Part shown: positions 1 to 64,000 of the stretch, piece after piece | Numbering within the stretch: position 1 is the first letter of the stretch | Layout: the number at the start of each line of letters is the position of its first letter | DNA from: Candidatus Omnitrophota bacterium | Lineage (GTDB): Bacteria; Omnitrophota; Gorgyraeia; Zapsychrales; Zapsychraceae | DNA length: 64,000 nt | Reading direction: 5' to 3' | Assembly: GCA_015233495.1 (NCBI GenBank) | Contig: JADFXQ010000001.1 | Span: 68,045 to 132,044 of the forward strand | Translations under genes and position numbers: made by a program | Notes under the pieces: generated by a model | Seen by the model: the letters and a program-made list of their open reading frames with translations, nothing else | Database searches by the model: none | Told to the model about the DNA's origin: nothing

Positions 1-888
1 CCGCCGTGACCTGTCCCTGGAAAACATTTCCCAAGCTATCGGGGGTAATGATTCCCGCCAAAGATTCCCAGCTCCCCAAATCCGACCAGCCTAAATCCGG
101 CGCGAGAACCGCGACGACCCGTTGGGATTTTTCCAATACGCCGTAATCGATGGAGACCGGTTCAAGCTTAGCCCATTGCGCATTGAAATCAGCGTGGTTC
201 AAATGAACGCGAAAAAATTGTTCCAGGTTCGGCAGATGGGCGCGAAATTCTTCTAAGATAACGCCAGCCTTCCACACAAACATCCCGCTGTTCCAAAAAT
301 AATTTCCCTGGCGCAGATATTGCCGGGCCCGTTTGATATCCGGCTTTTCCACGAACCGCGCCACTTTGTGAATGGTCGCGCCCTGACTTCGGCTAGTCTT
401 GGTCTGAAAATATCCGTATCCGGTTTCCGGCCGGGTCGGAGTAATGCCAAAGGTGACCAAAAAATCGGTTTGCGCCAAGGCGATCGCCCGGTCCAGACAG
501 GCCAGAAATTTTTTCGACTCGCGGATCAAATGATCCGACGGAAAAATGCCCATGACCGCTTGCGGGTCCCGGCCGTGAATCACAGACGCGGCCCAGCCGA
601 TCGCGGGCGCGGTATTCTTGGCGGATGGTTCATATAAAATATTAGCGGGTGGAATCGCAAACCCGGACAGTTGGCGTTTGATAATTGTCCGGTACCGCTG
701 ATTGGTCAAAATCAAAATATTGGCCTGCGGCACCCGGGCCGCGACCCGTTGGACCGTCTGCTGTAACAACGAATCCTTCCCGGTCAAGGCCAGAAATTGT
801 TTGGGAAAACTCGCCCGGCTCAACGGCCAAAACCGCGTGCCGGATCCCCCGGCGAGAATCACAGCGTAAATATGGCTTCGATTTGTCA
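1..888 (-). CDS. manC: mannose-1-phosphate guanylyltransferase (GDP-mannose pyrophosphorylase), N-terminal portion; gene continues past window start
   Basis: Absent from the ORF track because there is no in-window stop. Reverse-strand translation from ATG (888-886) gives MTNRSHIYAVILAGGSGTRFWPLSRASFPKQFLALTGKDSLLQQTVQRV... This carries the GGxGTRxWPLS nucleotidyltransferase signature and a ManC/CpsB-like N-terminus. Confidence 0.75.
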
Positions 889-944
889 TGGTTGAAAGAA
901 TAACATCAAGATGTCATTTGTCTGACTTAAATAACCTCTTTCCG

Positions 945-2123
945 TTATATTCCTGTATTCATTTTTTTAATAAACTTTCCGACCACTTCCGCCACATAAT
1001 CCAAATCCGCCAATTCGATGTCCTGATGGATGCCGATGTGCGTCCCGTGATCGGAACAGAATTCGGCTTCCGGGAAATCGCCGAGTTTGTGGCCTAAAAA
1101 AGCATAGCTCGGGCATTGCGTTGGTATGGAATAAAATAAATTGCGCGAATCAATGCCGGCGGCCTCGATTTGGGCGACCAATTGATCTTTAGAAAACGGC
1201 AGGCCTTCGCGGACAATTATGTGAAACGCGTGCGGCCCGATTTTTTCATACGGCTCTTCTTTGAGGAATATAAAATACGGCTCAAAGATTTTGAATTTGT
1301 CGATCAGGTACAGTAAATTCCGCCGGCGTTTGCCTAAAATCTGATCAAAAATTTTAATGTTTCCTAAACCCACCGCGGCTTCCAGCTCATTCATTTTCGC
1401 GGAAAACCCGACTCGTTTTGCCGTAAATTTTCCGTCAATGCCATGGTTGCGCAACGAGATCAACACGTCCCGCAGCTTCTGGTCATTGGTCGTCACCATT
1501 CCGCCTTCAATGGAGGTGACAATATGCGCGGCGTATAAACTATAAGCCGCCATTCGGCCGAAGGTCCCGATTTTTTTTCCGCGGTATTCCGCGCCATGCG
1601 CTTCTGCCGCGTCTTCAATCACCAACAGCTTATGCTGACGGGCAATCGCCATGATCTGATCCATGTCCGCGGGCTTGCCCATCAAATGCACCGGCATGAT
1701 CGCCCGGGTCTTAGAGGTAATCGCCGCCTCGATTTTATCCGGATCAATGTTCAACGTGTCCCGCCGAACATCCACGAACACCGGCGTGAGTCCGGCTTGC
1801 AGGACAGCGTTGCCGCTGGCCACGAACGATAACGCGGGCACAATGATTTCATCGCCGCGCGCTGCTCCCTCATCATAAAGCGCCGCGCAAGCCAAGGCAT
1901 CCGCGTCCGTGCCGCTGCTCACCGAAACTGCGTATTTTACGCCAAACAATTCGGCGAACTTTTCCTCAAACGCCTGCACATATTTGCCGCGGGTCAACCA
2001 TTTCGCGTCAATAGCGGCGTTAATTAGCTGTTTTGCCTCGTCGGTAATGGAAACCGTGCCAAACGGCACCCGCATCTTCGCTTTAGCGGCCAAAGACGCG
2101 CTGTTCGCGTGATCAATCGTCAT
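945..2123 (-). CDS. DegT/DnrJ/EryC1/StrS family PLP-dependent sugar aminotransferase (perosamine-synthase-like)
   Basis: 403-aa ORF with DegT-family sequence throughout. Start re-set to MTIDHAN, where ATG overlaps the TGA of the upstream SDR gene (ATGA coupling). Confidence 0.8.
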   Translation of the reverse strand: MTIDHANSASLAAKAKMRVPFGTVSITDEAKQLINAAIDAKWLTRGKYVQAFEEKFAELFGVKYAVSVSSGTDADALACAALYDEGAARGDEIIVPALSFVASGNAVLQAGLTPVFVDVRRDTLNIDPDKIEAAITSKTRAIMPVHLMGKPADMDQIMAIARQHKLLVIEDAAEAHGAEYRGKKIGTFGRMAAYSLYAAHIVTSIEGGMVTTNDQKLRDVLISLRNHGIDGKFTAKRVGFSAKMNELEAAVGLGNIKIFDQILGKRRRNLLYLIDKFKIFEPYFIFLKEEPYEKIGPHAFHIIVREGLPFSKDQLVAQIEAAGIDSRNLFYSIPTQCPSYAFLGHKLGDFPEAEFCSDHGTHIGIHQDIELADLDYVAEVVGKFIKKMNTGI

Positions 2124-3115
2124 TTCTTTTTTTCCCTCTCTACTTGTTTGCGGCAATAATCCAATAAATGGTCTACCGTATCGGCAAACGCATATTTCGG
2201 CTGCCAGCCGGTCTCCGTTTCAAACTTTGCCGTGTCCGGAATGGATAAGGCAATATCCGTTGGCCGCAGCAACCCCGGGTCGACCCTCGACGGAATCGGC
2301 CGCCGGGCTTTTTGTTTTAATATTTCCAGAAATTCCCGGATCGTGACCGGATTTTTCGCGCCAATGTTATAAACCTCACCTGGCCGTCCTTGGGTCAACG
2401 CGATCCATAATGCCTCTGCCGCGTCCCGGGCGTCTAAGAGCGTCCGCTTCGCGTCTAAATTTCCGTGTGTCAGCTCAGTCTGCAGTCCGGCTTCAATGCG
2501 CGCGACCTGGGTCGCAAAGGCGGAGGCGAATAAATCCGGCCGGCGCGGACTGATATAGGGAAACATCCGCGCCCGGATAATTTTCATTCCATAACACAAA
2601 AAATAACATTCGCCCAAAAGGTCCTGCGTGACCTTGGAAACGGAATAAGGATTCACCCCCTGCAAAGGACACGTTTCATTAACGGGGATGTGCCGGGGAT
2701 CGACCCGGCCATAGACTTCCGACGAACTGCAAATCAAGATGTAGGGATCAAGTTTAAGCTGGCGCACCGCGTCGAGCAAATGCGCGGCGCCCATCATATT
2801 GTTATAAAGAACCGGCAAAGGCGCCTTGAACGAGGCCCGCACATCCGCGTCGGAAGCCACATGAACAATGCCGTCGGGCCGCACCAGATACAGCACTTCC
2901 AACACCGCGTGCAAATCCGTCAAATCCGCGTAATGAATTTCAACCCGGGACTCCACCCCTGCCAAATTGCGGCGCGCTGCCTTGCTCTGTCCTCGCGCCA
3001 GACCATGCACGCAGACATTGGGATGACGCGCCACAATATAATCGGCAAGATAACTTCCGGCCGCGCCGGTAATGCCCGCGATGAAAATCTTTTTAAATTT
3101 ACGCGTATCGTTCAT
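2120..3115 (-). CDS. NAD-dependent sugar nucleotide dehydratase/reductase (GDP-mannose 4,6-dehydratase / Rmd-like extended SDR)
   Basis: N-terminal GITGAAGSYLADYIV Rossmann motif like Gmd (GITGQDGSYLAE). YSVSK catalytic YxxxK. 331 aa. Confidence 0.65.
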   Translation of the reverse strand: MNDTRKFKKIFIAGITGAAGSYLADYIVARHPNVCVHGLARGQSKAARRNLAGVESRVEIHYADLTDLHAVLEVLYLVRPDGIVHVASDADVRASFKAPLPVLYNNMMGAAHLLDAVRQLKLDPYILICSSSEVYGRVDPRHIPVNETCPLQGVNPYSVSKVTQDLLGECYFLCYGMKIIRARMFPYISPRRPDLFASAFATQVARIEAGLQTELTHGNLDAKRTLLDARDAAEALWIALTQGRPGEVYNIGAKNPVTIREFLEILKQKARRPIPSRVDPGLLRPTDIALSIPDTAKFETETGWQPKYAFADTVDHLLDYCRKQVEREKKK

Positions 3116-3174
3116 ATTTTTTGTGAGTCGCGCTATTGGAACGAAAAGAAAATCCCAGCCATAATCGACCTGAA

Positions 3175-3870
3175 TCAGCGGTTCCCTTCCCCCCGCGCGC
3201 GCGCGATCCGTTCCGGGGTGCCGATATCATGAAACGACGATTCCGTGACAAAGGCGTAAAGACCTTGGGCAACAAGTTGAGGAAACAGGTCATATTCTAA
3301 CGAAAATTTTTCTCGTTGCGGCGTCAAAACAAAAATTTTTTTGGAAAAACAATATATCCCGGCGTTGGCAAATACCGGTCCGGCAGGAGCGAACGCGGAT
3401 TTTTCATGAAATGCCAAAATACGCTGCGCAGCATCGAAAATAACTGCGCCAAAATCCGCGCCATTATCGACCCGGGACACCGCCAGAGTTCCCAGGCTAT
3501 TCTTCTGACGGTGAAAACTTAAAAGAGCGTCCAGATCCGCCGGGCAAAAGGAATCGCCGTTAAATACAAAAAAATCGTCGGAAGCAATCAATCCCGAAGC
3601 TAATTGCAAAGCGCCCCCGGTGCCTAAAGGAGTGGTTTCGCGGGAAAATAATACCGCCATTCCCGGATTGGCTTGGTAATACGCTTCAATTTCTTGCGCC
3701 TGATACCCCGTGCACAGAATCACCCGGCGCGCGCCTTGCCCCCGCAATTGATCCATAATCCGGTCGAGAAACGGCCGGCCGTTCACCTGAGCCATGACCT
3801 TGGCATGCTCACCGATCACGGATCGCAACCGCGTACCCAACCCGCCGCAAAGAATAACCGCGTCAATCAA
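3175..3870 (-). CDS. sugar-phosphate nucleotidyltransferase (HddC/ManC-N-terminal-like)
   Basis: LIDAVILCGGLGTRLRS G-rich NTP-transferase motif. ORF track start is at 3918. A TTG at 3870 with GGGGAG SD upstream is more likely and removes the overlap with the upstream lipoprotein gene. Confidence 0.65.
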   Translation of the reverse strand: MIDAVILCGGLGTRLRSVIGEHAKVMAQVNGRPFLDRIMDQLRGQGARRVILCTGYQAQEIEAYYQANPGMAVLFSRETTPLGTGGALQLASGLIASDDFFVFNGDSFCPADLDALLSFHRQKNSLGTLAVSRVDNGADFGAVIFDAAQRILAFHEKSAFAPAGPVFANAGIYCFSKKIFVLTPQREKFSLEYDLFPQLVAQGLYAFVTESSFHDIGTPERIARARGEGNR

Positions 3871-4208
3871 TTCGAACTCCCCATCTCCTTCAAATGCGCT
3901 CGGGCCATATCCGTCCAAAACCCTTCGGAATATTTTTTAGTCAGCCGTTCGTACACTTCCTGCGCTTCCCGCGTCCGACCGCAAGCGCGGGCGCTTTGTG
4001 CCCAATAATATAAAGCAGCAGCCGCCATAGGATGATCTGGCTGTTCATTGGCGAATTTCTGATAAAACTGCCGCGCCTGTTCATAATGTTTACGGTCATA
4101 CGCGGATTGCGCCAAATCATATGCGTCCGGCGAAACATAGCGGGTCGACGCGCATCCGGATAGGATAGCGATCCCCAACAGCAGCTCTAACCAAAAAATT
4201 TTTTTCAT
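3867..4208 (-). CDS. small lipoprotein, TPR-like helical (YbgF-like) domain
   Basis: Signal peptide plus lipobox LSGCAS, then helical repeat-like sequence. Start taken as MKKIFW. Confidence 0.45.
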   Translation of the reverse strand: MKKIFWLELLLGIAILSGCASTRYVSPDAYDLAQSAYDRKHYEQARQFYQKFANEQPDHPMAAAALYYWAQSARACGRTREAQEVYERLTKKYSEGFWTDMARAHLKEMGSSN

Positions 4209-4861
4209 TTCCATTGCTCCTCAATCCATTGCGCAGCTTGCATATAATCCCGGGTATCCGGAACAATGCTGTCTTCTCCCTCCCGGATCGTCTTAACCTT
4301 CCAACCCAAATCATAAAGAAACTGATGATCAGCTTGCGTTGCCTGCTCTTGATTATCCTTGATCCGTCGGATCAAAACGGCCCAGTGACGTATCCGCGCT
4401 TGATGACCACTTTTATAACGCTCCGGAATGGCCCCGCCTTGAATAACCACCGCCCGAAACAGCGCGCTCTGTTCAAAAAGCAAGGCGTACGCCATTGTCG
4501 CCCCTTCGACAAAACCCGCCGCAATGATTTTTTGCGGGTTTACCGGATACGAATGCCCAATTTGTTTAAGCGTGCCGGCTAACCGGCGGCTCTCCCAGGA
4601 AAGACTGCTGATTTCCGGCTTGATATTTTTCTCCGCGTAAATTAGCCATTTGTAGGTTTCAGCCACATTTTTCCAAGCGCCGATCATCGCCCAGGCATCC
4701 GGCTTCTTCGAAAAAACCGCGACTAAAGGATAGGTTCTTCCCACCACAACGCCCTGGGGAATATACAATAAATAGTCTTTGGTATTGGTCAGCCGCGGCA
4801 CCTGCGCCAAAGCCGGACCCGCCCAAAAAAGCAACATCAGCAAACCAAAGCTTATTTTCAT
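4205..4861 (-). CDS. secreted alpha/beta-hydrolase-like protein (phospholipase/carboxylesterase family-like, nucleophile Ser apparently replaced)
   Basis: Signal peptide MKISFGLLMLLFWAGPALA. AAGFVEGATMA aligns to the esterase elbow GFSQGGAMA, but with V in place of Ser. Confidence 0.3.
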   Translation of the reverse strand: MKISFGLLMLLFWAGPALAQVPRLTNTKDYLLYIPQGVVVGRTYPLVAVFSKKPDAWAMIGAWKNVAETYKWLIYAEKNIKPEISSLSWESRRLAGTLKQIGHSYPVNPQKIIAAGFVEGATMAYALLFEQSALFRAVVIQGGAIPERYKSGHQARIRHWAVLIRRIKDNQEQATQADHQFLYDLGWKVKTIREGEDSIVPDTRDYMQAAQWIEEQWK

Positions 4862-5020
4862 AAAACCTGCCTCAACGGTGTAAGTTGTGACGATTATACC
4901 CTATCCCAGAAGCTCTGAAAAGCACTAAATCTGCCGCTAAAATTTCCGGCGAAAAATCGGTCAGCATGTTATAATTGAAAAAATATTAAAGCGTGCCGCC
5001 CCAGCAAAAGGAGCCTGTTT

Positions 5021-5437
5021 ATGGAAACGTACATTTCTTTGTCGAAAAAATGGACCGCGCAGCAAAAAGAAATCTGGGCGGTGATTGAAGACCATTGGCA
5101 ATGTCTCGTCGAAGGAAAGACCGAACAATTCATCCAATACATTCACCCCGACTTTGTCGGATTCGGCCATGAAAGCCCTTACCCGGTGGATTTCGGCTGG
5201 CTGAAAGACTGGGTTGGTTTTTGGTCAAAAAGCACAAAATTTCTCACCCACGGCGTGCGGCCTATCCACATTGTTATTCACGACAATATCGCAATCGTGC
5301 AATACTGTCTGTTTACTATCGTTAAACACGATGTCAGCGCGCCGACCAGCTCCATCCGGCGTTACACCATGACCTGGAAAAAAACAAACGGTAAATGGCA
5401 AGTCATTGCCAGCCATAATAATCTGCAAGGGGAGTAA
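5021..5437 (+). CDS. SnoaL-like / NTF2-fold domain protein (DUF4440-like)
   Basis: 138 aa, with a WxxxxxxG...H...D NTF2-like pattern. One of few plus-strand genes, with an SD-like AAAGGAG upstream. Confidence 0.5.
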   Translation: METYISLSKKWTAQQKEIWAVIEDHWQCLVEGKTEQFIQYIHPDFVGFGHESPYPVDFGWLKDWVGFWSKSTKFLTHGVRPIHIVIHDNIAIVQYCLFTIVKHDVSAPTSSIRRYTMTWKKTNGKWQVIASHNNLQGE

Positions 5438-5438
5438 T

Positions 5439-5551
5439 ACAGGACACAAGTATTCTAAATTTTAATTCTAGTTTTTAATAGAAAATCAGGCAGACACAAC
5501 AAATTTTTAAATAAATGTAAACGACATTACTTGTGTCTTGTGTCTTGTGTC
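5439..5551. repeat. GACACAAG/CTTGTGTC terminal-inverted-heptamer intergenic element, copy 1 (forward)
   Basis: Left end is acaGGACACAAGta. Core is aaaatcaggcagacacaacaaattttt...aaatgtaaacgacat. Right end is taCTTGTGTCTTGTGTCTTGTGTC. Lies between convergent genes. Confidence 0.8.
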
Positions 5552-5555
5552 TTTT

Positions 5556-6326
5556 TTAAAACCGCACTACCACCCCAGTCACAATTCCACACGCTTCGTT
5601 TTTATTGACAATCGGACTTTTCTTGATATTGGTTCCCAGGAATTCCAGGTCGAAACGGGTAACTAAAAAACACGTTTTCGACAACCCCATATTAAACCCG
5701 AGATTGACAAAAGGATTCCACGCGGCGTCGCCTTTATACGACGAACGCGACGCATTGGCTTCATAATCCCGCACGCCATAATAATAATCCACGAACATTT
5801 TGCTTTGCCAGGACGCGCCCAGGGACGGAACAATTTCAAAAAACGACCCTTTGAATTTTTTCGTCAAAGCCAGAACGCCTTCTTGCCCGCCGTAGACGTT
5901 CAACACATCCGTCGAAACTTCCACGCTTAAAAACAAATCTTCCCCCCACGGGATCGTCCGCTCGACCCGGCCGCCGGCTGCCAGGGAATTATGGCGGTCT
6001 TCCATGCCGGCAAAAGCTTTGGAATCATCCGCCTGATAACCCGTCAGCTGAGGCGACAAAAAAACATCCGCGCGCCAATCGTCATTTTCAAAAGCCACCC
6101 ATCCGCCTTTCAACCCCTGAATAAAAAAATTTCCCTGCCGCCATTTGATTATCGGAATCGGCGTCACTGACGGCTTCATGTCCTCATACGGCCGGAAAGC
6201 AGTATAAACCCCCATACCCGCCACATTAAATTCTCCCTTCTCCCGAGGCGCATCCTGCGCCCATCCGAGGTTTGCGCAGCATAACAGTGACAAGCAAAAT
6301 TCCATCACAAGTTTCCGTGACAACAT
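5556..6326 (-). CDS. mipA: MipA/OmpV family outer-membrane beta-barrel protein
   Basis: Signal peptide, alternating beta-strand pattern, and a C-terminal aromatic (..VVRF) typical of OMPs. Size and motifs resemble MltA-interacting protein. Confidence 0.55.
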   Translation of the reverse strand: MLSRKLVMEFCLSLLCCANLGWAQDAPREKGEFNVAGMGVYTAFRPYEDMKPSVTPIPIIKWRQGNFFIQGLKGGWVAFENDDWRADVFLSPQLTGYQADDSKAFAGMEDRHNSLAAGGRVERTIPWGEDLFLSVEVSTDVLNVYGGQEGVLALTKKFKGSFFEIVPSLGASWQSKMFVDYYYGVRDYEANASRSSYKGDAAWNPFVNLGFNMGLSKTCFLVTRFDLEFLGTNIKKSPIVNKNEACGIVTGVVVRF

Positions 6327-6600
6327 TTCCCGCTCCTCTGTTCATTGAGTTAAATAAAAAATATTTTATGCCAAAAATGGAAACACGCAAGCGGGAATCT
6401 CGAATTTATATCGTCGAGATCTCTGTCCATGATTTTGCAATTGCCGATTTTTCGCGGTGATCGGACTCTTGCGGAAAAACGTTTCCCTTTGACACTAAAG
6501 TAAGGTAGACAAATCAATTTTCTCAAGATAAAATAAATCCAAAAAGGGATATGCGGATTCGGGCGTAAATATATATATTACACAAAAATAATTCTTACAG

Positions 6601-7164
6601 GTGAATCTAATGTTTAAACGAGTGTTAGTCCCCTTAGCCGAAGGTTTTGAAGAAATCGAGGCTCTTTTCCCGGTAGATTTATTGCGGCGCGCTGAGATTG
6701 AAGTTGTGATCGCCGGCCTAAACACTCAAAACGTCAAAAGCGCCCACGGAATCATTGTCACTGCGGATACCACGTTGGATAAAGTCACGGGCAATTTCGA
6801 CGGCGTTCTGCTGCACGGCGGCAATCCCGGCACACAAAATCTGGCAGCTTCAACCTTGGTTTCCGAGTTGATCAAACAATATTTTCAGCAAGGAAAATTG
6901 ATCGCCGCGATCTGCGGCGCCCCCGCCGGAGTGGTGTATCCGACCGGCATCCTCAAAGACAAACGCGCGACCGGTTTTCCCGGCGCAGAAAAGCGGTTCG
7001 GCAAAGACACCATCTTTGTGCTCGCGCCGGTCGTGGTTGACGGCAATATCCTCACCAGCCGCGGTGTCGGCACGGCGCACGCCTTTGGCTTGGCGGTCAT
7101 TGCCTATCTTTTGGGCAATGAAAAACGCGACGAGATCAGCCAACGGACTTTATTCCCGGAATAA
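6601..7164 (+). CDS. DJ-1/PfpI (ThiJ) family protein
   Basis: The AICGAP motif has the DJ-1 nucleophile Cys in AIC(G)A. 187 aa. Start possibly MFKRV at 6610. Confidence 0.8.
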   Translation: MNLMFKRVLVPLAEGFEEIEALFPVDLLRRAEIEVVIAGLNTQNVKSAHGIIVTADTTLDKVTGNFDGVLLHGGNPGTQNLAASTLVSELIKQYFQQGKLIAAICGAPAGVVYPTGILKDKRATGFPGAEKRFGKDTIFVLAPVVVDGNILTSRGVGTAHAFGLAVIAYLLGNEKRDEISQRTLFPE

Positions 7165-7253
7165 ATTCTAGGGAAATGCGTCCATAACATTGCGAATGCG
7201 CGCGCCTTCCGTTATAATGAACCCTTTCCGATTTTAATTGCCAAAGGATTATC

Positions 7254-10200
7254 TTGAAACGGCCCGCTTCCCTTTTTTTCGCGCTTTTATTTGTCCTGAT
7301 TTTTGCCTGCGGATTATTTTATATCCGGAATGTTTTCATCCCGATTCACTTAAAACAGATCCTGATCAACCAAGCTTCGGCTTTTCTCAAACGCCGGATT
7401 GTGGTCGAAGATATTGATTTCCGAGTCCCGCAAGGCTTCCGGTTTAAAAGATTAACCGTCTTTCGCCAAGACGATCCGCAAAAGCCGTTTATCCAAGTTG
7501 ACGAAATCACTTTCGGCTTTTTCTTTCCCGACTTTTTTCATCAAAGGTCCGTTTATATCCCCTCTTTGAATATCAACGGCCCCTCCATTTTCCTGCGGCG
7601 CGATGAAAAAAACGGCTGGAATTTCGCGGATCTGCTCCCCGGCTCCGGTAAGCAAGGAATAAAAATCAACCGTTTCGGTTTCCGCGTATCCACCCGTCGC
7701 TTCCTCGTGAAAAATGGAAAAATTGCTGTCGAAGACGCATCGGTCAATCCGCCGCTCATAGAAAGCATCAACAATATCAACGCCGATGTCCGGCTCAGCT
7801 CGACGCGCCGCGTCATTTTTTCCGTAGACCTTGCTATTCCCCAACGCCAAGCGGATCTGCAACTGAGCGGAGCATACGATCTGAATCAAAAAAAATTATC
7901 CGCTACCCTGGCCGGCCGCAACCTCCCGCTCGCCGCTTATTTCCCAACCTTTCACCAAACTTGGCCTGTCGCTTTCCCAGCCGGCATACTCGCGTCCCTC
8001 AAAACCGCAGTCACTTACGAGAACCAGACACTCTCGCTCATCGGGGATTTCGCCGTGCGTCAACTGCAGATTGCGTCTTTGCCATCCGCGCTTTTCTCGA
8101 TCCGGCAGATCACCGGCCAAAAGTATGCCGCGTCTTGGGACGGTAAAAGTTTCTTAACGAAAGGCAATCTCCTCCTTTCCGATTTAGAAATAAAATCCGG
8201 GACTGAAACATTTACCGCGGCCAACCTGACCTCCGGAGACTTATTCTGCGGCCGAACGCCTAATAAAATCGGCTTAAACGGCAGCTTCACCGTCGCCAAT
8301 GCTGTTTTTCAATCCGCGGGTCAGCAAGTTCAAGGCAATGTGATCTTCGATAATTTCAGAATCGTCCGGGAAGCAACCGGAATCAAAATCAAATCGGATA
8401 TCAAAATTCCGGATCTAACCGTCACCCGTGAAAACGGCTGGCGCGCCAGCGGCAACCTTACTTTATCCAAATTGCGGGCAGCCATCAACCCCGCAGAAAA
8501 AATCTATTCCGTAAAAAGCGGGATAACTTTGCTCAATTTGTCAGTCCAAAACGCCCAAGGATTAAATATCAAAACCAACGCCAATGACCCGGATCTCCGG
8601 CTCGACGGAAAAAATGCCGCTTGGAAAATCACCACCTCGCCGCAATTGATGAACTCCTTGGTTAAAACCCCGCAAGGCTTTGAATTCCGCGGCAGTGCGA
8701 CCTTTGATCCCACCCAACTTGATTTTGCCAACCATATCCTCACCATCGCCGGTAAAACGGTTTGCCATATTCCCACGGCAAAAATCGGCGAAAACCGCGG
8801 ATTCCAAGGCAATCCCGAGATCACGTTCAGCGTCCGCTCCGATCCGGCCCAAGAAAATCCCTGGGATTTTCAAAGCTCGGTTCTTTTGTCAGACGCAATC
8901 ATTGATGGCGTTCCGGGATTAGGCCAGATCTCCCGCGTCAGCGGTCTGCTCCAATTACGCCCGAATTCCATCCGCGCGGAAAAATTGGATCTCCGGGTCG
9001 CCAATTATGACCTGACGCTTTCCGGCGCGCTGCGCGATTTTGACAATCCCTATGCGGATCTTAAAGTTGCCACCCCCCGCGTCGATTTGGAATATCTTTT
9101 AGCCCGGCTTCCCCAGGATATACTTGCCAAAATTCCCGGCAAAATCGCCGGCCCCGCCGCGGGTGAAGTGAGCTTCAAAGGTTTAATCAGCCAGCCTGCG
9201 CAAGCCGAGATTACTGCCGCTATCTCTCTCGACGGGTTGCAGATTGCCCTGCCCGCTTTGCCGGGTCCAATCGACGCGGTGAGGGGAAAGATCCATTACA
9301 ACTCCCGGCAAACAACCTGGGAACAATTAACTGCGACATTCCAAAACCGCGACTACACGCTCAACGGGAAATTCACCCGCACACTCAAACCCTCGATTGA
9401 TCTCGAACTGCAAGAAAAAGATTTGTATTTTACCGCTAAAGTCAATCTGCTCAACCAGGTATTTCAAATAGACGCCTGTCAAGGCCGGTATCTGACCAGC
9501 GATTTTGACTTTAAAGGCGATATCAAATTAGACCCGTCCGGGAATCATTTCTTTGATATGCGGACCAATCTCGCCCTGAATTTAGCGGATTTGGCTTTAC
9601 TTCCCTACCCGCCTCTGCAAGACGCGGCCCGGCAGATTGATCCGCAAGGCGAGATCAGATTCAACGGTTTATGCCGCGGCCATATCCGCGATTGGCAAAA
9701 ATGGGACATAAAATATAAGGCAAATGCCGATGAAATCAAACTCAAAGGCATCCCCTTGACCGGCATGGTGGCAGACTTTGAACAACGGGGCGAGTATATT
9801 AGCAAATGCCTGCTCAGCGCGGATGTTTACGGAGGCAAGTTGAACCTGAAAGCAACGGCTGATCTGAAAAACAACAAGATTTTAAGCGATATTACCGCGA
9901 ACGTGGCGAATGCGGATTTGGCAAAATATACCGCGGAAAAAAAATTAAAAAACGAACAGATTGCCGGGACAGTCAACGCCTTTCTCCATGTCATCGGCCC
10001 GCTCAACGCCCCCAAATCGCTTAAAGGACAAGGCACACTGAAAATCACCAATGGTTATCTCTGGCGGTGGGACATTCTAGACGGGTTGTTCAAAGCCCTC
10101 TTGATCCCGGAATTTCAAAATATTTATTTCACGGGGGCGAACGCGGATTTTAAAATTAACAATGGAAAAATCGGCACGGACAATTTGAAACTGACCGGCA

Positions 10201-10472
10201 ATGTTCTCTCGCTGGCCGGAACCGGCTGGATGGATTTTAACGGTAATCTGCGGTTCAATATTGTCCCGCATTTTGACATTACGCTGATCGAACAATCCCA
10301 ATCTCTGCAGAAGATCCCCACGCAAATCATCAGTCAAGCCGTGCAAGCCAAAATCAGCGGCACCTTGGCCAAACCCGCTTACCTCATCGAACCCTTGCCG
10401 TTAAAAGTCCTGGAAGAAACCACGGATATTATCCGACAGGGCGTGCAAAATATTCTTGGAGAGTTGTTTTAA
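7254..10472 (+). CDS. AsmA/TamB-like large envelope protein
   Basis: 1072 aa. N-terminal TM anchor, then an AsmA-like N-domain (IVVEDIDFRVPQGFRFKRLTV) and a long beta-rich repeat body. Confidence 0.55.
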   Translation: MKRPASLFFALLFVLIFACGLFYIRNVFIPIHLKQILINQASAFLKRRIVVEDIDFRVPQGFRFKRLTVFRQDDPQKPFIQVDEITFGFFFPDFFHQRSVYIPSLNINGPSIFLRRDEKNGWNFADLLPGSGKQGIKINRFGFRVSTRRFLVKNGKIAVEDASVNPPLIESINNINADVRLSSTRRVIFSVDLAIPQRQADLQLSGAYDLNQKKLSATLAGRNLPLAAYFPTFHQTWPVAFPAGILASLKTAVTYENQTLSLIGDFAVRQLQIASLPSALFSIRQITGQKYAASWDGKSFLTKGNLLLSDLEIKSGTETFTAANLTSGDLFCGRTPNKIGLNGSFTVANAVFQSAGQQVQGNVIFDNFRIVREATGIKIKSDIKIPDLTVTRENGWRASGNLTLSKLRAAINPAEKIYSVKSGITLLNLSVQNAQGLNIKTNANDPDLRLDGKNAAWKITTSPQLMNSLVKTPQGFEFRGSATFDPTQLDFANHILTIAGKTVCHIPTAKIGENRGFQGNPEITFSVRSDPAQENPWDFQSSVLLSDAIIDGVPGLGQISRVSGLLQLRPNSIRAEKLDLRVANYDLTLSGALRDFDNPYADLKVATPRVDLEYLLARLPQDILAKIPGKIAGPAAGEVSFKGLISQPAQAEITAAISLDGLQIALPALPGPIDAVRGKIHYNSRQTTWEQLTATFQNRDYTLNGKFTRTLKPSIDLELQEKDLYFTAKVNLLNQVFQIDACQGRYLTSDFDFKGDIKLDPSGNHFFDMRTNLALNLADLALLPYPPLQDAARQIDPQGEIRFNGLCRGHIRDWQKWDIKYKANADEIKLKGIPLTGMVADFEQRGEYISKCLLSADVYGGKLNLKATADLKNNKILSDITANVANADLAKYTAEKKLKNEQIAGTVNAFLHVIGPLNAPKSLKGQGTLKITNGYLWRWDILDGLFKALLIPEFQNIYFTGANADFKINNGKIGTDNLKLTGNVLSLAGTGWMDFNGNLRFNIVPHFDITLIEQSQSLQKIPTQIISQAVQAKISGTLAKPAYLIEPLPLKVLEETTDIIRQGVQNILGELF

Positions 10473-11070
10473 GCTTTTTCAGCGCCCGGGCCCGGTGGCT
10501 GAGCTTGGCCTTGATCAGGGAATCAAGCTCGCCGAACGTCTTGCCGTACCGCGGAATCAAAAACAGAGGGTCATATCCGAACCCATTCGACCCTGAAGGT
10601 TTTAAGGCAATCACCCCGCCGCAGGTTCCGCTCACCGTCGCCCGCGTACCCTGATCGTCCACCAAAGCAATGCAGCAATGATATCGGCAGGACCGTTTGG
10701 ATAAAGGCAGTCCGCGTAAAGAACGTAAAAGTTTGGCATTATTTTTTGCATCCGTAGCCTGCGGCCCCGCGAACCGCGCCGAATAAATACCCGGCGCGCC
10801 GCCCAACCCGTCCACGGCCAATCCAGAATCCTCACCCATGGTCAATTTGCCGGTATAAGCCGCAATCACCTGCGCCTTCTTGAGCGCGTTCGCCGCGAAC
10901 GTTGTACCATCCTCAACAATCTCCGGAGCGGCAGGATAGTCCTTTAAAGAAGTGATCGCGATCTCCATCCCCGCCAACAATTCCTTAATCTCGCGCAACT
11001 TACCCTGATTCGTCGTGGCAATAACTAATTCCCGTTTTTTCAAAACCACTCCTTGTGAATACAATAGCAA
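10429..11070 (-). CDS. rdgB: RdgB/HAM1 non-canonical purine NTP pyrophosphatase (dITP/XTP pyrophosphatase)
   Basis: LVIATTNQGKLREIKELL ... FGYDPLFLIP HAM1 signatures. Its 3' end overlaps the AsmA-like 3' end convergently. Confidence 0.8.
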   Translation of the reverse strand: MLLYSQGVVLKKRELVIATTNQGKLREIKELLAGMEIAITSLKDYPAAPEIVEDGTTFAANALKKAQVIAAYTGKLTMGEDSGLAVDGLGGAPGIYSARFAGPQATDAKNNAKLLRSLRGLPLSKRSCRYHCCIALVDDQGTRATVSGTCGGVIALKPSGSNGFGYDPLFLIPRYGKTFGELDSLIKAKLSHRARALKKLKTTLQEYFARPVG

Positions 11071-11141
11071 AAAAAGAATCCTTTTCGCGATCGCGCCGCT
11101 TTCATAAAAATCCTCCCGAGAACCGACCTATAAATCACGCG

Positions 11142-13394
11142 CTACCTCCCGGAAATTGACGTTGGAATCCCAATCGGAACAATCCGCAATATCATCCCCC
11201 GAACTCCGGAAAAATTACCTCTCTGAAATTCCGCGATCATCGCCGAGGTAAATTTTAAATCTATGCCCTGCCTCTCTCGCGTGACATCAACCGTGATATT
11301 AAAGTTAATCCCTCCGGGATTCATTCCCGCGAGCGGACTGGATAACACTTTGACATCCGCATTCTCCAATCGCGTCACTTCGCCATTTTTCAATTCCAAT
11401 TGCCGCCATTGAATCACAGAAACACCCTCCTCATGAACACGAGCAACTGTGTTTGACCGCATCGCAATACGCAAAGCGCTCATCTGAATCGCATGGCCAA
11501 AAAGAATGACCGTTTTGCCTCGCAGGTGGGTATCTTCGGCTATCTTCTTTAAAAAACGATACTGCCGCGCAATGAGGTCCAAATATCTTTCACCCCGGTT
11601 AAATGAAGCCAAAGCGCTCCCGGTGATATCATTCATGCCGGTTGTGCTCCCTCCCGGCCAAATACTCACACGTGTTGTTTCCATGTCTCCGGTCATCTTC
11701 CGGGGGGAAAGCCCAACCGACTGCATTTCTGCATGCAATGCTTCCGGCGGCTGCGCATAAGCAAAATGCGTCGCATCACCCATATCCATTTCATTGATGC
11801 CAGGTTCCACAGACACCGGAAGATTAACTCCCAACTCCCGCTTCACTAAATCCAAAAACGGCTGTGCCGTTTGTTGCGCACGTCGTAAACCCGAGGTGAT
11901 AACCACAACTTTCCCGGCAGCAATGTCGGCGCGATAGATATCGAACAATTGTTGACTTGTTTGTTGCGCCTGTTGCACTCCTTTGTCATTAAGAGAATCG
12001 AGAAACTCCTCATTTGCTTGCCCGTTTAAAACAAAATAGCGATTCGCATTCGTATGCCCGTGCCGGACCCCGACCAACTGAACGCCGCTCAGATCAACCC
12101 AAGGCTCGTCGGAAGTATAGGCGATTTCACCTTTTGTGTTGACCTGCAATTTACCATCAGTTGCGTTAACTGCTGTCCAACCTTGCATAGCCGGGCGAGT
12201 GGTCCCAACCGCCAACACAGATACCCGCGCGCGATCGCCGTCTTGACCGGATTTGTCCGTAGGAGAAGATGATCCAGTGATCGTTAAATTCTCTATGCCT
12301 AACCGCATATTTTCTCCGCCGGAAAAATATTGACGCGCAATAGTATCTTCACTCAACGGGTCTGTATCTTCTTTAATATAATTGAACACCCCTTTTTGGT
12401 AAGCCTGTAAGTATTGTTGATATATTTTCTCTTTCACCAAGGGATCATCTGTTAAAACGCCGCCGGTCTTCCCTTTATTACTGTACACTTGATTCAACAA
12501 CGCGTCTTTAAGCGCGATCTTATACCAAGAAGCCAGAATCATGCTATAAAACATCTGCCGTAGCGGAGCAAAATTTTTCCCTTCATTCACTTCCTTTTCA
12601 ATTTCGGGAATGATGATTTCTTTGACAGCCGCAGCAGCCATACTATGAGTTGAAATACGCGGCCGACGCTCAATATGAACCATACCGGTTCGTTCATCTT
12701 GGTCCCGCATTCTCAATCGGCCATCCGCCGCCAAAGCGGCATAATCTTCTTCTAACATTACCTTCAAATGGGAGCCCACAACAAAAGCCGTATGATCCCG
12801 TTCCCGAACCTTCGCATGCTCCGCGACAATCCAAACCTTATTGAATGTATCGACTGGAATATCAGTTGCCCCAAATTGCTTTTCCACCTTGGCATAGACC
12901 CGATCCCAAAAAGTCTTTCCTAATTGGCTATTAGGATACATCAATGACGCAGTCAATTGCTTCAAAATATAATCTTGTGCCAGCATATCCCGGCCAAGTA
13001 TTGTCTTCCCCAACTCCGCCGGAATGATTTTGTCCTTTTCGTATGGAGACAAATTTACCCAAAGATCATCTTCCTTGATCGTTAAAGCTGCTAAAAAATA
13101 TTTAATCAATTTCTGTGATTCTGTTTTGAACTCCGCGCTATCAATCTTGATCTGTGAGGAACCCGTATCCATAATAAAATCAAACAAAAGCGGGTTGTCA
13201 GCATGGATTTCAACGCCCTTCATGATAACCGGCATATAAGCTGGGTTGGAAAGAACCCTGGCTCCCGGCGCCGGCAAAAGCAAGGCCTGAGCCAAGGCCG
13301 CCGGAGAAAGCAGCCCGGAAAAAATAAATCCCCCAATGATCCCCACGCAGATCAATCGAAATATCAATGTCTTTTGGAATGTTTGCCTCTTCAT
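11142..13394 (-). CDS. large secreted protein: conserved N-terminal ~450-aa domain of unknown function fused to C-terminal histidine phosphatase (PGAM-family RHG) domain; paralog of 55163..57472
   Basis: Signal/anchor MKRQTFQKTLIFRLICVGIIGGFIFSGLL. N-domain LIKYFLAALTIKEDDLWVNLSPYEKDKIIP... is shared with the second paralog. C-terminal VGVRHGHTNANR has the RHG motif. Confidence 0.5.
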   Translation of the reverse strand: MKRQTFQKTLIFRLICVGIIGGFIFSGLLSPAALAQALLLPAPGARVLSNPAYMPVIMKGVEIHADNPLLFDFIMDTGSSQIKIDSAEFKTESQKLIKYFLAALTIKEDDLWVNLSPYEKDKIIPAELGKTILGRDMLAQDYILKQLTASLMYPNSQLGKTFWDRVYAKVEKQFGATDIPVDTFNKVWIVAEHAKVRERDHTAFVVGSHLKVMLEEDYAALAADGRLRMRDQDERTGMVHIERRPRISTHSMAAAAVKEIIIPEIEKEVNEGKNFAPLRQMFYSMILASWYKIALKDALLNQVYSNKGKTGGVLTDDPLVKEKIYQQYLQAYQKGVFNYIKEDTDPLSEDTIARQYFSGGENMRLGIENLTITGSSSPTDKSGQDGDRARVSVLAVGTTRPAMQGWTAVNATDGKLQVNTKGEIAYTSDEPWVDLSGVQLVGVRHGHTNANRYFVLNGQANEEFLDSLNDKGVQQAQQTSQQLFDIYRADIAAGKVVVITSGLRRAQQTAQPFLDLVKRELGVNLPVSVEPGINEMDMGDATHFAYAQPPEALHAEMQSVGLSPRKMTGDMETTRVSIWPGGSTTGMNDITGSALASFNRGERYLDLIARQYRFLKKIAEDTHLRGKTVILFGHAIQMSALRIAMRSNTVARVHEEGVSVIQWRQLELKNGEVTRLENADVKVLSSPLAGMNPGGINFNITVDVTRERQGIDLKFTSAMIAEFQRGNFSGVRGMILRIVPIGIPTSISGR

Positions 13395-13670
13395 CCTTTC
13401 TGCATATCGTCAGCTGTAATCTTTACGCCCAATCTTTTCCCTTGAAAAAATTTAAACCAAGAGCGCCAACACATATTTTGTGAATTGCAGAACAAGTATA
13501 CCTGATCATATGATGAAACGCCAATTTTAGCAATTGAATCACTTTTTCAAATCATCCCTGAGAAATATGCGGCAACTAATAAGATTCAAATATTCCTGCG
13601 GGTTTGCTGGATATCTTTAATAAGTATGTAACGATTCAAGGCGTCAATGAGAGAGGTGGGAAAACCCAAG

Positions 13671-13690
13671 AACCGATTGATTTATCGGTT
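13671..13690 (-). terminator. candidate intrinsic terminator hairpin after hicB
   Basis: AACCGAT-tgattt-ATCGGTT perfect 7-bp stem just downstream of the hicB stop, followed on the minus strand by cttgggtttt. Confidence 0.35.
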
Positions 13691-13695
13691 GGAGC

Positions 13696-14031
13696 CTATT
13701 GAGCTGAAAGAATCTCTTCAATGTATTTATTTAAACTATCGCCATTACGCAGGGCTTTAATCGTTATGGTCTTGTGAAGATCCGGGGAAATTCTTAACGG
13801 TATCTTCCCGGAAAATTTCCGGGACATAATCTGCGGCGGAATCGGCCGGCCGTCTTTTAACAAAATAGCTTCCATCTCCGCGGCCACGGCGCATAACTCT
13901 CGGAACACTTTAGATTCATCTTTTCCGTGCACCCCCCCTAAAAACAGACCCGGCGCCGTCCCAATATAGCATTGGTCCTCATCCGACCATTCCACGACTT
14001 TTAAATAAGCGGGCCTTTTTTGTTTAATCAT
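13696..14031 (-). CDS. hicB: HicB family antitoxin
   Basis: HicB-like RNaseH-fold N-terminal region and a C-terminal RHH-like tail. Start MIKQKRP overlaps the hicA stop. Confidence 0.65.
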   Translation of the reverse strand: MIKQKRPAYLKVVEWSDEDQCYIGTAPGLFLGGVHGKDESKVFRELCAVAAEMEAILLKDGRPIPPQIMSRKFSGKIPLRISPDLHKTITIKALRNGDSLNKYIEEILSAQ

Positions 14032-14222
14032 TTCTGCGCCTCCCACAAAGCAATTTTAACCGCTTGCTCTTGATACGGTAAAGCATCATCGCCCAATTGA
14101 CCGGAAATAACAACCGCCGGGTGTAGCGGGTGAACAAACTTCCGATGACTGCCCTTGCCGCCCCGGTTAGCAAACCCCATTTTTTCCAAATCCCTGATCA
14201 ATTCGCGAATTTTGCGTAGCAT
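14028..14222 (-). CDS. hicA: HicA family mRNA interferase toxin
   Basis: 64 aa, ...GFANRGGKGSHRKFVHP... The GSH-containing YcfA/HicA motif. Confidence 0.7.
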   Translation of the reverse strand: MLRKIRELIRDLEKMGFANRGGKGSHRKFVHPLHPAVVISGQLGDDALPYQEQAVKIALWEAQK

Positions 14223-14284
14223 AATAATGATATCATTGTAATATCACATTTACAAGAAAATTTTTATTAAATTAAACCCCCATT

Positions 14285-14998
14285 TTATAAAACGTGCCCC
14301 AACTGTTTTTTCTGGATCTTAAATAACTCCTTGATACCTTTCTCCGCCAGGGCCAGAAGTTTGTCCATTTGGTCTTTGGAAAACGGTTTGCCTTCGGCTG
14401 TGCCTTGCACTTCCACGAAATCGCCTTGGCCTACCATGACCACGTTCATATCCATGCCCGCCGTCGAATCTTCTTGATAATCTAAATCCAAAACCGGCTG
14501 ACCCGCGACCATGCCGACGCTCACTGCCGCGACATAATCCGTAATCGGGATAGTCTTGATTTTTCCTTTAACGTTTAACGTCTCTAAGGCTAAAGCCAAA
14601 GCGATAAACCCGCCGGTAATCGACGCGGTGCGCGTGCCGCCATCCGCCTGAATCACATCGCAATCGATCGTGACCGTGCGCTCGCCAATTTTATGCAAAT
14701 CTACAATGGAACGCAAAGACCGGCCGATCAACCGCTGAATTTCCTGAGCCCGTCCAGAAACCGGAGCCCGTTTCACCCGCGACGAACAAGACCGCGGCAG
14801 CATCGCGTATTCCGCAGTCACCCAACCCTGTCTTTGTCCTTTAAGAAAAGGCGGCACTGTGTCTTCCACCGTAGCCGCGCAGATCACCCGGGTATCTCCG
14901 AACTCAATCAAGCACGAACCTTCAGGATGCTTGATGTAATCCCGCGTCACCTTAATCTCGCGCAATTCCTGCGCCGCGCGTCCGTCATGTCGAGCCAT
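14285..14998 (-). CDS. rph: ribonuclease PH
   Basis: RPH signature throughout ([48 protein letters not shown]). Start taken as MARHDGR. Confidence 0.9.
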
Positions 14999-15123
14999 AA
15001 TTCCATCCTTTTTCGTGGTTCGTTCTGTCAAAAGTTTTCACTTCTTATCTTTTGTTTTTATAACGAGTTCTGATTTTTTGACTTGCCTCCCTGCCCATCG
15101 CTGGCAAAGCCGCGCGCCTTAAA

Positions 15124-15549
15124 CTATCGCGATTCCAACTTCGACAACAATTTTTTACCCTTATATTCCGCGGATACCATAGTATGAATCCCCCCGCGCG
15201 GCATAATATTTCCTTCGACCCGCATCCATTTCGGCTGACAAGCGGCCACCAGATCGTCGAGAATCCGGTTAACCAAATGCTCGTGAAAAATACCCTTATC
15301 GCGGTAAGCAATGATATACATCTTCAAAGACTTCAATTCCAGACAAGTTTTCGCGGGAATATAATCAATCACAATCGCGCCAAAATCCGGCAGTCCGGTT
15401 TTCGGACAAATGCAGGTAAATTCCGGAATCTCCAAATGAATCGTATAATTTCGTCCGGCGTACTGATTCTCCCAAACCTCAATCCCCGGTATTTTCATAG
15501 TGCGAACATGCGCTTGCAAATTTTCATAAGAACTTTTTTTTGTAGGCAT
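15124..15549 (-). CDS. queF: NADPH-dependent 7-cyano-7-deazaguanine reductase (preQ1 synthase)
   Basis: EFTCICPKTGLPDFGAIVIDY catalytic Cys motif of unimodular QueF. Confidence 0.85.
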   Translation of the reverse strand: MPTKKSSYENLQAHVRTMKIPGIEVWENQYAGRNYTIHLEIPEFTCICPKTGLPDFGAIVIDYIPAKTCLELKSLKMYIIAYRDKGIFHEHLVNRILDDLVAACQPKWMRVEGNIMPRGGIHTMVSAEYKGKKLLSKLESR

Positions 15550-15613
15550 TTTTTCTCCTTTAACAATTCAACGAACAGTGGCAAAACCGCGCGGAACCGC
15601 AGCCCCCGCCGAA

Positions 15614-16303
15614 TCAGCGGATCTGCAGCAATTTATGCATCTGCGGAATTACGCGCGCGTCCCTTAAATATTTGGAACTAAGCCGCGCGAAAGACTCATA
15701 TTTTTCAATCGAATCCCCCGCCAGGGATTGTCCCTGCGGCTGAATCACCAAAACTATGCCCGGATCAACCGAAGCAACGAGTTGCGCGGCTTGCGCAACC
15801 TCTTCAAACGCGGTGCTCGGAGTGACAACAACTTTCGCATAAACATCTTTTTCCGCGGCAATTCTTAAAAATTCCTCATGTTCGGCCCAATAAGATTTTT
15901 CGCCAGTCGAAGTCGGCAGTTTGATATCCATAGAAACGATATCCACCGCCGGTAAAACCTCGGCTAAGGCCTGCGGCAAAGTGCCATTAGTCTCCAAAAA
16001 AACTTTGCGCCCGGACTGATGAATCATCTCGCCCAGCTTCCGCACTGCCGACGGCTGTAATAAGGGCTCGCCTCCCGTCAAGCTGACCGAATGGCATCCT
16101 TCCCATAACGACACAATTTGTTTAAACACCTCTGCCACGGATTGTGACGCTTCTGTCCGGGGAATAACCGCCGCGGATTTTGTGTCGCACCAGACGCAGT
16201 TTAAATTGCATCCCGCGAACCGGACAAAGACTTGGCAGACGCCGACATATTTCCCTTCGCCTTGAATCGAACGAAAAATTTCAACAATGCTCGCTGATGC
16301 CAT
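15614..16303 (-). CDS. queE: 7-carboxy-7-deazaguanine synthase (radical SAM)
   Basis: FVRFAGCNLNCVWCDT CxxxCxxC-like QueE cluster motif. Confidence 0.85.
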   Translation of the reverse strand: MASASIVEIFRSIQGEGKYVGVCQVFVRFAGCNLNCVWCDTKSAAVIPRTEASQSVAEVFKQIVSLWEGCHSVSLTGGEPLLQPSAVRKLGEMIHQSGRKVFLETNGTLPQALAEVLPAVDIVSMDIKLPTSTGEKSYWAEHEEFLRIAAEKDVYAKVVVTPSTAFEEVAQAAQLVASVDPGIVLVIQPQGQSLAGDSIEKYESFARLSSKYLRDARVIPQMHKLLQIR

Positions 16304-16327
16304 AAAATCACATCCCGAAAAAATCCT

Positions 16328-17014
16328 TTACCCGGCGGGATCCGCCATCCCCACCGCCGCAAATCCTTTTTTCCGTAACACACAACTGTCACATGTCCCG
16401 CAGGGCTTACGGCCGCCCTGATAACACGACCAGGTCAATTCATACGGCACGCCTAATTTCATCCCTAAACGGATAATCTGCGCTTTGGTTAAATTCACCA
16501 GCGGCGTTAAAATCTTGATTGCCTTGCCGTTCACCCCCGCCTTGGTCCCCCGGCGCAAAGTTTCTTGAAACGACTGAAAAAATTCCGGCCGGCAATCCGG
16601 ATATCCGGAATAATCGATCGCGTTCGCGCCAATGAACACCGCTGACGCGCCGATCGCTTCCGCGTAAGAAACCGCGAAGCTTAAAAATATAATATTGCGC
16701 CCCGGCACATAGGTAGAAGGGATTTCCTGAAGATCGATTTTTTCCCGGCGCGGCAAAGGGCTTTTCTTGTTCAGCAATGACGATCCTTGCCAAGGCAGAA
16801 TGATCTTAAGAATCTGATAGCCGCATCCCGCAGTCCGCGCCACAGCAACCGCCTGGCGCGTTTCTTTTTGATGCCGCTGGCCATATCGAAAAATCAGACA
16901 ATGCGGGACATACCCTTGCCGGTGAGCCGCGTATAAAGTCGTAGCGGAATCCAGCCCTCCGGATAACAACACCACAGCCTTGCGTCCGCTATTGGGGGTG
17001 GATCTTTCTGCCAT
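16328..17014 (-). CDS. queC: 7-cyano-7-deazaguanine synthase
   Basis: KAVVLLSGGLDSATTL PP-loop and a C-terminal CGTCDSC zinc motif. Start moved to MAERST to avoid overlapping queD. Confidence 0.85.
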   Translation of the reverse strand: MAERSTPNSGRKAVVLLSGGLDSATTLYAAHRQGYVPHCLIFRYGQRHQKETRQAVAVARTAGCGYQILKIILPWQGSSLLNKKSPLPRREKIDLQEIPSTYVPGRNIIFLSFAVSYAEAIGASAVFIGANAIDYSGYPDCRPEFFQSFQETLRRGTKAGVNGKAIKILTPLVNLTKAQIIRLGMKLGVPYELTWSCYQGGRKPCGTCDSCVLRKKGFAAVGMADPAG

Positions 17015-17063
17015 TACATTTCCCTTTCGCGTTCCCTGTCCCGCGCTTTTTCCCCGCTGTTCC

Positions 17064-17426
17064 TTATCCCCGATAGATAACACTCGCGGCTTCCGATTCC
17101 CAGACTTCGACTTGCCGGACAACTATCGGCGCGACAGCCGCGGAAAATCCCTCGAAAACATGCCGCGCTATATTTTCAGTTGTCGGGTTATGCGTTTTAA
17201 AATATTCCAGATCATTCAGACAGCAATGATCCATCGGGCTTAAAAAATCATTCAACCTTTGTTTCACCGCGCCGAAATCCGCTACCATACCCAAATTATC
17301 CAATTCCGCCGCCGCTATTGTCACCTGAACCTTCCAATTGTGACCGTGCAGATGCCGGCACTTACCCGCGTATTCGCGCAAAAAATGCGCGGAAGAAATC
17401 ATGCCTTGCGCTTTAAGTTCGTACAT
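17064..17426 (-). CDS. queD: 6-carboxy-5,6,7,8-tetrahydropterin synthase
   Basis: CRHLHGHNWKV CxxHGH zinc motif. Start taken as MYELKAQ. Confidence 0.85.
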   Translation of the reverse strand: MYELKAQGMISSAHFLREYAGKCRHLHGHNWKVQVTIAAAELDNLGMVADFGAVKQRLNDFLSPMDHCCLNDLEYFKTHNPTTENIARHVFEGFSAAVAPIVVRQVEVWESEAASVIYRG

Positions 17427-17461
17427 ATCCCGCCTCCCTGCCCTCAAAAAAAGAAAGAATC

Positions 17462-17506
17462 ATCCCAGACCATATATGTCCAATTTGGACAGCAATGATC
17501 CCAGAC
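17462..17506. promoter_or_regulatory. candidate operator upstream of queDCEF: palindrome TGTCCAA-T-TTGGACA flanked by direct repeats ATCCCAGAC
   Basis: Seen in the murI-queD intergenic region. No preQ1 riboswitch-like sequence is present. Confidence 0.4.
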
Positions 17507-17513
17507 ATATCTT

Positions 17514-18329
17514 CTATCGCCGCACCAGCACACTGCGGATTTCCCGCCCCAAAAAATGGCTCGCCATCCGCGAAAAATCCTGCGGACGGTCGCTGACCAA
17601 AAACCGGTATTTGCCGGTATGTTTGTCTTCCCGAAGCAATCCTGATTCCATAAGAATATTGCGGGCGCGTCCCGCTACTTCCGACGCGGAATCAACCAGA
17701 AATACCCGCGGCCCCATCACCCGCCTCAATACCGGCTTTAATAAAGGATAATGCGTGCATCCCAAAATCAGCGTGTCTACCCTCGCCTTGATTAAATCCC
17801 GTAAATATTCCTCCGCGACCAAACCGGTCACGGTTTTACCCGTCCATCCCTCCTCGACCAGCGGAACAAACAAAGGACAGGCCTTCCCATAAACCTTGAC
17901 CGCCGGGTTAAGCCGGGTAATCGCCTCCACGTATTTTTGACTTTTGATCGTAGCCGAAGTCGCGATCACTCCGACGCGCTGATTTTTCGTGACCGTCACC
18001 GCCTTATAAGCTCCCGGCTCAATCACGCTAATAATCGGCAAATCGAAAGCGGCGCGCAAAGCAGGGATCGCGCAGCTCGAAGATGAATTGCAAGCCACAA
18101 CCACGGCCTTTACATCGTGCTCTAATAATATTTCCGTATTCTCAACGGAAAAACGAATAATCGATTCTTCCGATTTGGTTCCATAGGGGACGCGCGCCGT
18201 ATCCCCGAAATAAACGATATCCTCGCGCGGCAGACAGCGCATCATTTCCTTAACGACCGTTAATCCGCCCAGCCCTGAATCAAAAACGCCGATCGGTTTA
18301 CGGCGGTCATTCTTTGACATATTTGCCAA
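17514..18329 (-). CDS. murI: glutamate racemase
   Basis: IGVFDSGLGGLTV ... VVACNSSS ... LGCTHYPLL MurI motifs. Confidence 0.9.
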   Translation of the reverse strand: MANMSKNDRRKPIGVFDSGLGGLTVVKEMMRCLPREDIVYFGDTARVPYGTKSEESIIRFSVENTEILLEHDVKAVVVACNSSSSCAIPALRAAFDLPIISVIEPGAYKAVTVTKNQRVGVIATSATIKSQKYVEAITRLNPAVKVYGKACPLFVPLVEEGWTGKTVTGLVAEEYLRDLIKARVDTLILGCTHYPLLKPVLRRVMGPRVFLVDSASEVAGRARNILMESGLLREDKHTGKYRFLVSDRPQDFSRMASHFLGREIRSVLVRR

Positions 18330-19419
18330 TCCCTTGGGTGATCCCGTCGGCGATTTTTTGCCGGTAATCCGCCTGCCGCAATAATTTTTCTTCCCGCGGA
18401 TTGGTCAAAAAACCCACCTCCACTAAAGCCGCCGGGATCAACGTATTGCGCAGCACAAAAAACCGGCAAGTCTTCACTCCGCGAAAGGAAGCATGGATCG
18501 CGCGGCCGGTTTGTTTTCCAATATCATTAGCCAACCGATGAGACGCGGATTCTTTAAAAGCATAAAGCATATCCGAAATAATCTCGGCTACCGTCTTTAA
18601 ATTACGGGCCATTTTAAACCGATGGAAAAACGTCTGTTCATTCTGAGCGCGCTGCTCTTCGCGTTTCTCGCTCGGCGTCAATTCCCGCAGGGCATAGACT
18701 TCAATGCCATTGATTGAACGGGAAGGATGTGAATTGGCGTGAATGCTCACAAACAGATCCGCCCGCGACATACTGACAATTTCCGTGCGGCGTTCCAAGG
18801 AGACAAACACATCGCCCGACCGCAGCAAAATCACCCGAAACCCCTCATTTTCCAATTCTTCCTTAACACGCCGGCTGATATCCAAAACAATATTCTTTTC
18901 CTTCAACCCCCAAGGGCTGATCGCGCCGGGGTCTTTCCCGCCGTGGCCGGGATCTAAAATGACCGTCAGCGGTTGCCGCGCCGCGGTCGCGGTGATTTTA
19001 GGTTCCCCGGGTTCGACCCGCCGCGCCGCCATCGAGACTGCCGGCGCCGGAAAGATACGGTCGAGCACTTTCTGCTGAAAATCCGGCGGAACAATCACCT
19101 CGCTTTGGACAAGACGGATGGGTTGGTTTAAAAGGATACTTTGCTGACTCCAAAGCACCAACGGACTTCCCGCCAAGGCTTTGATTTCGGTCCGAGCCGA
19201 CTTCATCGTGATCACCCGCGTCACCGGGTCCCAGGAACAATCCCAGTGATATTGGCTGCATATTTCAGTCAACCGGTTTGTTCCGCCGGAAACCGCGGCT
19301 CCGGTCGGCGGGTTCGGACGCGTCGCTGTTGCGCAGCCCCAGATCAAAGCGCCGCTGACCACGCCAAAAATCAATAACCAAAAAGAAATGCCGCCCTTTA
19401 AGAATATATCTTTTTTCAT
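18307..19419 (-). CDS. N-acetylmuramoyl-L-alanine amidase (Amidase_3, AmiC-like) lipoprotein
   Basis: Lipobox LIWGCAT. Amidase_3 motifs LDPGHGGKDPGA and IHANS. Confidence 0.8.
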   Translation of the reverse strand: MKKDIFLKGGISFWLLIFGVVSGALIWGCATATRPNPPTGAAVSGGTNRLTEICSQYHWDCSWDPVTRVITMKSARTEIKALAGSPLVLWSQQSILLNQPIRLVQSEVIVPPDFQQKVLDRIFPAPAVSMAARRVEPGEPKITATAARQPLTVILDPGHGGKDPGAISPWGLKEKNIVLDISRRVKEELENEGFRVILLRSGDVFVSLERRTEIVSMSRADLFVSIHANSHPSRSINGIEVYALRELTPSEKREEQRAQNEQTFFHRFKMARNLKTVAEIISDMLYAFKESASHRLANDIGKQTGRAIHASFRGVKTCRFFVLRNTLIPAALVEVGFLTNPREEKLLRQADYRQKIADGITQGIGKYVKE

Positions 19420-20322
19420 TTATGTCCCTGTCGGCCGTACCGTGAAAAAAATCACGGTTTCGGTTTTTTGATTTTTCTTTTCCCGCGTCGTAAAAGCCGA
19501 TCCGATAAAAGGTAATTTCCCGAATAGCGGGACCGGCCGGATGTTTTCTGTCGTAAAATCCTCCGTTACTCCGGAAATAATCCCCGCATACCCGTCGGGC
19601 AATAACATCTGAAACGCGCTCGTGCCGGATCCCACGGTCTGCGGGTTTTCTTCATTAAAAACCGGCTGCATTGTCAGACGCGTCATAGGGGCATCTTCTT
19701 TCAGCACCGTGTCCGTTTGCATAATGACCGGCAAATGAGCCCGGAAGTTCTTTTGCCGGAAACCCGCCCAATTTCCCTCCCAAGAAAATTCCGCCAAAGC
19801 CGGTTGCTGGTACGCCAATTTGATCTCCTGCTCCGCTAAAATCTGGTACGTCCCGATATTTTTTAACGCGCTCAGCAAAATACGTTTATCTTCCTGCGAT
19901 AAAACCCCGGCGCGTAAAAACTCAATCCGCAGCCCCCAACGATCCGATAATTTCTCCGGGGCTTTGATCCTTTGATTCGCGGCAACAATCGCTTCCCAAT
20001 CAATCCCGCTTTGATTATCCGTATTTAAAACAATCCCCACCACCTGGCCATGGACCGCCATCTGTCGATGCTCCAGTGCCGGAACCAAAGCTGCCGTTTC
20101 CGTCTGCTGCGTGGGCGCCCCAACAGCCTCAGCGGCTTTGGCCGAAATTGCCGCCGCGGTCGGCGTCTGTTCCACCGCATTGAGCGCCGCTTCAACCGCT
20201 TGCTGATAATTCTTCGGTTCTTGCGCTGACGCCCGCCCGATAAAAATACCTAAAAAGAAAACACTGCAAAGAATGCGCTGCCACATGGATTCCATCATAC
20301 ACGCAAGACAAGAAAAAATCAT
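19420..20322 (-). CDS. secreted protein with secretin-like C-terminal motif
   Basis: Signal peptide. C-terminus VPLFGKLPFIGSAFTTREKKNQKTETVIFFTVRP resembles the secretin C-terminal VPxLGDIPxLGxLF...ELLIFITP motif, but the protein is only 300 aa. Confidence 0.3.
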   Translation of the reverse strand: MIFSCLACMMESMWQRILCSVFFLGIFIGRASAQEPKNYQQAVEAALNAVEQTPTAAAISAKAAEAVGAPTQQTETAALVPALEHRQMAVHGQVVGIVLNTDNQSGIDWEAIVAANQRIKAPEKLSDRWGLRIEFLRAGVLSQEDKRILLSALKNIGTYQILAEQEIKLAYQQPALAEFSWEGNWAGFRQKNFRAHLPVIMQTDTVLKEDAPMTRLTMQPVFNEENPQTVGSGTSAFQMLLPDGYAGIISGVTEDFTTENIRPVPLFGKLPFIGSAFTTREKKNQKTETVIFFTVRPTGT

Positions 20323-20334
20323 GAAAAAATAAAA

Positions 20335-21276
20335 CTACTCCAGCCGTCGCAAACGCGCGATAAAAAAACCTTCCCGGCGCTCATCCGGAAGAATCCGGCA
20401 GCAACGCGCCACCCGGCCATCATAGGCCCGGCCTTCCCAGGCTTGCAAACCCGGATAGGTTTTGATTTCCGGCGGCACGGATATATTCTCGATGTCAAAC
20501 GCTGCCGCGGTTTTGCGTAAAAACCAATCCACCACCGCCTCATTCTCTTCCGGAGCGAAAGTGCAGGTCGAATACACCAATATCCCGCCCGGTTTAAGCA
20601 TCCGTCCCGCGTTGAGCAAAAGACCTTTTTGTTTGCGCTGCATTTCTCGAATTTTACGTAAACTCCAATAGCGCCAGGTTTCGGGGTCCGCTAAATCGAA
20701 CCGTCCTTCACTGCCGCAGGGCGCGTCGACTAAAATCCGGTCAAATAAATCCGGACTGCGCCAACGGCGGCCGTCCATCATCCGGCACGCGACAATCGAC
20801 GCGCCCAGCAGAGATACCACGGATTTCAACCGGTAAAACCGCCCTTTTACCGCCTCAACAGCGACAATTTCCCCCTGATTTTGCATCAAGGCGGCCATTT
20901 GCGTCGTTTTACTTCCCGGGGCCGCGCACAAATCTAAAACGCGTTCGCCGGGCTGCGGGTCAAGCACGATCGGCACCCATTGACTGGATAAACTTTGCGG
21001 ATAAAAACCTCCCGCAGTCGTAAGTTCAAGACGCAGCACCGCCTCGCGTTGGTCCTGCGGAAACAACAGCGCCGCAGCGCCCAGCCCTGCTGGTAAAACC
21101 GGAGTCAAACCCCGGGCTTGCAAATACGCCACAGCCTCTGGCAACGCCATTTTTAAGGTGTTGACCCGGACAGAGAAAAATTTTTTTTCTTTAAATAAAG
21201 CGGTTAGGCTGCTATCGCTGGTTGTAATGATCGCGCCAAGACGCGCCAAAAATAAGGGTGGAAGCAAGACCGGCAT
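20335..21276 (-). CDS. 16S rRNA m5C methyltransferase, RsmB/RsmF (NOL1/NOP2/Sun) family
   Basis: VLDLCAAPGSKT SAM motif and DAPCSG-like DAPCGSEG motif IV with the catalytic Cys pair. Confidence 0.75.
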   Translation of the reverse strand: MPVLLPPLFLARLGAIITTSDSSLTALFKEKKFFSVRVNTLKMALPEAVAYLQARGLTPVLPAGLGAAALLFPQDQREAVLRLELTTAGGFYPQSLSSQWVPIVLDPQPGERVLDLCAAPGSKTTQMAALMQNQGEIVAVEAVKGRFYRLKSVVSLLGASIVACRMMDGRRWRSPDLFDRILVDAPCGSEGRFDLADPETWRYWSLRKIREMQRKQKGLLLNAGRMLKPGGILVYSTCTFAPEENEAVVDWFLRKTAAAFDIENISVPPEIKTYPGLQAWEGRAYDGRVARCCRILPDERREGFFIARLRRLE

Positions 21277-21483
21277 GTTTAAAAATGCCGCGGTGAATGC
21301 GGCTTCTTGCGATGCATGACCGTAAAACGTCCATCTTTCATATCCGTTTTCATCGACCCGACGTCCGCATCCGCGGGCAAAGTGAAAGATTGATTGAAAA
21401 AACTGATACGGATCATACGCATACTTTTATTTTTACCGTCACAGCGCGTCGATTCCTGACGCTGAGCCTGGCTGGTCAACCGT

Positions 21484-22476
21484 CTACTCTTTATTCGGCT
21501 GATAAAAAATAATCTGCGTGCCGAAATCTTCAAATTTAAACGGCACCCATAACAATTTGCGCAATTTTTTCCGCACCGCTTCCTGCTGTTGTAGCGGCGC
21601 GAAAAATAAAATAAACCCGCCGCCGCCCGCGCCCAATAATTTTCCGCCTGTCGCGCCGGCTTTGCGGGCCGCCTCATAAATTGCGTCGATTTCCGGCGTT
21701 GAGACTTTATCCGACAACTTCCGCTTCAATTGCCAACTTTCATTCAATAATTTTCCAAACGACGCGAGACTTCCCCGGCCGTTCACCACCTTCAAGGCCT
21801 CGAACACCAGACTGTGCATGGTTTTCAATTCCTCCCGCCGCGAGGGGATATTCTGAATCTGATGCGCCGCGATCTGCGAGGCCATGCGCGAAAACCCGGT
21901 AAAAAACAGCATCAAGTGATTTTGTAAATCCTCCAGCCGTTCCTGGGTAATCGTTACCCGCCGCGCCTGTAAATGATGCTTGCCGCCGAATTCAATCAAA
22001 TTGAAACCGCCCAAAGCCGCCAGCGTCTGGTCCTGACAGCCGACATTTTCTTTGCACATATTCTGCTCAATATGGATCGCTTCCCGCGCCAGCCTTTCCT
22101 TGGTCGGCATCACGCCTTTCAAAGCGTAGACGGCGTGCAGCAGGCCCACTGTAAAGGACGAACTCGAACCCAAGCCGGTGCGCGCCGGCAAATCTCCGTC
22201 GTGATGAATCTCCACGCCTTTGCGCATCTGTAAATAGCGCAACACCTCGCGCACCGCCGGATGATCGATTTCGTCTAACTTTTTCACATGCTCCATCTGG
22301 GAATAAATGATCCGCGATTTATGCTCAAAAAACGGCGGCAAATACCGGCAAGTGATATAACAATATTTATCGATCGTGGTGGCTAAAACAGCTCCCGGAT
22401 GTTCCCCGTACCATTGAGGATAATCCGTGCCCCCGCCAAAAAACGAAATGCGAAAGGGAGTTCTGGATATAATCAT
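21484..22476 (-). CDS. GHMP kinase, D-glycero-alpha-D-manno-heptose-7-phosphate kinase-like (HddA family)
   Basis: MIISRTPFRISFFGGGTDYPQWY N-terminus characteristic of HddA-type GHMP kinases. GLGSSSS motif. Confidence 0.65.
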   Translation of the reverse strand: MIISRTPFRISFFGGGTDYPQWYGEHPGAVLATTIDKYCYITCRYLPPFFEHKSRIIYSQMEHVKKLDEIDHPAVREVLRYLQMRKGVEIHHDGDLPARTGLGSSSSFTVGLLHAVYALKGVMPTKERLAREAIHIEQNMCKENVGCQDQTLAALGGFNLIEFGGKHHLQARRVTITQERLEDLQNHLMLFFTGFSRMASQIAAHQIQNIPSRREELKTMHSLVFEALKVVNGRGSLASFGKLLNESWQLKRKLSDKVSTPEIDAIYEAARKAGATGGKLLGAGGGGFILFFAPLQQQEAVRKKLRKLLWVPFKFEDFGTQIIFYQPNKE

Positions 22477-22485
22477 GCTGACGCC

Positions 22486-24039
22486 TTAATAATTGTCCCG
22501 GACCAATTTTTTCTCACAGACTTTCTGCATATGCGCGACTTCCGCTTCCCCAAACCGCTCCCGCAGCCGGTTCAAATACCGGACGTCCTGACAATAATCG
22601 TCAAAAGCCGCGTCCCGGAATTTTAAAATTGCCCCGCTGGTCAAATGTTGGGTAGGCAAAGGAAGACAATCGCGGCTAAGCTGGGCATAACTGCTCCACG
22701 ACTGCGGGAGCGGCCATCCTTCGCGGATCGCGTCTAAATATAATTGTGAACCGGGATACGCCATCGCGCAATAAAAATTTGGATAGGCGCAATTCAATTC
22801 TTTCGCTAAAGCCAGCGTGGCGCGCATGGATTCCAAATCATCGTCCGGCAGACCAAAAATAAAATTCGCGACCACCTCAATCCCGGCCGCATGGGTTTTG
22901 CGGACAATATCCTTAATGTCTTCTTCATTAAACCGGCCCTTGGAAACGGCATCCCGGACTTTTTTCGTGCCTGCCTCGATTCCATAAGCGATCCAATTAA
23001 TGCCTGCCTGTTTCATTTTGGGCAGCATATATTCTTTCACCGTGTCAATCCGGCCATACACCCAAAAATTCAAATCATATCCGCGTTGAATCACTCCGTC
23101 GCAAATCGCCTCAACATGGTCCCATTTCATGGCAAACAGCTCGTCCAAAATCTTGATATTTTTGACCCGGTAATTTTTAACCAAAAAATCGATTTCCTCC
23201 AGGACTTTTTCCGTCGGGCGGTAACGGATACCCGGTCCGCCGAATATCGCGCTGATACAGCAAAACCCGCAGTGAAACGGGCATCCTAAACTGGTGTACA
23301 CAACCGCGTAAGGCGCACGTTCGTTCAAATGACCAAAACAATGCCAATTATGCGCCCGGTATCGGCTCATATCTAACAAGTCCCAGGCCGGCATGGGCAA
23401 AGAACCCAAATCTTGAATATTATCCGGGCGAGGATTACTGACGATTTTTCCCCCGCGCAAATACCACAGACCTTTAATCGAAAAATCCCGCGCCAGCCCG
23501 CCGCGGATAGAATCAAACAAATCCGGCGCCGCGCCGCTCGGCAAATCCGAGATTTGGCCGCCTTCTCCGAGAGACCCCTGCCGGGCCTTACCGTTTTGTA
23601 AAGCCGCCAGCAATTCAGCGTGCGTGGTAAACCCCTCGCCAACCATGACGAAATCCACAGCCTCTTCGCGCAAGGTTTGCTCCGGCAAGGCGGACGGATG
23701 TAATCCGGCGATCGCCCGGGGAGTTGCCGGCGAAAGCGTCTTTAAAGCGGCCAAAACTTTTCCCGCGCCCGGCATATTGCAAGTGGAGGCGTTAGGGTTT
23801 GTCCCGGAAACAATCACTGAAACGAATAATGGTTTCGCGGCAAGCGCCCGAGCCGCGGTTTCCTGCTCGTCCAGATTTTCCGCTTCCGCGTCAATCACCC
23901 GAACGGAAAATCCCTTGTCCCGCAAATAAGCGGCAGTCAAAATCAGCCACAAAGGCGGCTCAATCGCGGACACATCCTCGCTCAGTCCCTGATACAAACG
24001 TTTTTGATTATTAGCTTTAATGAGTACAATATCTGGCAT
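22486..24039 (-). CDS. B12-binding domain radical SAM protein (class B)
   Basis: N-terminal cobalamin-binding-like region, YTSLGCPFHCGFCC cluster motif, 517 aa. Confidence 0.75.
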   Translation of the reverse strand: MPDIVLIKANNQKRLYQGLSEDVSAIEPPLWLILTAAYLRDKGFSVRVIDAEAENLDEQETAARALAAKPLFVSVIVSGTNPNASTCNMPGAGKVLAALKTLSPATPRAIAGLHPSALPEQTLREEAVDFVMVGEGFTTHAELLAALQNGKARQGSLGEGGQISDLPSGAAPDLFDSIRGGLARDFSIKGLWYLRGGKIVSNPRPDNIQDLGSLPMPAWDLLDMSRYRAHNWHCFGHLNERAPYAVVYTSLGCPFHCGFCCISAIFGGPGIRYRPTEKVLEEIDFLVKNYRVKNIKILDELFAMKWDHVEAICDGVIQRGYDLNFWVYGRIDTVKEYMLPKMKQAGINWIAYGIEAGTKKVRDAVSKGRFNEEDIKDIVRKTHAAGIEVVANFIFGLPDDDLESMRATLALAKELNCAYPNFYCAMAYPGSQLYLDAIREGWPLPQSWSSYAQLSRDCLPLPTQHLTSGAILKFRDAAFDDYCQDVRYLNRLRERFGEAEVAHMQKVCEKKLVRDNY

Positions 24040-24062
24040 ATTTTATCATGTCCACACGATAC

Positions 24063-24175
24063 CAGGACACAAGTCATGTCGTTTACAATTTTTATAAATT
24101 TTGTTGTGTTTGCCTGATTTTATCTTAAAAAATAAGATTAAAATTTACAATACTTGTGTCCTGTGTCCTTGTGTC
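24063..24175. repeat. GACACAAG/CTTGTGTC element, copy 2 (reverse orientation)
   Basis: Core aaattttgttgtgtttgcctgatttt is the reverse complement of the copy-1 core. The ends are ccaGGACACAAGtc ... taCTTGTGTCCTGTGTCCTTGTGTC. Confidence 0.8.
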
Positions 24176-24178
24176 TTT

Positions 24179-25111
24179 TTAGACATTGGCATACTGATTT
24201 CGTTTCAAGATCCGGTAAGCCTTCACTAATTCTTTAATCCCGCCGGTCAGCGATACCGCCGGTTTAAAACCGGTCTTTTCGATTTTTTCATTGCTGACAA
24301 TATAATCGCGCTTGTCCGGATCTTCGCCGATTTTCGATTCGACGTAATAAAATTCCGGCACCTGTTTCTTGATTTCAGCGCACAATTCCTCTTTATTCAA
24401 ATTCGCGTCGCTCAAACCCACATTATAGGCTTGATTTTTCATGGTGTCAAAATGCGCCAACCCATGCACAAAGGCATTGGCCACGTCGCGGACATGAATG
24501 AAATTCCGTTTAAAATGCGCCTCAAACAACACCACAAACCGATCATTCACCGCCCGATAAACAAAATCATTCACCAATAAATCCAAACGCATCCGCGGGC
24601 TGACCCCAAACGCGGTCGCCAAACGCAAGGTGATCGCGTTGCCGGAATCGAGGATCGCTGTTTCCGCGTCCACCTTCAGCTTGCCGTAAAGCGAAACCGG
24701 CCTAAGTGGCGTTTCCTCCGTGCAATACTTGCCTTTTTCGCCGATCCCGTAACCGCTGTTCGTCGTAGGAAAAATAATCTTCTGCTGGGGACGGCGCAAA
24801 GTCAACATCAGCTTAATCGCGTCCAGCAAAACTGCCTGGGCAGTTTGCGGATCCTTCGCGCACAAAGGCGCCCCGGTCAAACAAGCCAACGGGAAAATCG
24901 CGTCCGCGTCGGCCAGCAATTTCTCAACGCAATTTTTGTCCCGCACATCCCCGCGAACAATTTCAAATTTCGGATCATGGCAGCAATCCAACAGCGGTGT
25001 CTGGCCATACATAAAATTGTCCAAAACCGTTACCTGATGCCCCTGTGACAACAACATCGGCGTCATCACCGACCCGATGTACCCGGCCCCGCCGGTAATC
25101 AATATTTTCAT
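24179..25111 (-). CDS. NAD-dependent epimerase/dehydratase (extended SDR)
   Basis: MKILITGGAGYIGS ... YGKLK catalytic YxxxK. Confidence 0.7.
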   Translation of the reverse strand: MKILITGGAGYIGSVMTPMLLSQGHQVTVLDNFMYGQTPLLDCCHDPKFEIVRGDVRDKNCVEKLLADADAIFPLACLTGAPLCAKDPQTAQAVLLDAIKLMLTLRRPQQKIIFPTTNSGYGIGEKGKYCTEETPLRPVSLYGKLKVDAETAILDSGNAITLRLATAFGVSPRMRLDLLVNDFVYRAVNDRFVVLFEAHFKRNFIHVRDVANAFVHGLAHFDTMKNQAYNVGLSDANLNKEELCAEIKKQVPEFYYVESKIGEDPDKRDYIVSNEKIEKTGFKPAVSLTGGIKELVKAYRILKRNQYANV

Positions 25112-25214
25112 ACAACTTTCTCCTTGCTTTTTATTCCCGACGACAAAAATATGCTAAAAATGAAAATAGCCATAAACTATTTATTGCCAATGGGATATTG
25201 AGATCTTACACCAT

Positions 25215-26255
25215 TTATTCAACCATCTTTCTTGCCGCAGATACGATGTCGGCTACGCCTGGGTAAAAGGCCTCTTCTAACACATAGCTCGACGGGGTTG
25301 GGATGTCCGGGAAAGTGACGCGGACCGGCGCGGATTTTAATGACGCGAAGCCTTTTTCTGTGACGGTGGCGATCACTTCCGCGGCAAAACCGCAGGTTTT
25401 CCAACTCAAATCCGCGACTAACAGGCGGCCGGTTTTTTTCACGGAATCCAAAACTAGCTGTTCATCAAATGGCTTGAGCGATCTGGGGTCAATGATCTCC
25501 GCGCTGATACCCAGCTTTGCTAATTCTTCCGCCGCGCGCAGGGCCTCGACGGCCATATGCGACACCGCGACAATGGTGATATCCTTGCCTTCCCGACGGA
25601 TAACGCCCTGGCCGATGGGAACCGAATACATTTCCTCCGGGACATCACCGGTGTGTTTATACAGCCAGCGCTGCTCAAAATACAGCACCGGATTCGGATC
25701 CGCGATCGCGGCTAAAAGCAAACCTTTGGCGTCAAACGCGGTAGTGGGCATCAAGACTTTGAGCCCCGGCGTGTGGACAAACAAAGATTGCAGGGCTTGA
25801 GAATGTTGCGCTGCCGACCCCCAGCCGCGGCCGATACACGCCCGGATCACGATCGGAACCTTGACGCGCCCCGCAAACATATAATGCCATTTTCCGGCGT
25901 GATTGGCGATTTGGTCCATAGCGACGAGCAAAAAATCCGGACGGTTGTGCACCGAAACCGGACGCAAGCCGCACATCGCTGACCCTAAGGCCATGCCGAT
26001 CACCGCGTTTTCCGAAAGCGGGGTGTCAAACACCCGGCGGCCGCCGTATTTTTTATGCAGATCTTTCGTCGATCCGAACATCCCGCCCGGGTCATCGACG
26101 CCCTGACCCATGACATAAACATTCGGGTCAGCGGCCAAGGCCTGATCAAGCGCCTCGCGGATGGCTTCGCCATAACTCAATTTGCGCACAGCTTGACCCG
26201 CGTCATGATCAAAATGCGGCTCCTGCCGCTCTACATATAATTTTGTCCAGGGCAT
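25215..26255 (-). CDS. TPP-dependent dehydrogenase E1 component, beta subunit (transketolase-like)
   Basis: Full-length E1-beta similarity. The start was moved to MPWTKLY because the longer ORF-track N-terminus overlaps repeat copy 3. Confidence 0.8.
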   Translation of the reverse strand: MPWTKLYVERQEPHFDHDAGQAVRKLSYGEAIREALDQALAADPNVYVMGQGVDDPGGMFGSTKDLHKKYGGRRVFDTPLSENAVIGMALGSAMCGLRPVSVHNRPDFLLVAMDQIANHAGKWHYMFAGRVKVPIVIRACIGRGWGSAAQHSQALQSLFVHTPGLKVLMPTTAFDAKGLLLAAIADPNPVLYFEQRWLYKHTGDVPEEMYSVPIGQGVIRREGKDITIVAVSHMAVEALRAAEELAKLGISAEIIDPRSLKPFDEQLVLDSVKKTGRLLVADLSWKTCGFAAEVIATVTEKGFASLKSAPVRVTFPDIPTPSSYVLEEAFYPGVADIVSAARKMVE

Positions 26256-26271
26256 AGATTCCTTTATTAAA

Positions 26272-26389
26272 TACACAAGACACAAGTATTCTGCTCGAAT
26301 GTCCTGCTTATTTAAGGCAAACTCAGGCAAACACAACAAAATATTTTCAAATGCCTAAACAACTTGACTTGTGTCCTGTGTCTTGTCTC
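26272..26389. repeat. GACACAAG/CTTGTGTC element, copy 3 (forward)
   Basis: Left end ataCACAAGACACAAGta. Core ctcaggcaaacacaacaaaatattttcaaatgcctaaa. Right end CTTGTGTCCTGTGTCTTGTCTC. Confidence 0.8.
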
Positions 26390-27356
26390 ACTCAAATAAA
26401 AATCTTCCCAATTCCTCTTTTTTCGGCAAGGGGCTTTGCTGGGCAAAAAGGAATGCCGCCTCAATTTCCCCGTCCACTGCTTCGTCGATGGCGGCAATGT
26501 CCGCCTCCGGCGCCAAATTCTGCGCTAAAATTTTGTTCTTGAATATTTCGACCGGACACCGCCTAAAAGCATCATCCAAATCTTCTGACCGGCGGTAATT
26601 TTCCCGGCCCGGATCGCCGATTCCATTATGACCGCGCCAGCGTTGGCAAAGGCATTCTAAAAAAACCGGGCCTTGACCCGAACGCGCCGCGGCAATCGCT
26701 GTTCCCGCCTGTTCATAAACTGATAGCAAATCCGAACCATCCGCCTGATACGCGGGAATATCAAAGGCGCCCGCCCGCGCCGTCAACCGCTCATTCACCT
26801 GCCGGGCAGACAACCGCGAACAGACCGCGTAATAATTATTTTCACAAACAAATACCACCGGCAGTTTGCGCAAAGCCGCCAGATTCAAACTCTCGAAAAA
26901 CACTCCTTCTTCCATCGCGGCGTCGCCGAAAAAAGTCACCGCAACCCGGTTATCGCCGCGATACCACGAGGCGAACGCCGCGCCGACCGCGTGCGGAATG
27001 CTTCCCGCCACAATGGCCGAAGATCCCATCAGACCCACTTGCGGATCAACCAAATGCATGGAACCGCCGCGGCCCGCCGCGCACCCGGTTTCCTTGCAAT
27101 ACAATTCCGCGATCATTGCCGGCAGATCGCCGCCCTTGGCCAAATAATGACCATGACTGCGATGATTGCTGAAAACATAATCTTCGCGTTTTAAATGGCT
27201 GCAAACCCCGACGGAAACCGCCTCCTGTCCCAAGGACAAATGCACGGGCGTCTTCATCTCATCACGCGGATAAAGTTCTTCGATTTTCTGTTCCACTTTC
27301 CGAATACGGATAAGCGAACGATACAGCCGGATAATTTGTTCTGCGGTCAAGTTCAT
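26388..27356 (-). CDS. TPP-dependent dehydrogenase E1 component, alpha subunit
   Basis: TPP-binding GDAAMEEGVFFESLNLAA...VCENNYYA motif. Confidence 0.8.
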   Translation of the reverse strand: MNLTAEQIIRLYRSLIRIRKVEQKIEELYPRDEMKTPVHLSLGQEAVSVGVCSHLKREDYVFSNHRSHGHYLAKGGDLPAMIAELYCKETGCAAGRGGSMHLVDPQVGLMGSSAIVAGSIPHAVGAAFASWYRGDNRVAVTFFGDAAMEEGVFFESLNLAALRKLPVVFVCENNYYAVCSRLSARQVNERLTARAGAFDIPAYQADGSDLLSVYEQAGTAIAAARSGQGPVFLECLCQRWRGHNGIGDPGRENYRRSEDLDDAFRRCPVEIFKNKILAQNLAPEADIAAIDEAVDGEIEAAFLFAQQSPLPKKEELGRFLFE

Positions 27357-27413
27357 GCGCTGCGATATTCCTTTTGAAAAACCATGCCAAATTCTGTCCT
27401 GCCGCTGCTTGTT

Positions 27414-28355
27414 TTACAGCCTATCCTGAAACCAGGCTAAGGTTTCCTTAATACCTTGCTTTAGCCCGACTTTTGGCTGCCACTGCAAATGCTTTTTCGC
27501 CAGCGTAATATCCGGCCGGCGCTGTTTCGGGTCATCGACGGGAAGCGGCGAATACGCGATGCGGCTTTTTGTCCCGGACAATTTAATCACCAGTTGGGCG
27601 AATTCCAAAATCGTAAATTCCCCCGGATTGCCGATGTTCATCGGCCCCGCATAATCGGACAATAACAAACGATAAATCCCTTCGACCAAATCAGAATAAT
27701 AACAAAAAGAACGCGTTTGTTGACCATTGCCATAAACCGTCAGCGGCTTTCCATGCAAGGCCTGGTCAATAAAATTCGGCACCACCCGCCCATCTTTAAT
27801 CCGCATCCGCGGCCCATAGGTATTGAAAATCCGAATAATCCGCACATCCACCTTGTGATACCGGTTATAAGCTAAAGTGATAGCTTCCGCAAACCGTTTC
27901 GCCTCGTCGTAAACACTGCGCGGTCCGTTGGGATTCACATGCCCCCAATAAGTTTCTTTTTGCGGATGGACCTGCGGGTCGCCGTACACTTCCGAAGTGG
28001 ACGCGAGAAAAAACCGCGCCTTCTTCGCCTTCGCCAAACCCAATCCATTGTGCGTGCCTAATGACCCCACTTTCAAAGTCTCAATCGGAAACATCAGATA
28101 ATCCACCGGACTGGCCGGAGAAGCGAAATGCAGCACATAATCCACTTTCCCGGGAATCGTAATCGGCTTGGAGATATCATGCTTCAGAAAATCAAACCGC
28201 TTCTCGTCCTTCAAATGCGCGATATTCTTCATGTTCCCGGTGATCAAATTATCCACCGCGATCACCCGATACCCCTCCAAAATAAACCGATCGCACAAAT
28301 GACTCCCCAAAAACCCCGCCCCGCCGGTAATGACGACTGTCTTACATTTTTTCAT
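27414..28355 (-). CDS. uxs: UDP-glucuronate decarboxylase (UDP-xylose synthase)
   Basis: Strong end-to-end resemblance to UXS ([56 protein letters not shown]). Confidence 0.85.
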
Positions 28356-28451
28356 TACGATCCTTTCCGTAAATTAAAAAGACGCCTGATCATATCCAAA
28401 TTTCTATATAGCAAATACAGCAAACTATCAAAAACCGCGCGCCCAAGGCGA

Positions 28452-29753
28452 TTACAACCTCACCACATTCTTATACATTTTATCCCCATAAACGTTTTTC
28501 ACATCAAACACCAACCGCGAATGCTTCCGCACCGCTGCGTAATCAACCTGACTATGGTCCGTAGCAATCACCACGCAATCATATTTCCTCAAATTCGCCG
28601 GCGTAACCTCCACCCGCAGCAAATCAATCCCATTGATCTTCAAATAAGGAATCAACGGGTCAGAATAATCCACCCGGGCCCCGGCCTTTTGCAAAAGCTC
28701 AATCAAAACCAAAGACGGCGACCGCCGTAAATCTTTGACATCTTTTTTATAAGCAACGCCTAAAACCAGCAAGGACGCCTCTTGCAAAAATGTGTCCGGC
28801 TTTAAAATCTCCGTGATCCGCTCTACGGCATAGGCCGGCATATCCGCGTTCGTATCCGCCGATAATTTAATATATTTCGAATGAAACCCGTATTTCTTCG
28901 CTTTCCAGTAAAGATACAGCGGATCATCGGGAATACAATGACCGCCCACGCCCAAGCCCGGATAAAACGGCATAAAACCAAACGGCTTCGTCTTCGCCGC
29001 CGCGATCACCTCCCAAACATCCACGCCCATTTTATGACACATCCGGGCCACTTCATTGATCCACCCAATGTTGATAATCCGAAACGAATTTTCCAAAAGC
29101 TTGGTCATCTCCGCCGCTTTTGCGGAAGACACTAAGTGAACAGCCACAATAATTTTTTCATAAAGCAGTTTCGTTAACTCCCCGCATTCCGCTGTCACTC
29201 CGCCGACCAATTTGGGGATCCGCGTCACATCGTAATTTTTATTCCCCGGATCGATCCGTTCCGGCGAGAAAGCGAGATAAAAATCAGTTCCCGCTTTCCG
29301 GCCGCCGCGCTCCAATTCCGGCCGGAACAATTCGTCGGTTGTTCCCGGATAGGTCGTGCTTTCGAGGACCACCAATGTCCCCGGCCGGATATATCGGCGT
29401 ATAGTTTTCACCGCGTCGACAATATAAGAAATATCCGGCGTGTATTTTCGTTTGAGCGGAGTGGGGACACAGACAATGATAACATCAACCTGTGCCAACA
29501 CCGCAAAATCCATCCCCGGAGAAAACCGGGCTTGATCGATCACCTCGGCAACTTCTTTGGCCGGCATATCGAGTATATAACTCCGCCTTTGTTGTAATTG
29601 GATAACTCGGTCTTCGTCTTTATCCAAACCCCAAACTGAAAAACCGGCTTTTGCGAAATTGACCGCCAAAGGCAATCCCACATATCCCAGCCCGATCACC
29701 GCGAGCTTCGCGGTTTTATTCTGTATTTGTTTTTTTAAATTTTCCCGTTTCAT
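28452..29753 (-). CDS. UDP-N-acetyl-D-hexosamine dehydrogenase family (WecC/WbpA-like nucleotide-sugar dehydrogenase)
   Basis: LAVIGLGYVGLPLA Rossmann motif. The GGHCIPDDP catalytic Cys motif is the variant typical of UDP-ManNAc/GlcNAc dehydrogenases. Start taken as MKRENL. Confidence 0.7.
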   Translation of the reverse strand: MKRENLKKQIQNKTAKLAVIGLGYVGLPLAVNFAKAGFSVWGLDKDEDRVIQLQQRRSYILDMPAKEVAEVIDQARFSPGMDFAVLAQVDVIIVCVPTPLKRKYTPDISYIVDAVKTIRRYIRPGTLVVLESTTYPGTTDELFRPELERGGRKAGTDFYLAFSPERIDPGNKNYDVTRIPKLVGGVTAECGELTKLLYEKIIVAVHLVSSAKAAEMTKLLENSFRIINIGWINEVARMCHKMGVDVWEVIAAAKTKPFGFMPFYPGLGVGGHCIPDDPLYLYWKAKKYGFHSKYIKLSADTNADMPAYAVERITEILKPDTFLQEASLLVLGVAYKKDVKDLRRSPSLVLIELLQKAGARVDYSDPLIPYLKINGIDLLRVEVTPANLRKYDCVVIATDHSQVDYAAVRKHSRLVFDVKNVYGDKMYKNVVRL

Positions 29754-29772
29754 AATTTTCCTGATTCCGCTC

Positions 29773-31083
29773 TTATCCCTTAACCTTCCCCCGGCCGACC
29801 CCGTAATATTCAAAACCCAGCGCGGCCAAATCCGCTGCCGCGTAAAGATTGCGCCCGTCAAAAATAACCGGTTGTTTCATCAAGGATTTTATTTTGCGAA
29901 AATCCAGATCCTGAAATTCCGGCCATTCGGTCAAAACGATGCAGCAATCACATCCTTTCGCCAGATCATACACATCCCGGCTATAAACCACATTTTTAAA
30001 AATCAACCGGGCCTGCGCCATCGCCTGAGGATCAAAGGCCTTAATCCGCGCCCCTTCGTGCTGCAGGGTTTTAATCACGCTGATCGACGGGGCGCTGCGC
30101 ATATCATCGGTATTGGGTTTAAACGCCAACCCCAAAACGCCAATGGTCTTGCCCTTGACATTCCATAATTTATCTTCGACCAATTTCAAAAATGCCGCTC
30201 CTTGGTCTTCGTTTACCTGCCGCACCTGCTTCAGCAGTTGAAAATCATATCCGTTTTTTTCGGCAAGCCGAATAAAAGCGTCAACGTCTTTTGGAAAACA
30301 ACTACCGCCATATCCGATCCCGGCGTCCAAAAACGAACGACCGATCCGTTTATCAAATCCCATCCCTTCCGCGACTTTCAGAACATCCGCGCCTACCCGG
30401 TCGCAGATCTGCGCCACCGCGTTGATGAATGAAATTTTCGCCGCTAAAAACGAGTTAGAAGCATGTTTGATCATCTCCGCGGAATTGATATTCGTCACGA
30501 CCATGCGGGCGGCCAGTGGTTTATAAATATCCCGCAAAATCCGTTCGGCGCGTTTGGATTCCACCCCGATCACCACCCGGTCCGGATTCATAAAATCATG
30601 AACCGCCGATCCTTCCCGTAAAAATTCCGGATTGGACGCCACGTCAAATTCCAGGGTTTTATTTTTCGGAAGATTGAGCCGGATCGTCCGGGCGACGCGC
30701 TGTCCGGTTTCCGCGGGCACCGTCGATTTCTCGACGATCAAACGATAGCCGTCTAAACACCGCGCGATTTCCCGCGCCACGTTTTCCACATAAGTCAAAT
30801 CCGCGTCGCCGTTTTTCTTTGAGGGAGTGCCGACCGCGATAAAAATCACTTCAGTTTGTTTCACCGCCGCTTTGATCGAAACGGAAAACGACAGCCGTTT
30901 GCTTTTCATATTTTTCTTTAACAGCGGCTCTAATCCCGGCTCATAAATCGGAACCATTCCTTGGTTCAATTGCTTTATTTTTTCCCGGTCCACGTCGACA
31001 CAAATTACCGTATGCCCGGTTTCCGCCAGACAAACCCCGGTCACCAACCCGACATAACCCGAACCAATGATAGCAATGTTCAT
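29773..31083 (-). CDS. ugd: UDP-glucose 6-dehydrogenase
   Basis: MNIAIIGSGYVG, GGSCFPKD catalytic Cys motif, 437 aa after the start was reset. Confidence 0.85.
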   Translation of the reverse strand: MNIAIIGSGYVGLVTGVCLAETGHTVICVDVDREKIKQLNQGMVPIYEPGLEPLLKKNMKSKRLSFSVSIKAAVKQTEVIFIAVGTPSKKNGDADLTYVENVAREIARCLDGYRLIVEKSTVPAETGQRVARTIRLNLPKNKTLEFDVASNPEFLREGSAVHDFMNPDRVVIGVESKRAERILRDIYKPLAARMVVTNINSAEMIKHASNSFLAAKISFINAVAQICDRVGADVLKVAEGMGFDKRIGRSFLDAGIGYGGSCFPKDVDAFIRLAEKNGYDFQLLKQVRQVNEDQGAAFLKLVEDKLWNVKGKTIGVLGLAFKPNTDDMRSAPSISVIKTLQHEGARIKAFDPQAMAQARLIFKNVVYSRDVYDLAKGCDCCIVLTEWPEFQDLDFRKIKSLMKQPVIFDGRNLYAAADLAALGFEYYGVGRGKVKG

Positions 31084-31123
31084 ATTTTTTGATATCCTTT
31101 GCGCGGTTAAACAACCTTCCGGC

Positions 31124-33235
31124 TTAAATCTCTTGTCCAGCCTTGCGCTTGGCAAACCCGGTGCCGCCGCCGACATTGATAGACGGAAACGCCTTAAGCC
31201 GGAAAATCAACATGATTTCGCTGCCCTCGCCCTTTTTGTTAGTCAGCGAAGTTTCCACGGTCCAGCTGTGCAAATCCCGCGTGACCGTGTAGCCCTGTTC
31301 CTTAAGTTTCGAAGCTTTCAAATCAAACCGGTCAAACACATGGAGCGTCCATTTTTTATTCACATCCCAATGCAGGTCGGTAGTCACCTGATCATCCGCG
31401 TCCCGGGCCCAGCGTTTCCCCACATCGAGTCCCCAGCCTTTGCCGTTAATGTACGCATCGAAATTCACCGCACTCCAATGTCTCTGCCGCGGATCATATC
31501 CGGAATCAAAATACAAAGTAAGCCAATCCACCGGACGAAAATCAATGTTCGAAGTAATCGTGTCAAACCCGCCTTTGCGCGGGTCTTCTTTCAAATGAAA
31601 ATCCGTGCCCAGCACCGCGCGCAGCAGTTCGACCGTCTTGTCGTTCCGTTTCGTCTGCAATTTATTTTCTAAAGAAAAATTGATGTTATGAATATTCGTG
31701 ATCGTGTCCACGCTGTCAAAGGCATCCAGCGTGGTGGCTGGCACAGTTGGCTTGTTCTGAAAGTCATAGGAAACGGTTGGCGTGATGATATGGCGCAGCC
31801 GGTTGATTTCCAGTCCATAGGCGTTCATCTGCGCTTCATAAATACGATAAAATTTGGTGCTGACACTTGCCCCGGTTTTAAACACGGCGCGCGTGATATT
31901 GGAGCGGGAAATGTCGTGGGTGCGGCTGTAGTATGTTTCTTCCTGCCCGACATACGGCTTAAATTCGAAAATATGGACCTTCATCGGATACGATAAAATG
32001 TTATCCGTATCCAAACGCATGGTCTTCAAACGACTGACGCTCGGCGCGGCCTGTTCATTGGCCAAATTGGAATAGGTCGTCGCGTTTCTCCAATAAAGCC
32101 CCGAATCCCCCAGCTCAAAATTGGCCATGTCATAACGGACTTCCGGCAGACGCTCGACCTGACTGGTAAACGTATTGACCCGTTTATCCGCCCGCAGGCT
32201 CAAAATCCCTTTCGACAATGTCCGCGTCAAAAGAAAAAACGTCTGCGGATTGCTGTCGCGGTCATACTCCCTTTGGAAAAAATCTTTCAAAAAACGGCTG
32301 TCGCTTAATTTATAAAACTGCATCACCGCGTTGGTCTGCTTATCCATCTGCCATTGATGCCGCCATTCGACCTTATACCGGGTATGTTGAATTTTATAAA
32401 CATCCGTCTTATCCGTGGTGGTTAAGGATTTGTCAGTAAGATAATAGGTGCGCAATAAACCGTTTCCCAAGGAAGGGGTTTTATAAGCGGTATCCAAACC
32501 ATAGCCCATGCCGATCAATTGCCGGTAATCGGCGTGCACAACCGCTTTCAAATGCTCGTCCCCGAAATAGCGCCACTGGCCCAGTAAAAACGCTCCCCAG
32601 CGCTTTTTATAACCGGGAATAACTTCCCACTGGGGTTTGGGATTTTGTAAATTTTGCGAAATCTTCGGAATATACATCAAAGGCACGTTGCCGACTTTCA
32701 TCAGAACATTGCGGGCGATAACCTTATCCTGCGGATAAATTTCGATCTGATCGGCAAACATCCGATATTCCGGATCATCCCAGTCGGAAGTGGTCATATA
32801 ACCTTTAGACATCACCAACTTATCCCCCTGCAGTTTGGTAATCAAATCCGTATATCCGTAAAGCGGGGGCATAAAAATTTTCGCTTGGCGGAATTCGCCT
32901 TTTTGCGTCGCAAAGTTATACTCCAGTTCATTGCCGGCAACCTCGCCTTTTTTGGTGCGCAAACGAACATGGCCTTTCGCGTGCGCATTTTTCGTTTTTT
33001 GCTCAAAAGTGACCATGTCGCAGGTCAGTGTCGAATCCTGATAAATAATTTTCACATTGCCCTTGGCGGTGATCAGACTTCCATCCACCGAATATTCCAC
33101 AGTGTCCCCATTCAGCTCTACGGAAGACGCGGGCGAAGAGACCGCGGCAAAACCTCTCCCCGTCCCGGCTAAAACAACCGACAAAAGCATCAATACCGCT
33201 TTTAATGGAAAATTCCAGGTTTCGCGCTTTGTCAT
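31124..33235 (-). CDS. lptD: LPS-assembly protein LptD (OstA family)
   Basis: Signal peptide. N-terminal OstA/LptA-like repeats (GNVKIIY...GHVRL...) and a ~550-aa C-terminal beta-barrel. Confidence 0.7.
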   Translation of the reverse strand: MTKRETWNFPLKAVLMLLSVVLAGTGRGFAAVSSPASSVELNGDTVEYSVDGSLITAKGNVKIIYQDSTLTCDMVTFEQKTKNAHAKGHVRLRTKKGEVAGNELEYNFATQKGEFRQAKIFMPPLYGYTDLITKLQGDKLVMSKGYMTTSDWDDPEYRMFADQIEIYPQDKVIARNVLMKVGNVPLMYIPKISQNLQNPKPQWEVIPGYKKRWGAFLLGQWRYFGDEHLKAVVHADYRQLIGMGYGLDTAYKTPSLGNGLLRTYYLTDKSLTTTDKTDVYKIQHTRYKVEWRHQWQMDKQTNAVMQFYKLSDSRFLKDFFQREYDRDSNPQTFFLLTRTLSKGILSLRADKRVNTFTSQVERLPEVRYDMANFELGDSGLYWRNATTYSNLANEQAAPSVSRLKTMRLDTDNILSYPMKVHIFEFKPYVGQEETYYSRTHDISRSNITRAVFKTGASVSTKFYRIYEAQMNAYGLEINRLRHIITPTVSYDFQNKPTVPATTLDAFDSVDTITNIHNINFSLENKLQTKRNDKTVELLRAVLGTDFHLKEDPRKGGFDTITSNIDFRPVDWLTLYFDSGYDPRQRHWSAVNFDAYINGKGWGLDVGKRWARDADDQVTTDLHWDVNKKWTLHVFDRFDLKASKLKEQGYTVTRDLHSWTVETSLTNKKGEGSEIMLIFRLKAFPSINVGGGTGFAKRKAGQEI

Positions 33236-34185
33236 TTGAATTTTGTCATTTGAATTTTGTCATTTGTCATTAATAAACCCGCTCCGATCACGCCCGCGTC
33301 ATCGCCTAATTTCGCCGCCGCCACTTTAACTAACTGCGCGGGAACTCCCATTGCCCGTTCGCGGATCGTGGCGGCAATCGCTGTTTTCATAAAACGCAAA
33401 CTTTTCGCGACCCCGCCGCCTATCACAATAAGACGCGGATTTAATAAATTAACCGCCCCGACTAAACCATACCCAACCACTGTGCCGACCCCATACCAAA
33501 AATCCAAAGCCCGGCTATCGCCCCGCGCTGCTAAGGCGTAAACATCTTCTAATGTGATATCTTGGCGTTTAAAAAAATCCCGCGCTCCAGCCAAGAGAGT
33601 GGCATTGCCGACATAACGCTCAAAACAAGCCCGCCCGCCGCAATTGCACGCCGGCCCGTTTTCATTGAGCGGCACATGACCCAGCTCGCCCGCGCAAAAC
33701 CCTTCGCCGCGATACAATTTGCCCTCTAAAATCAAACCCGCGCCCACCCCCGTACCCAGCGTCATACAAATCATGTTCCGGTAGCCCCGTCCGGCTCCGA
33801 ATTTCGCCTCCGCCAGAGCCATACCATTGACATCATTATCTACCCGGACCGGTAACCCTAATTTTGCTTCTGCCAATTTCTGCAAAGGCACATTTTTCCA
33901 CCCAAAAATATTCGTCAAAGTCAAAACCACGCCCCGGTCAAAATCCACCAAACCCGGCACGCCAAAACCCACGCCTTGCACCTGATCTTGACGCAGTCCC
34001 CGCGCCGCTAAAAGCCCGGCCACACTTTCGACCACCGCTTGAATCAGACATTCTTTATCCGCGGCCACCTCGGCGGTCTTGATCCGGCCTCGGGCCACAA
34101 TCTCCCCGGCATCCGAGACGATACCCAGTTTAATATTCGTGCCGCCAATATCAACGCCAATCACATAATTTTTCTTATACATCAT
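33232..34185 (-). CDS. ROK family sugar kinase (glucokinase-like)
   Basis: VIGVDIGGTNIKLGIV, and an EAGHxP ROK motif including a CxCGxxGC zinc motif. Confidence 0.75.
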   Translation of the reverse strand: MMYKKNYVIGVDIGGTNIKLGIVSDAGEIVARGRIKTAEVAADKECLIQAVVESVAGLLAARGLRQDQVQGVGFGVPGLVDFDRGVVLTLTNIFGWKNVPLQKLAEAKLGLPVRVDNDVNGMALAEAKFGAGRGYRNMICMTLGTGVGAGLILEGKLYRGEGFCAGELGHVPLNENGPACNCGGRACFERYVGNATLLAGARDFFKRQDITLEDVYALAARGDSRALDFWYGVGTVVGYGLVGAVNLLNPRLIVIGGGVAKSLRFMKTAIAATIRERAMGVPAQLVKVAAAKLGDDAGVIGAGLLMTNDKIQMTKFK

Positions 34186-34344
34186 AATTTGAAGAAAGAA
34201 GTAACTCTATGATTATTAAGGATTTTCGACTGAAACACTTAGACTCGCCACTGCCAGACTTGTTACAAAATTGCGGTTATTTTACACGATAAGATTTAAG
34301 GAAGCAACTTGAATTTAAGAAGGAAATTACCCCGGGGTTGCGGA

Positions 34345-34704
34345 TCATGTCTCCAGGCTGAACGACGGCAGGGCATCGGAACTTTTATCTAGGAGTTTTT
34401 TAAGACGGCTCATAGATTCGTCTTCCATTTTCGTGAAATAAAAAGCAAAACCTTCGCCGGCCACGATCCGGGAAATGCGCGCCATACCTTGAATAAGGTT
34501 GTGTTCATTGCCGGGAGCGGACGGAAAAGCGAAACCGATCTCGTCGCTTAACTTCAAAAACACGTTTTCCCGTATGCGGATAAACGCGCTCTTTAAAGAG
34601 ATGTCCTTCAGCCGTCCGTTTAAAGTTAATTGCTCTCCGATACGAATCTGGGCCGGCAAGTCCGAATTGTATCGCGATTCCCTGCGTAAATTTTGCGTTT
34701 CCAT
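34345..34704 (-). CDS. PilZ domain c-di-GMP receptor
   Basis: RRESRY (RxxxR) followed by LKDISLKSAFI (D/NxSxxG-like) PilZ motifs. 119 aa. Confidence 0.65.
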   Translation of the reverse strand: METQNLRRESRYNSDLPAQIRIGEQLTLNGRLKDISLKSAFIRIRENVFLKLSDEIGFAFPSAPGNEHNLIQGMARISRIVAGEGFAFYFTKMEDESMSRLKKLLDKSSDALPSFSLET

Positions 34705-34745
34705 ATTGAACGCTCCTTTAATAGTTTACCTATGCAAACTCTCTT

Positions 34746-35795
34746 TTATAAATGCTGCTTTCCCGCAGCTTTATCTGTGTAAACCCCGACTGCCGCCACT
34801 CGGTTTCTCCCCTGCTGTTTCGCGCGATAGAGCGCCCAATCCGCTTTTTCAAGAATTTCCTCCGCGGTTTTACCGTCTTGCGGGAACGTGGCAATGCCGA
34901 TGCTCAGGGTGACTTGATACGTTCCGTCATAAGCCCTGACTACGGTCTTTTCCATAGCTAAACGGATACGTTCCGCGGCATACTTCGCGCCGTCCGATCC
35001 GGTATCCGGCAATATCACGCAAAATTCTTCCCCGCCAAAGCGGCCATCAATATCAATCTCCCGGATATTGGTCTTAATCACTTGCCCGACCTCCCGCAAT
35101 ACCTGATCGCCGGTAAAGTGGCCGTATTGATCATTAAAAGTTTTAAAATGATCCACGTCTGCCATAAGAAAAGAAACCTCGGTTTTATGGTTTTTCGAGC
35201 GGCTTACCTCTTCCGCGAAACGCTCCAAAGCGTAACGCCGGGTGTGCACCGCAGTCAAACTGTCGGTGATCGCGATTCTTTCGATTTCTTCATACAACTT
35301 GACCCGGCGCAAAGCCAAAGCAAACTGATGTCCCAAGATCATCAACTTATCTTCTTCCTGGGCAGGCATCCCGGTCACCACCAAATATCCCAGGCGCCGG
35401 CGTTTAACATGCAGCGAGAATACAAAAACCTGGTCTGGCGTCCAGTAATGGTTTCCTTTATGCGGGAGGTTGATGGCCTCGGGTAAAACATCGAGAAGCA
35501 GACACTCGGCGAACCGGACGTGTTCCCTTAATTTCTTTTTGAACAACTCCAAAGCCTCCGCTTCCTTTTGGGACTGGGTAATATCTTTAGTCATTTCATA
35601 GAGAGTAAAAATCTGAATCGCCCGGTCTTCCAAAGCCATTTTTTGATCGAAATACGCATTTTTCTCCGCTACGCATTTTTGATAATCGGCTTGCTGGTCT
35701 GCCAGCTTCTTTTCTAACCGGACAAACACCCGCCGGACAAGATAGCGGGAGGCCAGCATCACCACTGCGACATAAACAATTAAAAAGCCAATCAT
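34746..35795 (-). CDS. membrane-anchored GAF-like/GGDEF diguanylate cyclase
   Basis: N-terminal TM and a coiled region. GGEEF active site with the RYGGEEF context and the RxxD I-site region. Confidence 0.85.
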   Translation of the reverse strand: MIGFLIVYVAVVMLASRYLVRRVFVRLEKKLADQQADYQKCVAEKNAYFDQKMALEDRAIQIFTLYEMTKDITQSQKEAEALELFKKKLREHVRFAECLLLDVLPEAINLPHKGNHYWTPDQVFVFSLHVKRRRLGYLVVTGMPAQEEDKLMILGHQFALALRRVKLYEEIERIAITDSLTAVHTRRYALERFAEEVSRSKNHKTEVSFLMADVDHFKTFNDQYGHFTGDQVLREVGQVIKTNIREIDIDGRFGGEEFCVILPDTGSDGAKYAAERIRLAMEKTVVRAYDGTYQVTLSIGIATFPQDGKTAEEILEKADWALYRAKQQGRNRVAAVGVYTDKAAGKQHL

Positions 35796-35828
35796 CGATT
35801 CCCCGTCTCTGCCCTATCGCCTCGGGCC

Positions 35829-37187
35829 TTATACATAGCACACACGGTTACGGCCTTGCTCTTTAGCCCGATATAATGACTGGTCTGCCTGGGCGATCAA
35901 TTCATCTTTATCCCGGCCGTCCTGCGGAAAAGCGGCGACCCCGATAGAAATCGTGACGCGCGTCCGCTCCCGGCGCAAAAAAATCGTCTGCCCGGCAATT
36001 TTCTCCCTCAGCCCTTCGGCCAATTCCGCAGCTTTCGTCTTCGAACAGTCCGGCAATAAAACACAGAATTCTTCTCCGCCATAACGCGCCACCAAACTGC
36101 CCGGAATATGACTGAAATAATCCGTCATGGCCATCGCCGCCGTCTTCAGCACAATATCGCCAGCTACATGGCCAAACCGGTCGTTATAATCTTTAAATTT
36201 GTCCAAATCCATCATCAAAAAAGCCAAGGATTCCTGCCTGCGAACGTGTCGGCTGATCTCCTGCGCTATGCGCCCCATCAAATAGCGGCGTTGATACAAA
36301 TTGGTCAAGCCGTCAAAAATCGCCAATTGCTCCGCGCGTTCATACAACTGCGCATTTTCCACGGCGACCGCGGCTAAATCGGCGATCGCCGCGAGAAAAC
36401 GCAAATCATCGGTCGTAAAAAATTTTTCCCGGGGATGATCGACACGCAAAATTCCCAAAGTCCGTTGACCCACGACAAGCGGAACGCTGATCAAAGAACC
36501 GACTACCCGAGAGTCCTCCCCGGCGATTTTTTCTACGTCAAACCGATAATCGCCCCGGCTGTCTTCCACCAAAAGCGGCTGCAAGGTTTTGACTACCCAA
36601 CGGTCAAACGCGTCACCCTGCTTCGATTTGATACTAACGCGGTTCAGCCCTTTTTGCGACGACGAAATTCCAAACTCTCCGGTTTTCGCGTGAAATAAAT
36701 AAAGGATCACGGTGGCCTCGGAGCCTTTACCGGCGGCAATCAAACGATGCGCCTCATTAGTCAGCATCTTCGAGGTGTCAAGTGTGTAGAGGCACTGGCC
36801 TAACAATTCCGTGAGGTCTTTTAACTTGGCTAAAAGCGCAATTTTGTCTTCAAGCGCGGCTATGGCTTTCGTTTCCGCGGCAATTTCCGCGGTCACCAAA
36901 TTACGCGACTCAAAAATATCCTGCGATTTAAAATTATGTTCCGCTTGATAAGCGGACAGCCTTTTACCCCAATAAAAAAAATAAAGGATCAAACAAAATA
37001 AAGCGGCAGCCAAATTGATAAAAAAACGGGGGTCCTGTTTAATCGCAAAATGAAAAAAAAACGCCAAGGGAAACCCAAATAAGGCGAGGAAATAGAGGAC
37101 TTGCTCAGATGATCGTTTTTTCAGTAACGGGATCAAAGAAATGCACCTTGCCCATGTTAAACACAACCTCCATGTCCCGATTGACAT
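35829..37187 (-). CDS. membrane-anchored GAF-GGDEF diguanylate cyclase (start uncertain)
   Basis: GAF region (LISVPLVVGQRTLGILRV) and GGEEF motif. A tandem paralog of the neighbouring DGC. The ORF-track start overlaps the ABC ATPase 3' end by ~80 nt, so the true start is probably a downstream alternative codon near 37127. Confidence 0.75.
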   Translation of the reverse strand: MSIGTWRLCLTWARCISLIPLLKKRSSEQVLYFLALFGFPLAFFFHFAIKQDPRFFINLAAALFCLILYFFYWGKRLSAYQAEHNFKSQDIFESRNLVTAEIAAETKAIAALEDKIALLAKLKDLTELLGQCLYTLDTSKMLTNEAHRLIAAGKGSEATVILYLFHAKTGEFGISSSQKGLNRVSIKSKQGDAFDRWVVKTLQPLLVEDSRGDYRFDVEKIAGEDSRVVGSLISVPLVVGQRTLGILRVDHPREKFFTTDDLRFLAAIADLAAVAVENAQLYERAEQLAIFDGLTNLYQRRYLMGRIAQEISRHVRRQESLAFLMMDLDKFKDYNDRFGHVAGDIVLKTAAMAMTDYFSHIPGSLVARYGGEEFCVLLPDCSKTKAAELAEGLREKIAGQTIFLRRERTRVTISIGVAAFPQDGRDKDELIAQADQSLYRAKEQGRNRVCYV

Positions 37188-38211
37188 CCGGACGGTTGTG
37201 AGCTCCGACCCGGGCGATAAAGGTATTTTTCCCGGAATTAAGATACAAATAAACTTCTGATCCTAAAGGCTCCACCACTTCGCAGACCGCTCGGACCGTA
37301 TTATCCGCGGCCGCTTCCGCAATGAACAACCGGTCATAAATATCCTCCGGTCTGATCCCCAGGATGAGCTCTTTTCCTTCCCAAGCAGAAAAGATTTTAT
37401 ACATATCTTCGACTAATTTTACCTGAAACCGTCCCTCATCAAAATAATATTTCTTTTCCTTCTTGATGATCCGGCCAGGAATCAAATTGATCGGCGGCGA
37501 CCCCATGAACCCCGCGACAAATTTGTTCGCCGGTTTTTCATAAATCGTGATCGGGTCCGCGCACTGTTGGATTTTGCCGTCACGCATCACCACGATCCGG
37601 TCGCCCAAAGTCATCGCCTCGACCTGATCATGGGTGACATAGACGAATGTGGCCCGAAGCCGCAGGCGCAATTTATGGATTTCCGTGCGCATCTGGAGGC
37701 GCATCTTCGCGTCCAAATTGCTTAAAGGCTCATCAAATAAAAACACCAGCGGTTTGCGGACAATCGCCCGTCCCAAGGCGACGCGCTGCATCTCTCCGCC
37801 GGAAAGCTGGGCCGGCCGGCGGCGCAAGATCGGATTGATTCCCAGAATTTCCGCGGCTTCATGCACGCGGCGTTCAATCTCCGGTTTGGGATACCGGCGC
37901 ATCCGCAGGCCAAATGACATATTTTCATAAACCGTCATGTGCGGATAAAGCGCGTAATTCTGAAAAACCATGGCAATATCGCGGTCTTTCGCCGGAACAT
38001 TGTTGACCAACCGGTCGCCGATCCAGATCTTTCCGTCGGAAACCTCTTCCAGCCCCGCGATCATCCGCAAGGTAGTGGATTTCCCGCAGCCGGAAGGCCC
38101 GACGAGCACAATGAATTCTTTGTTCTCAATGCCCAGCGAGACGTTGTCAACCGCTTTGACCGCGCCGCTTTTATATACTTTCGAAACATTACGGAGGCTG
38201 ATTTGAGCCAT
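37105..38211 (-). CDS. ABC transporter ATP-binding protein, carbohydrate-import MalK/UgpC/MsmX family (orphan, no adjacent permeases)
   Basis: Walker A GPSGCGKST, LSGGEMQRV signature, Walker B LFLFDEPLSNLD, and a C-terminal TOBE-like domain. Confidence 0.85.
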   Translation of the reverse strand: MAQISLRNVSKVYKSGAVKAVDNVSLGIENKEFIVLVGPSGCGKSTTLRMIAGLEEVSDGKIWIGDRLVNNVPAKDRDIAMVFQNYALYPHMTVYENMSFGLRMRRYPKPEIERRVHEAAEILGINPILRRRPAQLSGGEMQRVALGRAIVRKPLVFLFDEPLSNLDAKMRLQMRTEIHKLRLRLRATFVYVTHDQVEAMTLGDRIVVMRDGKIQQCADPITIYEKPANKFVAGFMGSPPINLIPGRIIKKEKKYYFDEGRFQVKLVEDMYKIFSAWEGKELILGIRPEDIYDRLFIAEAAADNTVRAVCEVVEPLGSEVYLYLNSGKNTFIARVGAHNRPDVNRDMEVVFNMGKVHFFDPVTEKTII

Positions 38212-38228
38212 AAGAGTAATGACAAAAT

Positions 38229-39071
38229 TCAAATCACAAAATATCCGATCAATTTTGCCAGCGTGGACTTCATTTCTTTGCGCGAAACAATCATATCGAT
38301 CAGGCCGTGCGCCATCAAAAATTCCGAACGCTGAAATCCTCCCGGCAGCTTCTGCCGGATCGTTTGTTCAATAACCCGCGGCCCGGCAAAACCCACCAAA
38401 GCCCGCGGCTCAGCGATAATTATATCGCCCACCCCGGCGAACGAAGCCATAATCCCGCCCATGGTCGGATCAGTCAATACGGAAATGTAAAGCAATCCGG
38501 ATTCCTGATGCTTGCCTATTGCCGCGCAAGTTTTCGCCATCTGCATCAAAGAAATCGCGCCCTCATACATCCGCGCCCCGCCGCCAGACCCCGAAACAAT
38601 AATCATTGGCAAACGCTGCCGCGTTGCCGCCTCAACCGCGCGGGTTATCCGCTCCCCAACCACTGATCCCATTGACCCCATAATGAACCGGGAATCCGTA
38701 ACCCCCAAAACCACGTCACGTCCTTCTATCTTGCCTTGCCCGGTGATCACCGCGTCCTTCAACCCGGTCAGCGCTTGATCGCCTTCAATTTTCTGCTGAT
38801 ACGTTTTCGGGCCTTTAAAAACCAACGGATCCCGGGAAGTCAACGCCGCGTCCATTTCCGTAAAAGTGTTTTCGTCCATGAGCAGACTGACCCTCTGCGG
38901 CGCGGTCAGGACGATATGATAATTGCATTTTGGACAAACATTCTCGTTAATGTCCAAATCTTTTTTATGGTTGGCCGCAGAACATTCCGGACATTTATGC
39001 CATAACCCGGCCGGAATCTCTTTTTTCTTTACGGTCACCAACGTAAATTTACTGCGTCCAAAAAGAGCCAT
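38229..39071 (-). CDS. accD: acetyl-CoA carboxylase carboxyltransferase beta subunit
   Basis: N-terminal zinc ribbon CPECSAANHKKDLDINENVCPKCNYH and a carboxyltransferase domain. Confidence 0.9.
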   Translation of the reverse strand: MALFGRSKFTLVTVKKKEIPAGLWHKCPECSAANHKKDLDINENVCPKCNYHIVLTAPQRVSLLMDENTFTEMDAALTSRDPLVFKGPKTYQQKIEGDQALTGLKDAVITGQGKIEGRDVVLGVTDSRFIMGSMGSVVGERITRAVEAATRQRLPMIIVSGSGGGARMYEGAISLMQMAKTCAAIGKHQESGLLYISVLTDPTMGGIMASFAGVGDIIIAEPRALVGFAGPRVIEQTIRQKLPGGFQRSEFLMAHGLIDMIVSRKEMKSTLAKLIGYFVI

Positions 39072-39131
39072 AAAGCAAAATCCCTTTTAACTTTTTTCCT
39101 AAAACAAAGTCCGAATAACTTTTTCCATTTT

Positions 39132-39204
39132 CCCTCCCCCCGGCCTTCCGGGAGGCCTGCCTGCCGGAAGGCTGTGGGGGAGGGGCAGGGGTGGGGGTGA
39201 GGGG
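39132..39204. promoter_or_regulatory. GC-rich extended hairpin flanked by C-tract and G4-capable G-tracts between DUF1015 gene and accD
   Basis: ccctccccccGGCCTTCCGG-gaggcctgcctg-CCGGAAGGCtgtgggggaggg is a ~20-bp stem. It is followed by gggg-a-gggg-ca-gggg-t-ggggg-t-gagggg. There is no U-tract. Confidence 0.4.
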
Positions 39205-39213
39205 AACGGCCGC

Positions 39214-40464
39214 CTATTTCGGCAAAACCACCAGCCCGGATAATACTTTGGGATAAAAATAAGTAGTTTTTGGCGGCATTTTATCGCCGCTTAAGGCGAC
39301 ATCCTTCAACTGCTGAATCGGCACGGAATTCATAATAAACCCGGCTTCCGCTTCTCCGGCATCCACCATCGCCGTTACCCGCTGAATATCCTTGGTATAA
39401 ATGATATCCTTTGACTCCAGTCCGATTTCATCAAAAACAAAACTTTTTAAAATCGCCGCGTCTAATGCCTTATAAGCCGCGGAACCTTCTTTCACCTTAT
39501 CATTGACCAAACGTTTATTCTTCAGGCGTAAAAGCCGTATACCCTCGCGGGTGTAAAGACCAAACGCGTTTTCATTGCGGCCGGCGCGCGCCAGAATAAT
39601 CAAAAGCTCGCCCACCGTCTTCACCCGGTCGGTGCGGAAATAATCATCCAAAAAATGCAAAGGCTTGGTGAGGCGCGTCACGATCCGGTGCATGGGAAAA
39701 ATCTGCAAATCGCGCGAATCCAGATTCGTAAAATAGGTGAGGACAAAATTGTACGGAGCCTCGTCATCGCCCGCCGGGTTGCGCTCTTTGCACAACCGAC
39801 GGTATTCCTGCGCCACTTTAAACCGGTGATGTCCGTCCGCGATAAACAATGGCTGGCCTTCCACAGTTTGCTGAATCTGCGCAATGAGCGCCGGATCTGA
39901 CAACCGCCAGAACAAATGTTTCACCTTGTCCGGGTCTTCCACCTCAAACAGCGGCGTCTGCGGGGCAATATGCCGGATAAAAATTTTATCCATCTGCCGG
40001 GAACGGTCAGAATAACAGACAAAAATCGGCGACAGATCAGCTTTCAAATTTTTACACATCGCCAAACGGTCATCCACCGCCTTAGCGTGGGTATTCTCAT
40101 GCGGATAAACCTTAGAATCGCGGCCGTCTTCGATCCGCATCGCGCCGATAAAACCCAGCCGGTTGTATTTCTGGCCTTGGTATTTATATTCCTGGCGGTA
40201 TACATAAAGCGACGGCTTATCGTCTTTAGTCAAAACTCCGGTCTTCATCCATTCATCAAATCTCTGCTTCGCGGACGCGTAGCGGTCCATGCCGCCCTGT
40301 TCTTTGGGCAAATCAATATGAGTGAAATTATACGGGCTCAAATTATTCAAATGGCGCAGTTCTTCATCCGCAATCACGTCATAAGGCGGACTTACCACTT
40401 TTCCCGGATCCTTGATCTTCGCGCCATTATAGCGCACACCGCAAAATGGGTTGACAATAGCCAT
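39214..40464 (-). CDS. DUF1015 domain-containing protein
   Basis: PFxGxRY, VVSPPYDVI, ADGHHR and C-terminal TTYFYPK motifs are conserved in DUF1015. Confidence 0.7.
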   Translation of the reverse strand: MAIVNPFCGVRYNGAKIKDPGKVVSPPYDVIADEELRHLNNLSPYNFTHIDLPKEQGGMDRYASAKQRFDEWMKTGVLTKDDKPSLYVYRQEYKYQGQKYNRLGFIGAMRIEDGRDSKVYPHENTHAKAVDDRLAMCKNLKADLSPIFVCYSDRSRQMDKIFIRHIAPQTPLFEVEDPDKVKHLFWRLSDPALIAQIQQTVEGQPLFIADGHHRFKVAQEYRRLCKERNPAGDDEAPYNFVLTYFTNLDSRDLQIFPMHRIVTRLTKPLHFLDDYFRTDRVKTVGELLIILARAGRNENAFGLYTREGIRLLRLKNKRLVNDKVKEGSAAYKALDAAILKSFVFDEIGLESKDIIYTKDIQRVTAMVDAGEAEAGFIMNSVPIQQLKDVALSGDKMPPKTTYFYPKVLSGLVVLPK

Positions 40465-40467
40465 ATT

Positions 40468-40854
40468 TTAAACAACTTTCCCTGAATTTTTCTTTAAAAA
40501 TAAAAAGATCGCCGCCCCCAAAGCGCTGCCGATCGTGTCTGCCAGCCAGTCAAAAACATCAGCGCAGCGACCGGGCACAAAATATTGGTGAATTTCATCA
40601 CTCGCCGCGAAAAGCATAGCTATCAACAGCGCGCCTAAAAAAACAAAACGCGGCAAAAACAACCGCGTTGTCCCAATTAAGGCCCGGGTGAGCAACCATC
40701 CCCACAAACAATATTCAATAATATGCTCGATTTTATCGAAATTGTCAACCGGAACTATTGTCGGCACCCGGCTCAGGGAGGATACAAACCAAATGATACC
40801 AGAATACAAAATAACCGGAAACCAATATTTAAGGATTTTCTCGTTCATACACAA
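40468..40854 (-). CDS. VanZ family membrane protein
   Basis: 128 aa, four TM segments, and the VanZ-like DKxxH motif (DKIEHII). Confidence 0.55.
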   Translation of the reverse strand: MCMNEKILKYWFPVILYSGIIWFVSSLSRVPTIVPVDNFDKIEHIIEYCLWGWLLTRALIGTTRLFLPRFVFLGALLIAMLFAASDEIHQYFVPGRCADVFDWLADTIGSALGAAIFLFLKKNSGKVV

Positions 40855-40959
40855 AGAATATATTATAACAAAATAACCTTATTTGAACTTGTTGTGAAGC
40901 CATTGAATCCTGACCAAAGAACATCTAATCTGTCGAGGAAAGCGTAAATGGCTCTGATT

Positions 40960-41409
40960 TTATTTTGTAAAATGTGTTTTTAATTTATGCTTTTGAGCGG
41001 CAGCTAACAACGCCCCATCGTAGGTCAATAACGGGATATGCCCTAATCGCGCAGACAAATCCAAGTAGGCGGCGTCATAAGTTGTAAGATGATAAGTTCG
41101 TGCGATATCAAGAACGGAAGTGTTTAACCAGCCGGGTGACGATATTGCGTCAATAAACAACGGAAGCCGGCTGGCCATGTCGAGAATTCTTTCTTGAGTA
41201 TGGCGATTTAAGCGTCCTTTATTTTCTGCCATAACCAAGATATTCATGAATTCATAAACAAAAATAGACGGGACGTGGATTTTGATTCTATCTATTTTGT
41301 CAAGCGCCCCAGAATGCTCCCCGGCAGACTCATCCGGAAGAAACCATGAAGCCACAACATTAGCGTCAACGACAACAGATGATATTAAGCTCGACCCTGT
41401 CTTTTCCAT
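40960..41409 (-). CDS. vapC: PIN-domain toxin (VapC-like)
   Basis: VVDANVVASWF...(D) acidic PIN residues, YDAAYLDLS, 149 aa. Paired with the upstream small antitoxin. Confidence 0.65.
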   Translation of the reverse strand: MEKTGSSLISSVVVDANVVASWFLPDESAGEHSGALDKIDRIKIHVPSIFVYEFMNILVMAENKGRLNRHTQERILDMASRLPLFIDAISSPGWLNTSVLDIARTYHLTTYDAAYLDLSARLGHIPLLTYDGALLAAAQKHKLKTHFTK

Positions 41410-41627
41410 TGATTAAGCTCTTCGATGGTGATCTTGTCTACGGATTGGCGGAGTTCTTTAATTTCTTTTATCAAAGATTTTGAACGGCATAAAAAACTTT
41501 CAGTTACAGGCACTATTTTGGCGACCGGCACATTCTTTTTCATGATGACGTGTTCTTCTCCTCGCATCACCTCTTTGATAATTCCCGACAAATGGCTTCT
41601 TGTTTCTAAAATTCCGCTCGTGGTCAT
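41385..41627 (-). CDS. Phd/YefM-type antitoxin (VapB-like)
   Basis: 80 aa, with the typical Phd N-terminus (TSGILETRSHLSGIIKEV...). Start MTTSG is preceded by a GGAGGG SD. Overlaps vapC by ~25 nt. Confidence 0.6.
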   Translation of the reverse strand: MTTSGILETRSHLSGIIKEVMRGEEHVIMKKNVPVAKIVPVTESFLCRSKSLIKEIKELRQSVDKITIEELNQWKRQGRA

Positions 41628-41643
41628 ATTACGTCCCTCCATT

Positions 41644-41684
41644 CTGTACATCTAAAGTGTACAGTTAAATATTGTTCATGTCAA
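41644..41684 (-). promoter_or_regulatory. vapBC promoter with overlapping palindromic operator
   Basis: On the minus strand: TTGACA-17 bp-TACACT. The perfect inverted repeat CTGTACA-N7-TGTACAG (41644..41664) overlaps the -10. Confidence 0.5.
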
Positions 41685-41759
41685 TGTTTTTGGGAAGATC
41701 GGTGGGCGCGTTCGAGACCCCAATGTTTACACATTATCAGGTCATCCGTTAAGACTTAC

Positions 41760-42035
41760 TCATTTACATCCCGGGCAGCAGCCTTCGGCTTTAGCTGGGC
41801 AGGTTTTTTCGGGAGATTTCGGGGACGGGGCTTCGCATTTTGGCGCGTCTTTCTTTTTGTAATCGGTTTCGTAGAAACCTTTGCCTTTAAAAATCACGCC
41901 GCCTCCGGTGCCAATGAGCCGGATAAGCTTGTTCTTGCCGCATTTCGGGCATTTTTTTAATTTTTCATCCGTCATAGACTGCCAGGCTTCTAATCCATGG
42001 CCGCAGGCCGTGCATTCATATTGATATGTTGGCAT
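41760..42035 (-). CDS. FmdB family zinc-ribbon protein
   Basis: MPTYQYECTACGH...CPKCG is the FmdB/CxxC-x17-CxxC N-terminus, followed by a Cys-rich tail. Confidence 0.7.
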   Translation of the reverse strand: MPTYQYECTACGHGLEAWQSMTDEKLKKCPKCGKNKLIRLIGTGGGVIFKGKGFYETDYKKKDAPKCEAPSPKSPEKTCPAKAEGCCPGCK

Positions 42036-42054
42036 AGGTCGATCCTTTTATTAA

Positions 42055-42181
42055 AGACACACGCCACAAGTAAGGTCATTTAGGCATTTGAAATATTTTG
42101 TCGTATGTGCCTGAGTATCAATATTTCAACAAGACTTTCAAACAGAATGTTTGTGTCTTGTGTCCTATCCTTTGTCCTGTC
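42055..42181. repeat. GACACAAG/CTTGTGTC element, copy 4 (reverse; closest to copy 3)
   Basis: aGACACACGCCACAAGta ... aggcatttgaaatattttgtcgtatgtgcctgag (reverse complement of the copy-3 core) ... TTTGTGTCTTGTGTCCTATCCTTTGTCCTGTC. Overlaps the dnaJ stop. Confidence 0.75.
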
Positions 42182-43329
42182 TATTTAAACACCTTCTTTA
42201 ACTTATCTTTAAACGATTTTTCACCAATATCTTCCCCGCTCGCTTTCGCAAAGTCTTCCAGAGCGCGTTTTTGGTCCGCGCTTAATTTCTGCGGGACGTC
42301 GATCATCATTTTCGCGTAAAGATCTCCGGTGCCGCCCTGATGCACATCCGGCATGCCTTTGCCTTTGAGCCGAAAGACCTTGCCGCTCGGCGTGCCTGCC
42401 GGGATTTTCATTTCCACCTCGCCGGCCAAAGTTTCAACCGCGACCTCGCCGCCAAACACGGCTTTGACAAACGGGATCGGCAGTTCCATATATAAATCGT
42501 TGCCCTCTCGCTTGAATATGTCGTGCTCTAGCGCATGGACATAAAGATAAAGATCGCCCGGCCCGGCCGCGCCGACCTCGCCTTCATGCCTGACCCGCAG
42601 CCGCGACGAATTATCCACACCCGGCGGGACATTCACGTCGATATTTCGGGTGATTTTGACCGCGCCCTGGCCGCCGCATTTCGGACAATATTCGGTGATC
42701 GTCCGTCCCTGGCCGTGACACGCCGGACAGGTCTGCTGCATCCGGAAAAATCCGCTCGACATCATAACCGCGCCTTGACCGCCGCAGGTCGGACACGTTT
42801 TGAGGGATTTGCCGTCTTTCGCGCCTGTGCCTTCGCAATCTTGACAAAATTCATGCCGAGGGACCTGAATTTTCCTGGCAACACCTTGATAAGCTTCCTC
42901 CAGCGTCACCTCAATCTCATATTGAATGTCCCGGCCGCGGCTCTGCCGGCGCGGACGCCCGCCCCCGGAAGACCGGCCGCCGCCGAACATCTCAAAAATC
43001 GAATCCGCGTTGCCGCCTCCGCCGCCGAATATAGAACTGAAAATATCGTTAAACTCGCCAAAATTCGCGCCGCGGAAAATATCCTCCGTCGTATATTGCT
43101 GATCAATCCCGGCGTGACCGTACTGATCATACATCTCCCGCTTCTTCGCGTCGGACAAAACGCCGTAGGCCTCGGAAATTTCCTTAAACTTCTCCTCCGC
43201 CGCTTTTTTCTCTTTCTCCTCAACTCGGTCCGGATGATAACGCAAAGCCAGCGACCGATAGGCCTTCTTGATCTGCGTAATATCCGCGTTCTTCTCGACA
43301 CCCAATATTTCGTAATAATCTTTTTTCAT
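42181..43329 (-). CDS. dnaJ: molecular chaperone DnaJ
   Basis: J-domain (YYEILGV...HPDR), G/F-rich linker, four CxxCxGxG zinc repeats. Start taken as [11 protein letters not shown]. Confidence 0.95.
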
Positions 43330-43349
43330 ATATTTTTGAAAGTCATAAA

Positions 43350-43487
43350 GACACAGGACACAAAGACATAAGATATGTTGCACACGTCATTTTAAAATTT
43401 TAATGTGTCTGTCTGATCATCCTTTAAAAAATAAAATACTAAATCACAACACTTGTGTCCTGTGTCTTTGTGTCTTGTGTCCTTGTA
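43350..43487. repeat. GACACAAG/CTTGTGTC element, copy 5 (reverse), between dnaK and dnaJ
   Basis: GACACAGGACACAAAGACATAAG ... core ... CTTGTGTCCTGTGTCTTTGTGTCTTGTGTCCTTGTa. This is the longest heptamer array. Confidence 0.8.
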
Positions 43488-43491
43488 ATCT

Positions 43492-45450
43492 TTATTTCTT
43501 CTCATCCTCCGCCCGAAAATCGGCGTCGATTACGTCATCCTTGCCGTCGCTCTTGCCGGATGAAGAATGATCATCCGCTTTTCCGGCATTCGGATGTCCA
43601 GCGCCCATATCCGGACCCGGACCAGCCTCGCCGCCCGGCGCCGCGCCAGCGCCCGCCGGCCCGCCTTGCGCCGCGGTCGCTTTATAAACTTCTTCCGCCA
43701 ATTTATGACTGGCTTTTTGCACAGCATCCATCGCGGATTTGATTTTTCCGGCGTCCTTGCTCTCGATCGCTTGCTTGAGCGCCGCGAGCTCATTTTCCAC
43801 ACTCGACTTATCACCTCCGGAAATCTTGTCGCCATAATCTTTCAGCGCCTTTTCCGTTGAATAAAGCAAGGTGTTCGCTTGATTATGCATTTCCGCTTCG
43901 TCGCGGCGTTTTTTGTCTTCATCGGCGTATTGTTCCGCCTGTTTCACCATCTTATCAATCTCTTCCTTCGACAATTTCGTCGGAGCCGTAATCCGGATCG
44001 ACTGTTCCTTGCCGGTCCCGCGGTCTTTCGCAGCCACATGAACAATCCCGTCCGTGTCAATGTTAAAGGTCACTTCCACCTGAGGAACGCCGCGCGGCGC
44101 CGGCGGAATTCCCACCAGATCAAACCGGCCCAATTCCGTATTGTCATTAGCCATTTGCCGCTCGCCCTGCAGAACCCGGATCGTCACCGCAGTCTGATTG
44201 TCATCCGCGGTTGAAAACACCTGGCTCTTTTTGCTCGGGATCGTCGTATTGCGATCAATCAATTTCGTAAACACCCCGCCCAAGGTTTCAATCCCCAAAG
44301 ACAACGGCGTTACGTCGAGCAAAAGAACTTCTTTCGCTTCGCCGCGGATGATCCCGCATTGCACAGCCGCGCCCAAGGCCACGCATTCCATAGGGTCAAT
44401 CCCGCCTTCGATCTTCTGCCCGATTTCCTTTTCCACGAACTTCTGGACAATCGGCATGCGCGTCGGACCGCCGACGAGAATCACCCGGTCCACCTTCACG
44501 TCACTCCCCAATTTCGCGGAGGCGTCTTTGATGGCCTGATGAATTGGGCCGCGGCAGCGCGCCACAATCGGCTCCACCAGACTTTCCAATTTGGCCCGTT
44601 CGATTTTCATAGTCAAATGTTTCGGACCCGTGGCATCCGCGGTCACGAACGGCAGATTGATGTCAGTCGAAACCGTGCTGGACATTTCCACCTTGGCCTT
44701 TTCCGCCGCTTCACGCAAGCGTTGAAACGCCATCTTGTCGCCTTTAAGGTTAATGCCGCTCTCTTTGCGGAATTCCTCGGTGATATAATCAATCAGGACA
44801 TTATCCATGTCCGTGCCGCCCAGCAAATTATCCCCACTCGTCGACAAAACCTCGAAAGTCGAGGCCTTGTGGCCTTCGTCCCAACCCATTTCCAGGATCG
44901 TGACATCGAGTGTGCCGCCGCCAAAATCAAAAACCATGATCTTTTGCTCTTTGCCGACTTTATCCAAACCATAGGCCAGACACGCGGCAGTTGGTTCATT
45001 GATGATGCGCAGCACTTTCAATCCTGCGATCTCCCCCGCGTCTTTCGTAGCTTGCCGCTGATTGTCGTTGAAATACGCTGGCACTGTGATGACCGCTTCA
45101 TCCACGGTATCGCCCAGATATTTCTCCGAATCCGCCTTGATTTTTTGCAAGATAAACGCGCTGATCTGTTGCGGCGTGAATTCCTTATCAAAGACCTTGA
45201 ACTTCTCGCCGGTCCCCATCTTGCGTTTGGCCGCGTATACGGTCCCTTCCGAATTAACCGCGGCCTGACGCCGCGCCGGTTCGCCGACCAAACGCTGGCC
45301 ATCTTTCGTGAACGCCACGAATGACGGAAATGCCTTGCCCGAAGCCACACCCGCGCCTTCGGCCGACGGAATAATCACCGGACGCCCGCCTTCCATCACC
45401 GCGGCCGCTGAATTCGAAGTCCCTAAATCAATCCCAATTGCTCTAGCCAT
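43492..45450 (-). CDS. dnaK: molecular chaperone DnaK (Hsp70)
   Basis: [22 protein letters not shown], and full-length Hsp70 similarity. 652 aa. Confidence 0.97.
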
Positions 45451-45480
45451 ATTATTTCTCCCTTTTTAAAATTTTTTATA

Positions 45481-46065
45481 TTATTTGCTTTTCGCTAATT
45501 TGACTTTTGCGGTTCTGATAACCCGGTCTCCCAGACAATATCCTTTTTGCAATTCTTCCAAAACCGTCCCTTCTTCAACCGCATCATTCGGCTCTTGATA
45601 TAACACTTCCTGTGAATGCGGATCAAACTTTTTGCCCTTCGCCTCAAGCGGCTTGACTCCATGCTGGGACAACATCTTATTGATCTGCCCCATCACCAAC
45701 TCCACTCCTTTCAAAAACGCCTCATAATCCTCATGCTTAGCCTGCGCCACCGCCACCGTCCGCTCCAGATCGTCGAGAATATCCAAAAATTCAATGATCA
45801 GCCCCTCATTCGCGAATTTCCGAAAATCAATCCGTTCCCGTTCCCAACGTTTGCGCGCATTATCAAATTCCGCGACGAGACGGACATTGCGATCCTTATA
45901 CTCTGCGGCTTCAGAGAGCAACCGCTCATATTCCTCCGAAGGAATCGAAGCCATCTTGACTTCGCCGTCCGCCTTATCCGTCGTCTCAGGCGAATCAAAC
46001 GGCACCTGCTCCGAATTGTTCATATTTTCGTTTTCATCATCCATTAACAAAATCCTTGTCTTCAA
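45481..46065 (-). CDS. grpE: nucleotide exchange factor GrpE
   Basis: GrpE coiled-coil and C-terminal beta domain. The ORF-track start is a TTG. ATG at 46044 (MDDENEN) has an AAGGA SD and may be the true start. Confidence 0.85.
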   Translation of the reverse strand: MKTRILLMDDENENMNNSEQVPFDSPETTDKADGEVKMASIPSEEYERLLSEAAEYKDRNVRLVAEFDNARKRWERERIDFRKFANEGLIIEFLDILDDLERTVAVAQAKHEDYEAFLKGVELVMGQINKMLSQHGVKPLEAKGKKFDPHSQEVLYQEPNDAVEEGTVLEELQKGYCLGDRVIRTAKVKLAKSK

Positions 46066-46082
46066 ATAACACCGATACCCAA

Positions 46083-46204
46083 ACCGCGCGCTAAAAGTTG
46101 GTGAGGAAATGCTTTCGGGATCGTTCTGAGGCCGTTCTTACCTCTTTTTTCCAGAAAAAGGCCGAAGGCAGAGCCCGAAAACATTTCCTCACCAACCCGC
46201 GCGC
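46083..46204 (-). promoter_or_regulatory. long imperfect inverted repeat (>30-bp stem) in hrcA-grpE intergenic region
   Basis: CGCGCG..TTGGTGAGGAAATGCTTTCGGG ... CCCGAAAACATTTCCTCACCAA..CGCGCG. Mismatches become G-U pairs only in the minus-strand (mRNA) sense. Confidence 0.5.
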
Positions 46205-46252
46205 CTTTATCGGCAACGCGAAACAACGCCAAAGAACGCCTCGCGTGTAATC

Positions 46253-46990
46253 TCACCACATCTCTTCCAGCAACCGCGAAAAGTAATCCAGCGTAGAGAC
46301 AACGCGTTCATAATCCATACGCGTCGGTCCCAACACCGCGAGCCTGCCGCTCGGCCCATGATGCGTTTTATAACGCGATACAACCAACGAACACGTAGTC
46401 ATGCCTTGGCACCGAATCTCCTGACCAATATGAATATCAATCTTCCGCTGCAAATCCCGGTTAATCATATCCAGCAGCCGTTCCTTTTCATCCAACGCGA
46501 ATAAAATATGCCGGATACTTTCAATATCCTGATAATCGGGATACGCGGCAATGAAATTCGTCCCCCGGCAAAAAACCCGCCGCAAATCTCCGTCAATCGA
46601 AACCAGACTCGTATAATGCGTAGTTTCCGCCAGCACCTTTGAAGTGCGGTCCAAAATATCCTCCAACTCGCGAGTCTTGCGGTCATATTCCATCTTGATC
46701 CGCCGCTTTTCTTCTTCTAACAGATAAATTTCTTCCATCAAATAATCGACATAATACCGATACCCCCACTGGGTCGGAACCCGGCCCGCCGAAGTATGCG
46801 GATGAGTCAAATATCCTTCCTCTTCCAATTCCGCGAGAATATTCCGCACCGTGGCGGAACTCAATTCCGGCAAATATTTTTCCACAATCAATGCCGAACT
46901 TACCGGAGAAATATGATGAATATACTGCCCCACCGTAATCGCCAAAACCCGGTCTTTCCGCGCTTGAATTTCTGCTTTTTTAGTTTGCAT
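46253..46990 (-). CDS. hrcA: heat-inducible transcription repressor HrcA
   Basis: HrcA winged-helix N-terminus (ARKDRVLAITVGQYIHHISPVSS) and a GAF-like C-domain. Start MQTKK with a GGGAG SD. The longer ORF-track N-terminus overlaps CIRCE. Confidence 0.85.
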   Translation of the reverse strand: MQTKKAEIQARKDRVLAITVGQYIHHISPVSSALIVEKYLPELSSATVRNILAELEEEGYLTHPHTSAGRVPTQWGYRYYVDYLMEEIYLLEEEKRRIKMEYDRKTRELEDILDRTSKVLAETTHYTSLVSIDGDLRRVFCRGTNFIAAYPDYQDIESIRHILFALDEKERLLDMINRDLQRKIDIHIGQEIRCQGMTTCSLVVSRYKTHHGPSGRLAVLGPTRMDYERVVSTLDYFSRLLEEMW

Positions 46991-47034
46991 CCGTCTGCTC
47001 CCCATTTGGTTTTTCGTTCCCCGGAACGAAAAAC

Positions 47035-47061
47035 TTAGCACTCTATAAATCAGAATGCTAA
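47035..47061. promoter_or_regulatory. CIRCE operator (HrcA binding site) upstream of hrcA-grpE-dnaK-dnaJ
   Basis: TTAGCACTC-tataaatca-GAATGCTAA matches the CIRCE consensus TTAGCACTC-N9-GAGTGCTAA with one mismatch. The adjacent perfect palindrome TTCGTTCC-cc-GGAACGAA (47015..47032) lies between CIRCE and the start codon. Confidence 0.8.
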
Positions 47062-47083
47062 AGCGCAATTATAACAAAAAAGT

Positions 47084-47761
47084 TTAGGTTGTCAAATTTT
47101 CTATCCGCTTCACCAAATGCATCAATTTCTCCGCGCTTTTCTCTAATAAAGATAATTGATTAATTAAAATCGGACGGCTCGGTTTAAAATATCCCGCCTC
47201 GCTGAATTCTAAAATAATCTCGCCATCAATGACTTTCAAAGAATTGAAGACTGCTCCCCGCGTATCCGCGTTAGCAAAATCGACAAACAGTTGCGCGACT
47301 TGTTTATTCTCAAATAAACTCCGCGTCAAATCGAGATTATTCGTGTGATAAGTAAACCGCGCCAGGCTCTTCGGCAAAATAAACGGCGCGGCAGTCGTAT
47401 CGGAACTCTGAGTGTTCTGCGCAACCGGCGCTCGTTCGGCACGAATTGTTCTGCGGTCCTCTTTCTCCACCAGCGAAATAGAATAGGGCGTCGCGGTTTT
47501 CACGCGCAAATATCCTTTAAATTCCCGTTCGCGGAACCCGCGCGATTCTCGATCTTCATAAACGCACAAATGGCCGTCATAAACAAATTCGATTTTAAAA
47601 GCGTTTTCAAATTCCTCGAGTGGGATCACCTGACCCCCCACCTGCTTAGCCAAGGCGGACAAAAATTCTTCCCGGGTTATTTTTTTCACCCGAAACCCCC
47701 CGGATAAAAAAACAATTCCGATCAAGCACGCCGCAACAAATAAAATAATATACAAAGTCAT
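47084..47761 (-). CDS. hypothetical membrane-anchored protein
   Basis: 225 aa. N-terminal TM (LYIILFVAACLIGIVFL). No recognisable domain. Confidence 0.3.
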   Translation of the reverse strand: MTLYIILFVAACLIGIVFLSGGFRVKKITREEFLSALAKQVGGQVIPLEEFENAFKIEFVYDGHLCVYEDRESRGFREREFKGYLRVKTATPYSISLVEKEDRRTIRAERAPVAQNTQSSDTTAAPFILPKSLARFTYHTNNLDLTRSLFENKQVAQLFVDFANADTRGAVFNSLKVIDGEIILEFSEAGYFKPSRPILINQLSLLEKSAEKLMHLVKRIENLTT

Positions 47762-47777
47762 TTTGCGATCGCCGCCT

Positions 47778-48665
47778 TTATGGTTTTACTGCCGCTTCTA
47801 AAGAAAAAGTAGTTTGACTTTCCAGCACGCCGTTCGGCGCGTAGGTTTTAAAATCCCCCTCCTGCCGATCCGATTCATATCTTCCGACGGTTTTCAATTG
47901 CCCGGTCGGATAGAATTCCTGATAAACGCCTTCCTTTTTGCCGTTTTTCAGCGGCACCGCGGATTTCGATTCGCCAGTGGCGTAATATTCTTTTTCCGTC
48001 CCGTCACTCGTCCAGCCATTGGCCAAGGTGATATCTTTCTTCAATTCGCCCGTCGGGTAAAATTCCTTGACCACTCCCTGCGGCACTGTGTTATCCGCTT
48101 TAAACGAGCGCGTCAACAATCCGTTATTGTCAAACTCGCGAACCAAACCTTCTTGAATCCCGTCTTTAAAGGTGGTTTCCCGGACCAAAGAACCATCCGG
48201 ACGATATTCTTTTGCCCAGCCGTTCTCATGTCCGTTCTTATAATCCCGTTCATAATGCAACTGGCCGCTCGGCCAATATTCCTTAAATAACCCGTCCTGT
48301 CTTCCCTGGTAATAGCGCGATTCCGTCCATAACCGCCCGCTCTCATAATAACGCTTCGCTTCGCCGTCTAAAATTCCGTTCTTATAATGCACTTCCATCT
48401 TCTTAATCCCATCGGCAAAATAGCCAATCGCTTTCGCCTCTAATTTTCCGTTCACATACAGCCCCTCACCCATCAGCTTCCCATTCTGATAAAACGTATT
48501 AAACATCCCGTTCGGCTTCCCGTTTTGGTAGGTTAACAAACGTTTCACCTCGCCGGAATTATAAAACTCCCGGTACAACCCGTCCTGAATATATTCCGCG
48601 CGGACCGGTAAAGCAAAAAACCATCCCAAAAACCAAGCCCCAAACAAAATTTTTCGCAATTTCAT
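47778..48665 (-). CDS. secreted MORN-repeat (MORN_2 / YwqK-like) protein
   Basis: Signal peptide. About 10 repeats of the G..EG....YY.NGQL type. Confidence 0.6.
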   Translation of the reverse strand: MKLRKILFGAWFLGWFFALPVRAEYIQDGLYREFYNSGEVKRLLTYQNGKPNGMFNTFYQNGKLMGEGLYVNGKLEAKAIGYFADGIKKMEVHYKNGILDGEAKRYYESGRLWTESRYYQGRQDGLFKEYWPSGQLHYERDYKNGHENGWAKEYRPDGSLVRETTFKDGIQEGLVREFDNNGLLTRSFKADNTVPQGVVKEFYPTGELKKDITLANGWTSDGTEKEYYATGESKSAVPLKNGKKEGVYQEFYPTGQLKTVGRYESDRQEGDFKTYAPNGVLESQTTFSLEAAVKP

Positions 48666-48749
48666 CTGTGCCTCCTGTTAGTTGAGGCATTATAACATAT
48701 CAGCCCTATTCACATGGTTCCAAAAACGAATTTCTACTAGGATTTACTG

Positions 48750-48953
48750 ATTTCTTGTATTCGCCGCGTTTGCGCGAAAGCGTTTTGAAACGGATCAGCG
48801 GAATAATTACCGAGCGCGCCTCTGTTCGAGTGCCGCCGGGGGCTATCCCCCGGCGGTGCGAGTTAGGCGCGCCCGCTGAGCCGCTTCAAAACAGCGGCCC
48901 TCCCGCATTGCAGAGGCGGGAGTTGAAGCTCTCAGCGACGAATACAAGAAATC
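48750..48953 (-). ncRNA. candidate structured RNA: ~200-nt extended hairpin with asymmetric internal bubble (6S-RNA-like architecture) immediately downstream of clpB
   Basis: 15-bp perfect closing stem GATTTCTTGTATTCG/CGAATACAAGAAATC. Internal 19-bp stem cgttttgaaacggatcagcgg/ccgctgagccgcttcaaaacag. Apical GCCGCCGGGGG-ctat-CCCCCGGCGG. The 3' side of the bubble forms CTCCCGC-attgcaga-GGCGGGAG. Mismatches become G-U only in the minus sense. Confidence 0.3.
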
Positions 48954-48964
48954 CGCCGATCCGT

Positions 48965-51544
48965 TCACACAATTTCGATCACCAACCCATCGGCCTTTGC
49001 CTCCACCCGAACTACGCTCTTTTCCTTCACATCACCCTGCAACATCTTCAAGGCGATCGGGTCCTGTAATTCCCGCTGAATCACTCTCTTTAAAGGCCGC
49101 GCCCCATACACCGGATCATAACCCAGCCGGCCGATATAATCCAAGACCGCGTCGGTCACCTCCAACGCGATATATTTCTGCGCCAGCCTTTCGCGCAGCA
49201 CTCCGACCTGAATATCCACAATCTTTCGGATATCCTCCTTGCGCAGCCGGTTAAACACCACAATCTCATCCAGCCGATTCAAAAATTCCGGCCGAAAATG
49301 AGCTTTCAACGCCTCCTGAACGCGAGATCGAATCTCCTGCCGCTTCTCCAAACCGGCAATCAAATCCGAACCGACATTCGACGTCATAATAATGATCGTA
49401 TTCTTAAAATTCACCAACCGGCCCTGCCCATCGGTCAACCGGCCGTCATCGAGAATCTGCAAAAGCGCGTTAAAAACTTCCGGATGCGCTTTTTCAATCT
49501 CATCAAACAAAATCACCGCGTAAGGCCGGCGCCGCACGGCTTCCGTCAACTGCCCGCCTTCTTCATAACCCACATACCCCGGCGGCGCGCCGATCAACCG
49601 CGACACGCTGTGCTTTTCCATATACTCGCTCATGTCTAACCTGATCATGGCATTAACATCATCAAACAAAAACCAGGCCAAAGACCGCGCCAGCTCCGTC
49701 TTGCCCACACCCGTCGGTCCGACAAAAATAAACGAACCCATCGGCCGGTTGGGGTCATTCAATCCGGTCGCTGACCGGCGGATACAATTCGCGATCAAAT
49801 CCACCGCGTCATCCTGGCCGACCACCCGTTTCTTTAAACTCTCCTCGATATGCACCAGCTTCTGCGTATCGCTTTCCATCAATTTCGTGACCGGGATCTT
49901 CGTCCACTTGGCAACTACCTCGGCGATATCCTGGTCATCAACTTCTTCTTTCAACAAAGCGCCGCCTTTCTGCAATTCCAGCAACGCCGCGTTTTCTTTT
50001 TGTAAATCCTTATCGAGCTGGACGAGTACACCATAACGGATTTGCGCCACCTTATCGAGCATCCCCTGTTTTTCAAATTGCTGTTCCTCGGCCCGGGCGC
50101 GCTCAATATCCGTCTTGATCTTGCGAATCCGCTCGATCCGTCCCTTCTCATTCTGCCAGCGGCCGCGCAATTGTTTGTTTTCTTCCTTAAGTTCCGCTAA
50201 ATCCTGTTTCAATTTAGCCAAACGCTGACGAGATGCCTCATCCGTTTCCTTAGCCAAGGCCTGCGCCTCGATTTCCATTTGCCGGATCTTGCGTTCATTC
50301 ACGTCTAATTCCTGCGGCATACTGTCAATCTCAATCCGCAAACGCGACGCTGCCTCATCTATCAAATCAATCGCCTTGTCAGGTAAAAACCGGTCGGTAA
50401 TATAGCGTTGTGACATCACCGCCGCCGCGATCAAGGCCGGGTCCTGAATCCGCACGCCGTGATGAATTTCATATTTTTCCTTCAAACCCCGCAGAATCGC
50501 GATCGTGTCTTCCACCGTCGGCTCATTCACCAGAACGGGTTGAAACCGCCGCTCCAGGGCCGCGTCTTTTTCAATATATTTGCGATACTCATCCAAAGTC
50601 GTAGCGCCGACACAGCGCAGCAATCCCCGTGCCAAAGCGGGTTTCAGCATATTGGAAGCGTCAAGCGACCCTTCAGCCTTGCCCGCGCCGACAATCGTGT
50701 GCAGTTCATCAATAAACAATATGATCTCGCCGGCCCGCGATTCAATTTCCTTAAGCACCGCTTTCAACCGGTCTTCAAATTCTCCCCGGAACTTGGCCCC
50801 GGCCAAAAGACTGCCAATATCGAGGCTAATGACTTTTTTATCCTTTAAACCTTCCGGCACGTCGCCAGAGGCGATCCGCTGGGCCAGACCTTCAATGATC
50901 GCGGTTTTCCCCACGCCAGGCTCGCCGATCAATACCGGATTATTTTTGGTCCGGCGGGACAAAACCTGCACGACGCGGCGGATTTCCTCATCACGGCCAA
51001 TCACCGGATCGAGTTTTCCTTGATTCGCGGCCGCGGTCAGATCCCGGCCGTATTTGTCCAATGCCTGATATTTCGCTTCCGGATTATCGTCCACCACGCG
51101 CTGCTCGCCCCGAATCTCTTTTAAAAAACGTAAAATATCGTCTTCGCTAATCCCGTTTTTCCGCAACTCCCGGCTCAAAATAGATTGCTGATCACGGGAA
51201 ATGGCCAAAAAAATATGTTCCTGCGAAACATAATCATCTTTCATGCCGGCAGCGATTTTTTGGCTGTTTTCCAACACCTGATTCGCAGCCGGAGACAAAA
51301 ACGGTTGTCCCCCGCCGTCCACAGCCGGACGCTTGCGCAAATTGTCATCCAAAGAACTCAACAACCGATCCGCGGACAAGCCGAATTTCTGCAATAAAAC
51401 GCCGAACAGCCCCGCGTCTTCCTTAATATAGGCAAAGGTCAAATGGTCAACATCAATCTGCTGGTGCCCCATCTGCCCCGCCAAATCCATGGCCTTTTGC
51501 AACCCCTCCTGCGACTTTTGCGTAAGCTTATCAAATCGAATCAT
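48965..51544 (-). CDS. clpB: ATP-dependent chaperone ClpB
   Basis: Two AAA+ modules ([16 protein letters not shown]), a middle coiled-coil, 859 aa. Confidence 0.97.
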
Positions 51545-51563
51545 AGCGCCTCCTTCTCTTCGA

Positions 51564-51590
51564 TTAGCAGTCTATCATTGAGAGTGCTAA
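51564..51590. promoter_or_regulatory. CIRCE operator upstream of clpB
   Basis: TTAGCAGTC-tatcattga-GAGTGCTAA, 20 bp upstream of the clpB start, with a GGAGG SD between. Confidence 0.8.
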
Positions 51591-51644
51591 AAAGCAAGAA
51601 AAATTAATTGCCTGCTTTATCAACAAAAATTTTCTCCTAACAAT

Positions 51645-51680
51645 TTGACAATGCGCAGCAAATGTGTATATTAATACACA
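51645..51680 (+). promoter_or_regulatory. mazEF-like promoter with palindromic operator
   Basis: TTGACA (51645-50), a 16-nt spacer, then TGTGTATATT extended -10. The perfect palindrome TGTGTAT-atta-ATACACA (51663..51680) overlaps the -10. SD AGGAGG is 8 nt before ATG 51695. Confidence 0.55.
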
Positions 51681-51694
51681 AGGAGGTGTGTATT

Positions 51695-51916
51695 ATGGTG
51701 CGCATGAATATAACAATGCCGGATCGGATAGCTCAAAAACTATCTAACATAAACAATAAAAGCCGTTTTATCGCCGAAGCCGTCGAGGAAAAAATCGACA
51801 CCCAAGAAAAACAAATACTTTTTGCGGCTTTGTCTCAAGAATACAAACAAATGTCAATGCGGCAAAAAACATTCATCAAAGATTGGCAAAAAATTGAAAC
51901 CGAGGGCTGGGAATGA
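51695..51916 (+). CDS. ribbon-helix-helix (CopG/MazE-like) antitoxin
   Basis: 73 aa, MVRMNITMPDRIAQKL... RHH N-terminus. The stop overlaps the toxin ATG (ATGA). Confidence 0.55.
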   Translation: MVRMNITMPDRIAQKLSNINNKSRFIAEAVEEKIDTQEKQILFAALSQEYKQMSMRQKTFIKDWQKIETEGWE

Positions 51917-52260
51917 AAAATCCGCATCCCCAACGCGGAGAAATTTGGGTCGTTCAATTGGATCCCGCGATCGGCTCCGAAATCAAAAAAACCAGACCCG
52001 CCTTAATTATTTCAAACAACGCGCATAATCGTTTCATGGGCCATTTGACAGTTTTACCCATCAGCGACGCGGGTGAGAAAGTTTATTTAGTCGAGGTATT
52101 CCTCCCCGCCGGCATAGCAAACTTAACAAAAAATTCCAAAATCCGCTGTCATCAAATCCGAACCATTGACAAATCCCGTTTTATTAAACCGATAGGTTCC
52201 ATTCCACAAATGTATTGGGAATCTATTGAAAAAGCCCTGCGAATCCATTTAAATTTTTAG
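51913..52260 (+). CDS. MazF/PemK family endoribonuclease toxin
   Basis: GEIWVVQLDPAIGSEIKKTRPALIIS is the classic PemK/MazF N-terminus. 115 aa. Confidence 0.8.
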   Translation: MKNPHPQRGEIWVVQLDPAIGSEIKKTRPALIISNNAHNRFMGHLTVLPISDAGEKVYLVEVFLPAGIANLTKNSKIRCHQIRTIDKSRFIKPIGSIPQMYWESIEKALRIHLNF

Positions 52261-53555
52261 CCACCTGCCTCGCCCCGGCCTTCTGTCTTCTGCCCTCCAT
52301 ATACAGCAAATTTCCCGCACATTTGCGCCGGGACTGAAGCCCGGATGTTGATGTGGTCTTCGTAATAGGTGATGGACGTCACCTCGCCGTCATTATGGGC
52401 GAGACTCACCAGGTCCATCCGGTTGATCGGCACGTCGACGTTGATTTCCACGAACAGCGACATGAGCATGGTGCTGATCTCTTCCAAGAGACGCGGGATA
52501 TTCTCTCCGGACAACGCGGAAATCGCGATCGCGTTTTTAAACTGCTTGGCCGCGCCGTCCAAAAATGTCCGATCCGCCAGTTTATCGATTTTATTAAACA
52601 CCACGATCATCGGTTTCTGGTCCGCTGCCAATTGCTTCAGCACATCGACCACCGCCTCATAAAGCAAACCATACTGGGTATTGCTGACATCCACCACGTG
52701 CAAAAGCAAATCCGCGTCCTGCACTTCCTCAAGCGTCGCCTTAAACGATTCGATGAGGTTGTGCGGCAAATCGTGCATAAATCCGACTGTGTCAGAGATG
52801 ACCACCTTCTGATGATTCGGCAGAGCAAACTGCCGTGCCAAAGAGTCCAGCGTCGTAAACAGCCCGTCGTGAGTGATCTGTCCCGCGCCGGTCAGAGCGT
52901 TTAACAGCGTTGACTTCCCGGCATTGGTATACCCGACCAAAGAAATCAGCGGAACCTTGGCCTGGCGTTTCTTGCGCTTCACCGAACGATCCGCGGAAAT
53001 CTCTTTCAATTTATCCCGCAGCCGTGCGATCTTATCATCGATCTGCCGGCGGTCGACTTCCAATTTCGTTTCGCCGGGACCCACTGTGCCGATGCCGCCG
53101 CCCAACCGAGACATTTCCTTGCCGTGGCCGGTCAACCGCGGCATCAGATATTGCAGCTGCGCCAGTTCAACCTGCATCTTGCCTTCATTGCTCGTCGCGC
53201 GGCGGGCAAAAATATCTAAAATCAATTGCGTCCGGTCAATCACCCGGGTTTTCACGGCTTCCTCAATATTTCTCTGCTGACTGCCTTTCAAATCATAACT
53301 GAAAATCACGGTATCCACCGCGTGTAGAGAACAGCGCTGGGCAATCTCCTGGATCTTCCCCTCTCCGATCAAATACCGCGCCGTCGGCTCCACGTCCTTG
53401 CACAATACCGAATCCACTACTTCGCCCCCGCCGGAAATGACCAATTCCTTCATCTCCGCGAGATGCTCCTCCAGACTCCAGGTGGCCCGCTGGTTATGCA
53501 AATAAACCACGACAATCAAAACCTTTTCCTTCCCGCGCTGGGTCGAATGCGTCAT
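52257..53555 (-). CDS. hflX: GTPase HflX
   Basis: HflX N-domain, G-domain (GYTNAGKSTL, DTVGF, NKID), 432 aa. Confidence 0.85.
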   Translation of the reverse strand: MTHSTQRGKEKVLIVVVYLHNQRATWSLEEHLAEMKELVISGGGEVVDSVLCKDVEPTARYLIGEGKIQEIAQRCSLHAVDTVIFSYDLKGSQQRNIEEAVKTRVIDRTQLILDIFARRATSNEGKMQVELAQLQYLMPRLTGHGKEMSRLGGGIGTVGPGETKLEVDRRQIDDKIARLRDKLKEISADRSVKRKKRQAKVPLISLVGYTNAGKSTLLNALTGAGQITHDGLFTTLDSLARQFALPNHQKVVISDTVGFMHDLPHNLIESFKATLEEVQDADLLLHVVDVSNTQYGLLYEAVVDVLKQLAADQKPMIVVFNKIDKLADRTFLDGAAKQFKNAIAISALSGENIPRLLEEISTMLMSLFVEINVDVPINRMDLVSLAHNDGEVTSITYYEDHINIRASVPAQMCGKFAVYGGQKTEGRGEAGG

Positions 53556-53578
53556 GTAAGTCCTTTATGATCCTTAAA

Positions 53579-54469
53579 TTATTTCTTCAACAGCTTCTTA
53601 TTCTGCGGAATTGTAAGATAATTTTCCCGACTGACAACCAAGTCTCCGCTTTTTTGTTCCAATTCTTTTCTGGCATTGCCGGCCACACTTCCACCGTCAA
53701 TGGCTGCCTGCTTATTCGAATCAAAACCCTGGGAATTACGGCCGCGGGCGATTTTTGTCGTTGATGCTTCCCCAAGCATGGAGAAAATCAATTCCAAATC
53801 CGTCATATGATCCCGCAAATTCTGACGACTCAATCCCTTATATTTTTTATACTCGGAAGGGGTCATCCCAAATGCCGCTTTTGAAATTTCTGCAGTTAAA
53901 ATCGCGTAATTCTGCTGGTCTTTAATACCTCGTTTGTTCCATTCATCCGTCAATTCCTCCCTAATGGCAATACCGCGCACGCGTTTTTCAATCCACTCCT
54001 CCGAATATCCTTTTGCTTTATAAATCGCCCTTAAGCGTTTCATAGCCAGTTCGGGGTCTTCAATTTCCTGAACGCGCTCATAACCAACTTTAGCCAACCA
54101 GCGTTTAAATGGTTCTGCTTTGGGCGACGGTATCGTCTGAATAATACGAAATAAGCTTTCAGTATTAGCACAGTCTGTCAAATATTCCTTGCCGTCAGAT
54201 GCCATTAATTTCAGTTGTCCGATTTTTTCGGACACCTCAACATACCCTTCTTGAATCAATTTTTTCTTTAAATCGCTCCAATATTTCCTGGGTCTTGCTG
54301 TTTCAGTGAGCGCCTCCACAACATCAATAACCGAAAACCACCATTCATTCTGATGAATCGTTTTCCTAACCTGCTTTCCTTTAAAAACAGCAATTTTGGT
54401 TACACTGATTTCATTGCGCATCTCCGCCTCCCCCCATCCAAAACGATTCAAAAATATCAACCACAACAA
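53579..54469 (-). CDS. Bro-N domain protein, DNA-damage-inducible protein D (DinD)-like
   Basis: Bro-N-like N-terminus (VFKGKQVRKTIHQNEWWFSVIDVVEAL). The C-terminal region parallels E. coli DinD (...AILTAEISKAAFGMTPSEYKKYKGLSRQNLRDHMTDLEL...). Confidence 0.55.
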   Translation of the reverse strand: MLWLIFLNRFGWGEAEMRNEISVTKIAVFKGKQVRKTIHQNEWWFSVIDVVEALTETARPRKYWSDLKKKLIQEGYVEVSEKIGQLKLMASDGKEYLTDCANTESLFRIIQTIPSPKAEPFKRWLAKVGYERVQEIEDPELAMKRLRAIYKAKGYSEEWIEKRVRGIAIREELTDEWNKRGIKDQQNYAILTAEISKAAFGMTPSEYKKYKGLSRQNLRDHMTDLELIFSMLGEASTTKIARGRNSQGFDSNKQAAIDGGSVAGNARKELEQKSGDLVVSRENYLTIPQNKKLLKK

Positions 54470-54496
54470 GCTTAAAGATTATATCAGCTCATTTCC

Positions 54497-54579
54497 TCAT
54501 GCACAAAACAACATCTTATTATGCACAAATTGACATGACTTCATGCACAAAACAGCAAAAAATTACGCACAAGTTGACA
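54497..54579. repeat. four direct 17-mer repeats T(C/T)A(T/C)GCACAA(A/G)(A/T)(C/T)(A/G)(A/G)CA spaced 21-23 bp upstream of the dinD-like gene
   Basis: tcATGCACAAAACAACA, ttATGCACAAATTGACA, tcATGCACAAAACAGCA, ttACGCACAAGTTGACA at 54497, 54518, 54541 and 54563. Confidence 0.6.
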
Positions 54580-54641
54580 AATGTTGATTTTTCCGTCGGT
54601 GAGCATCTTTTGAAATAGACGATGAAATGGCCCCATTGATT

Positions 54642-57472
54642 TTATCTGGCCCGGACCGGATGACCTCCCACGGATCCTGCGCATAAAAACTCCGGCAAGG
54701 TTTGGGACAGCGGAAACACTCCGAGAACGTCTGGCGACAAACCCCGGAAATCGGCAACACCCGCTGGGTCAAACCGAAAGGTCCAAGACCCGCCGCGGGT
54801 CTCGACGCCTTCCTCGAGTAGATCAATTCCGCCGTTGGCTGGCTGCCGTCCTACGGGCGAAGCAGCAGGTTTTTCTGGAACGACCAACGGCAAATAAACC
54901 GTGAATTTTGAACCTTTTCCCAATTCTGAAACAGCTTCGATATTCCCATACATTTGATGCACAATCATGTAAACAGCTTCCAAGCCGAGCCCTGTTCCGG
55001 GAACATCTCCGACATTGCCGGCCCGAAACCCCCTGTAAAAAACTTTTTCGATTTCACCCGACGGTATACCAATGCCCGTGTCCTCAACTTCCAAAACCAT
55101 GCACGGCTTCTCTGACTGACCGGAGTATTTGAGCTGTTTTGAAGCTTTGGCGAGTCGAACTGTCACCCCCCCCGTGGTGTGTATTTGATCGCGTTTTGCA
55201 GAAGATTATCCACAACCACTTTCAGCCAATTAACGTCACAACGCGCCACAAACATATCCTCATCCGTTAATTCCACGCGAAAATCCAATCCTTTCGCAAC
55301 TGCCCGACTTCTCCCAGCCGCGACACTTGCGGCAATCAATGGCGTGACATTTCTCGTCTGAAAATCACTGCCTTGCTCTAATAAACCAATAAAAAGATCC
55401 GACGCGTCCATCACATAATTTTCCGACGCGTTATATTTTAAATACTGCTTTAATGATTCCATGGCCTGCGGCGATTGAGCATCTGCCGCGTGAATTAGCT
55501 CTAATAACCGGGGAATATGTCCATATATAAATGGATATATCCCCAAGGGAAATGCATCCACTCCGCCATTGTGCCTCAATGAAGTCATAAAATCACAAAA
55601 ATCGTTATAACCGTTTCTCTTTAATAAATCCCGAACACCAAACCAAGGGGCGTTTCCCTGCCCAATGAGATGATTGAGCCGCCCTGCGAATGCCGCTTTT
55701 TCCGCCTCGGTAATTTCGCCGTTGGTCTGAACCCCAGGCAAAGAGCGTCCGGCATAAATCTGAATATATCCGTCTTCCTTTTCCTGCCATTGTTTAAAAT
55801 CCGGAGACGCCATAACCCCGGAAAACATCCCGGATTCGCGCATCGCAACTTTCGCTTGAGTCCGCTTGCGTTCCTCGGCGTCCCGATCTAATCCGCCGAA
55901 TATTTCATTCTTATGAAGAACTAAAGATGTCAGTTCTTTTTCACTAAAACCAAAAGAATAATGAAAATCATAAGAAAAATCCCTGCCCCACCAAATCATC
56001 ACTTTGTCCACTTTAAAATCTCTGGCTGTTTCCCGCAAAAATGCGTCCATTCGTTGTCTGATCCGGGGTTCAACAATCCCGAATACTGCCGGCAATGCCC
56101 TAATCGCGTCAACGTGGATTTTGATTTCATCCCCGGCTTGACGAATTTGCGGATAAGCGTCCCGCTCAAAAGCCTGAATGCCTTGTTCTTGCAATACCTT
56201 TAATCCTTTAGCAAACGCGGCCTGCAGTCCGGGATATAATGCTCGCATCGCCTTCATATGCGCGGTCAATCTGTCCCTGGCTTCCTTAATTGTTAACCGC
56301 CGCGGTTCGGCGGAATACGTCGGACTGGAGGAAGCCGAATCAAAATTCAGCCGCACCGGAATTTCGCGGTACCGGCGCGTTGATCCGTTTTGCGGAATTT
56401 GGGCAGGAGAGGAAACCGTTTCAATCGCCGCTGACGCCAGAGCCACACCGCCGGAAAAATATTTCCGCGTCACGCTTTCTTCCGTGAGCGGGTCATAATC
56501 TTCCTTGGTCGTGTTATACACGCCTTGTTTGAAGGCCGCGATGTATCGGTTATACATTTTCTCTTTAATGGTTTTGTCCGCGAGGTCAATGCCGACAATC
56601 TTATTTTGGTCCGCGTAAGACCGGCCGAGGATGCTGTCTTTGAGTTTGCGTTTAAACCAAGAAGCCAAGATAAACGAATGGACCACCTGGCGCAGAGGGG
56701 CAAAATGAGCGCCTTCATTGACTTCTTTTTCCAAGGCCGGGATAACAACCTCGCGGGTGATTCGGGCGGCAATGTCGTCCATCGGGCAAGACGGCGCACG
56801 CGCGACAGCGGGTTTTGCCGCGCGCTGACCGATATAGTCTTGCTCCAACATGACTTTTAACCGGCTTTCAACAACATAGGCCGTGGCCTCGGTTTTTGTT
56901 CTTCCGCCCTCGTAAACCACTGCCTTGTCGAGAACAATCCAGACTTTATTCAATGTCTCGATCGGGATATCAGTCGTGCCATAACGCTGTCGCGCATAGC
57001 CGTAAACCTTTTCCCAGAATTCCTTGCCGACCGGGCTATCGGGATTGAGCAAAGACGCGGTGATTTGTTTGAGGATAAAATCCTGGCTTAAAAGATCGCG
57101 GCCCAGGTCCGTGACTGCCAGGCTGTCGGGGATGACCCGGTTTTTTTCATAAGGCGAGAGATTCACCCAAAGATCTTTTTCCGGAACGGTCAACGCGGCC
57201 AGAAAATATTTGACGAGTCGGCCGGATTCCGTTTTCAGTTTTTCCGGCAAGTAATCCGCGTTCCCGACATCCAAAATAAAATCCAATTTAAACGGATTAT
57301 CTGCGTAGACCTTGACGCCTTTCAACAAAGGCGGGCCGAATTCCAGGCTCAATGCCGGCCGGCTGACGGTCGCCGGCAGTTGCGCCAGTCCCTGACCCGC
57401 AACCGGATCAACCTGGGCGCTGATAAACGCCGATAAAATGAAAATGGCAACAATGCGTCGCGTCATAAACAA
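54642..57472 (-). pseudogene. large secreted sensor-like protein (paralog of 11142..13394) with C-terminal GHKL/histidine-kinase-type ATPase domain, split by frameshift in a G8 (plus-strand C8) homopolymer at 55166..55173
   Basis: ORFs 55163..57472 and 54642..55166 are in different frames. Inserting one G gives the continuous protein ...NLLQNAIKYTPRGGVTVRLAKASK...VEDTGIGIP...FYRGF...GTGLGL...GSKFTVYLPL (N, G1, F, G2 boxes). The N-terminal ~450 aa are homologous to 11142..13394. Confidence 0.55.
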
Positions 57473-57733
57473 AAAAAGTTTAAAAATAAGGATAAAAAAA
57501 GGACAGCCTGCCTGAGACTGCCCTTAAAATATATACTATTTATTTCAAAATGGCCAATTTTTGACTAAACATATATAATTTGATCAATGCCGACGAAGAT
57601 GTTAATATTTGACCGATGCGATCAAAAAAGGGGATGTCCTATGGCTAAGAAAATAGTGAAACTTTGGTTTGATAAAGAAGGCGATATTAAACGTGAGTAA
57701 ACTGTCCCATAAACCTATTCGAGTTTCGTTGAT

Positions 57734-58645
57734 TTAAAATTCACTGATCGTTTTAACGGCAACGGCTATCGGCTTATCTTTTCCCAACTCAATCCACTGC
57801 GCTCGTTTTTCTTTCCGAAACCAGGTGAGCTGGCGTTTGGCGAATTGGCGGGTGTGCATTTTCATGAGGATTTTGGCGGCCTCCAGGTCGTGTTCGCCGC
57901 GAAAGTAAGCTTGCAGTTCCGGGATGCCGATGAGCGAGCCGGCGGTGCGGCTTAATTTTATGCCGGCGAGAGATTTGATTTCTTCAAGCAAGCCGGCCGC
58001 GAACATCGCGTCCACGCGCTGATTGATCCTCTCATACAATTCTTCCCGGTCGAGGTTCAGGCAAAAAATATCAATCGGTTGTTTTCCCCACAACCCGCGC
58101 CGTTCTTTCTGCGCCTCGGTTGCCGGCCGGTCATGGGTCAGGCAAATCTCCAAGGCCCGAATCAGACGTCGGCGGTCATTCGGGTGGACTTTTGATGCAG
58201 CTTGCGGGTCTTGGCTTCGCAATTGTTCATATAAAAACGCTAGGCCTTTCTCATCCGCCAATAGGGATAACTCTTCCCGGCAACCGCCATCTTGACTCCG
58301 ATCTTCAAAAATCCCGTCTAACAAAATCTGCATATACATCCCGCTGCCGCCGGCCACGACCGGCACCCGGCCGCGGGACTGGATGTCGACGATCGCGGCG
58401 TTCGCCATGCGGTTGAACGCGGCCACATCATAATCTTCCGTCACGGAGAGAAACCCGACGAGATGGTGCGGAACGCGGCGCAAACCATCATCGGACGGCC
58501 GGTTGTTGGCGATGCGGATCTCGCGGTACACCTGCATCGAATCGCAGGAAACAATCTCCCCGCCAACCCGCTCGGCTACTGCCAAGGCGATTTCGGATTT
58601 CCCGACTGCCGTAGGCCCGACGATAAAAACAATCTTATTTATCAT
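57734..58645 (-). CDS. miaA: tRNA dimethylallyltransferase
   Basis: IVGPTAVGKS P-loop and full-length MiaA similarity. Confidence 0.9.
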   Translation of the reverse strand: MINKIVFIVGPTAVGKSEIALAVAERVGGEIVSCDSMQVYREIRIANNRPSDDGLRRVPHHLVGFLSVTEDYDVAAFNRMANAAIVDIQSRGRVPVVAGGSGMYMQILLDGIFEDRSQDGGCREELSLLADEKGLAFLYEQLRSQDPQAASKVHPNDRRRLIRALEICLTHDRPATEAQKERRGLWGKQPIDIFCLNLDREELYERINQRVDAMFAAGLLEEIKSLAGIKLSRTAGSLIGIPELQAYFRGEHDLEAAKILMKMHTRQFAKRQLTWFRKEKRAQWIELGKDKPIAVAVKTISEF

Positions 58646-59415
58646 GGATATATTTTGGAAGGATAACCCAATGACTTTATCTGTTCTTGCGCCTGCCGCG
58701 CCTCATTTAAAGTCGAAAATTTACCGACGCGGACCCGGAAATATCTTTTGCCGTTATCTGCCATCTCGGATATATAGGGCTTCAAATTTTTCGACTTCAT
58801 TTCGGAAAGCAATTGTTCCGACCGCGCCCGCTCCGTGAATGACCCGCTCTGGATAGAGAAAAACGGCTCTTCTTTCAGCAATTCGGCGGCATATTCCGAT
58901 TCAAAACTTTTCGGAAAATCCAGAGTAATTTTGCTCAGCAAAACCCGGCCATCCTCCCAACGTCCCAATTTTAAATCAATCCGCGCTTTTCTGTAAAAAT
59001 ATAAACTCAAAGCGTCGGATTGCGGATGAGCCGCCAAACATTTCTCAATTCCCGCCAAAGCCGCTTCGTATTTTTCCTCGGAATAATTTAGATCCACCAT
59101 TGCCAAGTCCACCTGTTCCCTTAACAAAGCATCCTTAACTTCAGAGTCCAAAGCCTGCAGCACGGCGGAAGCTTTCGCGTTTTCACCAGCGCGCAGGTAA
59201 ATCAAACCCAGATAATAACGTCCGCGCCAAATATTCAAATCCTGACTTTGCGCCGCCAAAAGCGGTTCTGCCAAAATCCGCACTTCTTTATCATCTTGAC
59301 GGATAAACGCGCTCTCGATTTGAGATAAATCCGCGGCAGAAAATCCGCAGCAGAACAACCAAACGTTTAACAGGCCAAGTCCCGCAAATAATAAACGCAT
59401 ATTCATCCTTTCCAA
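58642..59415 (-). CDS. TPR-repeat protein with C-terminal SPOR (peptidoglycan-binding) domain
   Basis: Signal peptide. TPR-like helices. C-terminal FSIQSGSFTERARSEQLLSEMKSKNLKPYI...YFRVRVGKFSTLNEARQAQEQIK has the SPOR pattern. Confidence 0.55.
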   Translation of the reverse strand: MERMNMRLLFAGLGLLNVWLFCCGFSAADLSQIESAFIRQDDKEVRILAEPLLAAQSQDLNIWRGRYYLGLIYLRAGENAKASAVLQALDSEVKDALLREQVDLAMVDLNYSEEKYEAALAGIEKCLAAHPQSDALSLYFYRKARIDLKLGRWEDGRVLLSKITLDFPKSFESEYAAELLKEEPFFSIQSGSFTERARSEQLLSEMKSKNLKPYISEMADNGKRYFRVRVGKFSTLNEARQAQEQIKSLGYPSKIYP

Positions 59416-59825
59416 AGCATCAACCCTGTCCTCGGGTCAATCTCCCGTTGTAAAATTCCCCCGGTTAATTCTTCAATAAAATATTCCGCGGCAAAAATGA
59501 CCGAACCCGGCATCAAATGCCCGGCGTAACAATGCCCTTGAAGATCCGCGAACGTAACGTGGGCGTGCACAAAAATTTCGCCGTCCTTCAAAGAAACATT
59601 GGCAAGACAGGACGCGATTTCCAATTTTTTTTCCAATTCCACGCAATAAATATACTTCTGATTCACCTGATCATAATACCCCAGCCGCCCCCGCGTTACC
59701 GCTCCGATAACCTGCGCCGTTCCTAACCGAATATTTTCCAGCCGGCAAAACCGGTTCAACTCCTCCAGCAAATCCGTTTCCGCCTCAAACCGCCCGATAA
59801 ATGCTCGTCCACGTTTCACTTCCAT
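59403..59825 (-). CDS. PPC (DUF296) domain protein
   Basis: 140 aa. The conserved DUF296 pattern (GTAQVIGAV...HAHV..AD....YAGHL) is present. Confidence 0.55.
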   Translation of the reverse strand: MEVKRGRAFIGRFEAETDLLEELNRFCRLENIRLGTAQVIGAVTRGRLGYYDQVNQKYIYCVELEKKLEIASCLANVSLKDGEIFVHAHVTFADLQGHCYAGHLMPGSVIFAAEYFIEELTGGILQREIDPRTGLMLWKG

Positions 59826-59964
59826 AAATTTACTCGTTTCTTCATACGTCCCTGACGCAAGCCCAATGCAGGTGTGTCGTAGTTTTTTCTTACCACTGTC
59901 CTATCCTATAGCAAAACCGCGCGCCTTTAAACAGCCACAATACATCAATCTCCACCGAAGCTTT

Positions 59965-60939
59965 TCACGAATGAAAAATCTTTCCATTCAAATAATCTTC
60001 AATGATCTGTTTATGATCAAACGCGTACTCCAACCGCAGCAAATCATCTCTGGCAACGACCCGCAAGGCCTTGGCATCATCGCCGGAAGCCGGCGTTCCT
60101 TTCCCTGCGCCCACAAACACCGTGCTCACCGTATGAAACCGCGGGTCGCGCCCCGGGTCCGAATAAATATGCAACTGCCGAAAATCAACAAAATCCAAAT
60201 GTGTCTCTTCCTTAACTTCGCGGCAAACCGCTTGTTCCAAACTTTCTCCATAATCCACAAACCCGCCGGGTAAAGCAAAACCAAATGGCGGATTCGAACG
60301 TTCGATCACCACAATGCCTTGCGGCATCTCAATAATCGCGTCCACCGTGACATAAGGTCCGTCACCCAGCGTGTCTTGAATATGCGTGACATAACCGGCA
60401 ACTGTGGTCATAAACGTCTCATACGCGGCGGCGTCGTAAAGGCAAAATACAACCTCCTTTAAACCCGGGTTAGCCCGCGCATCTTGCCTCCTTTGAACCC
60501 ATCCGGCCTGTTTAGCGTATTTCATCACCTCCTGCGCCATGATTTTTGCCGCGCCAACCAAAGAAAATTTTCCCACGCCGCACCCCAAAGCGGGAAAAGC
60601 GAGAGATTGAATCCCCAGCTCATCTGCCAATGCTAAAGAGCTCGCGCAAGACCGGCGGATTTTATGTTCATCCGTATGAAAATCCATGCCCATAGTAGCG
60701 GCGTGAATCACAAAACGCGCCGGAAGTTTACCCGCATTAGTCCAAACCGCCTCGCCGATTTCAACCGGACCTTTTTTCATCGCCTCCGTCTCAATCTGAG
60801 CGCCGCCTTTTTTGCGAATAACACCTGCCACGCCGCCGCCCATTTCAAAACGGTTGTTCGCTGGATTCACAATCGCGTCAACAGATAATTCCGTTATATC
60901 GCCGCAAATAATTTTTAATTCCATATTTTTAATTTTCAC
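59965..60939 (-). CDS. Macro domain - NUDIX hydrolase fusion protein
   Basis: N-terminal Macro (IICGDITELSVDAIVNPANN...GGGVAG). C-terminal Nudix box GGFVDYGESLEQAVCREVKEETHL. Confidence 0.7.
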   Translation of the reverse strand: MKIKNMELKIICGDITELSVDAIVNPANNRFEMGGGVAGVIRKKGGAQIETEAMKKGPVEIGEAVWTNAGKLPARFVIHAATMGMDFHTDEHKIRRSCASSLALADELGIQSLAFPALGCGVGKFSLVGAAKIMAQEVMKYAKQAGWVQRRQDARANPGLKEVVFCLYDAAAYETFMTTVAGYVTHIQDTLGDGPYVTVDAIIEMPQGIVVIERSNPPFGFALPGGFVDYGESLEQAVCREVKEETHLDFVDFRQLHIYSDPGRDPRFHTVSTVFVGAGKGTPASGDDAKALRVVARDDLLRLEYAFDHKQIIEDYLNGKIFHS

Positions 60940-62413
60940 GCTTGCCCCTCCCTCTCCCCATATTCCGGCCCCTCAACTTTTCCGCAATCCCCTTTGCCAC
61001 CGCCAGCGCCTCATCCTTTGTCTTAATCTTTCCCAAGGCTTGTTGTTCTTCGACCGCGCTTAATATTCTAGCGAACAAAGGCGACGGTGTCAGCCGCAAT
61101 CCACGGATCAAATCGTCCCCGTTAATCAAGCGGACAAAGGGCTTCTCCCGCAGTTTCGCGAAATACTGTTCTAAAACCTGTTCGCAGATGCGGGTATGAT
61201 GCGCTGCGTCTTTTTTGGTAGTCAACGGTCCGGCAGTGGCCGCTTGATCCGCCATCGCCAGAATCAATACCGCCGGCGCCAATTCCCCGGCGTCCCGCAT
61301 AAAACGGTACACGGCACGGGAGGTCGGCTGGCGAAAATTCGCCAAATAACCGGGCCGCAGATGGAGCAAAACCAGATTTTCTAAACTGTGCCTCTCTGGA
61401 ACTGAAAGCTTGAGTTGTTTCGCCACATAACGGCAAACGCGCTTCCCGGCATGCTCATGGCTATGAAACGTGAAGCGGCCTTCCTCAAAACGCCGGGTTT
61501 CCGGCTTGCCAATATCATGTAAAAGCAAGGCCAGACGAATCAAGGCCAGACGGGAATGATTCGCGGCCACCGGGGTTTCTAAATAAACAGCGACGTCCGG
61601 ATTCTGGCTAACCCGGTTTAAAATATTTTCCAATTGACGGACTGACTCCAAAGTATGCTTCCACACGTCAAGATGATGATACCCGCCTTGCGCGCATTTA
61701 CCCATAACCGTGATTTGCGGGATGATCTTGGCCAACAATCCGGCGCGGTCCATTTCCGTTAAAACAGCCGCGGCGCGCGGCGACGCCAAAATTTTGAATA
61801 GCTCATCCCGGACGCGTTCCATAGAAACCGCGCGGATCAAATCCGCGTCGACACGGATCCGGGCCAGCGTGGTTCTTTCGATCTTAAAACCAACCGCCGC
61901 CCGCAAACTGAAGGCCCGCAGCATACGCAAAGGATCTTCCCGCATCGCCGCAGCAGAAACCATGCGGATCGTTTTCAATTTTAAATCGCGGAGGCCTTGT
62001 TGCTGATCTTGAATCAAAAGCGGCAAAGAATTTTTGCCGGCTATCTTGAGCAAATCCACTGCCAGGGTGTTGATCGTAAAATCCCGATGCGCCAAATCGC
62101 CCCGCAGGGTTTTGGCGCGGTAGTCCGCAAAATCAAACGTGGTAATTTTGCCGTCGATTTTTTTGACTACCCGGCCGCAGCCGTGTTCAACGTCTAAAAG
62201 CACAAACGCCCCCCGGATCTGCTTCGCGAATTTTTCCGCCAAAGCGACTGCTCCGGTCTGAACGGCGAAATCAAAATCCCGCGACTCCCGTCCCAATAAA
62301 TAATCCCGCAGAAAACCGCCGATCAAAAACACCCCGGCAGGTTTTTGCGAATCCCCCGAAACAAGCGCCTGTAAATTTTCTAAGTAAGGAATATGTGATG
62401 CTGGATATTTCAT
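60929..62413 (-). CDS. cca: CCA-adding enzyme / tRNA nucleotidyltransferase with HD domain
   Basis: Pol-beta NTase head (GGFLRDYLLGRESRDFDF), RMLRA motif, and HD domain (LLLHDIGK). Confidence 0.8.
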   Translation of the reverse strand: MKYPASHIPYLENLQALVSGDSQKPAGVFLIGGFLRDYLLGRESRDFDFAVQTGAVALAEKFAKQIRGAFVLLDVEHGCGRVVKKIDGKITTFDFADYRAKTLRGDLAHRDFTINTLAVDLLKIAGKNSLPLLIQDQQQGLRDLKLKTIRMVSAAAMREDPLRMLRAFSLRAAVGFKIERTTLARIRVDADLIRAVSMERVRDELFKILASPRAAAVLTEMDRAGLLAKIIPQITVMGKCAQGGYHHLDVWKHTLESVRQLENILNRVSQNPDVAVYLETPVAANHSRLALIRLALLLHDIGKPETRRFEEGRFTFHSHEHAGKRVCRYVAKQLKLSVPERHSLENLVLLHLRPGYLANFRQPTSRAVYRFMRDAGELAPAVLILAMADQAATAGPLTTKKDAAHHTRICEQVLEQYFAKLREKPFVRLINGDDLIRGLRLTPSPLFARILSAVEEQQALGKIKTKDEALAVAKGIAEKLRGRNMGRGRGKREN

Positions 62414-62555
62414 GACATGAATATGACCGGATTTGCTTGCCCGCAGAATATTATAGCGTTAAAATTTCCGCCGCCGCAACCCAATAAGCAGACTCTTGTG
62501 TTTCCCAATGATTATAACAGCGCTGAAGATAGATGCCCCTGGAATATGCCGCCGA

Positions 62556-62957
62556 CTATTTAAAGACCACCGCGTGCTGCATGACGTCATCATCAACGAA
62601 AATAGGCGCCTCGGTCCGGACCGCCAAGGCAATGCCATCGGAAGGGCGGCAGTCGATAATCTTAGTGATGCCGTCTTTAAGCCGCAGATAAATCTTCGCG
62701 TGAAATGTATTTTCAATCATTTTGTCAATAACTAAGCTTTCCATTTGGGCATCGACCGTTTTGATCATCGTCAAGATCAAGTCATGAGTGAGCGGACGCG
62801 AAGCCGCGACACCGGCGATCCGCATCTGAATGCTGGAGGCTTCCAAAAATCCGATCACGATTGGGAACTGGCGGTCTCCCGCCTTTTCTTTTAAAACAAT
62901 GATCTGATCTTGGCGTTTTTCATCAATTATGATCTTGCTCAGCTCTACAGCAACCAT
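62556..62957 (-). CDS. bifunctional nuclease (BFN/DUF151) family protein
   Basis: 133 aa. The conserved DUF151 core (PIVIG..EA..I.......RP.THDL) is present. Confidence 0.55.
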   Translation of the reverse strand: MVAVELSKIIIDEKRQDQIIVLKEKAGDRQFPIVIGFLEASSIQMRIAGVAASRPLTHDLILTMIKTVDAQMESLVIDKMIENTFHAKIYLRLKDGITKIIDCRPSDGIALAVRTEAPIFVDDDVMQHAVVFK

Positions 62958-62958
62958 A

Positions 62959-63414
62959 TTATTTTTCTTTATCCAAGATGACTTTCAATTCCTTCATAAA
63001 CTGATTAACGTCTTTAAACTGACGATAGACGGAAGCGAACCGCACATAGGCGACCTCGTCCAAATTGGCCAATTTTTCCATGATCATTTCGCCGATTTCT
63101 TTTGACGCCACATCCCGGTCGAATTTTTTCTGTACCGCGCGTTCCACTTCCAAGGCGACCTCTTCTACCTTGTCCATAATCGGCCGTTTTTCGCAAGCCT
63201 TGATCAAACCGTTGATAATTTTCTTGCGGTCAAACAACTGCCTCTGGCCGTCGCGTTTCACCACCATGAGAGGGACCTGCTCCACATATTCATACGTGGT
63301 AAACCTTTTGCCGCATTCCAGACACTCCCGCCGGCGGCGGATCGACCCGCCGTCCGCGCTTTCCCGGGAATCAATGACTTTAGTATCTAAGTGGCCGCAC
63401 GAGGGACATTTCAT
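62959..63414 (-). CDS. nrdR: transcriptional repressor NrdR
   Basis: MKCPSCGH...CLECGKRF zinc ribbon plus ATP-cone. 151 aa. Confidence 0.92.
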
Positions 63415-64000
63415 ATATAAATCGGAAAAGCGCGGGTCAAAGCTTCCACTGCCTGCCGGACTTCCGCTAATTTTGCTTCCTCATTTCGCAACACCACCGT
63501 CCGGTCAATCAATCCGGCAATCTGGCGCATTTGCTCTTCTTTCATGCCCCGCGTGGTCACTGCCGGCGTGCCGATACGAATTCCGCTGGTAACGGTCGGC
63601 GGCTGCGGGTCAAAGGGAATTAAATTTTTATTCACCGTAATCCGCACGCGATCCAGCAGATGGGTGATCTCTTTTCCGGTGATATTTTTGGAACGCAAAT
63701 CAACCATAAACAAATGATTATCTGTGCCGCCGGAAACAATGCGATACCCCAAACGGATCATTTGATCCGCGAACGTCTGGGCATTGGCCACAATTTGGCG
63801 TTGATATTTTTTAAAATCATCGCGCAAAGCCTCCTGAAATGCCACCGCCTTGGCCGCGATCACGTGCATCAAAGGGCCGCCTTGGATCCCGGGAAAAATC
63901 CGGGAGTCGATTTTTTTCGCGAATTCTGCCCGGCAGAGAATCATCCCGCCGCGCGGCCCGCGCAGAGTCTTATGCGTGGTTGTAGTCACAAATTCCGCGT
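63411..64000 (-). CDS. glyA: serine hydroxymethyltransferase, C-terminal part (gene continues beyond window end)
   Basis: [17 protein letters not shown]-lysine region and an SHMT C-terminal domain. The reading frame stays open through position 64000. Confidence 0.9.

Follow-up and report, generated by a model that had tools for sequence, protein, structure and literature searches.

Two proteins encoded in a 64,000-nucleotide stretch of the Candidatus Omnitrophota contig JADFXQ010000001.1 (the whole stretch analysed, hereafter the window), one carrying a histidine phosphatase module (ORF A) and the other a frame-broken histidine-kinase-type ATPase (ORF B), are, with high confidence, paralogues within a very large protein family that is found almost only in Omnitrophota and for which our literature searches (by motif, and for secreted or effector families of Omnitrophota) returned no description. 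In all likelihood the family follows a single plan, in which a Sec-type signal peptide is followed by a conserved N-terminal domain (N-cap), a linker with at least one D-x-A-M motif, one to many cargo modules and a conserved C-terminal tail (C-cap). Hundreds of payloads are built into this plan, the phosphatase and the kinase-like ATPase among them, and these two are not a signalling pair; their joint occurrence in the window is coincidental, since the N-domain they share is followed by hundreds of unrelated cargos. A first-pass annotation of this DNA had seen in them opposite phospho-chemistries swapped onto one sensor scaffold, a tempting reading that is thereby removed for this window. Its suggestion that the module is undescribed agrees with the lack of matches in the libraries and papers searched.

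The homology from which that annotation started is solid, as the N-terminal regions of the 750-aa and 769-aa proteins align with 45% identity and 65% positives over 371 aa (BLASTP E 6e-104). Exactly these two copies of the N-domain are found in the window by tblastn, and the N-domain profile recovers them at 12312-13382 (529.5 bits) and 56444-57466 (435.7 bits) in the window scan. The common domain measures ~340-365 aa instead of the ~450 aa first proposed, the shared region (signal peptide plus ~330-365 aa) ending at about aa 360-405 of A. It has no match in Pfam, NCBIfam, PADLOC or PHROGs, and fold searches with an AF2 model of the A N-domain (pLDDT 78, pTM 0.71) retrieved nothing from PDB or BFVD, consistent with the earlier view that no family can be assigned and making the domain a candidate new fold. 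In particular, the known periplasmic sensor and solute-binding domains (Cache, CHASE, PBP/SBP) matched neither by sequence profile nor by fold. A PDB profile search did return huntingtin, a match that we rejected as spurious because it falls on variable linker columns. Family members share the signature WVNLSPYE...FNKVWI...EKEVNEG..F..LRQ...YFSGG, and dozens of residues are invariant across sequences that are only ~50% identical, which indicates purifying selection; since many of the invariant residues are polar, the domain could be an enzyme. A full-length AF2 prediction for A from 60 sequences (mean pLDDT 59.8) was poor outside the N-domain and uninformative on contacts between the N-cap and the tail.

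Table 1. Features of the two family members, in window coordinates.
Feature	Position	Strand	Description
ORF A	11142..13394	-	750 aa; complete member: signal peptide, N-domain, linker, His-phosphatase cargo, C-tail
Predicted Sec-type signal peptide of A	13290..13394	-	aa 1-35; read from sequence
N-terminal domain of A	12312..13289	-	aa 36-361; 45% identity to B
Linker of A	12186..12311	-	aa 362-403
Cargo module of A	11322..12185	-	aa 404-691; apparent divergent PGAM-type histidine phosphatase
C-terminal 'GGIDL' tail of A	11145..11321	-	aa 692-750; profile alignment aa 689-749
ORF B part 1	55163..57472	-	769 aa; signal peptide, N-domain, ~370 aa without recognisable domain, N-box
G8 run (C8 on + strand)	55166..55173		frame break site of B
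ORF B part 2	54642..55166	-	174 aa, -1 frame; G1, F, G2 boxes, then degenerate C-tail
HK-type CA (HATPase_c) domain of B	54885..55237	-	joined aa 746-863; spans frameshift
Degenerate C-tail of B	54729..54842	-	…ANGGIDLLEEGVETRGGSWTFRFDPAGVADF…; joined aa 878-919

ORF A displays all the features of the family, namely the signal peptide, the N-domain motifs and the GGIDL tail. At its N-terminus, a K/R-rich n-region and a hydrophobic core lead to A33-L-A35|Q36, which matches the family consensus A-x-A-Q-x-x-L-x-L-P-x-P-G and would mark the site of signal-peptide cleavage. The linker contains the D-x-A-M motif twice, as a degenerate copy (G386-D-R-A-R) and as a recognisable one (R400-P-A-M403), and it is right after the latter, at aa 405, that homology to the closest N-domain relative stops and homology to the sole cargo homolog begins. 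The cargo itself appears to be a divergent PGAM-type histidine phosphatase with its catalytic residues present. Pfam His_Phos_1 (PF00300) matches aa 443-559 with 60.4 bits (cutoff 21.7, E 2.5e-16), covering only model positions 4-103 of 194, and the candidate catalytic residues read from the sequence are R444-H445-G446, R505 (in GLRRAQQTA), E535 and H634 (in LFGHA). An insertion of ~70 aa leaves the C-terminal half of the module outside the profile match, so that H634 is assigned as the C-terminal His from the family signature. NCBIfam gave weak, sub-threshold cobC/gpm matches and none at equivalog level, a PDB sequence search with the cargo found nothing, and a single homolog was recovered among 5.8 billion protein clusters (P0369, 43% identity). 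The histidine phosphatase of the first-pass annotation is confirmed by the Pfam match, its placement at the very end of the protein is not: the conserved tail of ~60 aa comes last, scoring 66.8 bits (E 1.6e-22) against the family profile in a two-sequence search and 62.1 bits (11145-11330) in the six-frame window scan.

ORF B retains a full-strength signal peptide and N-domain, but its tail is weak and its frame broken. Whereas the N, G1, F and G2 boxes had all been attributed to the 769-aa ORF, it holds the N-box only (NLLQNAIKY, aa 756-764), the stop falling inside the run ccacGGGGGGGGtga; G1, F and G2 lie in the next ORF, where Pfam HATPase_c matches at positions 37-109 of 111 and the NCBIfam PnpS model resumes at position 305, exactly at the stop of part 1. 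The frame breaks at the only G/C homopolymer of at least 8 bases within the window, and adding one G (or a -1 slip) restores ...AIKYTPRGGVTVRL... / ...TPRGGVTVRL... and a full HATPase_c match (positions 2-109 of 111, 75.9 bits) in an intact product that would be ~943 aa long. The ATPase domain is thus complete only after a 1-nt correction and not in a single reading frame, and it does not end the protein as first described, being followed by a degenerate tail copy whose profile score is weak (8.3 bits in the two-sequence search, 3.6 bits in the six-frame window scan) and whose position and motif order are consistent with the family tail. With its frame broken by a single base within the G8 run and its tail decayed, B may be a pseudogene, a phase-off allele or the product of a homopolymer sequencing error. 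The frameshift and the conserved C-terminal tail are both points absent from the first-pass annotation.

Judged by its sequence, the cargo of B combines ~370 aa in which no domain is recognised with a histidine-kinase-type ATP-binding domain that lacks a phospho-acceptor helix. In a PDB sequence search, this CA domain best matches WalK/YycG and VicK-like kinase chains. No HisKA-type Pfam match or H-box was detected in joined B even at E<=10, in line with the earlier doubt about an H-box, the sole trace of one being a loose SLRH motif at aa 631-634. Among 457 family proteins, relatives of the B cargo were limited to the ATPase domain, in one protein, and the neighbours scanned around B (MiaA, a SPOR/TPR protein, a Bro-N protein and HflX) include no response regulator.

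The tail has a consensus of ~60 aa, PGGIDLN...F.DPAM...F.G..PVI.NI.P...LLGL, and occupies the extreme C-terminus in ~42 of 45 3'-complete members from the loci. It is present in 107 of 128 further representatives, at the extreme C-terminus in 104 of them. Pfam and NCBIfam models, sorting-domain models included, do not match it at E<=0.1 to 1, and a PDB profile search gave one chance-level match only. Searching the 5.8-billion-cluster database with the tail profile returned only proteins of 63-156 aa, mostly 3' fragments on short or nanopore-style contigs. Cargo-tail units without N-domain or signal peptide also occur (L082, P0204), so the tail is not strictly tied to export.

Between the two caps, the payload varies extremely. 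Compared by BLAST, the C-terminal regions of 96 members form 75 separate components, and the closest N-domain relatives of A (64-68% identity) carry unrelated cargo; the swapping of unrelated C-terminal domains onto one N-domain, as first proposed, is amply borne out by this survey of architectures, which lends nothing to a phospho-signalling pairing. Recognised Pfam domains include HD, HD_5, PP2C, HATPase_c, His_Phos_1, several HTH families, Response_reg, methyltransferase, NUDIX, HAD, PGI, ADK, ROK, Pro_dh, cytidine deaminase, ECH, SDR, AMP-binding, TPR, HEAT, ankyrin, DnaJ and Peptidase_M48; most are of cytoplasmic type, such as HTH, response regulator, adenylate kinase, DnaJ, PGI, NUDIX, HD, PP2C and TPR/HEAT/ankyrin, and no toxin-family Pfam match was seen among the cargos listed. 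D-x-A-M appears to mark the module junctions. Over the 70 aa that follow the N-domain, AM dipeptides reach a density of 1.40 per 100 aa, compared with 0.29 elsewhere, and 104 of 162 of them have Asp at position -2. Interior cargo contains 107 D.AM motifs against 12.1 expected, two members reaching 9 each against 0.3 expected (P0292, P0323). Two contigs have extra cargo-tail ORFs after complete members (L081 from NCBI, L084 from JGI), so the family has orphan modules in addition to a highly variable payload that follows a conserved junction motif.

The N-domain family comprises ~8,400 representatives at 50% identity. Word-index matches to the N-domain number more than 1377, nearly all of those with a source name coming from Candidatus Omnitrophota/Omnitrophica MAGs, and GTDB species genomes contain 580 tblastn-confirmed loci. 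The 79 loci kept, at most 3 of them from one genome, are all labelled Omnitrophota or, for co-assembly-derived MAGs, 'uncultured Planctomycetales'; on viral contigs the N-domain occurs in 3 of 2.9 million. Among 150 representatives listed, lengths range from 420 to 4969 aa and the N-domain is N-terminal in every one, with members of at least 4969 aa carrying ECH, SDR and AMP-binding modules. In the flanks of the 79 loci we found no conserved gene and no linked secretion machinery, chaperone or immunity gene, a recurrent-neighbour test that variable immunity genes would escape. The window neighbours of A and B are likewise housekeeping genes, with Ham1 downstream of A and a Bro-N protein downstream of B.

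All family N-termini consist of a K/R n-region and a hydrophobic core, often followed by A-x-A and then LNLPxPG. A hydrophobic 12-mer (Kyte-Doolittle >1.6; mean hydropathy 2.60) is present in 99% of members, the n-region charge is positive in 98% (mean +3.0), and few charges follow the core. In A and B alike, this N-terminal hydrophobic stretch is the only TM-like segment, in agreement with the first-pass annotation, and this topology predicts, again as first noted, that an ATP-dependent domain would be exported. The same holds after the N-domain in 198 of 256 members (77%, A and B included), and a second TM after the N-domain was accordingly rejected as a general rule. TM-like segments are found in the cargo of ~23% of members, directly after the N-domain in a few, and topology may for this reason differ between subfamilies.

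Omnitrophota are widespread, uncultivated, ultra-small bacteria. Most of them have been proposed to be predators or parasites (PMC10066038). With ~8,400 clusters, a Sec leader, two invariant caps and payloads that change between close relatives, the family is an obvious candidate for their interaction repertoire, and our best explanation, which we rate at even odds, is that its members are exported modular carriers or effectors with a function analogous to that of polymorphic toxins or MARTX. In the mechanism we propose, the very hydrophobic signal peptide would bring the whole chain across the inner membrane, the N-cap and C-cap would together serve for export, targeting or translocation and be recognised by conserved partners whose genes lie elsewhere in the genome, and the cargo would be an interchangeable payload, with D-x-A-M as a module junction marker and probably a processing or recombination site. 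Since most payloads are of cytoplasmic type and need ATP, NAD, CoA or DNA, they would most plausibly act in the interior or at the surface of a host or prey cell, making the family a modular effector repertoire of predicted predators or parasites. That all of these steps hold together is a tentative proposition, to which we give somewhat less than an even chance. Two observations stand against an effector reading: no toxin domain was recognised among the cargos listed, many of which resemble housekeeping enzymes (ADK, PGI, ROK) that would be odd effectors, and the gene neighbourhoods examined revealed no linked secretion machinery, chaperone or immunity gene.

Polymorphic toxin and effector systems include CdiA-CT, Rhs, MafB and LXG proteins, with junction motifs such as VENN in CdiA and DPxGL in Rhs. 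Like them, the present family joins a conserved N-terminal part to a hypervariable payload through a short junction motif (here D-x-A-M), with close relatives bearing different payloads, several paralogues per genome and 'orphan' payload modules downstream of complete genes (L081, L084). Unlike them, it has no recognisable toxin among the payloads listed, no identified immunity gene, a conserved tail after the payload, often several modules in series and an N-domain without known fold; trafficking domains of these systems (TPS, PAAR, RHS, LXG, MafB-N and others) were found neither in A and B nor among the best 25 families per scan of 93 further members. MARTX toxins leave by a T1SS without a Sec signal peptide and contain glycine-rich repeats and a cysteine protease domain. 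They too have conserved N- and C-terminal regions around an exchangeable effector array, whose domains are separated by processing sites and act in the target cytosol, but the present family has a Sec-type leader, and neither RTX-type glycine-rich repeats nor a CPD autoprotease were detected by Pfam and NCBIfam in A, B and the members surveyed. An N-terminal Sec signal combined with a C-terminal element common to unrelated proteins recalls the T9SS CTD, T11SS cargo barrels and autotransporter barrels; the tail of ~60 aa is however too short for an autotransporter barrel, gives no Por_Secre_tail-type match and lacks the TM-plus-Arg pattern of CTERM sorting signals, and a large conserved N-domain is present in addition.

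The giant proteins of the same phylum resemble the family in their multi-enzyme content, and an extracellular location has been proposed for them (bioRxiv 10.1101/2023.11.21.568195). By their descriptions, the 'archaeovorin'-type giants share with the present family the signal peptide and an N-terminal region without identifiable domain (bioRxiv 10.1101/2023.11.21.568195; 10.64898/2026.06.07.730766), as well as divergent NUDIX, HAD, HATPase_c, methyltransferase and TPR/HEAT content, and a role in extracellular predation has been proposed for them. They exceed 30,000 aa, have many TM helices and SecA-like domains and adjoin T2SS-like loci, whereas members of this family span 0.5-5 kaa, mostly lack TM segments and are dispersed among housekeeping genes. 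A bolder form of the proposal, which we regard as speculative and on the unlikely side, is that the two caps constitute a new phylum-specific delivery module for the export, D-x-A-M processing and translocation into host or prey cells of a huge and rapidly reshuffled set of cytoplasm-type enzymes and DNA-binding proteins, of which the giants could be the extreme and in which the N-domain may be translocator or processing enzyme.

The same leader and caps could instead belong to an envelope-resident scaffold that is exported and kept by the producer, the caps anchoring or polymerising in the periplasm, outer membrane or surface coat and the cargo serving the producer's own extracytoplasmic physiology, adhesion or surface variation. 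A signal peptide without other TMs, repeat-rich cargo (TPR, HEAT, ankyrin) along with Peptidase_M48, and the absence of immunity-like neighbours all fit such a scaffold, and the caps are both so strongly conserved that they may well bind a cellular structure that is itself conserved. We nevertheless rate it as rather unlikely: HTH domains, response regulators, adenylate kinase, DnaJ, ROK kinases, AMP-binding and CoA/NAD enzymes would have neither substrate nor energy source in the periplasm or at the surface, and cargo turnover this extreme looks less like a structural layer than like a repertoire driven by conflict. Such cargo would be at home if the N-terminal segment stayed uncleaved and held N-domain and cargo at the cytoplasmic face of the membrane, for instance as an enzyme scaffold, and topology predictions for long Omnitrophota proteins have been reported to be unreliable (bioRxiv 10.1101/2023.11.21.568195). 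Tethering of this kind is improbable in view of the positive n-region in 98% of members and the A-x-A site that often follows the core; by the positive-inside rule, positive charge before the core and few charges after it place the C-terminal bulk outside.

The sensor reading, in which an extracytoplasmic sensor domain would drive a phosphatase or a kinase-like ATPase as alternative outputs, is largely refuted by the survey of architectures and in our judgement very improbable. Both window cargos do come from phospho-transfer superfamilies, that of A above the His_Phos_1 threshold as in PGAM/SixA-type phosphatases and the CA domain of B aligning with WalK/VicK-type kinases, other members contain Response_reg, PP2C, HD or HD_5 and HATPase_c, and the few with a TM-like segment right after the N-domain would have a classical sensor topology. 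Against this, cargo is overwhelmingly non-signalling and unrelated between members, the nearest N-domain relatives of A included; A and B without a second TM would have their output domains on the 'sensor' side; B lacks a DHp or H-box and a partner regulator among the neighbours scanned; and neither the C-tail nor the D-x-A-M junctions would have a role. Unlike two-component or SixA systems, A and B carry the domain as one exchangeable cargo in a different architecture. That the fusions are chimeras of gene calling or assembly, or that the family consists of selfish cassettes in decay that do nothing for the cell, is scarcely credible, as B, several nanopore-style relatives broken into many ORFs and one frameshifted member that lost its catalytic His (L082) are set against thousands of unbroken single ORFs, from different sources and independently assembled, with one order of signal peptide, N-cap, cargo and C-cap, dozens of invariant residues pointing to purifying selection, and an intact A with its apparent catalytic motifs.

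For an exported effector or carrier family, the caps provide a handle for finding the machinery that recognises them, and the general question arises of how and why ATP-, NAD-, CoA- and DNA-dependent domains would cross the inner membrane. D-x-A-M and the GGIDL tail are simple markers for annotating the family, delimiting its modules and searching proteomes for processing products; in one member (L086), two copies of a ~130-aa module are each bracketed by xAM...SDAAM.

The N-terminal parts of the two sensor-like proteins in the window, ORF A with a histidine phosphatase cargo and ORF B with a histidine kinase-type ATPase cargo, are homologous as the first-pass annotation had proposed (BLASTP, 45% identity over 371 aa, E 6e-104) and are the only copies of this region found in the 64-kb window by tblastn, the similarity ending at about aa 360-405 rather than extending over the ~450 aa assigned to it earlier. 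Nor does either protein end in its enzyme domain, as had been thought, since both run on into a common C-terminal element. A survey of domain architectures shows, with high confidence, that A and B belong to a family with a capped modular architecture, in which exchangeable modules are joined at a conserved motif: the C-terminal regions of 96 members, A and B included, fall into 75 unrelated BLAST components, and one 18-member component is joined solely via the last ~60 residues. The profile of this tail (PGGIDLN..L.L....G..I.F.DPAM...F....F.G..PVI.NI.P..N...LLGL) matches at the extreme C-terminus of ~42 of 45 3'-complete members from genome loci and in 107 of 128 further representatives, lying within 60 aa of the end in 104; the tail is strong in A (aa 689-749, 66.8 bits) and weak in B (8.3 bits). 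One tail subtype of visibly high similarity, GGIDLT.ANMNLQTQN..IKFHLDPA.L.QLQNAPGFVPVIINIQP, recurs on unrelated contigs (proteins P0140, P0149, P0170, P0172, P0189, P0192, P0200, P0204, P0209 and P0220), and it is this subtype that almost all inspected short tail-only ORFs carry.

Coordinates of ORFs A and B and of neighbouring features in the window
Feature	Position	Strand	Length	Relation
ORF A	11142-13394	-	750 aa	
ORF B	55163-57472	-	769 aa	
ORF with ATPase G1, F and G2 boxes of B	54642-55166			one base out of frame with ORF B
HicB-family antitoxin-like gene	13696-14046	-		immediately upstream of ORF A
AsmA/DUF748/YhdP-like protein	7254-10472	+	1072 aa	convergent with the Ham1 gene beside ORF A
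Bro-N domain protein	53579-54469	-		directly downstream of ORF B

The joining motif, D-x-A-M, is enriched in the linker behind the YFSGG end of the N-domain and in the 25 residues ahead of the GGIDL tail. Linkers contain 1.40 AM dipeptides per 100 aa against 0.29 elsewhere, with Asp two residues before the dipeptide in 104 of 162 cases. Of 165 linkers 97 have the motif, as do 30 of 57 pre-tail segments. In members above 900 aa the cargo holds 107 D.AM where 12.1 are expected from composition, and P0292 and P0323 carry nine each, 140-730 aa apart, versus 0.3 expected. At locus L086 (~4080-5800; the same in L087) a ~130-aa module (…DIDFIQVWFANDPQATNMISIKAWDRGFP…) is present in two copies, each bounded by an initial xAM and a terminal SDAAM, so that D-x-A-M is seen as a module boundary. 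In A the boundary can be placed exactly: the alignment with its closest N-domain relative (L086/L087, 64% identity) covers A residues 6-405 and then ends, whereas the alignment with P0369, the one homolog of its cargo detectable in 5.8 billion protein clusters (43% identity), begins at residue 405, beside the junction sequence R400-P-A-M403-Q-G-W. D-x-A-M is likely a module boundary that serves processing, recombination or both. The long members are of two types, P0292 and P0323 with nine D-x-A-M-[LM]-[TV] each versus P0326, P0261 and P0263 with none or one, which from sequence suggests subfamilies differing in junction chemistry; the latter three also share a variant tail (…IPLP…IEGF.PVIINITPV).

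The family is large and taxonomically confined. The first 378 aa of A retrieved more than 1377 proteins (48-65% identity), and almost all named sources are Candidatus Omnitrophota MAGs. Pattern scanning of a single genome for each GTDB species confirmed at least 580 loci; the 79 loci kept all bear the label Omnitrophota or "uncultured Planctomycetales" (co-assembly-derived MAGs), no genome contributing more than three of these. An N-domain profile search of 1.84 billion 50%-identity representatives yielded 8400 proteins, 6826 of them at E<=1e-30; in all matches listed the N-domain occupies residues ~1-400 of proteins that range from 420 to 4969 aa, and it was found on just 3 of 2.9 million viral contigs. 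Membership of A and B in this family, together with the housekeeping genes around them, makes an Omnitrophota chromosome the probable source of the window.

Pfam scans of 46 members from loci, 47 representatives and two long members, together with precomputed annotations, left the cargo of most members unmatched and assigned the rest to very diverse families, each seen in just one or two members per scan. These comprise signalling and phosphatase domains (HD, HD_5, PP2C, HATPase_c, Response_reg, His_Phos_1), DNA-binding HTH domains (HTH_3, Crp, ParB, Xre, Tnp_4), repeats (TPR, HEAT, ankyrin), the chaperone-type DnaJ and a broad set of enzymes (methyltransferases, NUDIX, HAD, PGI, adenylate kinase, ROK, aldose epimerase, proline dehydrogenase, cytidine deaminase, Peptidase_M48, DUF218, enoyl-CoA hydratase, SDR/KR, AMP-binding, UDPG dehydrogenase and GHMP kinase). 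Judged by family, the recognised domains are overwhelmingly of types that normally work in the cytoplasm. The histidine phosphatase noticed earlier in A is borne out (His_Phos_1 at aa 443-559, 60.4 bits, cutoff 21.7) as a divergent PGAM-type enzyme with R444-H-G, R505, E535 and H634 present, the role of the last being putative; NCBIfam gave no equivalog-level match, and no sequence relative was found in the PDB. The B cargo consists of ~370 aa with no recognisable domain followed by a class-I histidine kinase-type CA domain, for which WalK/YycG and a VicK-like kinase score best in the PDB; HisKA is undetectable at E<=10, in agreement with the earlier failure to see a convincing H-box. P0263 (4969 aa) and P0326 (4553 aa) carry ECH, AMP-binding, KR/SDR, UDPG dehydrogenase and GHMP kinase modules in series after the N-domain. 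Members of ~5000 aa hint that the family grades into the giant multi-enzyme proteins published for Omnitrophota.

All complete N-termini have the look of a signal peptide, with a K/R-rich start, a hydrophobic core, usually an A-x-A and then a near-invariant LNLPxPGxMV. Among 310 of them, Kyte-Doolittle hydropathy exceeds 1.6 over some 12-residue stretch in 99% (mean 2.60), the n-region carries a net positive charge in 98% (mean +3.0) and 45% have a strict A-x-A at most 14 residues from the P.PG motif, A itself fitting a site at A33-L-A35|Q36. From the positive-inside and -3/-1 rules we infer that family members are cleaved and exported. Of the 256 members that extend 150 aa or more beyond the N-domain, 198 have no further TM-like segment there, among them A and B, as the first-pass annotation had stated for these two; only ~8 of the 256 have such a segment in the linker after YFSGG, which in that minority would return the cargo to the cytoplasm. 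In P0022, P0046, P0050, P0064, L035 and L009 the hydrophobic, TM-like stretch lies 25-60 aa beyond the N-domain and often behind GKGFLGKGF.

The N-domain has ~45-60 invariant positions among sequences ~50% identical to one another, many of them polar (WVNLSPYE, GRD, DY.LKQ, FNKVW, EDY, EKEVNEG, LRQ, W.K, YFSGG), and given so many invariant polar residues it may conceivably have an enzymatic role, that of a processing enzyme included. An AF2 model from 62 sequences (pLDDT 78, pTM 0.71, 142 residues above 90) predicts an alpha/beta fold with long helices and three beta-hairpins, and Foldseek returned no meaningful match to it in the PDB (best E 0.41, TM <=0.17) or in BFVD (best E 0.18). The region is likewise unmatched in Pfam and NCBIfam, in keeping with its initial description as unassignable to any family, and in PADLOC and PHROGs; neither its profile nor that of the tail had a meaningful match among PDB sequences.

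The ATPase boxes previously attributed to B are real but divided, the N-box lying within ORF B and the G1, F and G2 boxes in the next, out-of-frame ORF. ORF B stops within the run ccacGGGGGGGGtga, and the NCBIfam PnpS model is matched up to position 305 by the first ORF and from 305 onward by the second. Adding one G gives ...AIKYTPRGGVTVRL... with a complete HATPase_c match (75.9 bits) and an intact product of ~943 aa. The break, at 55166-55173, is the window's sole G/C homopolymer of at least 8 bases, a run unremarkable in itself, since at this GC content chance alone predicts about one for each base. The break could be a sequencing error in the homopolymer, a genuine pseudogene or a phase-off allele; a -1 slip on G GGG GGG, which would give the same RGGV product, is less likely. 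Several relatives on nanopore-style contigs are fragmented in the same way, which fits a sequencing error, while the weak tail and the absence of D-x-A-M motifs lean, for this single sequence, towards decay.

The mechanism that these data support best is one in which the two invariant caps would direct export, targeting or translocation via conserved partners encoded elsewhere, the cargo between them being the payload. Very hydrophobic leaders of the DsbA type favour co-translational SRP-dependent export; the very hydrophobic family leaders might use this route, letting fast-folding cytoplasm-type domains cross the membrane. Since the payloads need ATP, NAD(P), CoA or DNA, another cell would be their most plausible site of action, which fits two published proposals: that predation or parasitism is the way of life of most Omnitrophota (PMC10066038), and that the giant multi-enzyme proteins of the phylum have an extracellular role in predation (bioRxiv 10.1101/2023.11.21.568195). 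We therefore tentatively regard delivery of effectors as a possible function of the family, short of an even chance. The main rival, in which the proteins would form a scaffold or coat resident in the envelope, seems to us less likely with payloads of this kind. The original reading, in which opposite phospho-chemistries share a single sensor scaffold, does not stand up to the survey: there are hundreds of unrelated payloads, which differ between close N-domain relatives, A and B lack a membrane span between "sensor" and "output", and B lacks a phospho-acceptor domain and, among the neighbours scanned, a partner regulator.

What survives of the supposed undescribed signalling module is its novelty, as the N-domain, tail and motif have no curated model and no description in the literature searched, the two main Omnitrophota genomics papers included; the signalling role finds no support in the architecture survey. 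Polymorphic toxins and MARTX share with the family the logic of conserved trafficking parts around polymorphic payloads, but all membership tests resting on their defining domains were negative. VENN in CdiA and DPxGL in Rhs are junction motifs and MARTX has inter-effector cleavage sites, to all of which D-x-A-M would be analogous. That the family is a categorically new delivery system is less likely than not, but a serious possibility.

ORF A sits between Ham1/RdgB and the HicB-like gene, with RNase PH farther out; AsmA/DUF748/YhdP-like proteins, one of which lies nearby, are of a putative envelope lipid-transport type. The neighbours of B are MiaA and a SPOR/TPR protein at one end and the Bro-N protein, HflX and ClpB at the other, Bro-N being a domain characteristic of regulators from phages and mobile elements. 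When 271 ORFs flanking the 79 loci were clustered, no family occurred in more than four loci, so that neither a linked transporter or chaperone nor a recurrent partner emerged. On two contigs extra cargo-tail ORFs lacking N-domain and signal peptide come after a complete member with its own tail, on the same strand, and these resemble the orphan modules of CDI/Rhs loci: in L081 (NCBI) an ORF at 6001-6444 (147 aa, P0204), and in L084 (JGI; 6137-7222) a Response_reg ORF plus a tail ORF. L082 (332-1497) carries the only homolog found of the A cargo, with the family tail, also lacking N-domain and signal peptide, which is frameshifted and has FGSS in place of FGHA (catalytic FGH to FGS); it adjoins a GNAT gene.

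Follow-up and report, generated by a model that had tools for sequence, protein, structure and literature searches.

A conserved gene cassette that may make a carbon-branched, GDP-activated heptose-type sugar, next to a UDP-xylose module in a Candidatus Omnitrophota genome

The stretch of DNA that was analysed (the window, 64 kb of a Candidatus Omnitrophota MAG) harbors two nucleotide-sugar modules side by side, one of which is a cassette that is widely conserved in many bacterial and some archaeal phyla. The best explanation, to which we give about even chances, is that this cassette makes a carbon-branched, GDP-activated heptose-type sugar and that the genes for UDP-xylose form a separate neighboring module.

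Two adjoining modules in the window

Domain and profile matches confirmed all genes listed in a preliminary description of this DNA, which are located on the minus strand and end at position 31083, the ATG of the UDP-glucose dehydrogenase (UGDH). There they had been taken as a single group; instead, they belong to two modules, Module A at 27414-31083 and Module B at 21484-27356 with displaced members at 945-3918:

2-889, minus strand: mannose-1-phosphate guanylyltransferase (ManC), truncated by the window edge; 50% identity to L070 16339-17421, whose GMP_PMI score is 349 bits
945-2123, minus strand: putative ColD/E1-type PLP sugar 3-dehydratase (annotated DegT), displaced; ColD 188 bits, E1 dehydrase 182 bits
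2120-3115, minus strand: Rmd/Gmd-type GDP-sugar SDR, a 4-reductase or 4,6-dehydratase; closest PDB entries 2PK3 (GDP-6-deoxy-D-lyxo-4-hexulose reductase, 155 bits) and 7US5 (C. jejuni GDP-heptose 4,6-dehydratase, 152 bits)
3175-3918, minus strand: sugar-1-phosphate nucleotidyl(guanylyl)transferase, HddC/ManC-like, displaced; man1P_GTase 152 bits, HddC 141 bits
21484-22476, minus strand: GHMP sugar kinase, HddA-like, proposed anomeric kinase of the cassette; best matches HddA/WcbL heptose-7-phosphate kinases
22486-24039, minus strand: B12-binding-domain radical SAM enzyme, tailoring role proposed; PF02310 3e-15, PF04055 7e-18
24179-25111, minus strand: Cj1427-type NDP-sugar C4-dehydrogenase; extended SDR, PF01370 7e-30; 410 bits and 57% full-length identity to PDB 6VO6
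25215-26255, minus strand: thiamine-diphosphate (ThDP) enzyme, E1 beta; Transket_pyr and Transketolase_C
26388-27356, minus strand: ThDP enzyme, E1 alpha, proposed sugar C-C carboligase; PF00676 1.4e-65
27414-28355, minus strand: UDP-glucuronate decarboxylase (UXS); full-length match to human UXS1 (4GLL/2B69) with 366 bits, E 1.5e-108
28452-29753, minus strand: WecC/TviB/WbpA-like NDP-sugar dehydrogenase (UDP-HexNAc type); exceeds the TIGR03026 cutoff with 418 bits
29773-31083, minus strand: UDP-glucose 6-dehydrogenase (UGDH); three UDPG_MGDP_dh domains; 586 bits on the TuaD model and 488 bits on TIGR03026
31124-34185, minus strand: LptD-like outer-membrane protein and ROK kinase; Pfam LptD and ROK; context only

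One conserved cassette comprises the genes for the radical SAM enzyme, the GHMP kinase, the E1 pair and the SDR next to it; the UDP module is distinct from it, with UXS in just 14 of the 84 loci. The gene order ROK-LptD-UGDH-DH-UXS-E1-SDR-rSAM-GHMP is common to L004, L009, L010, L014 and L100, and the module of UGDH, HexNAc-type dehydrogenase and UXS was seen in Omnitrophota-like loci only. On the transcribed strand, the kinase follows the radical SAM gene at a distance of 9 bp and is thus downstream of it, not upstream as previously stated. The earlier gene list had also missed the nucleotidyltransferase, the GDP-type SDR and the ColD-like dehydratase, which are located 17.5 kb from the rest of the cassette. 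An Fcl-like gene was not found in the window, and the cassette is split in this genome.

The cassette recurs in the neighborhoods of homologues and in 80 genome loci. Clustering of the ORFs over 84 loci, which were picked by similarity to the query so that the counts are biased, yielded the radical SAM enzyme in 78, the GHMP kinase in 56, the SDR in 54, ColD-like proteins in 49 plus 15, an Fcl-like protein in 45, the nucleotidyltransferase in 44, a split transketolase in 28-29 and the E1 pair in 26-27. Sequence identity within the cassette amounts to 57-76% across phyla for the SDR and 55-73% among loci for the kinase. In line with the preliminary description, none of the window ORFs of at least 150 aa showed a glycosyltransferase domain; a polyprenyl-phosphate GT2 comes next in related loci and suggests that the sugar decorates an envelope glycan.

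GDP-sugar-type partner enzymes and proposed pathway

The protein of PDB 6VO6, the full-length match of the SDR, is that of C. jejuni, whose gene lies between an fcl-like gene and hddA-gmhA-hddC, and the substrate of the SDR in the window is, judged by this homology, probably GDP-heptose. The GHMP kinase is more distant, scoring 140 bits on the HddA model (cutoff 600) and 116-131 bits against the WcbL/HddA structures, with about 29% identity to C. jejuni HddA. The displaced nucleotidyltransferase is 36% identical to C. jejuni HddC, and it is the best match of the cassette nucleotidyltransferases of L005, L006 and other loci. Similarly, the displaced dehydratase shares 74% identity with its cassette counterpart in L005. 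It carries a His for the Schiff-base Lys (SLYAAHIVTS-IEGG; perosamine synthase 3BN1 has its Lys at the aligned position), and this exchange was seen for 47 of 55 and for 15 of 15 'DegT' proteins of the cassette, that of the window included. A His for the catalytic Lys is the signature of ColD-type 3-dehydratases, and we infer this function for the cassette "aminotransferases".

As all partner enzymes are of the GDP-sugar type, the acceptor is likely a GDP-4-keto-heptose-type sugar rather than a UDP or TDP ketosugar. Thus, of the earlier proposal that the E1 pair branches an NDP-ketosugar, the sugar context was retained, whereas a UDP or TDP type does not fit the GDP-type partners and the Cj1427-like SDR.

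From the homologies observed for the enzymes, the following chemistry may be proposed. The HddA-like kinase and the HddC-like nucleotidyltransferase would produce a GDP-heptose-type sugar, the Cj1427-like SDR would convert C4 to a ketone, and the ColD-like His-type PLP enzyme would strip the 3-hydroxyl, resulting in a GDP-3-deoxy-4-keto sugar. E1 alpha/beta would then serve not as a dehydrogenase but as a thiamine-diphosphate carboligase, decarboxylating pyruvate and transferring the two-carbon unit to the C4 ketone, which by the logic of yersiniose synthesis would leave a tertiary-alcohol branch. In other genomes a split transketolase would take over this step, probably adding hydroxyacetyl. 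The radical SAM enzyme would tailor the product by C-methylation, deoxygenation or rearrangement, and an Rmd/Fcl-type SDR would reduce a remaining ketone. The sugar may be other than a heptose because of the low identity of the kinase to HddA and because GmhA and GmhB occur in only 8 and 7 loci, respectively.

The radical SAM enzyme

The CX3CX2C motif of the radical SAM enzyme is invariant across 26 homologues, and relatives occur in at least 599 species genomes. No curated family reached its cutoff, the best NCBIfam match being HpnJ (142 bits, cutoff 578). Like AprD4, TsrM, CysS, OxsB and the GenK-type C-methylases, the enzyme combines an N-terminal Rossmann B12-type domain with a radical SAM barrel. 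The predicted model (pLDDT 88) matches the fold of AprD4 and cobalamin-dependent class B radical SAM enzymes with TM scores of 0.65-0.76; the identity to solved members is only 15-19%, and cobalamin use is predicted from the domain. The expected B12-domain radical SAM enzyme is present, but C-methylation of a sugar, which had been suggested for it, found no firm support: all methyltransferase equivalogs stayed far below cutoff, and the closest match in sequence and fold is AprD4, a dehydratase acting on a sugar diol.

This match is the basis of an unlikely but the best-surviving alternative, in which an AprD4-like radical SAM enzyme would dehydrate the heptose C6-C7 or a ring diol to an aldehyde or ketone, and the E1 pair or transketolase would add two carbons, leading to a linear C9 sugar. 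Such chain extension is consistent with the thiamine genes often adjoining the radical SAM gene, and with general enzymology, since transketolases and E1-type carboligases usually take aldehydes as acceptors. However, the enzyme and AprD4 share only 19% identity, and the scores of TsrM, CysS and OxsB are nearly as high. In addition, the cassette has its own route to a C4 ketone through the Cj1427-like and ColD-like enzymes, and a C4 ketone is the acceptor type of all characterized sugar-branching thiamine enzymes.

The UDP-sugar module

The predicted formation of UDP-xylose by Ugd and Uxs was supported, as the UXS is an orthodox enzyme by its match to human UXS1. The neighboring dehydrogenase had been described as a UDP-HexNAc dehydrogenase, of which the family type holds, but not a specific substrate: the UDP-ManNAc and TviB equivalogs reached 217-273 bits, and each specific equivalog remained below cutoff. 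Starting at ATG 29753 and ATG 31083, this dehydrogenase and UGDH comprise 433 and 436 aa, respectively, both equal in length to those in L004. Module A would provide UDP-glucuronate, a UDP-HexNAc-uronate and UDP-xylose.

A eurekanate-type route, which comes near to the preliminary description, would join both modules, with UXS or a relative releasing UDP-4-keto-xylose, E1 adding an acetyl branch, and the SDR and radical SAM enzyme tailoring the UDP-pentose. The UXS gene does precede E1 alpha by 57 bp, both being on one strand, and in everninomicin synthesis a hypothesized step leads from EvdS6 via UDP-4-keto-xylose to the pyruvate dehydrogenase-like EvdU5/EvdS3 (PMC10338323). We nevertheless consider this route improbable, somewhat more so than chain extension: most cassette loci are devoid of UXS, that of the window is hUXS1-like with UDP-xylose as the expected product, and the cassette SDR, dehydratase, reductase and nucleotidyltransferase are all GDP-sugar types.

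The thiamine-diphosphate enzymes

E1 alpha retains the ThDP motif GDA...CENN as well as the 'GHN' His, and E1 beta, which starts at ATG 26255 behind an AAGGA and comprises 346 aa as in L004 and L005, retains QHSQ. These catalytic residues (GHx His, QHSQ) are kept as in true dehydrogenases and are therefore non-discriminating. In a neighbor-joining tree of 80 E1 alpha sequences, calculated like that of the radical SAM enzyme without support values, the clade with all 34 sugar-context sequences contained none of the nine E2/E3-linked ones; E1 alpha of the window belongs to this clade. Relatives with downstream E2, Lpd or AcoC share 40-44% identity and fall outside this clade. Phylogeny thus upheld the view that the pair differs from the E1 of catabolic pyruvate or acetoin dehydrogenases, and its relatives reside among nucleotide-sugar genes.

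A split transketolase replaces the E1 pair in about half of the cassette loci, among them those of Elusimicrobiota, Nitrospirota, Planctomycetota, archaea and others; in L025 and L078 the layout is that of the window, except that the transketolase stands in place of E1. A thiamine pair is present in 41 of 43 loci with full flanks, either E1 or split transketolase but never both. On the radical SAM tree, the partner type switched no fewer than 14 times.

Sedoheptulose 7-phosphate, a heptose precursor, is a textbook transketolase product, and eight loci contain GmhA, so that the thiamine enzymes might merely supply such precursors without acting on a nucleotide sugar. This appears very unlikely, since an E1 pair is incapable of producing sedoheptulose 7-phosphate and yet repeatedly swaps with the split transketolase. 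An ordinary pyruvate or acetoin dehydrogenase E1 among sugar genes by chance is the least credible reading of all, despite 320.6 bits for E1 beta on the pyruvate dehydrogenase model NF006667 (cutoff 321), 193 bits for E1 alpha to human PDHA1 and intact catalytic residues, given that E1 alpha reaches only 329 bits on PDH_E1_alph_y (cutoff 394), that no E2 or E3 gene occurs within the 64 kb window, that the synteny with sugar genes is kept in many phyla and that the pair lies outside the E2/E3-linked part of the tree.

Comparison with known systems

The capsular GDP-heptose pathway of C. jejuni (HddA, GmhA, HddC, Cj1427/MlghA, Cj1428, HS:5 C3-dehydratase) offers a one-to-one enzyme set, with identities of 57% for the SDR, 49% for GmhA, 36% each for the nucleotidyltransferase and the Fcl-like protein and 29% for the distant kinase. 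Cj1427 is a GDP-heptose C4-dehydrogenase and has been paired in vitro with a PLP C3-dehydratase that acts after C4 oxidation (PMC10680097). In contrast to the cassette, the C. jejuni heptose loci lack a thiamine enzyme and a B12-domain radical SAM enzyme, and their products are unbranched heptoses.

Adjacent E1 alpha and beta genes among keto-sugar genes, without E2/E3, are also found for AlmDI/DII, AviB1/B2, EvdU5/EvdS3 and KbDH-alpha/beta. Actinomycete E1-type enzymes of this kind (alpha-keto acid dehydrogenase 2) form a C2 branch from pyruvate (PMC12247030). However, these cases belong to actinomycete secondary-metabolite clusters with TDP or UDP deoxysugars, whereas the cassette is an envelope-glycan-type locus with GDP-heptose-type enzymes in Omnitrophota and many other phyla.

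With yersiniose and erwiniose synthesis (YerE/ErwE and YerF/ErwF) the cassette would share the logic of an E1/ColD-type dehydratase leading to an NDP-3-deoxy-4-keto sugar, attack of a 2-oxoacid-derived acyl anion on C4, and reduction (PMC9306805). The substrates of YerE and ErwE are 3-deoxy-4-keto sugars (PMC12247030; PMC9306805), but both are single-chain decarboxylase-type enzymes (acetolactate-synthase-like) using a CDP-3,6-dideoxyhexose, in contrast to the E1 heterodimer or split transketolase and the GDP-heptose-like sugar of the cassette. E1-type heterodimers and split transketolases are the two non-YerE classes known or proposed to branch keto-sugars (PMC12247030; PMC9306805). The split-gene transketolases proposed for miharamycin and amipurimycin parallel the split-transketolase loci of the cassette; Streptomyces is the source of all 13 catalogued cases, each of them still unproven. 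If right, the pathway is a variant of known sugar-branching logic that operates on a GDP-heptose-type sugar in a so far uncharacterized cassette.

Gene content of the locus

A preliminary description had assigned this region to the synthesis of a branched or C-methylated sugar and of UDP-xylose. Each of the genes it named is present in the window, with Pfam and NCBIfam in agreement, and it was also correct that no glycosyltransferase is found among the window's open reading frames of at least 150 aa. After adjustment of start codons by ribosome-binding sites and the lengths of homologues, the genes of the central block are:

21484-22476, minus strand, GHMP kinase, closest to HddA/WcbL heptose-7-phosphate kinases
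22486-24039, minus strand, B12-binding-domain radical SAM protein (Pfam and NCBIfam)
24179-25111, minus strand, extended SDR (Pfam and NCBIfam)
25215-26255, minus strand, E1 beta (PF02779 and PF02780)
26388-27356, minus strand, E1 alpha (PF00676)
27414-28355, minus strand, second SDR, a UDP-glucuronate decarboxylase (UXS; 366 bits to human UXS1)
28452-29753, minus strand, NDP-sugar dehydrogenase (DH) of the UDP-HexNAc type (Pfam and NCBIfam)
29773-31083, minus strand, UDP-glucose dehydrogenase (UGDH; Pfam and NCBIfam)

The left edge of the window holds another nucleotide-sugar block:

2-889, ManC, truncated at the window edge
945-2123, 'DegT' protein, a ColD-like dehydratase with His for the Schiff-base Lys
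2120-3115, GDP-type SDR, Rmd/Gmd-like, closest to GDP-6-deoxy-4-hexulose reductase and the C. jejuni GDP-heptose 4,6-dehydratase
3175-3918, nucleotidyltransferase, HddC/ManC-like

The genes at 2-3918 are the best matches of those found directly after the kinase in five homologous loci (L004, L005, L006, L061 and L070). As the block thus corresponds to the post-kinase genes of related Omnitrophota, the cassette is split in this genome, and the gap of about 17.5 kb between its two parts is filled by housekeeping genes.

Nearly all genes of the window are carried by the minus strand, and GC skew is negative in all 2 kb bins (1-64000). Rfam and tRNA scans of the 64 kb gave no matches and no tRNA genes. 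Directly upstream of the string of ROK, LptD and sugar genes, 34345-37187 encodes a PilZ protein and two diguanylate cyclases of the GGDEF type, of which one also has a GAF domain. In a 750-aa protein (11142-13394) only a central histidine-phosphatase domain is recognised, leaving some 600 residues without a recognised domain. At 53579-54469, a protein with a BRO-N domain scores 398 bits against PDC-S13, a candidate defence family of PADLOC; its upstream neighbours on the minus strand, within 53579-57472, are a fragment of HATPase_c (174 aa) and a protein of 769 aa that neither Pfam nor PADLOC matches. A low-GC stretch (40468-42035) holds small genes. Judged by their translations, a PIN-domain-like protein (40960-41409) and its upstream 88-aa partner (41385-41651) resemble a toxin-antitoxin pair of the VapBC type, and the product of 41760-42035 (91 aa) resembles a Cys-rich zinc-ribbon protein.

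Conservation of the cassette

The radical SAM protein has homologues of 47-65% identity, which were followed to their contigs and to 80 species genomes, and relatives occur in at least 599 species genomes. The 80 loci belong to Omnitrophota, Elusimicrobiota, Planctomycetota, Nitrospirota, Desulfobacterota, Chloroflexota and Verrucomicrobiota, and further to a CPR lineage, Methanoperedenaceae, a nanoarchaeon and a cyanobacterium. Recurrent genes were then identified in 84 loci by tblastn mapping and clustering of all neighbouring ORFs; these loci had been chosen for their similarity to the query, which bears on all locus counts.

Table. Recurrent genes of the cassette (gene; loci; identity to the window protein)
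Radical SAM enzyme; 78/84; 46-65%
GHMP kinase; 56/84; 55-73%
SDR of 24179-25111; 54/84; 57-76%
'DegT' protein; 49/84, and a second type in 15; window protein about 52% to the cluster representative
Fcl-like SDR; 45/84; no homologue in the window
Nucleotidyltransferase; 44/84; 30-52%
Split transketolase; 28-29 of 84; not applicable
E1 alpha/beta pair; 26-27 of 84; E1 alpha 32-62%, E1 beta 26-77%

Heptosyltransferase II is present in some loci, as are GmhA (8/84) and GmhB (7/84), neither of the latter two being encoded in the window. UXS (14 loci), the two dehydrogenases (6-7) and LptD (6) join the cassette only in Omnitrophota-like loci. Full-text literature searches for the gene combination, and for radical SAM, manno-heptose, cobalamin and thiamine, found no description of the cassette. 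Three marine sediment contigs (L001-L003) carry a protein related to the radical SAM enzyme (54% identity) within a different polysaccharide locus; besides a split transketolase and a Wzt ABC transporter, this locus encodes two more B12-radical-SAM proteins, of 866 and 627 aa, as well as a sulfotransferase and several methyltransferases.

Likeness to GDP-heptose enzymes

The SDR of 24179-25111 matches PDB 6VO6/6VO8 over its full length (308 residues) with 410 bits and 57% identity, and its YxxxK motif is present (YGKLK aligned with YGIDK). We took 6VO6 to be Cj1427 and checked this by sequence and locus context: the sequence is from C. jejuni (a cluster with 439 members from this species matches it at 96%), and its gene is placed between an fcl-like SDR gene and hddA-gmhA-hddC, adjoining kpsC, which is the position of Cj1427. 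The heptose locus of C. jejuni can be set one-to-one against the cassette (nucleotidyltransferase and HddC 36%, Fcl-like SDR and Cj1428 36%, GmhA 49%, kinase and HddA 29%). HddA-like and HddC-like genes stand alongside the Cj1427-like SDR in most loci, but with just 29-36% identity to HddA and HddC, the similarity of the kinase to HddA being distant.

The 'DegT' protein was ruled out as an aminotransferase, as a His occupies the position of the Schiff-base Lys. This exchange is the signature of ColD and of the E1 sugar 3-dehydratases, which are PLP enzymes. It is found in 47/55 and 15/15 members of the two types, including the window protein, whose His (motif SLYAAHIVTS-IEGG) takes the place of the catalytic Lys in an alignment with GDP-perosamine synthase 3BN1 and which scores 188 bits against ColD and 182 bits against the E1 dehydrase. 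Given the homologies of SDR, dehydratase, reductase and nucleotidyltransferase, every partner enzyme of the cassette is, as judged from sequence, of the GDP-sugar type. In vitro, Cj1427 and a C3-dehydratase yield GDP-3-deoxy-4-keto-heptose (PMC10680097).

The radical SAM enzyme

The radical SAM protein has the class B architecture (PF02310, 56 bits; PF04055, 66 bits), and the cysteines of its CX3CX2C core (C253, C257 and C260) are invariant. None of the NCBIfam equivalogs came near its cutoff, the best being HpnJ (142 vs 578), with the BchE, AprD4 and methylase models scoring below HpnJ. The best PDB match by sequence and by fold was AprD4, a sugar 1,2-diol dehydratase, closely followed by TsrM, MgmA, CysS and OxsB, and structure prediction with fold search did not separate methylase from dehydratase. 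The preliminary description had named a class-B radical SAM enzyme and suggested C-methylation; the B12 domain and the core motif bear out the class, but no curated methyltransferase family was reached. C-methylation, e.g., lengthening of a C2 branch, is possible, while deoxygenation or rearrangement is equally open.

A full sigma-70 consensus (12/12; TTGACA, 17 nt, TATAAT) is present at 24450-24422 on the minus strand, inside the Cj1427-like SDR gene and roughly 380 bp before the start of the radical SAM gene, and may represent an internal promoter for the radical SAM-kinase pair or chance.

The thiamine enzyme

In the E1 pair, the ThDP motif (GDA...CENN), the His of GHN and QHSQ are all conserved. 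The retained thiamine motif and catalytic His show a competent enzyme and do not separate ligase from dehydrogenase; set against those of human PDH and Thermus E1, the catalytic residues proved conserved throughout and were hence discarded as a discriminator. Cj1427-like and ColD-like genes, able to make a keto-sugar acceptor, belong to the same cassette.

Of the 43 loci with flanks of 7 kb or more on each side, 41 carry a two-subunit thiamine enzyme, and in these 43 loci E1 pair and split transketolase (TK_N-TK_C) were mutually exclusive, never occurring together. Two loci, L025 and L078, display the layout of the window with the transketolase in place of E1: LptD-UGDH-DH-UXS-SDR-[TK_N-TK_C]-rSAM-GHMP. 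On a neighbour-joining tree of the radical SAM (rSAM) proteins, drawn without support values, the type of thiamine partner switches at least 14 times. Such repeated displacement argues that both enzymes carry out equivalent steps.

A reciprocal scan was seeded with E1 alpha. Relatives at 44-61% identity have kinase, SDR, Fcl-like, ColD-like and GT2 genes as neighbours, and five relatives at 41-43% identity (L148, L150, L152, L153 and L155) have E2, Lpd or AcoC directly downstream. In a neighbour-joining tree built from 80 sequences of E1 alpha, with human PDHA1 as root and likewise without support values, the clade holding all 34 sugar-context sequences comprises 60 leaves, none of them E2/E3-linked, and all nine E2/E3-linked sequences, including the five named, fall outside it; the tree contains no AviB, AlmD or KbDH references and shows separation from E2/E3-linked sequences only. 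As the latter all lie outside the clade of the window protein, the distinction drawn in the preliminary description between this E1 pair and catabolic dehydrogenases held up.

Remote B12-radical-SAM paralogues (22-28% identity to the window enzyme) accompany E1 pairs of the sugar-context clade in L090, L097, L099, L105 and L118, and the link between thiamine pair and radical SAM enzyme may therefore exceed one orthologous family. The notion that the radical SAM enzyme is dispensable, which came from the E1-seeded loci L090, L105, L121 and L129, was dropped: L090 and L105 contain such paralogues (25-28%), and the contigs of L121 and L129 end too soon. An HMGL-like gene beside E1 alpha in L007, considered as an ErwI-type aldolase for a longer donor, proved to be an ordinary 2-isopropylmalate synthase, truncated where the contig stops.

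Proposed pathway and alternatives

The best model is a GDP-heptose-type sugar that would be branched at C4 by the E1 pair and then tailored by the radical SAM enzyme, a reading for which the sequence evidence leaves the balance about even. Kinase and nucleotidyltransferase would yield the GDP-heptose-type sugar, which would be oxidised at C4 and lose its 3-hydroxyl; E1 alpha/beta would then place a two-carbon branch at C4, the radical SAM enzyme would tailor the branched product, and reduction of a ketone would follow. In related loci, the sugar would be transferred by a polyprenyl-phosphate GT2.

Chain extension might instead occur at a carbonyl produced by the radical SAM enzyme, which we consider unlikely. 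Somewhat less probable again is a eurekanate-type route, in which UDP-4-keto-xylose from UXS would feed the E1 pair. In everninomicin biosynthesis a UDP-GlcA decarboxylase provides UDP-4-keto-xylose to a PDH-like pair (PMC10338323), and this precedent makes the adjacency of UXS and E1 tempting. By co-occurrence, however, UXS does not belong to the cassette; it is also orthodox, and the partner enzymes are of the GDP type. The UXS matches human UXS1 over residues 3-311, ArnA-type decarboxylases reaching only about 80 bits, and this full-length high similarity to characterised UXS confirms its earlier assignment as UDP-xylose synthase. UGDH, DH and UXS form a UDP-sugar supply module apart from the cassette, perhaps serving the same glycan. 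That the thiamine enzyme of the cassette serves for precursor supply only appears very improbable. An ordinary PDH or acetoin dehydrogenase E1 is the least credible reading, as both subunits score below their equivalog cutoffs (E1 alpha 329 bits vs 394 for PDH; E1 beta 320.6 vs 321) and no E2/E3 was found among the window ORFs of at least 150 aa, nor any lipoyl, 2-oxoacid_dh or Pyr_redox_2 protein in domain searches of the 64-kb window.

Returning to the GDP-heptose model, we tentatively propose, with somewhat less confidence than in the model itself, that many uncultivated anaerobic bacteria and some archaea and CPR lineages have envelopes decorated with a hitherto unknown family of carbon-branched or chain-extended sugars derived from heptose, made from GDP-heptose by a thiamine-dependent carboligase, for which E1 heterodimer and split transketolase would be interchangeable, and then the radical SAM enzyme. 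If so, both thiamine classes would enter envelope-glycan biosynthesis in Omnitrophota, Elusimicrobiota, Planctomycetota, Nitrospirota, Desulfobacterota, Chloroflexota, CPR and archaea. The cassette also marks out a large, unassigned B12-domain radical SAM family with a predicted nucleotide-sugar substrate, which would be a new sugar-modifying family, and the repeated E1/transketolase swap would be a natural experiment in which two thiamine folds reach the same step. As substrates can be obtained with the published C. jejuni enzymes, the hypothesis is directly testable.

Comparison with known sugar-branching systems

For the branching of keto-sugars, three classes of thiamine enzyme have been established or proposed (PMC12247030): decarboxylase-type YerE-like enzymes of LPS sugars; E1 alpha/beta heterodimers ('aKADH2') that add a C2 branch from pyruvate, as for aldgamycin, kosinostatin, kibdelomycin, avilamycin, paulomycin and trioxacarcin; and split-gene transketolases (miharamycin, amipurimycin) with a proposed hydroxyacetyl addition. 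All 13 catalogued split-gene transketolases are from Streptomyces and none is proven (PMC12247030), and according to a 2025 review E1-type and split-transketolase branching is found only in actinomycete secondary metabolism, the transketolase cases being unproven. If our model is true, E1 heterodimer and split transketolase would be used outside actinomycete antibiotic pathways for the first time. YerE/ErwE take as substrate an NDP-3,6-dideoxy-4-keto sugar that an E1-type dehydratase helps to make (PMC9306805). The cassette unites this known 3-deoxy-4-keto nucleotide sugar route with both non-YerE branching classes, which would explain the exchange between E1 and transketolase. It differs from the known systems in the use of other thiamine classes for an envelope-type sugar, in the GDP-heptose-type scaffold, in the added radical SAM family and in its very wide spread in uncultivated lineages.

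Follow-up and report, generated by a model that had tools for sequence, protein, structure and literature searches.

The heat-shock genes hrcA, grpE, dnaK and dnaJ lie in a row, followed by a Zn_ribbon_8 (FmdB-type) gene, in a 64-kb stretch of DNA from a Candidatus Omnitrophota bacterium (hereafter the window), and dnaJ is flanked on both sides by copies of a palindromic repeat. The original prediction for this locus proposed that the two copies, numbered 4 and 5, tie a novel repeat to a specific regulatory context, and that they could modulate the stoichiometry of DnaK and DnaJ as processing sites, internal promoters or attenuators. The question raised by the locus is whether the repeats were built into the control of this operon or arrived there as mobile elements with no particular relation to heat shock.

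A dispersed family of palindromic repeats

The bracketing of dnaJ is confirmed, with copies 4 and 5 almost filling the spacers on the two sides of the gene (Table 1). They belong to a family that has exactly five matches in the window when it is searched with a profile built from the five copies (E ~1e-31 to 1e-33). The copies are 117-150 bp long, palindromic, dispersed and all intergenic (three in plus and two in minus orientation), and they are AT-rich, with a GC content of 0.26-0.37 versus 0.50 for the whole window. Each consists of a conserved AT-rich core of ~77 nt, which includes the block TTTTGTTGTGTnTGCCTGA, between terminal inverted repeats (TIRs) of 15-30 nt that are themselves short tandem arrays of two to five units of the heptamer GACACAA/G. 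The inverted-repeat arms I20, I22 and I23 are 24-30 nt long with 73-92% complementarity, and a terminal stem of 15 pairs is common to all five copies. Tandem Repeats Finder placed period-7 arrays at 5530-5553, 24153-24175 and 43452-43486, and lag-7 autocorrelation reached z = 3.5 in copy 1 and z = 3.3 in copy 5. Two motifs are confined to the family: GACACAAG occurs 12 times and TTGTGTCYTGT 15 times, versus 0.63 and 0.73 occurrences expected from shuffles, and every one of these occurrences lies within the five copies. These data bear out the claim that AT-rich heptamer elements separate the dnaK, dnaJ and fmdB cistrons.

Table 1. Repeat copies, genes and operators of the window; profile matches are to the five-copy profile, with their strand in brackets.
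Feature	Position	Strand	Profile match	Basis or context
Copy 1	5439-5555	.	5436-5553 (-)	Opposite orientation; between the stop codons of the convergent DUF4440 (5021-5437, +) and MipA (5556-6326, -) genes
Copy 2	24051-24178	.	24051-24178 (+)	Between NAD-dependent epimerase (24179-25111, -) and B12-binding radical-SAM (22486-24039, -) genes
Copy 3	26269-26390	.	26269-26390 (-)	Opposite orientation; between 2-oxoacid dehydrogenase E1 alpha (26388-27356, -) and E1 beta (25215-26255, -) genes
Zn_ribbon_8 (FmdB-type) gene	41760-42035	-		Pfam PF09723, E = 5e-17; synteny
Copy 4	42054-42180	.	42052-42176 (+), E = 3e-31	Nearly fills the 145-nt dnaJ-Zn-ribbon spacer; alignment and profile
dnaJ	42181-43332	-		100% identity to MBF0531562.1, DnaJ of a Candidatus Omnitrophica MAG
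Copy 5	43339-43486	.	43348-43479 (+), E = 4e-31	Nearly fills the 159-nt dnaK-dnaJ spacer; inverted repeats I20, I22; period-7 array
dnaK (HSP70)	43492-45450	-		ORF of 652 aa; synteny with HSP70-annotated loci
grpE	45481-46065	-		Gene call
hrcA	46253-47068 (ORF)			HrcA domain
CIRCE operator	47035-47061	+		TTAGCACTCTATAAATCAGAATGCTAA; upstream of hrcA; 1 mismatch to consensus, 0 expected by chance
CIRCE operator	51564-51590			Upstream of clpB

In copy 5, the inverted heptamer arrays at 43340-43373 (AAGTCATAAAGACACAGGACACAAAGACATAAGA) and 43452-43486 ((CTTGTGTC)n, ~5 units) enclose the AT-rich core and are the longest of the family; the terminal repeats of copy 4 have decayed (left AAAGACACACGCCACAAGT, right TTTGTGTCTTGTGTCCTATCCTTTGTCCTGTC). 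Pairwise identity among the copies ranges from 52 to 82%. Copies 4 and 5, at 52%, are the least similar pair, which argues for independent insertions rather than a local duplication. The genes beside the copies are functionally unrelated (heat shock, E1 alpha/beta, epimerase/radical SAM, DUF4440/MipA). Because the three other copies sit in unrelated places, the family is not tied to heat shock, and the proposed link to a specific regulatory context does not hold. Copies 4 and 5 do share an orientation, which had been described as that of the genes, but the element has no known polarity, and copy 3 is reversed within a minus-strand operon. A rule by which the longer heptamer array would always face the stop codon of the upstream gene disappeared once degenerate units were counted.

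The copies come very close to coding sequence. Copy 4 had been described as overlapping the dnaJ stop codon; it adjoins that codon, and its degenerate outer heptamer TGTCTAT alone reaches over the TAG (42181-42183). The copy does not supply the stop, since the profile alignment ends at 42176 and the DnaJ C-terminus, ...KKVFK*, is identical in relatives that lack the element. The outer heptamer of copy 3 reaches over the TGA stop codon of E1 alpha. For dnaJ, the start at 43332 was chosen, which is the start of its homologs; a longer frame from a GTG at 43383, proposed by the ORF finder, runs into copy 5 and was rejected. ORFs touching the copies are only short frames, not common to the copies, that run into the antisense of neighboring genes. 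A TA dinucleotide is found 0-5 nt from all ten ends, with the ends blurred by degenerate outer heptamers and TA being common in AT-rich flanks.

The most conserved columns of the alignment are the heptamer and a central TTGTTGTGTnTGCC block, which is another heptamer oriented like the right-hand array. This pattern would fit heptamers that work like iterons and are bound by a protein, perhaps one associated with the nucleoid, a regulator or a domesticated transposase, in which case the two inverted arrays and the central TTGTGTC/T of the core would organize a protein-DNA complex. A parallel is provided by (GGACACA)3 arrays that adjoin the origin stem-loop in circular viral contigs of ~2.3 kb, where their position is that expected of Rep iterons. 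However, with a spacing of 7 bp, neighboring sites would face different sides of the helix, there is no evident candidate for the binding protein or for a regulated gene set, the flanking genes have no common function, and the arrays of copy 4 are degenerate in both length and sequence. Protein-binding arrays are therefore a very unlikely explanation. A search of viral contigs for (GACACAR)3 arrays gave 41 matches, which were discarded as relatives of the repeats; they are presumed to be Rep-binding iterons (in the ~2.3-kb circular viruses) or plain tandem arrays, and are never inverted around a core.

Transcription of the heat-shock operon across the repeats

The order and strand of hrcA-grpE-dnaK-dnaJ-Zn_ribbon_8 are conserved in ten related Omnitrophota loci, and the Zn_ribbon_8 gene comes after dnaJ in all relatives examined. 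A scan of the window for the CIRCE consensus, the inverted repeat TTAGCACTC-N9-GAGTGCTAA, gave only the two matches in Table 1, neither of them inside a repeat copy. The match upstream of hrcA locates the region of the heat-shock promoter for hrcA-grpE-dnaK-dnaJ, and because CIRCE is found only there and upstream of clpB, dnaJ is probably read through copy 5 from upstream. No terminator-like site was predicted in the dnaK-dnaJ and dnaJ-Zn-ribbon spacers, and a scan for promoter-like sites, with counts near those of shuffles, found none common to the copies, which argues against the proposed internal promoters. A weak promoter-like sequence in copy 2, TTGTAA-17-TAAGAT, was dropped, as the other copies are without it. 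The earlier assertion that the elements must be transcribed can be kept in a softer form: given the conserved gene string, the placement of CIRCE, and the lack of a shared promoter or terminator consensus in the copies, transcription across the elements by read-through is a reasonable inference.

It has to be asked whether the elements might instead punctuate transcription, acting as terminators (bidirectional at convergent genes) and outward promoters, so that dnaK, dnaJ and the Zn-ribbon gene would be separate units. Copy 1 lies between convergent genes, with TTTTTT after its hairpin on the plus strand; copy 4 carries two weak promoter-like matches (9/12) directed at the Zn-ribbon gene; and promoters are known from Correia elements (PMC10969869). 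The TTTTTT tail is found in copy 1 only, however. On the sense strand, no more than three U follow copies 2-5, which contain no intrinsic terminators in a scan restricted to short-loop hairpins, and the scans described above yielded no shared site of either kind. Moreover, copy 3, which is reversed relative to copies 2, 4 and 5, would split E1 alpha from E1 beta, and dnaJ would escape the control of CIRCE/HrcA, present only upstream of hrcA. Punctuation of this kind is extremely improbable. The same low credence attaches to the idea that the elements encode a family of small regulatory RNAs. Some MITEs yield small RNAs, for example Coxiella QMITE (PMC10969869), and the elements share a conserved central block, but the whole window gave no Rfam match at the gathering threshold, the copies have no conserved promoter or terminator and no covariation, and both orientations are found within operons. 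A tRNA/tmRNA scan found none, and no attC-like core sites were seen by eye in the elements.

Folding of the repeats

Folds of the minus strand are strong in copy 2 (z = -5.6), copy 5 (z = -5.0) and copy 3 (z = -3.1), and weak in copy 1 (z = -1.8) and copy 4 (z = -1.7). Copy 5 has the most stable fold of the family at -44 to -45 kcal/mol, with z = -5.0 on the sense strand (-44 kcal/mol) and z = -6.1 on the other strand. Copy 4 folds weakly on both strands (z = -1.7 and -1.5), and its hairpin is largely lost. The suggested roles as processing sites or attenuators would be compatible with the long sense-strand stem predicted for copy 5; a working hairpin in copy 4 is not supported. In the five-copy alignment, none of the changes in the terminal stem was compensatory (covariation term +0.8). 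Pairing in the stem therefore reflects the shared inverted repeats rather than a selected RNA fold, and conserved RNA structure was rejected for want of covariation.

The same spacers in related genomes

None of the ten related Omnitrophota loci has the element family, whether in the dnaK-dnaJ and dnaJ-Zn-ribbon spacers or elsewhere. In the nearest relative, whose DnaJ is 75% identical, the two spacers are 54 nt and 98 nt long and without the element, with exact empty sites not being alignable. The original prediction had named the lack of any element at the same sites in sister genomes, in combination with uniform read-through, as speaking against a regulatory role; of these, the absence of this particular element was observed in every relative sampled. 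In wider searches, the core-plus-TIR pattern (GTGTNTGCCTGAN{35,55}TTGTGTCYTGT) gave one chance match in 185,579 species genomes, which do not include the source genome, and six matches in JGI metagenomes, but the element itself was not among them. The TIR-only pattern had no match in viral contigs, and BLAST with copies 2 and 5 found no match among plasmids and phages. Small palindromic repeats in Omnitrophota have apparently not been described before, and a full-text literature search found no paper combining Omnitrophota and MITEs.

In other relatives, these spacers hold palindromic or tandem repeats unrelated to the element, and a gene insertion of 2.7 kb separates dnaK from dnaJ in one of them (L063), so insertions are tolerated here. 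A hairpin of another kind is present in the dnaK-dnaJ spacer of roughly half the relatives, among them L010 (z = -6.2), L012 (z = -2.0), L014 (z = -2.3) and L062, where a stem is followed by TTTTAT. In a post hoc comparison, 7-nt periodicity beginning at most 10 nt from the dnaK stop was found in four of ten genomes, namely the window and three of nine relatives (z = 3.3 for copy 5, 5.5 for L010, 4.9 for L012 and 2.3 for L008), and in none of the other conserved spacers of the same loci. A count of lag-7 arrays in genome-wide style gave three cases, too few for statistics. The architecture of a hairpin made of inverted 7-nt units is also found in a GC-rich soil bacterium (L003) and in the STRR hairpins of cyanobacteria. 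Pairs of contigs with the same DnaJ showed no differences in their spacers, and so gave no information on array-length polymorphism.

These hairpins and the 7-nt periodicity after dnaK, together with the long arrays and stable fold of copy 5, support an alternative in which an intercistronic RNA stem-loop after dnaK, whatever its origin, is kept by selection for setting the DnaK:DnaJ ratio. The stem-loop could stabilize the dnaK segment at its 3' end, terminate part of the transcription or be cut by RNase III, with heptamer number providing an easily changed stem length. There is a precedent in cyanobacteria, where hairpins of 7-bp repeats (STRR) lie between the co-transcribed hupS and hupL genes, and roles in transcript stability or translational coupling have been proposed (PMC2670836). 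Nevertheless, a selected stem-loop is unlikely. The same family occupies four unrelated spacers, the stem of copy 4 is lost, the stem shows no covariation, and the periodicity comparison is post hoc and covers ten genomes. In addition, three relatives are without a hairpin or without a spacer (L009, where the genes overlap; L059, with 38 nt; and L008, with z = +1.5), and dnaK and dnaJ are 2.7 kb apart in L063. A stem-loop at the dnaK-dnaJ position may still have a role, and the regulatory interpretation in the original prediction is partly supported.

A broader version, which we regard as quite unlikely, is that the elements are the local form of a wider, unrecognized class of hairpins whose arms are inverted arrays of 7-nt units. 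Such hairpins would be kept at particular intercistronic positions, notably after the dnaK stop in Omnitrophota, with lineage-specific heptamers. They would act as length-adjustable attenuators or stabilizers, or would be recognized by a host factor through their 7-nt period, and here one of them would have gained a core and spread to other spacers.

Origin of the repeats and possible effects on DnaK and DnaJ

On balance, copies 4 and 5 are probably small MITE-like or foldback repeats from a lineage-specific, non-coding family, co-transcribed with the operon. The repeats look like ordinary transposon-like intergenic elements rather than a purpose-built heat-shock device. The family would have colonized short AT-rich spacers beside stop codons at some earlier time, probably through a transposase acting in trans and not encoded in this window; slippage would later have altered the number of heptamers at the ends. 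The copies appear to be old, with their identity of 52-82%, and some, such as copy 4, appear to be decaying. Because they lie inside operons with no evident terminators or promoters, the elements would be transcribed within polycistronic mRNA. There, copy 5 is predicted to form a stem of ~30 bp directly 3' of dnaK and ~10-20 nt 5' of the dnaJ start codon. By analogy with other repeats, such a stem could shield the dnaK segment from 3' exonucleases or make an RNase III site, and translational coupling of dnaK and dnaJ may have been lost through copy 5. DnaK may then be favored over DnaJ as a by-product of insertion rather than through designed heat-shock control, and any effect of copy 5 on the DnaK:DnaJ ratio would possibly be incidental.

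Several observations fit less easily with a MITE reading. The ~60 ORFs of the 64-kb window contain no transposase, integrase or RAYT (Y1_Tnp) domain, and no autonomous partner is known. Target-site duplications are not demonstrable at the ends of the five copies, and the analysis covered these five copies, all from the window. Conservation is centered on the heptamers and one central block, which a host function could also explain. Old non-coding DNA of 120-150 bp has been kept in spite of the very short spacers of this genome, hinting at some benefit, and the 7-nt periodicity after the dnaK stop in four of ten genomes is not predicted by random insertion.

The family is useful for annotation, accounting as it does for oversized spacers and for spurious ORF extensions such as the GTG-extended dnaJ, and it could be used as a strain marker.

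Comparison with known repeat classes

Prokaryotic MITEs are defined as elements of <500 bp with TIRs of 4-30 bp that are AT-rich and intergenic and give stable stem-loop transcripts, and their flanking direct repeats fade in old copies (PMC10969869). The repeats described here are of such a length, lack coding capacity, end in TIRs, and form AT-rich dispersed intergenic copies that are absent at the orthologous spacers in ten related loci; their stem-loops are stable in copies 2, 5 and 3 and weak in copies 1 and 4. Like the Correia elements of Neisseria, ERIC of enterobacteria and RUP of pneumococcus, they are ~100-150 bp long, AT-rich and non-coding, have TIRs, are dispersed in both orientations, and often lie within operons, where they would be co-transcribed and form long hairpins. 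Unlike these families, they have no sequence similarity to anything searched, their TIRs are variable-number tandem arrays of a heptamer rather than unique sequence, and they have no IHF-site consensus (by eye), no shared promoter and no known partner IS. RNase III cleaves Correia transcripts where the TIRs pair, and the stability of adjacent mRNA is changed by ERIC copies (PMC10969869). If the hairpin after dnaK alters the DnaK:DnaJ ratio, it would be another case of a mobile repeat recruited into operon-internal control, comparable to Correia, ERIC and REP.

As extragenic palindromes at gene 3' ends and between cistrons, the repeats resemble REP, BIME and REPIN sequences. They differ from REP and REPIN, which are 20-40 nt long, GC-rich and accompanied by a RAYT gene, in being AT-rich and 117-150 bp long, with no Y1 domain in the window. 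REP palindromes can stabilize upstream mRNA, as at malE-malF in E. coli. Terminal inverted repeats built of short tandem repeats, varying in number between copies, are also a feature of the foldback (FB) transposons of eukaryotes. Those elements are far larger, with kilobase-scale ends, and no evolutionary relationship is implied.

The repeats share with cyanobacterial STRR sequences and the TAACTGA arrays of Beggiatoaceae the presence of tandem 7-nt units in intergenic DNA. The unit here, GACACAA/G, is one that we take to be distinct from those of STRR1-3. It also differs from that of the TAACTGA arrays (PMC4679880), and whereas arrays of the STRR and TAACTGA kinds are for the most part simple direct repeats with no shared core, the present elements have 2-5 units in an inverted pair around a core of ~77 nt and are dispersed whole. 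In many prokaryotes, long simple repeats are most often heptameric, which has been ascribed to polymerase slippage (PMC4679880). The unrelated dnaK-dnaJ hairpins of several relatives, some of them made of 7-nt units, recall the STRR repeats. That 7-nt-periodic hairpins recur in this spacer across lineages is the more interesting lead, and it bears on the long-standing question of the function of cyanobacterial STRR-type heptamers.

Repeat copies on either side of dnaJ

Nearly all of the 159-nt dnaK-dnaJ spacer, and nearly all of the 145-nt spacer between dnaJ and the Zn-ribbon gene, is made up of a single copy of an AT-rich palindromic repeat (copies 5 and 4, respectively). A profile made from aligned copies was searched against the 64-kb window and gave exactly five matches (E = 1e-31 to 1e-33; Table), with copies 1 and 3 in inverse orientation to copies 2, 4 and 5. 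The octamer GACACAAG occurs 12 times in the window against 0.63 expected, always within a copy; for TTGTGTCYTGT the count is 15 (0.73 expected), with none outside the copies. The spacers, the profile matches and the enrichment of these motifs confirm the original observation that dnaJ is bracketed by two repeat copies. The elements are also AT-rich as described, with a GC content of 0.26-0.37 vs 0.50 for the window. Copy 4 had been described as overlapping the dnaJ stop codon; it abuts the TAG but does not supply it, and the DnaJ C-terminus, KKVFK*, is identical in relatives that lack the element.

Table. Repeat copies and heat-shock genes in the window, and dnaK-dnaJ spacers of nine distinct relatives
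Feature	Position	Strand or relative orientation	Length	Remarks
Copy 1	5436-5553	(-)		profile match; wedged between stop codons of convergent DUF4440 and MipA genes
Copy 2	24051-24178	(+)		profile match; epimerase gene on one side, B12/radical-SAM gene on the other
Copy 3	26269-26390	(-)		profile match; between 2-oxoacid dehydrogenase E1 alpha and E1 beta genes
Copy 4	42052-42176	(+)		profile match; dnaJ-Zn-ribbon spacer
Copy 5	43348-43479	(+)		profile match; dnaK-dnaJ spacer
hrcA	46253-47068	minus		true start probably later
grpE	45481-46065	minus
dnaK	43492-45450	minus
dnaJ	42181-43332	minus
Zn_ribbon_8/FmdB-type gene	41760-42035	minus
L009 spacer			genes overlap	no spacer content
L059 spacer			38 nt	no hairpin
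L008 spacer	L008:268-321		54 nt	heptamer-periodic, no hairpin (z = +1.5)
L057 spacer			56 nt	no repeat noted (spacer not folded)
L014 spacer			87 nt	hairpin, z = -2.3
L010 spacer	L010:4799-4900		102 nt	strong hairpin, z = -6.2
L012 spacer	L012:9889-10000		112 nt	hairpin, z = -2.0
L062 spacer			250 nt	stem, then TTTTAT
L063 spacer	L063:1273-4000		2.7 kb	five inserted genes, one zeta-toxin/AAA_33-like

The other three copies lie in unrelated gene contexts. Copy 3 separates the E1 alpha and E1 beta genes, a pair whose linkage is normally as tight as that of dnaK and dnaJ. Pairwise identity among the five copies is 52-82%, with copies 1 and 2 the most similar pair (82%), followed by copies 3 and 4 (73%). 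The least similar pair is copies 4 and 5 (52%), which argues that the copies flanking dnaJ are independent, old insertions. Together, these identities and the unrelated sites of the other copies point to a repeat family with no special tie to heat shock, and the claim that the repeat is tied specifically to the heat-shock operon is unsupported as stated. Among the ~60 window ORFs scanned with Pfam, none was recognized as a transposase, integrase or RAYT gene. On the minus strand, the epimerase gene contains a full match (12/12) to the sigma-70 consensus, TTGACA-17-TATAAT (24422-24450). The match precedes copy 2 by ~250 nt and the radical-SAM gene by ~380 nt; an active promoter there would place copy 2 in the 5' leader of the radical-SAM gene.

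Anatomy and predicted fold

Each copy carries 2-5 tandem heptamer units at both ends, GACACAA or GACACAG with an occasional 8-nt variant, and the two end arrays are mutually inverted. Tandem Repeats Finder gave a period of 7. The arrays enclose a ~77-nt core, whose most conserved block in two alignments of the copies (A1 and A2), TTTTGTTGTGTnTGCCTGA, holds one further heptamer-like unit. On either strand, the terminal arrays are predicted to pair as a stem. This fold is strong in copies 2 (z = -5.6) and 5 (z = -5.0, ~30 bp, -44 kcal/mol), moderate in copy 3 (z = -3.1) and weak in copies 1 (z = -1.8) and 4 (z = -1.7). Copy 4, beside the Zn-ribbon gene, is already in decay. A selected RNA fold for the terminal stem looks unlikely: the 15 terminal pairs have no compensatory (double) changes across the five copies, and the covariation term is unfavourable (+0.8). 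Given these values, the pairing looks like inherited inverted repeats. No Rfam family matched anywhere in the window.

The dnaJ operon in related genomes

The dnaJ neighbourhoods of ten related Omnitrophota, with DnaJ proteins 64-75% identical, share the order hrcA-grpE-dnaK-dnaJ-Zn_ribbon_8-(VanZ)-DUF1015-accD. The element and its heptamer arrays are absent from all ten loci. The window DnaJ is 100% identical to MBF0531562.1, from a 'Candidatus Omnitrophica' MAG (187-kb contig); the second-best match among 5.8 billion proteins reaches just 75% identity, which leaves no close sister genome for comparison. Spacing between dnaK and dnaJ differs widely among the nine distinct relatives, from overlap to 2.7 kb.

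Several of the relatives' operon spacers hold small repeats with sequences unrelated to the window element. Locus L014 has its own 82-nt palindrome (21-nt arms, 86% complementary) twice, at 7835-7916 and 11889-11970, with one copy between grpE and dnaK and a second 3' of the VanZ-like gene. In L009, the 338 nt between dnaJ and the Zn-ribbon gene are taken up by five tandem units of 50 nt (L009:11164-11413), every one containing a GGGGAT...ATCCCC hairpin, and the same spacer in L063 contains a GC-rich palindrome, GTCATTCCCGCGGAAGCGG...CCGCTTTCGCGGGGATGAC (L063:5159-5299). The operon spacers therefore evidently tolerate the landing of small repeats.

The window comes from the genome of an uncultured Omnitrophota bacterium, which is compact and has the majority of its genes on the minus strand. 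The hrcA-grpE spacer of its heat-shock operon is filled by a relatively GC-rich hairpin (46097-46196; 40-nt arms, 80% complementary, 20-nt loop), which is not CIRCE, the HrcA operator, and has no second copy within the window. The VanZ-like and Zn-ribbon genes, adjacent or almost adjacent in relatives, are separated in the window by genes for a PIN-domain toxin and a Phd/YefM-type antitoxin (40960-41651).

Transcription and possible effects on dnaK and dnaJ

Scanning the window identified two CIRCE operators with one mismatch each, upstream of hrcA (47035-47061) and clpB (51564-51590), and none near dnaK or dnaJ; these two define an HrcA regulon of this organism. Consensus scans found no terminator-like site in the dnaK-dnaJ and dnaJ-Zn-ribbon spacers and no promoter-like site common to the copies. 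Copy 4 alone has two weak promoter-like matches (9/12), with scan totals close to shuffle expectation. On the sense strand of copies 2-5, at most 3 U residues follow the stem. Given the CIRCE placement, the lack of a terminator-like or shared promoter-like site and the short U tails, the simplest assumption is that transcription from the hrcA promoter continues through the elements. The elements would then be co-transcribed with the operon, as originally proposed. The 299 nt that separate clpB from a MORN-repeat gene contain two GC-rich hairpins enclosed by a 28-nt inverted repeat (48740-48962; 82% complementary), with no Rfam match.

The predicted ~30-bp stem of copy 5 would begin 7 nt past the dnaK stop codon and end ~10-20 nt before the dnaJ AUG. 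Such a stem would be expected to abolish translational coupling of dnaK and dnaJ; in L009 the two genes overlap. It could also protect the dnaK portion of the mRNA against 3' exonucleases. Alternatively, RNase III could cut the stem; an effect of this sort has been shown for Correia elements, whose transcripts RNase III cleaves, and, by a different route, for ERIC, copies of which alter the stability of adjacent mRNA (PMC10969869). Either shielding or cleavage would favour DnaK over DnaJ. The sequence has no sign of selection for such an expression effect; as a by-product, copy 5 could plausibly shift the DnaK:DnaJ ratio.

Heptamer periodicity beyond the element

Lag-7 autocorrelation was detected in the dnaK-dnaJ spacers of L010 (z = 5.5), L012 (z = 4.9) and L008 (z = 2.3), as in copy 5 (z = 3.3). 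The arrays of these three relatives all begin no more than 10 nt from the dnaK stop codon, with units unlike those of the window: L010 has GATCAGT, and L012 and L008 have AAAAGGT-like units. The spacer hairpins of L010 and L012 consist of such arrays in inverted arrangement. A crude scan of ~176 kb of Omnitrophota sequence found three strict lag-7 arrays, all intergenic, two of them in the dnaK-dnaJ spacer. In this small sample, compared after the fact, the recurrent 7-nt periodicity of dnaK-dnaJ spacers is not accounted for by random insertion.

A chance pattern match on a GC-rich soil contig (L003) revealed three AT-rich intergenic hairpins with inverted heptamer arrays as arms (205-305, 1262-1405 and 2175-2235; lag-7 z = 6-8), sited 3' of stop codons and between genes that converge. 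The unit is AAGACAC/GTCTTGT in two of them, as in the window element, and AATTAAG/CTTAATT in the third. Although few and compared after the fact, these cases would allow for a wider class of heptamer-array hairpins acting at intercistronic positions, an unlikely reading.

Other arrays were observed. A second heptamer array in the window, (TTTGTCA TTTGAAT)x3 at 33228-33271, lies over the junction of a predicted LptD start and a ROK stop, and on the minus strand repeats ATGACAAA, ATG included; a 25-nt inverted copy (96% complementary) lies 5 kb away at the accD stop/ABC-ATPase start junction (38218-38242). A Bro-N domain gene is preceded by four tandem units of 22 nt that share a conserved ATGCACAAA core (54490-54577), near genes for a MazF toxin, a HATPase_c protein and a 769-aa ORF with no Pfam match; this region (51.6-57.5 kb) is possibly a small islet, mobile or defensive, whose repeats resemble operators or iterons. 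Small circular viral contigs of 2.2-2.4 kb, CRESS-like by size and motif (L018, L020, L021, L025 and ~20 others), carry (GGACACA)x3 straight after a stem-loop with a TAATATTAT loop motif. Presumably these repeats are iterons that bind Rep at the replication origin; they were rejected as kin of the window element, with which they have only the heptamer in common.

Comparison with known repeat families

We know of no autonomous partner of the element, and a full-text literature search found no papers mentioning MITEs in Omnitrophota. Prokaryotic MITEs have been defined as non-coding, AT-rich, intergenic, multicopy elements of <500 bp with terminal inverted repeats (TIRs) and hairpin-forming transcripts (PMC10969869). 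The window element fits this definition in size (<500 bp), TIRs, AT-richness, intergenic location, copy number, predicted hairpin transcripts and lack of coding capacity. TA is found near every end of the copies, a weak signal of target-site duplication in AT-rich flanks. Unusually, the TIRs of the window element are short tandem heptamer arrays.

Heptanucleotide arrays are a known, poorly understood class. Beggiatoaceae are rich in TAACTGA arrays, and in many prokaryotes heptamers are the commonest long simple repeat, with polymerase slippage held responsible (PMC4679880). Since the literature attributes such arrays to slippage, the variable unit number is taken here to reflect slippage within the terminal arrays of a MITE-like element. 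In heterocystous cyanobacteria, heptamer repeats termed STRR form hairpins between co-transcribed genes, e.g. hupS-hupL, where an effect on transcript stability or translational coupling has been suggested (PMC2670836). By its sequence features, the window element is probably a new family within a known category, that of MITE-like or foldback intergenic repeats, with STRR-like ends.
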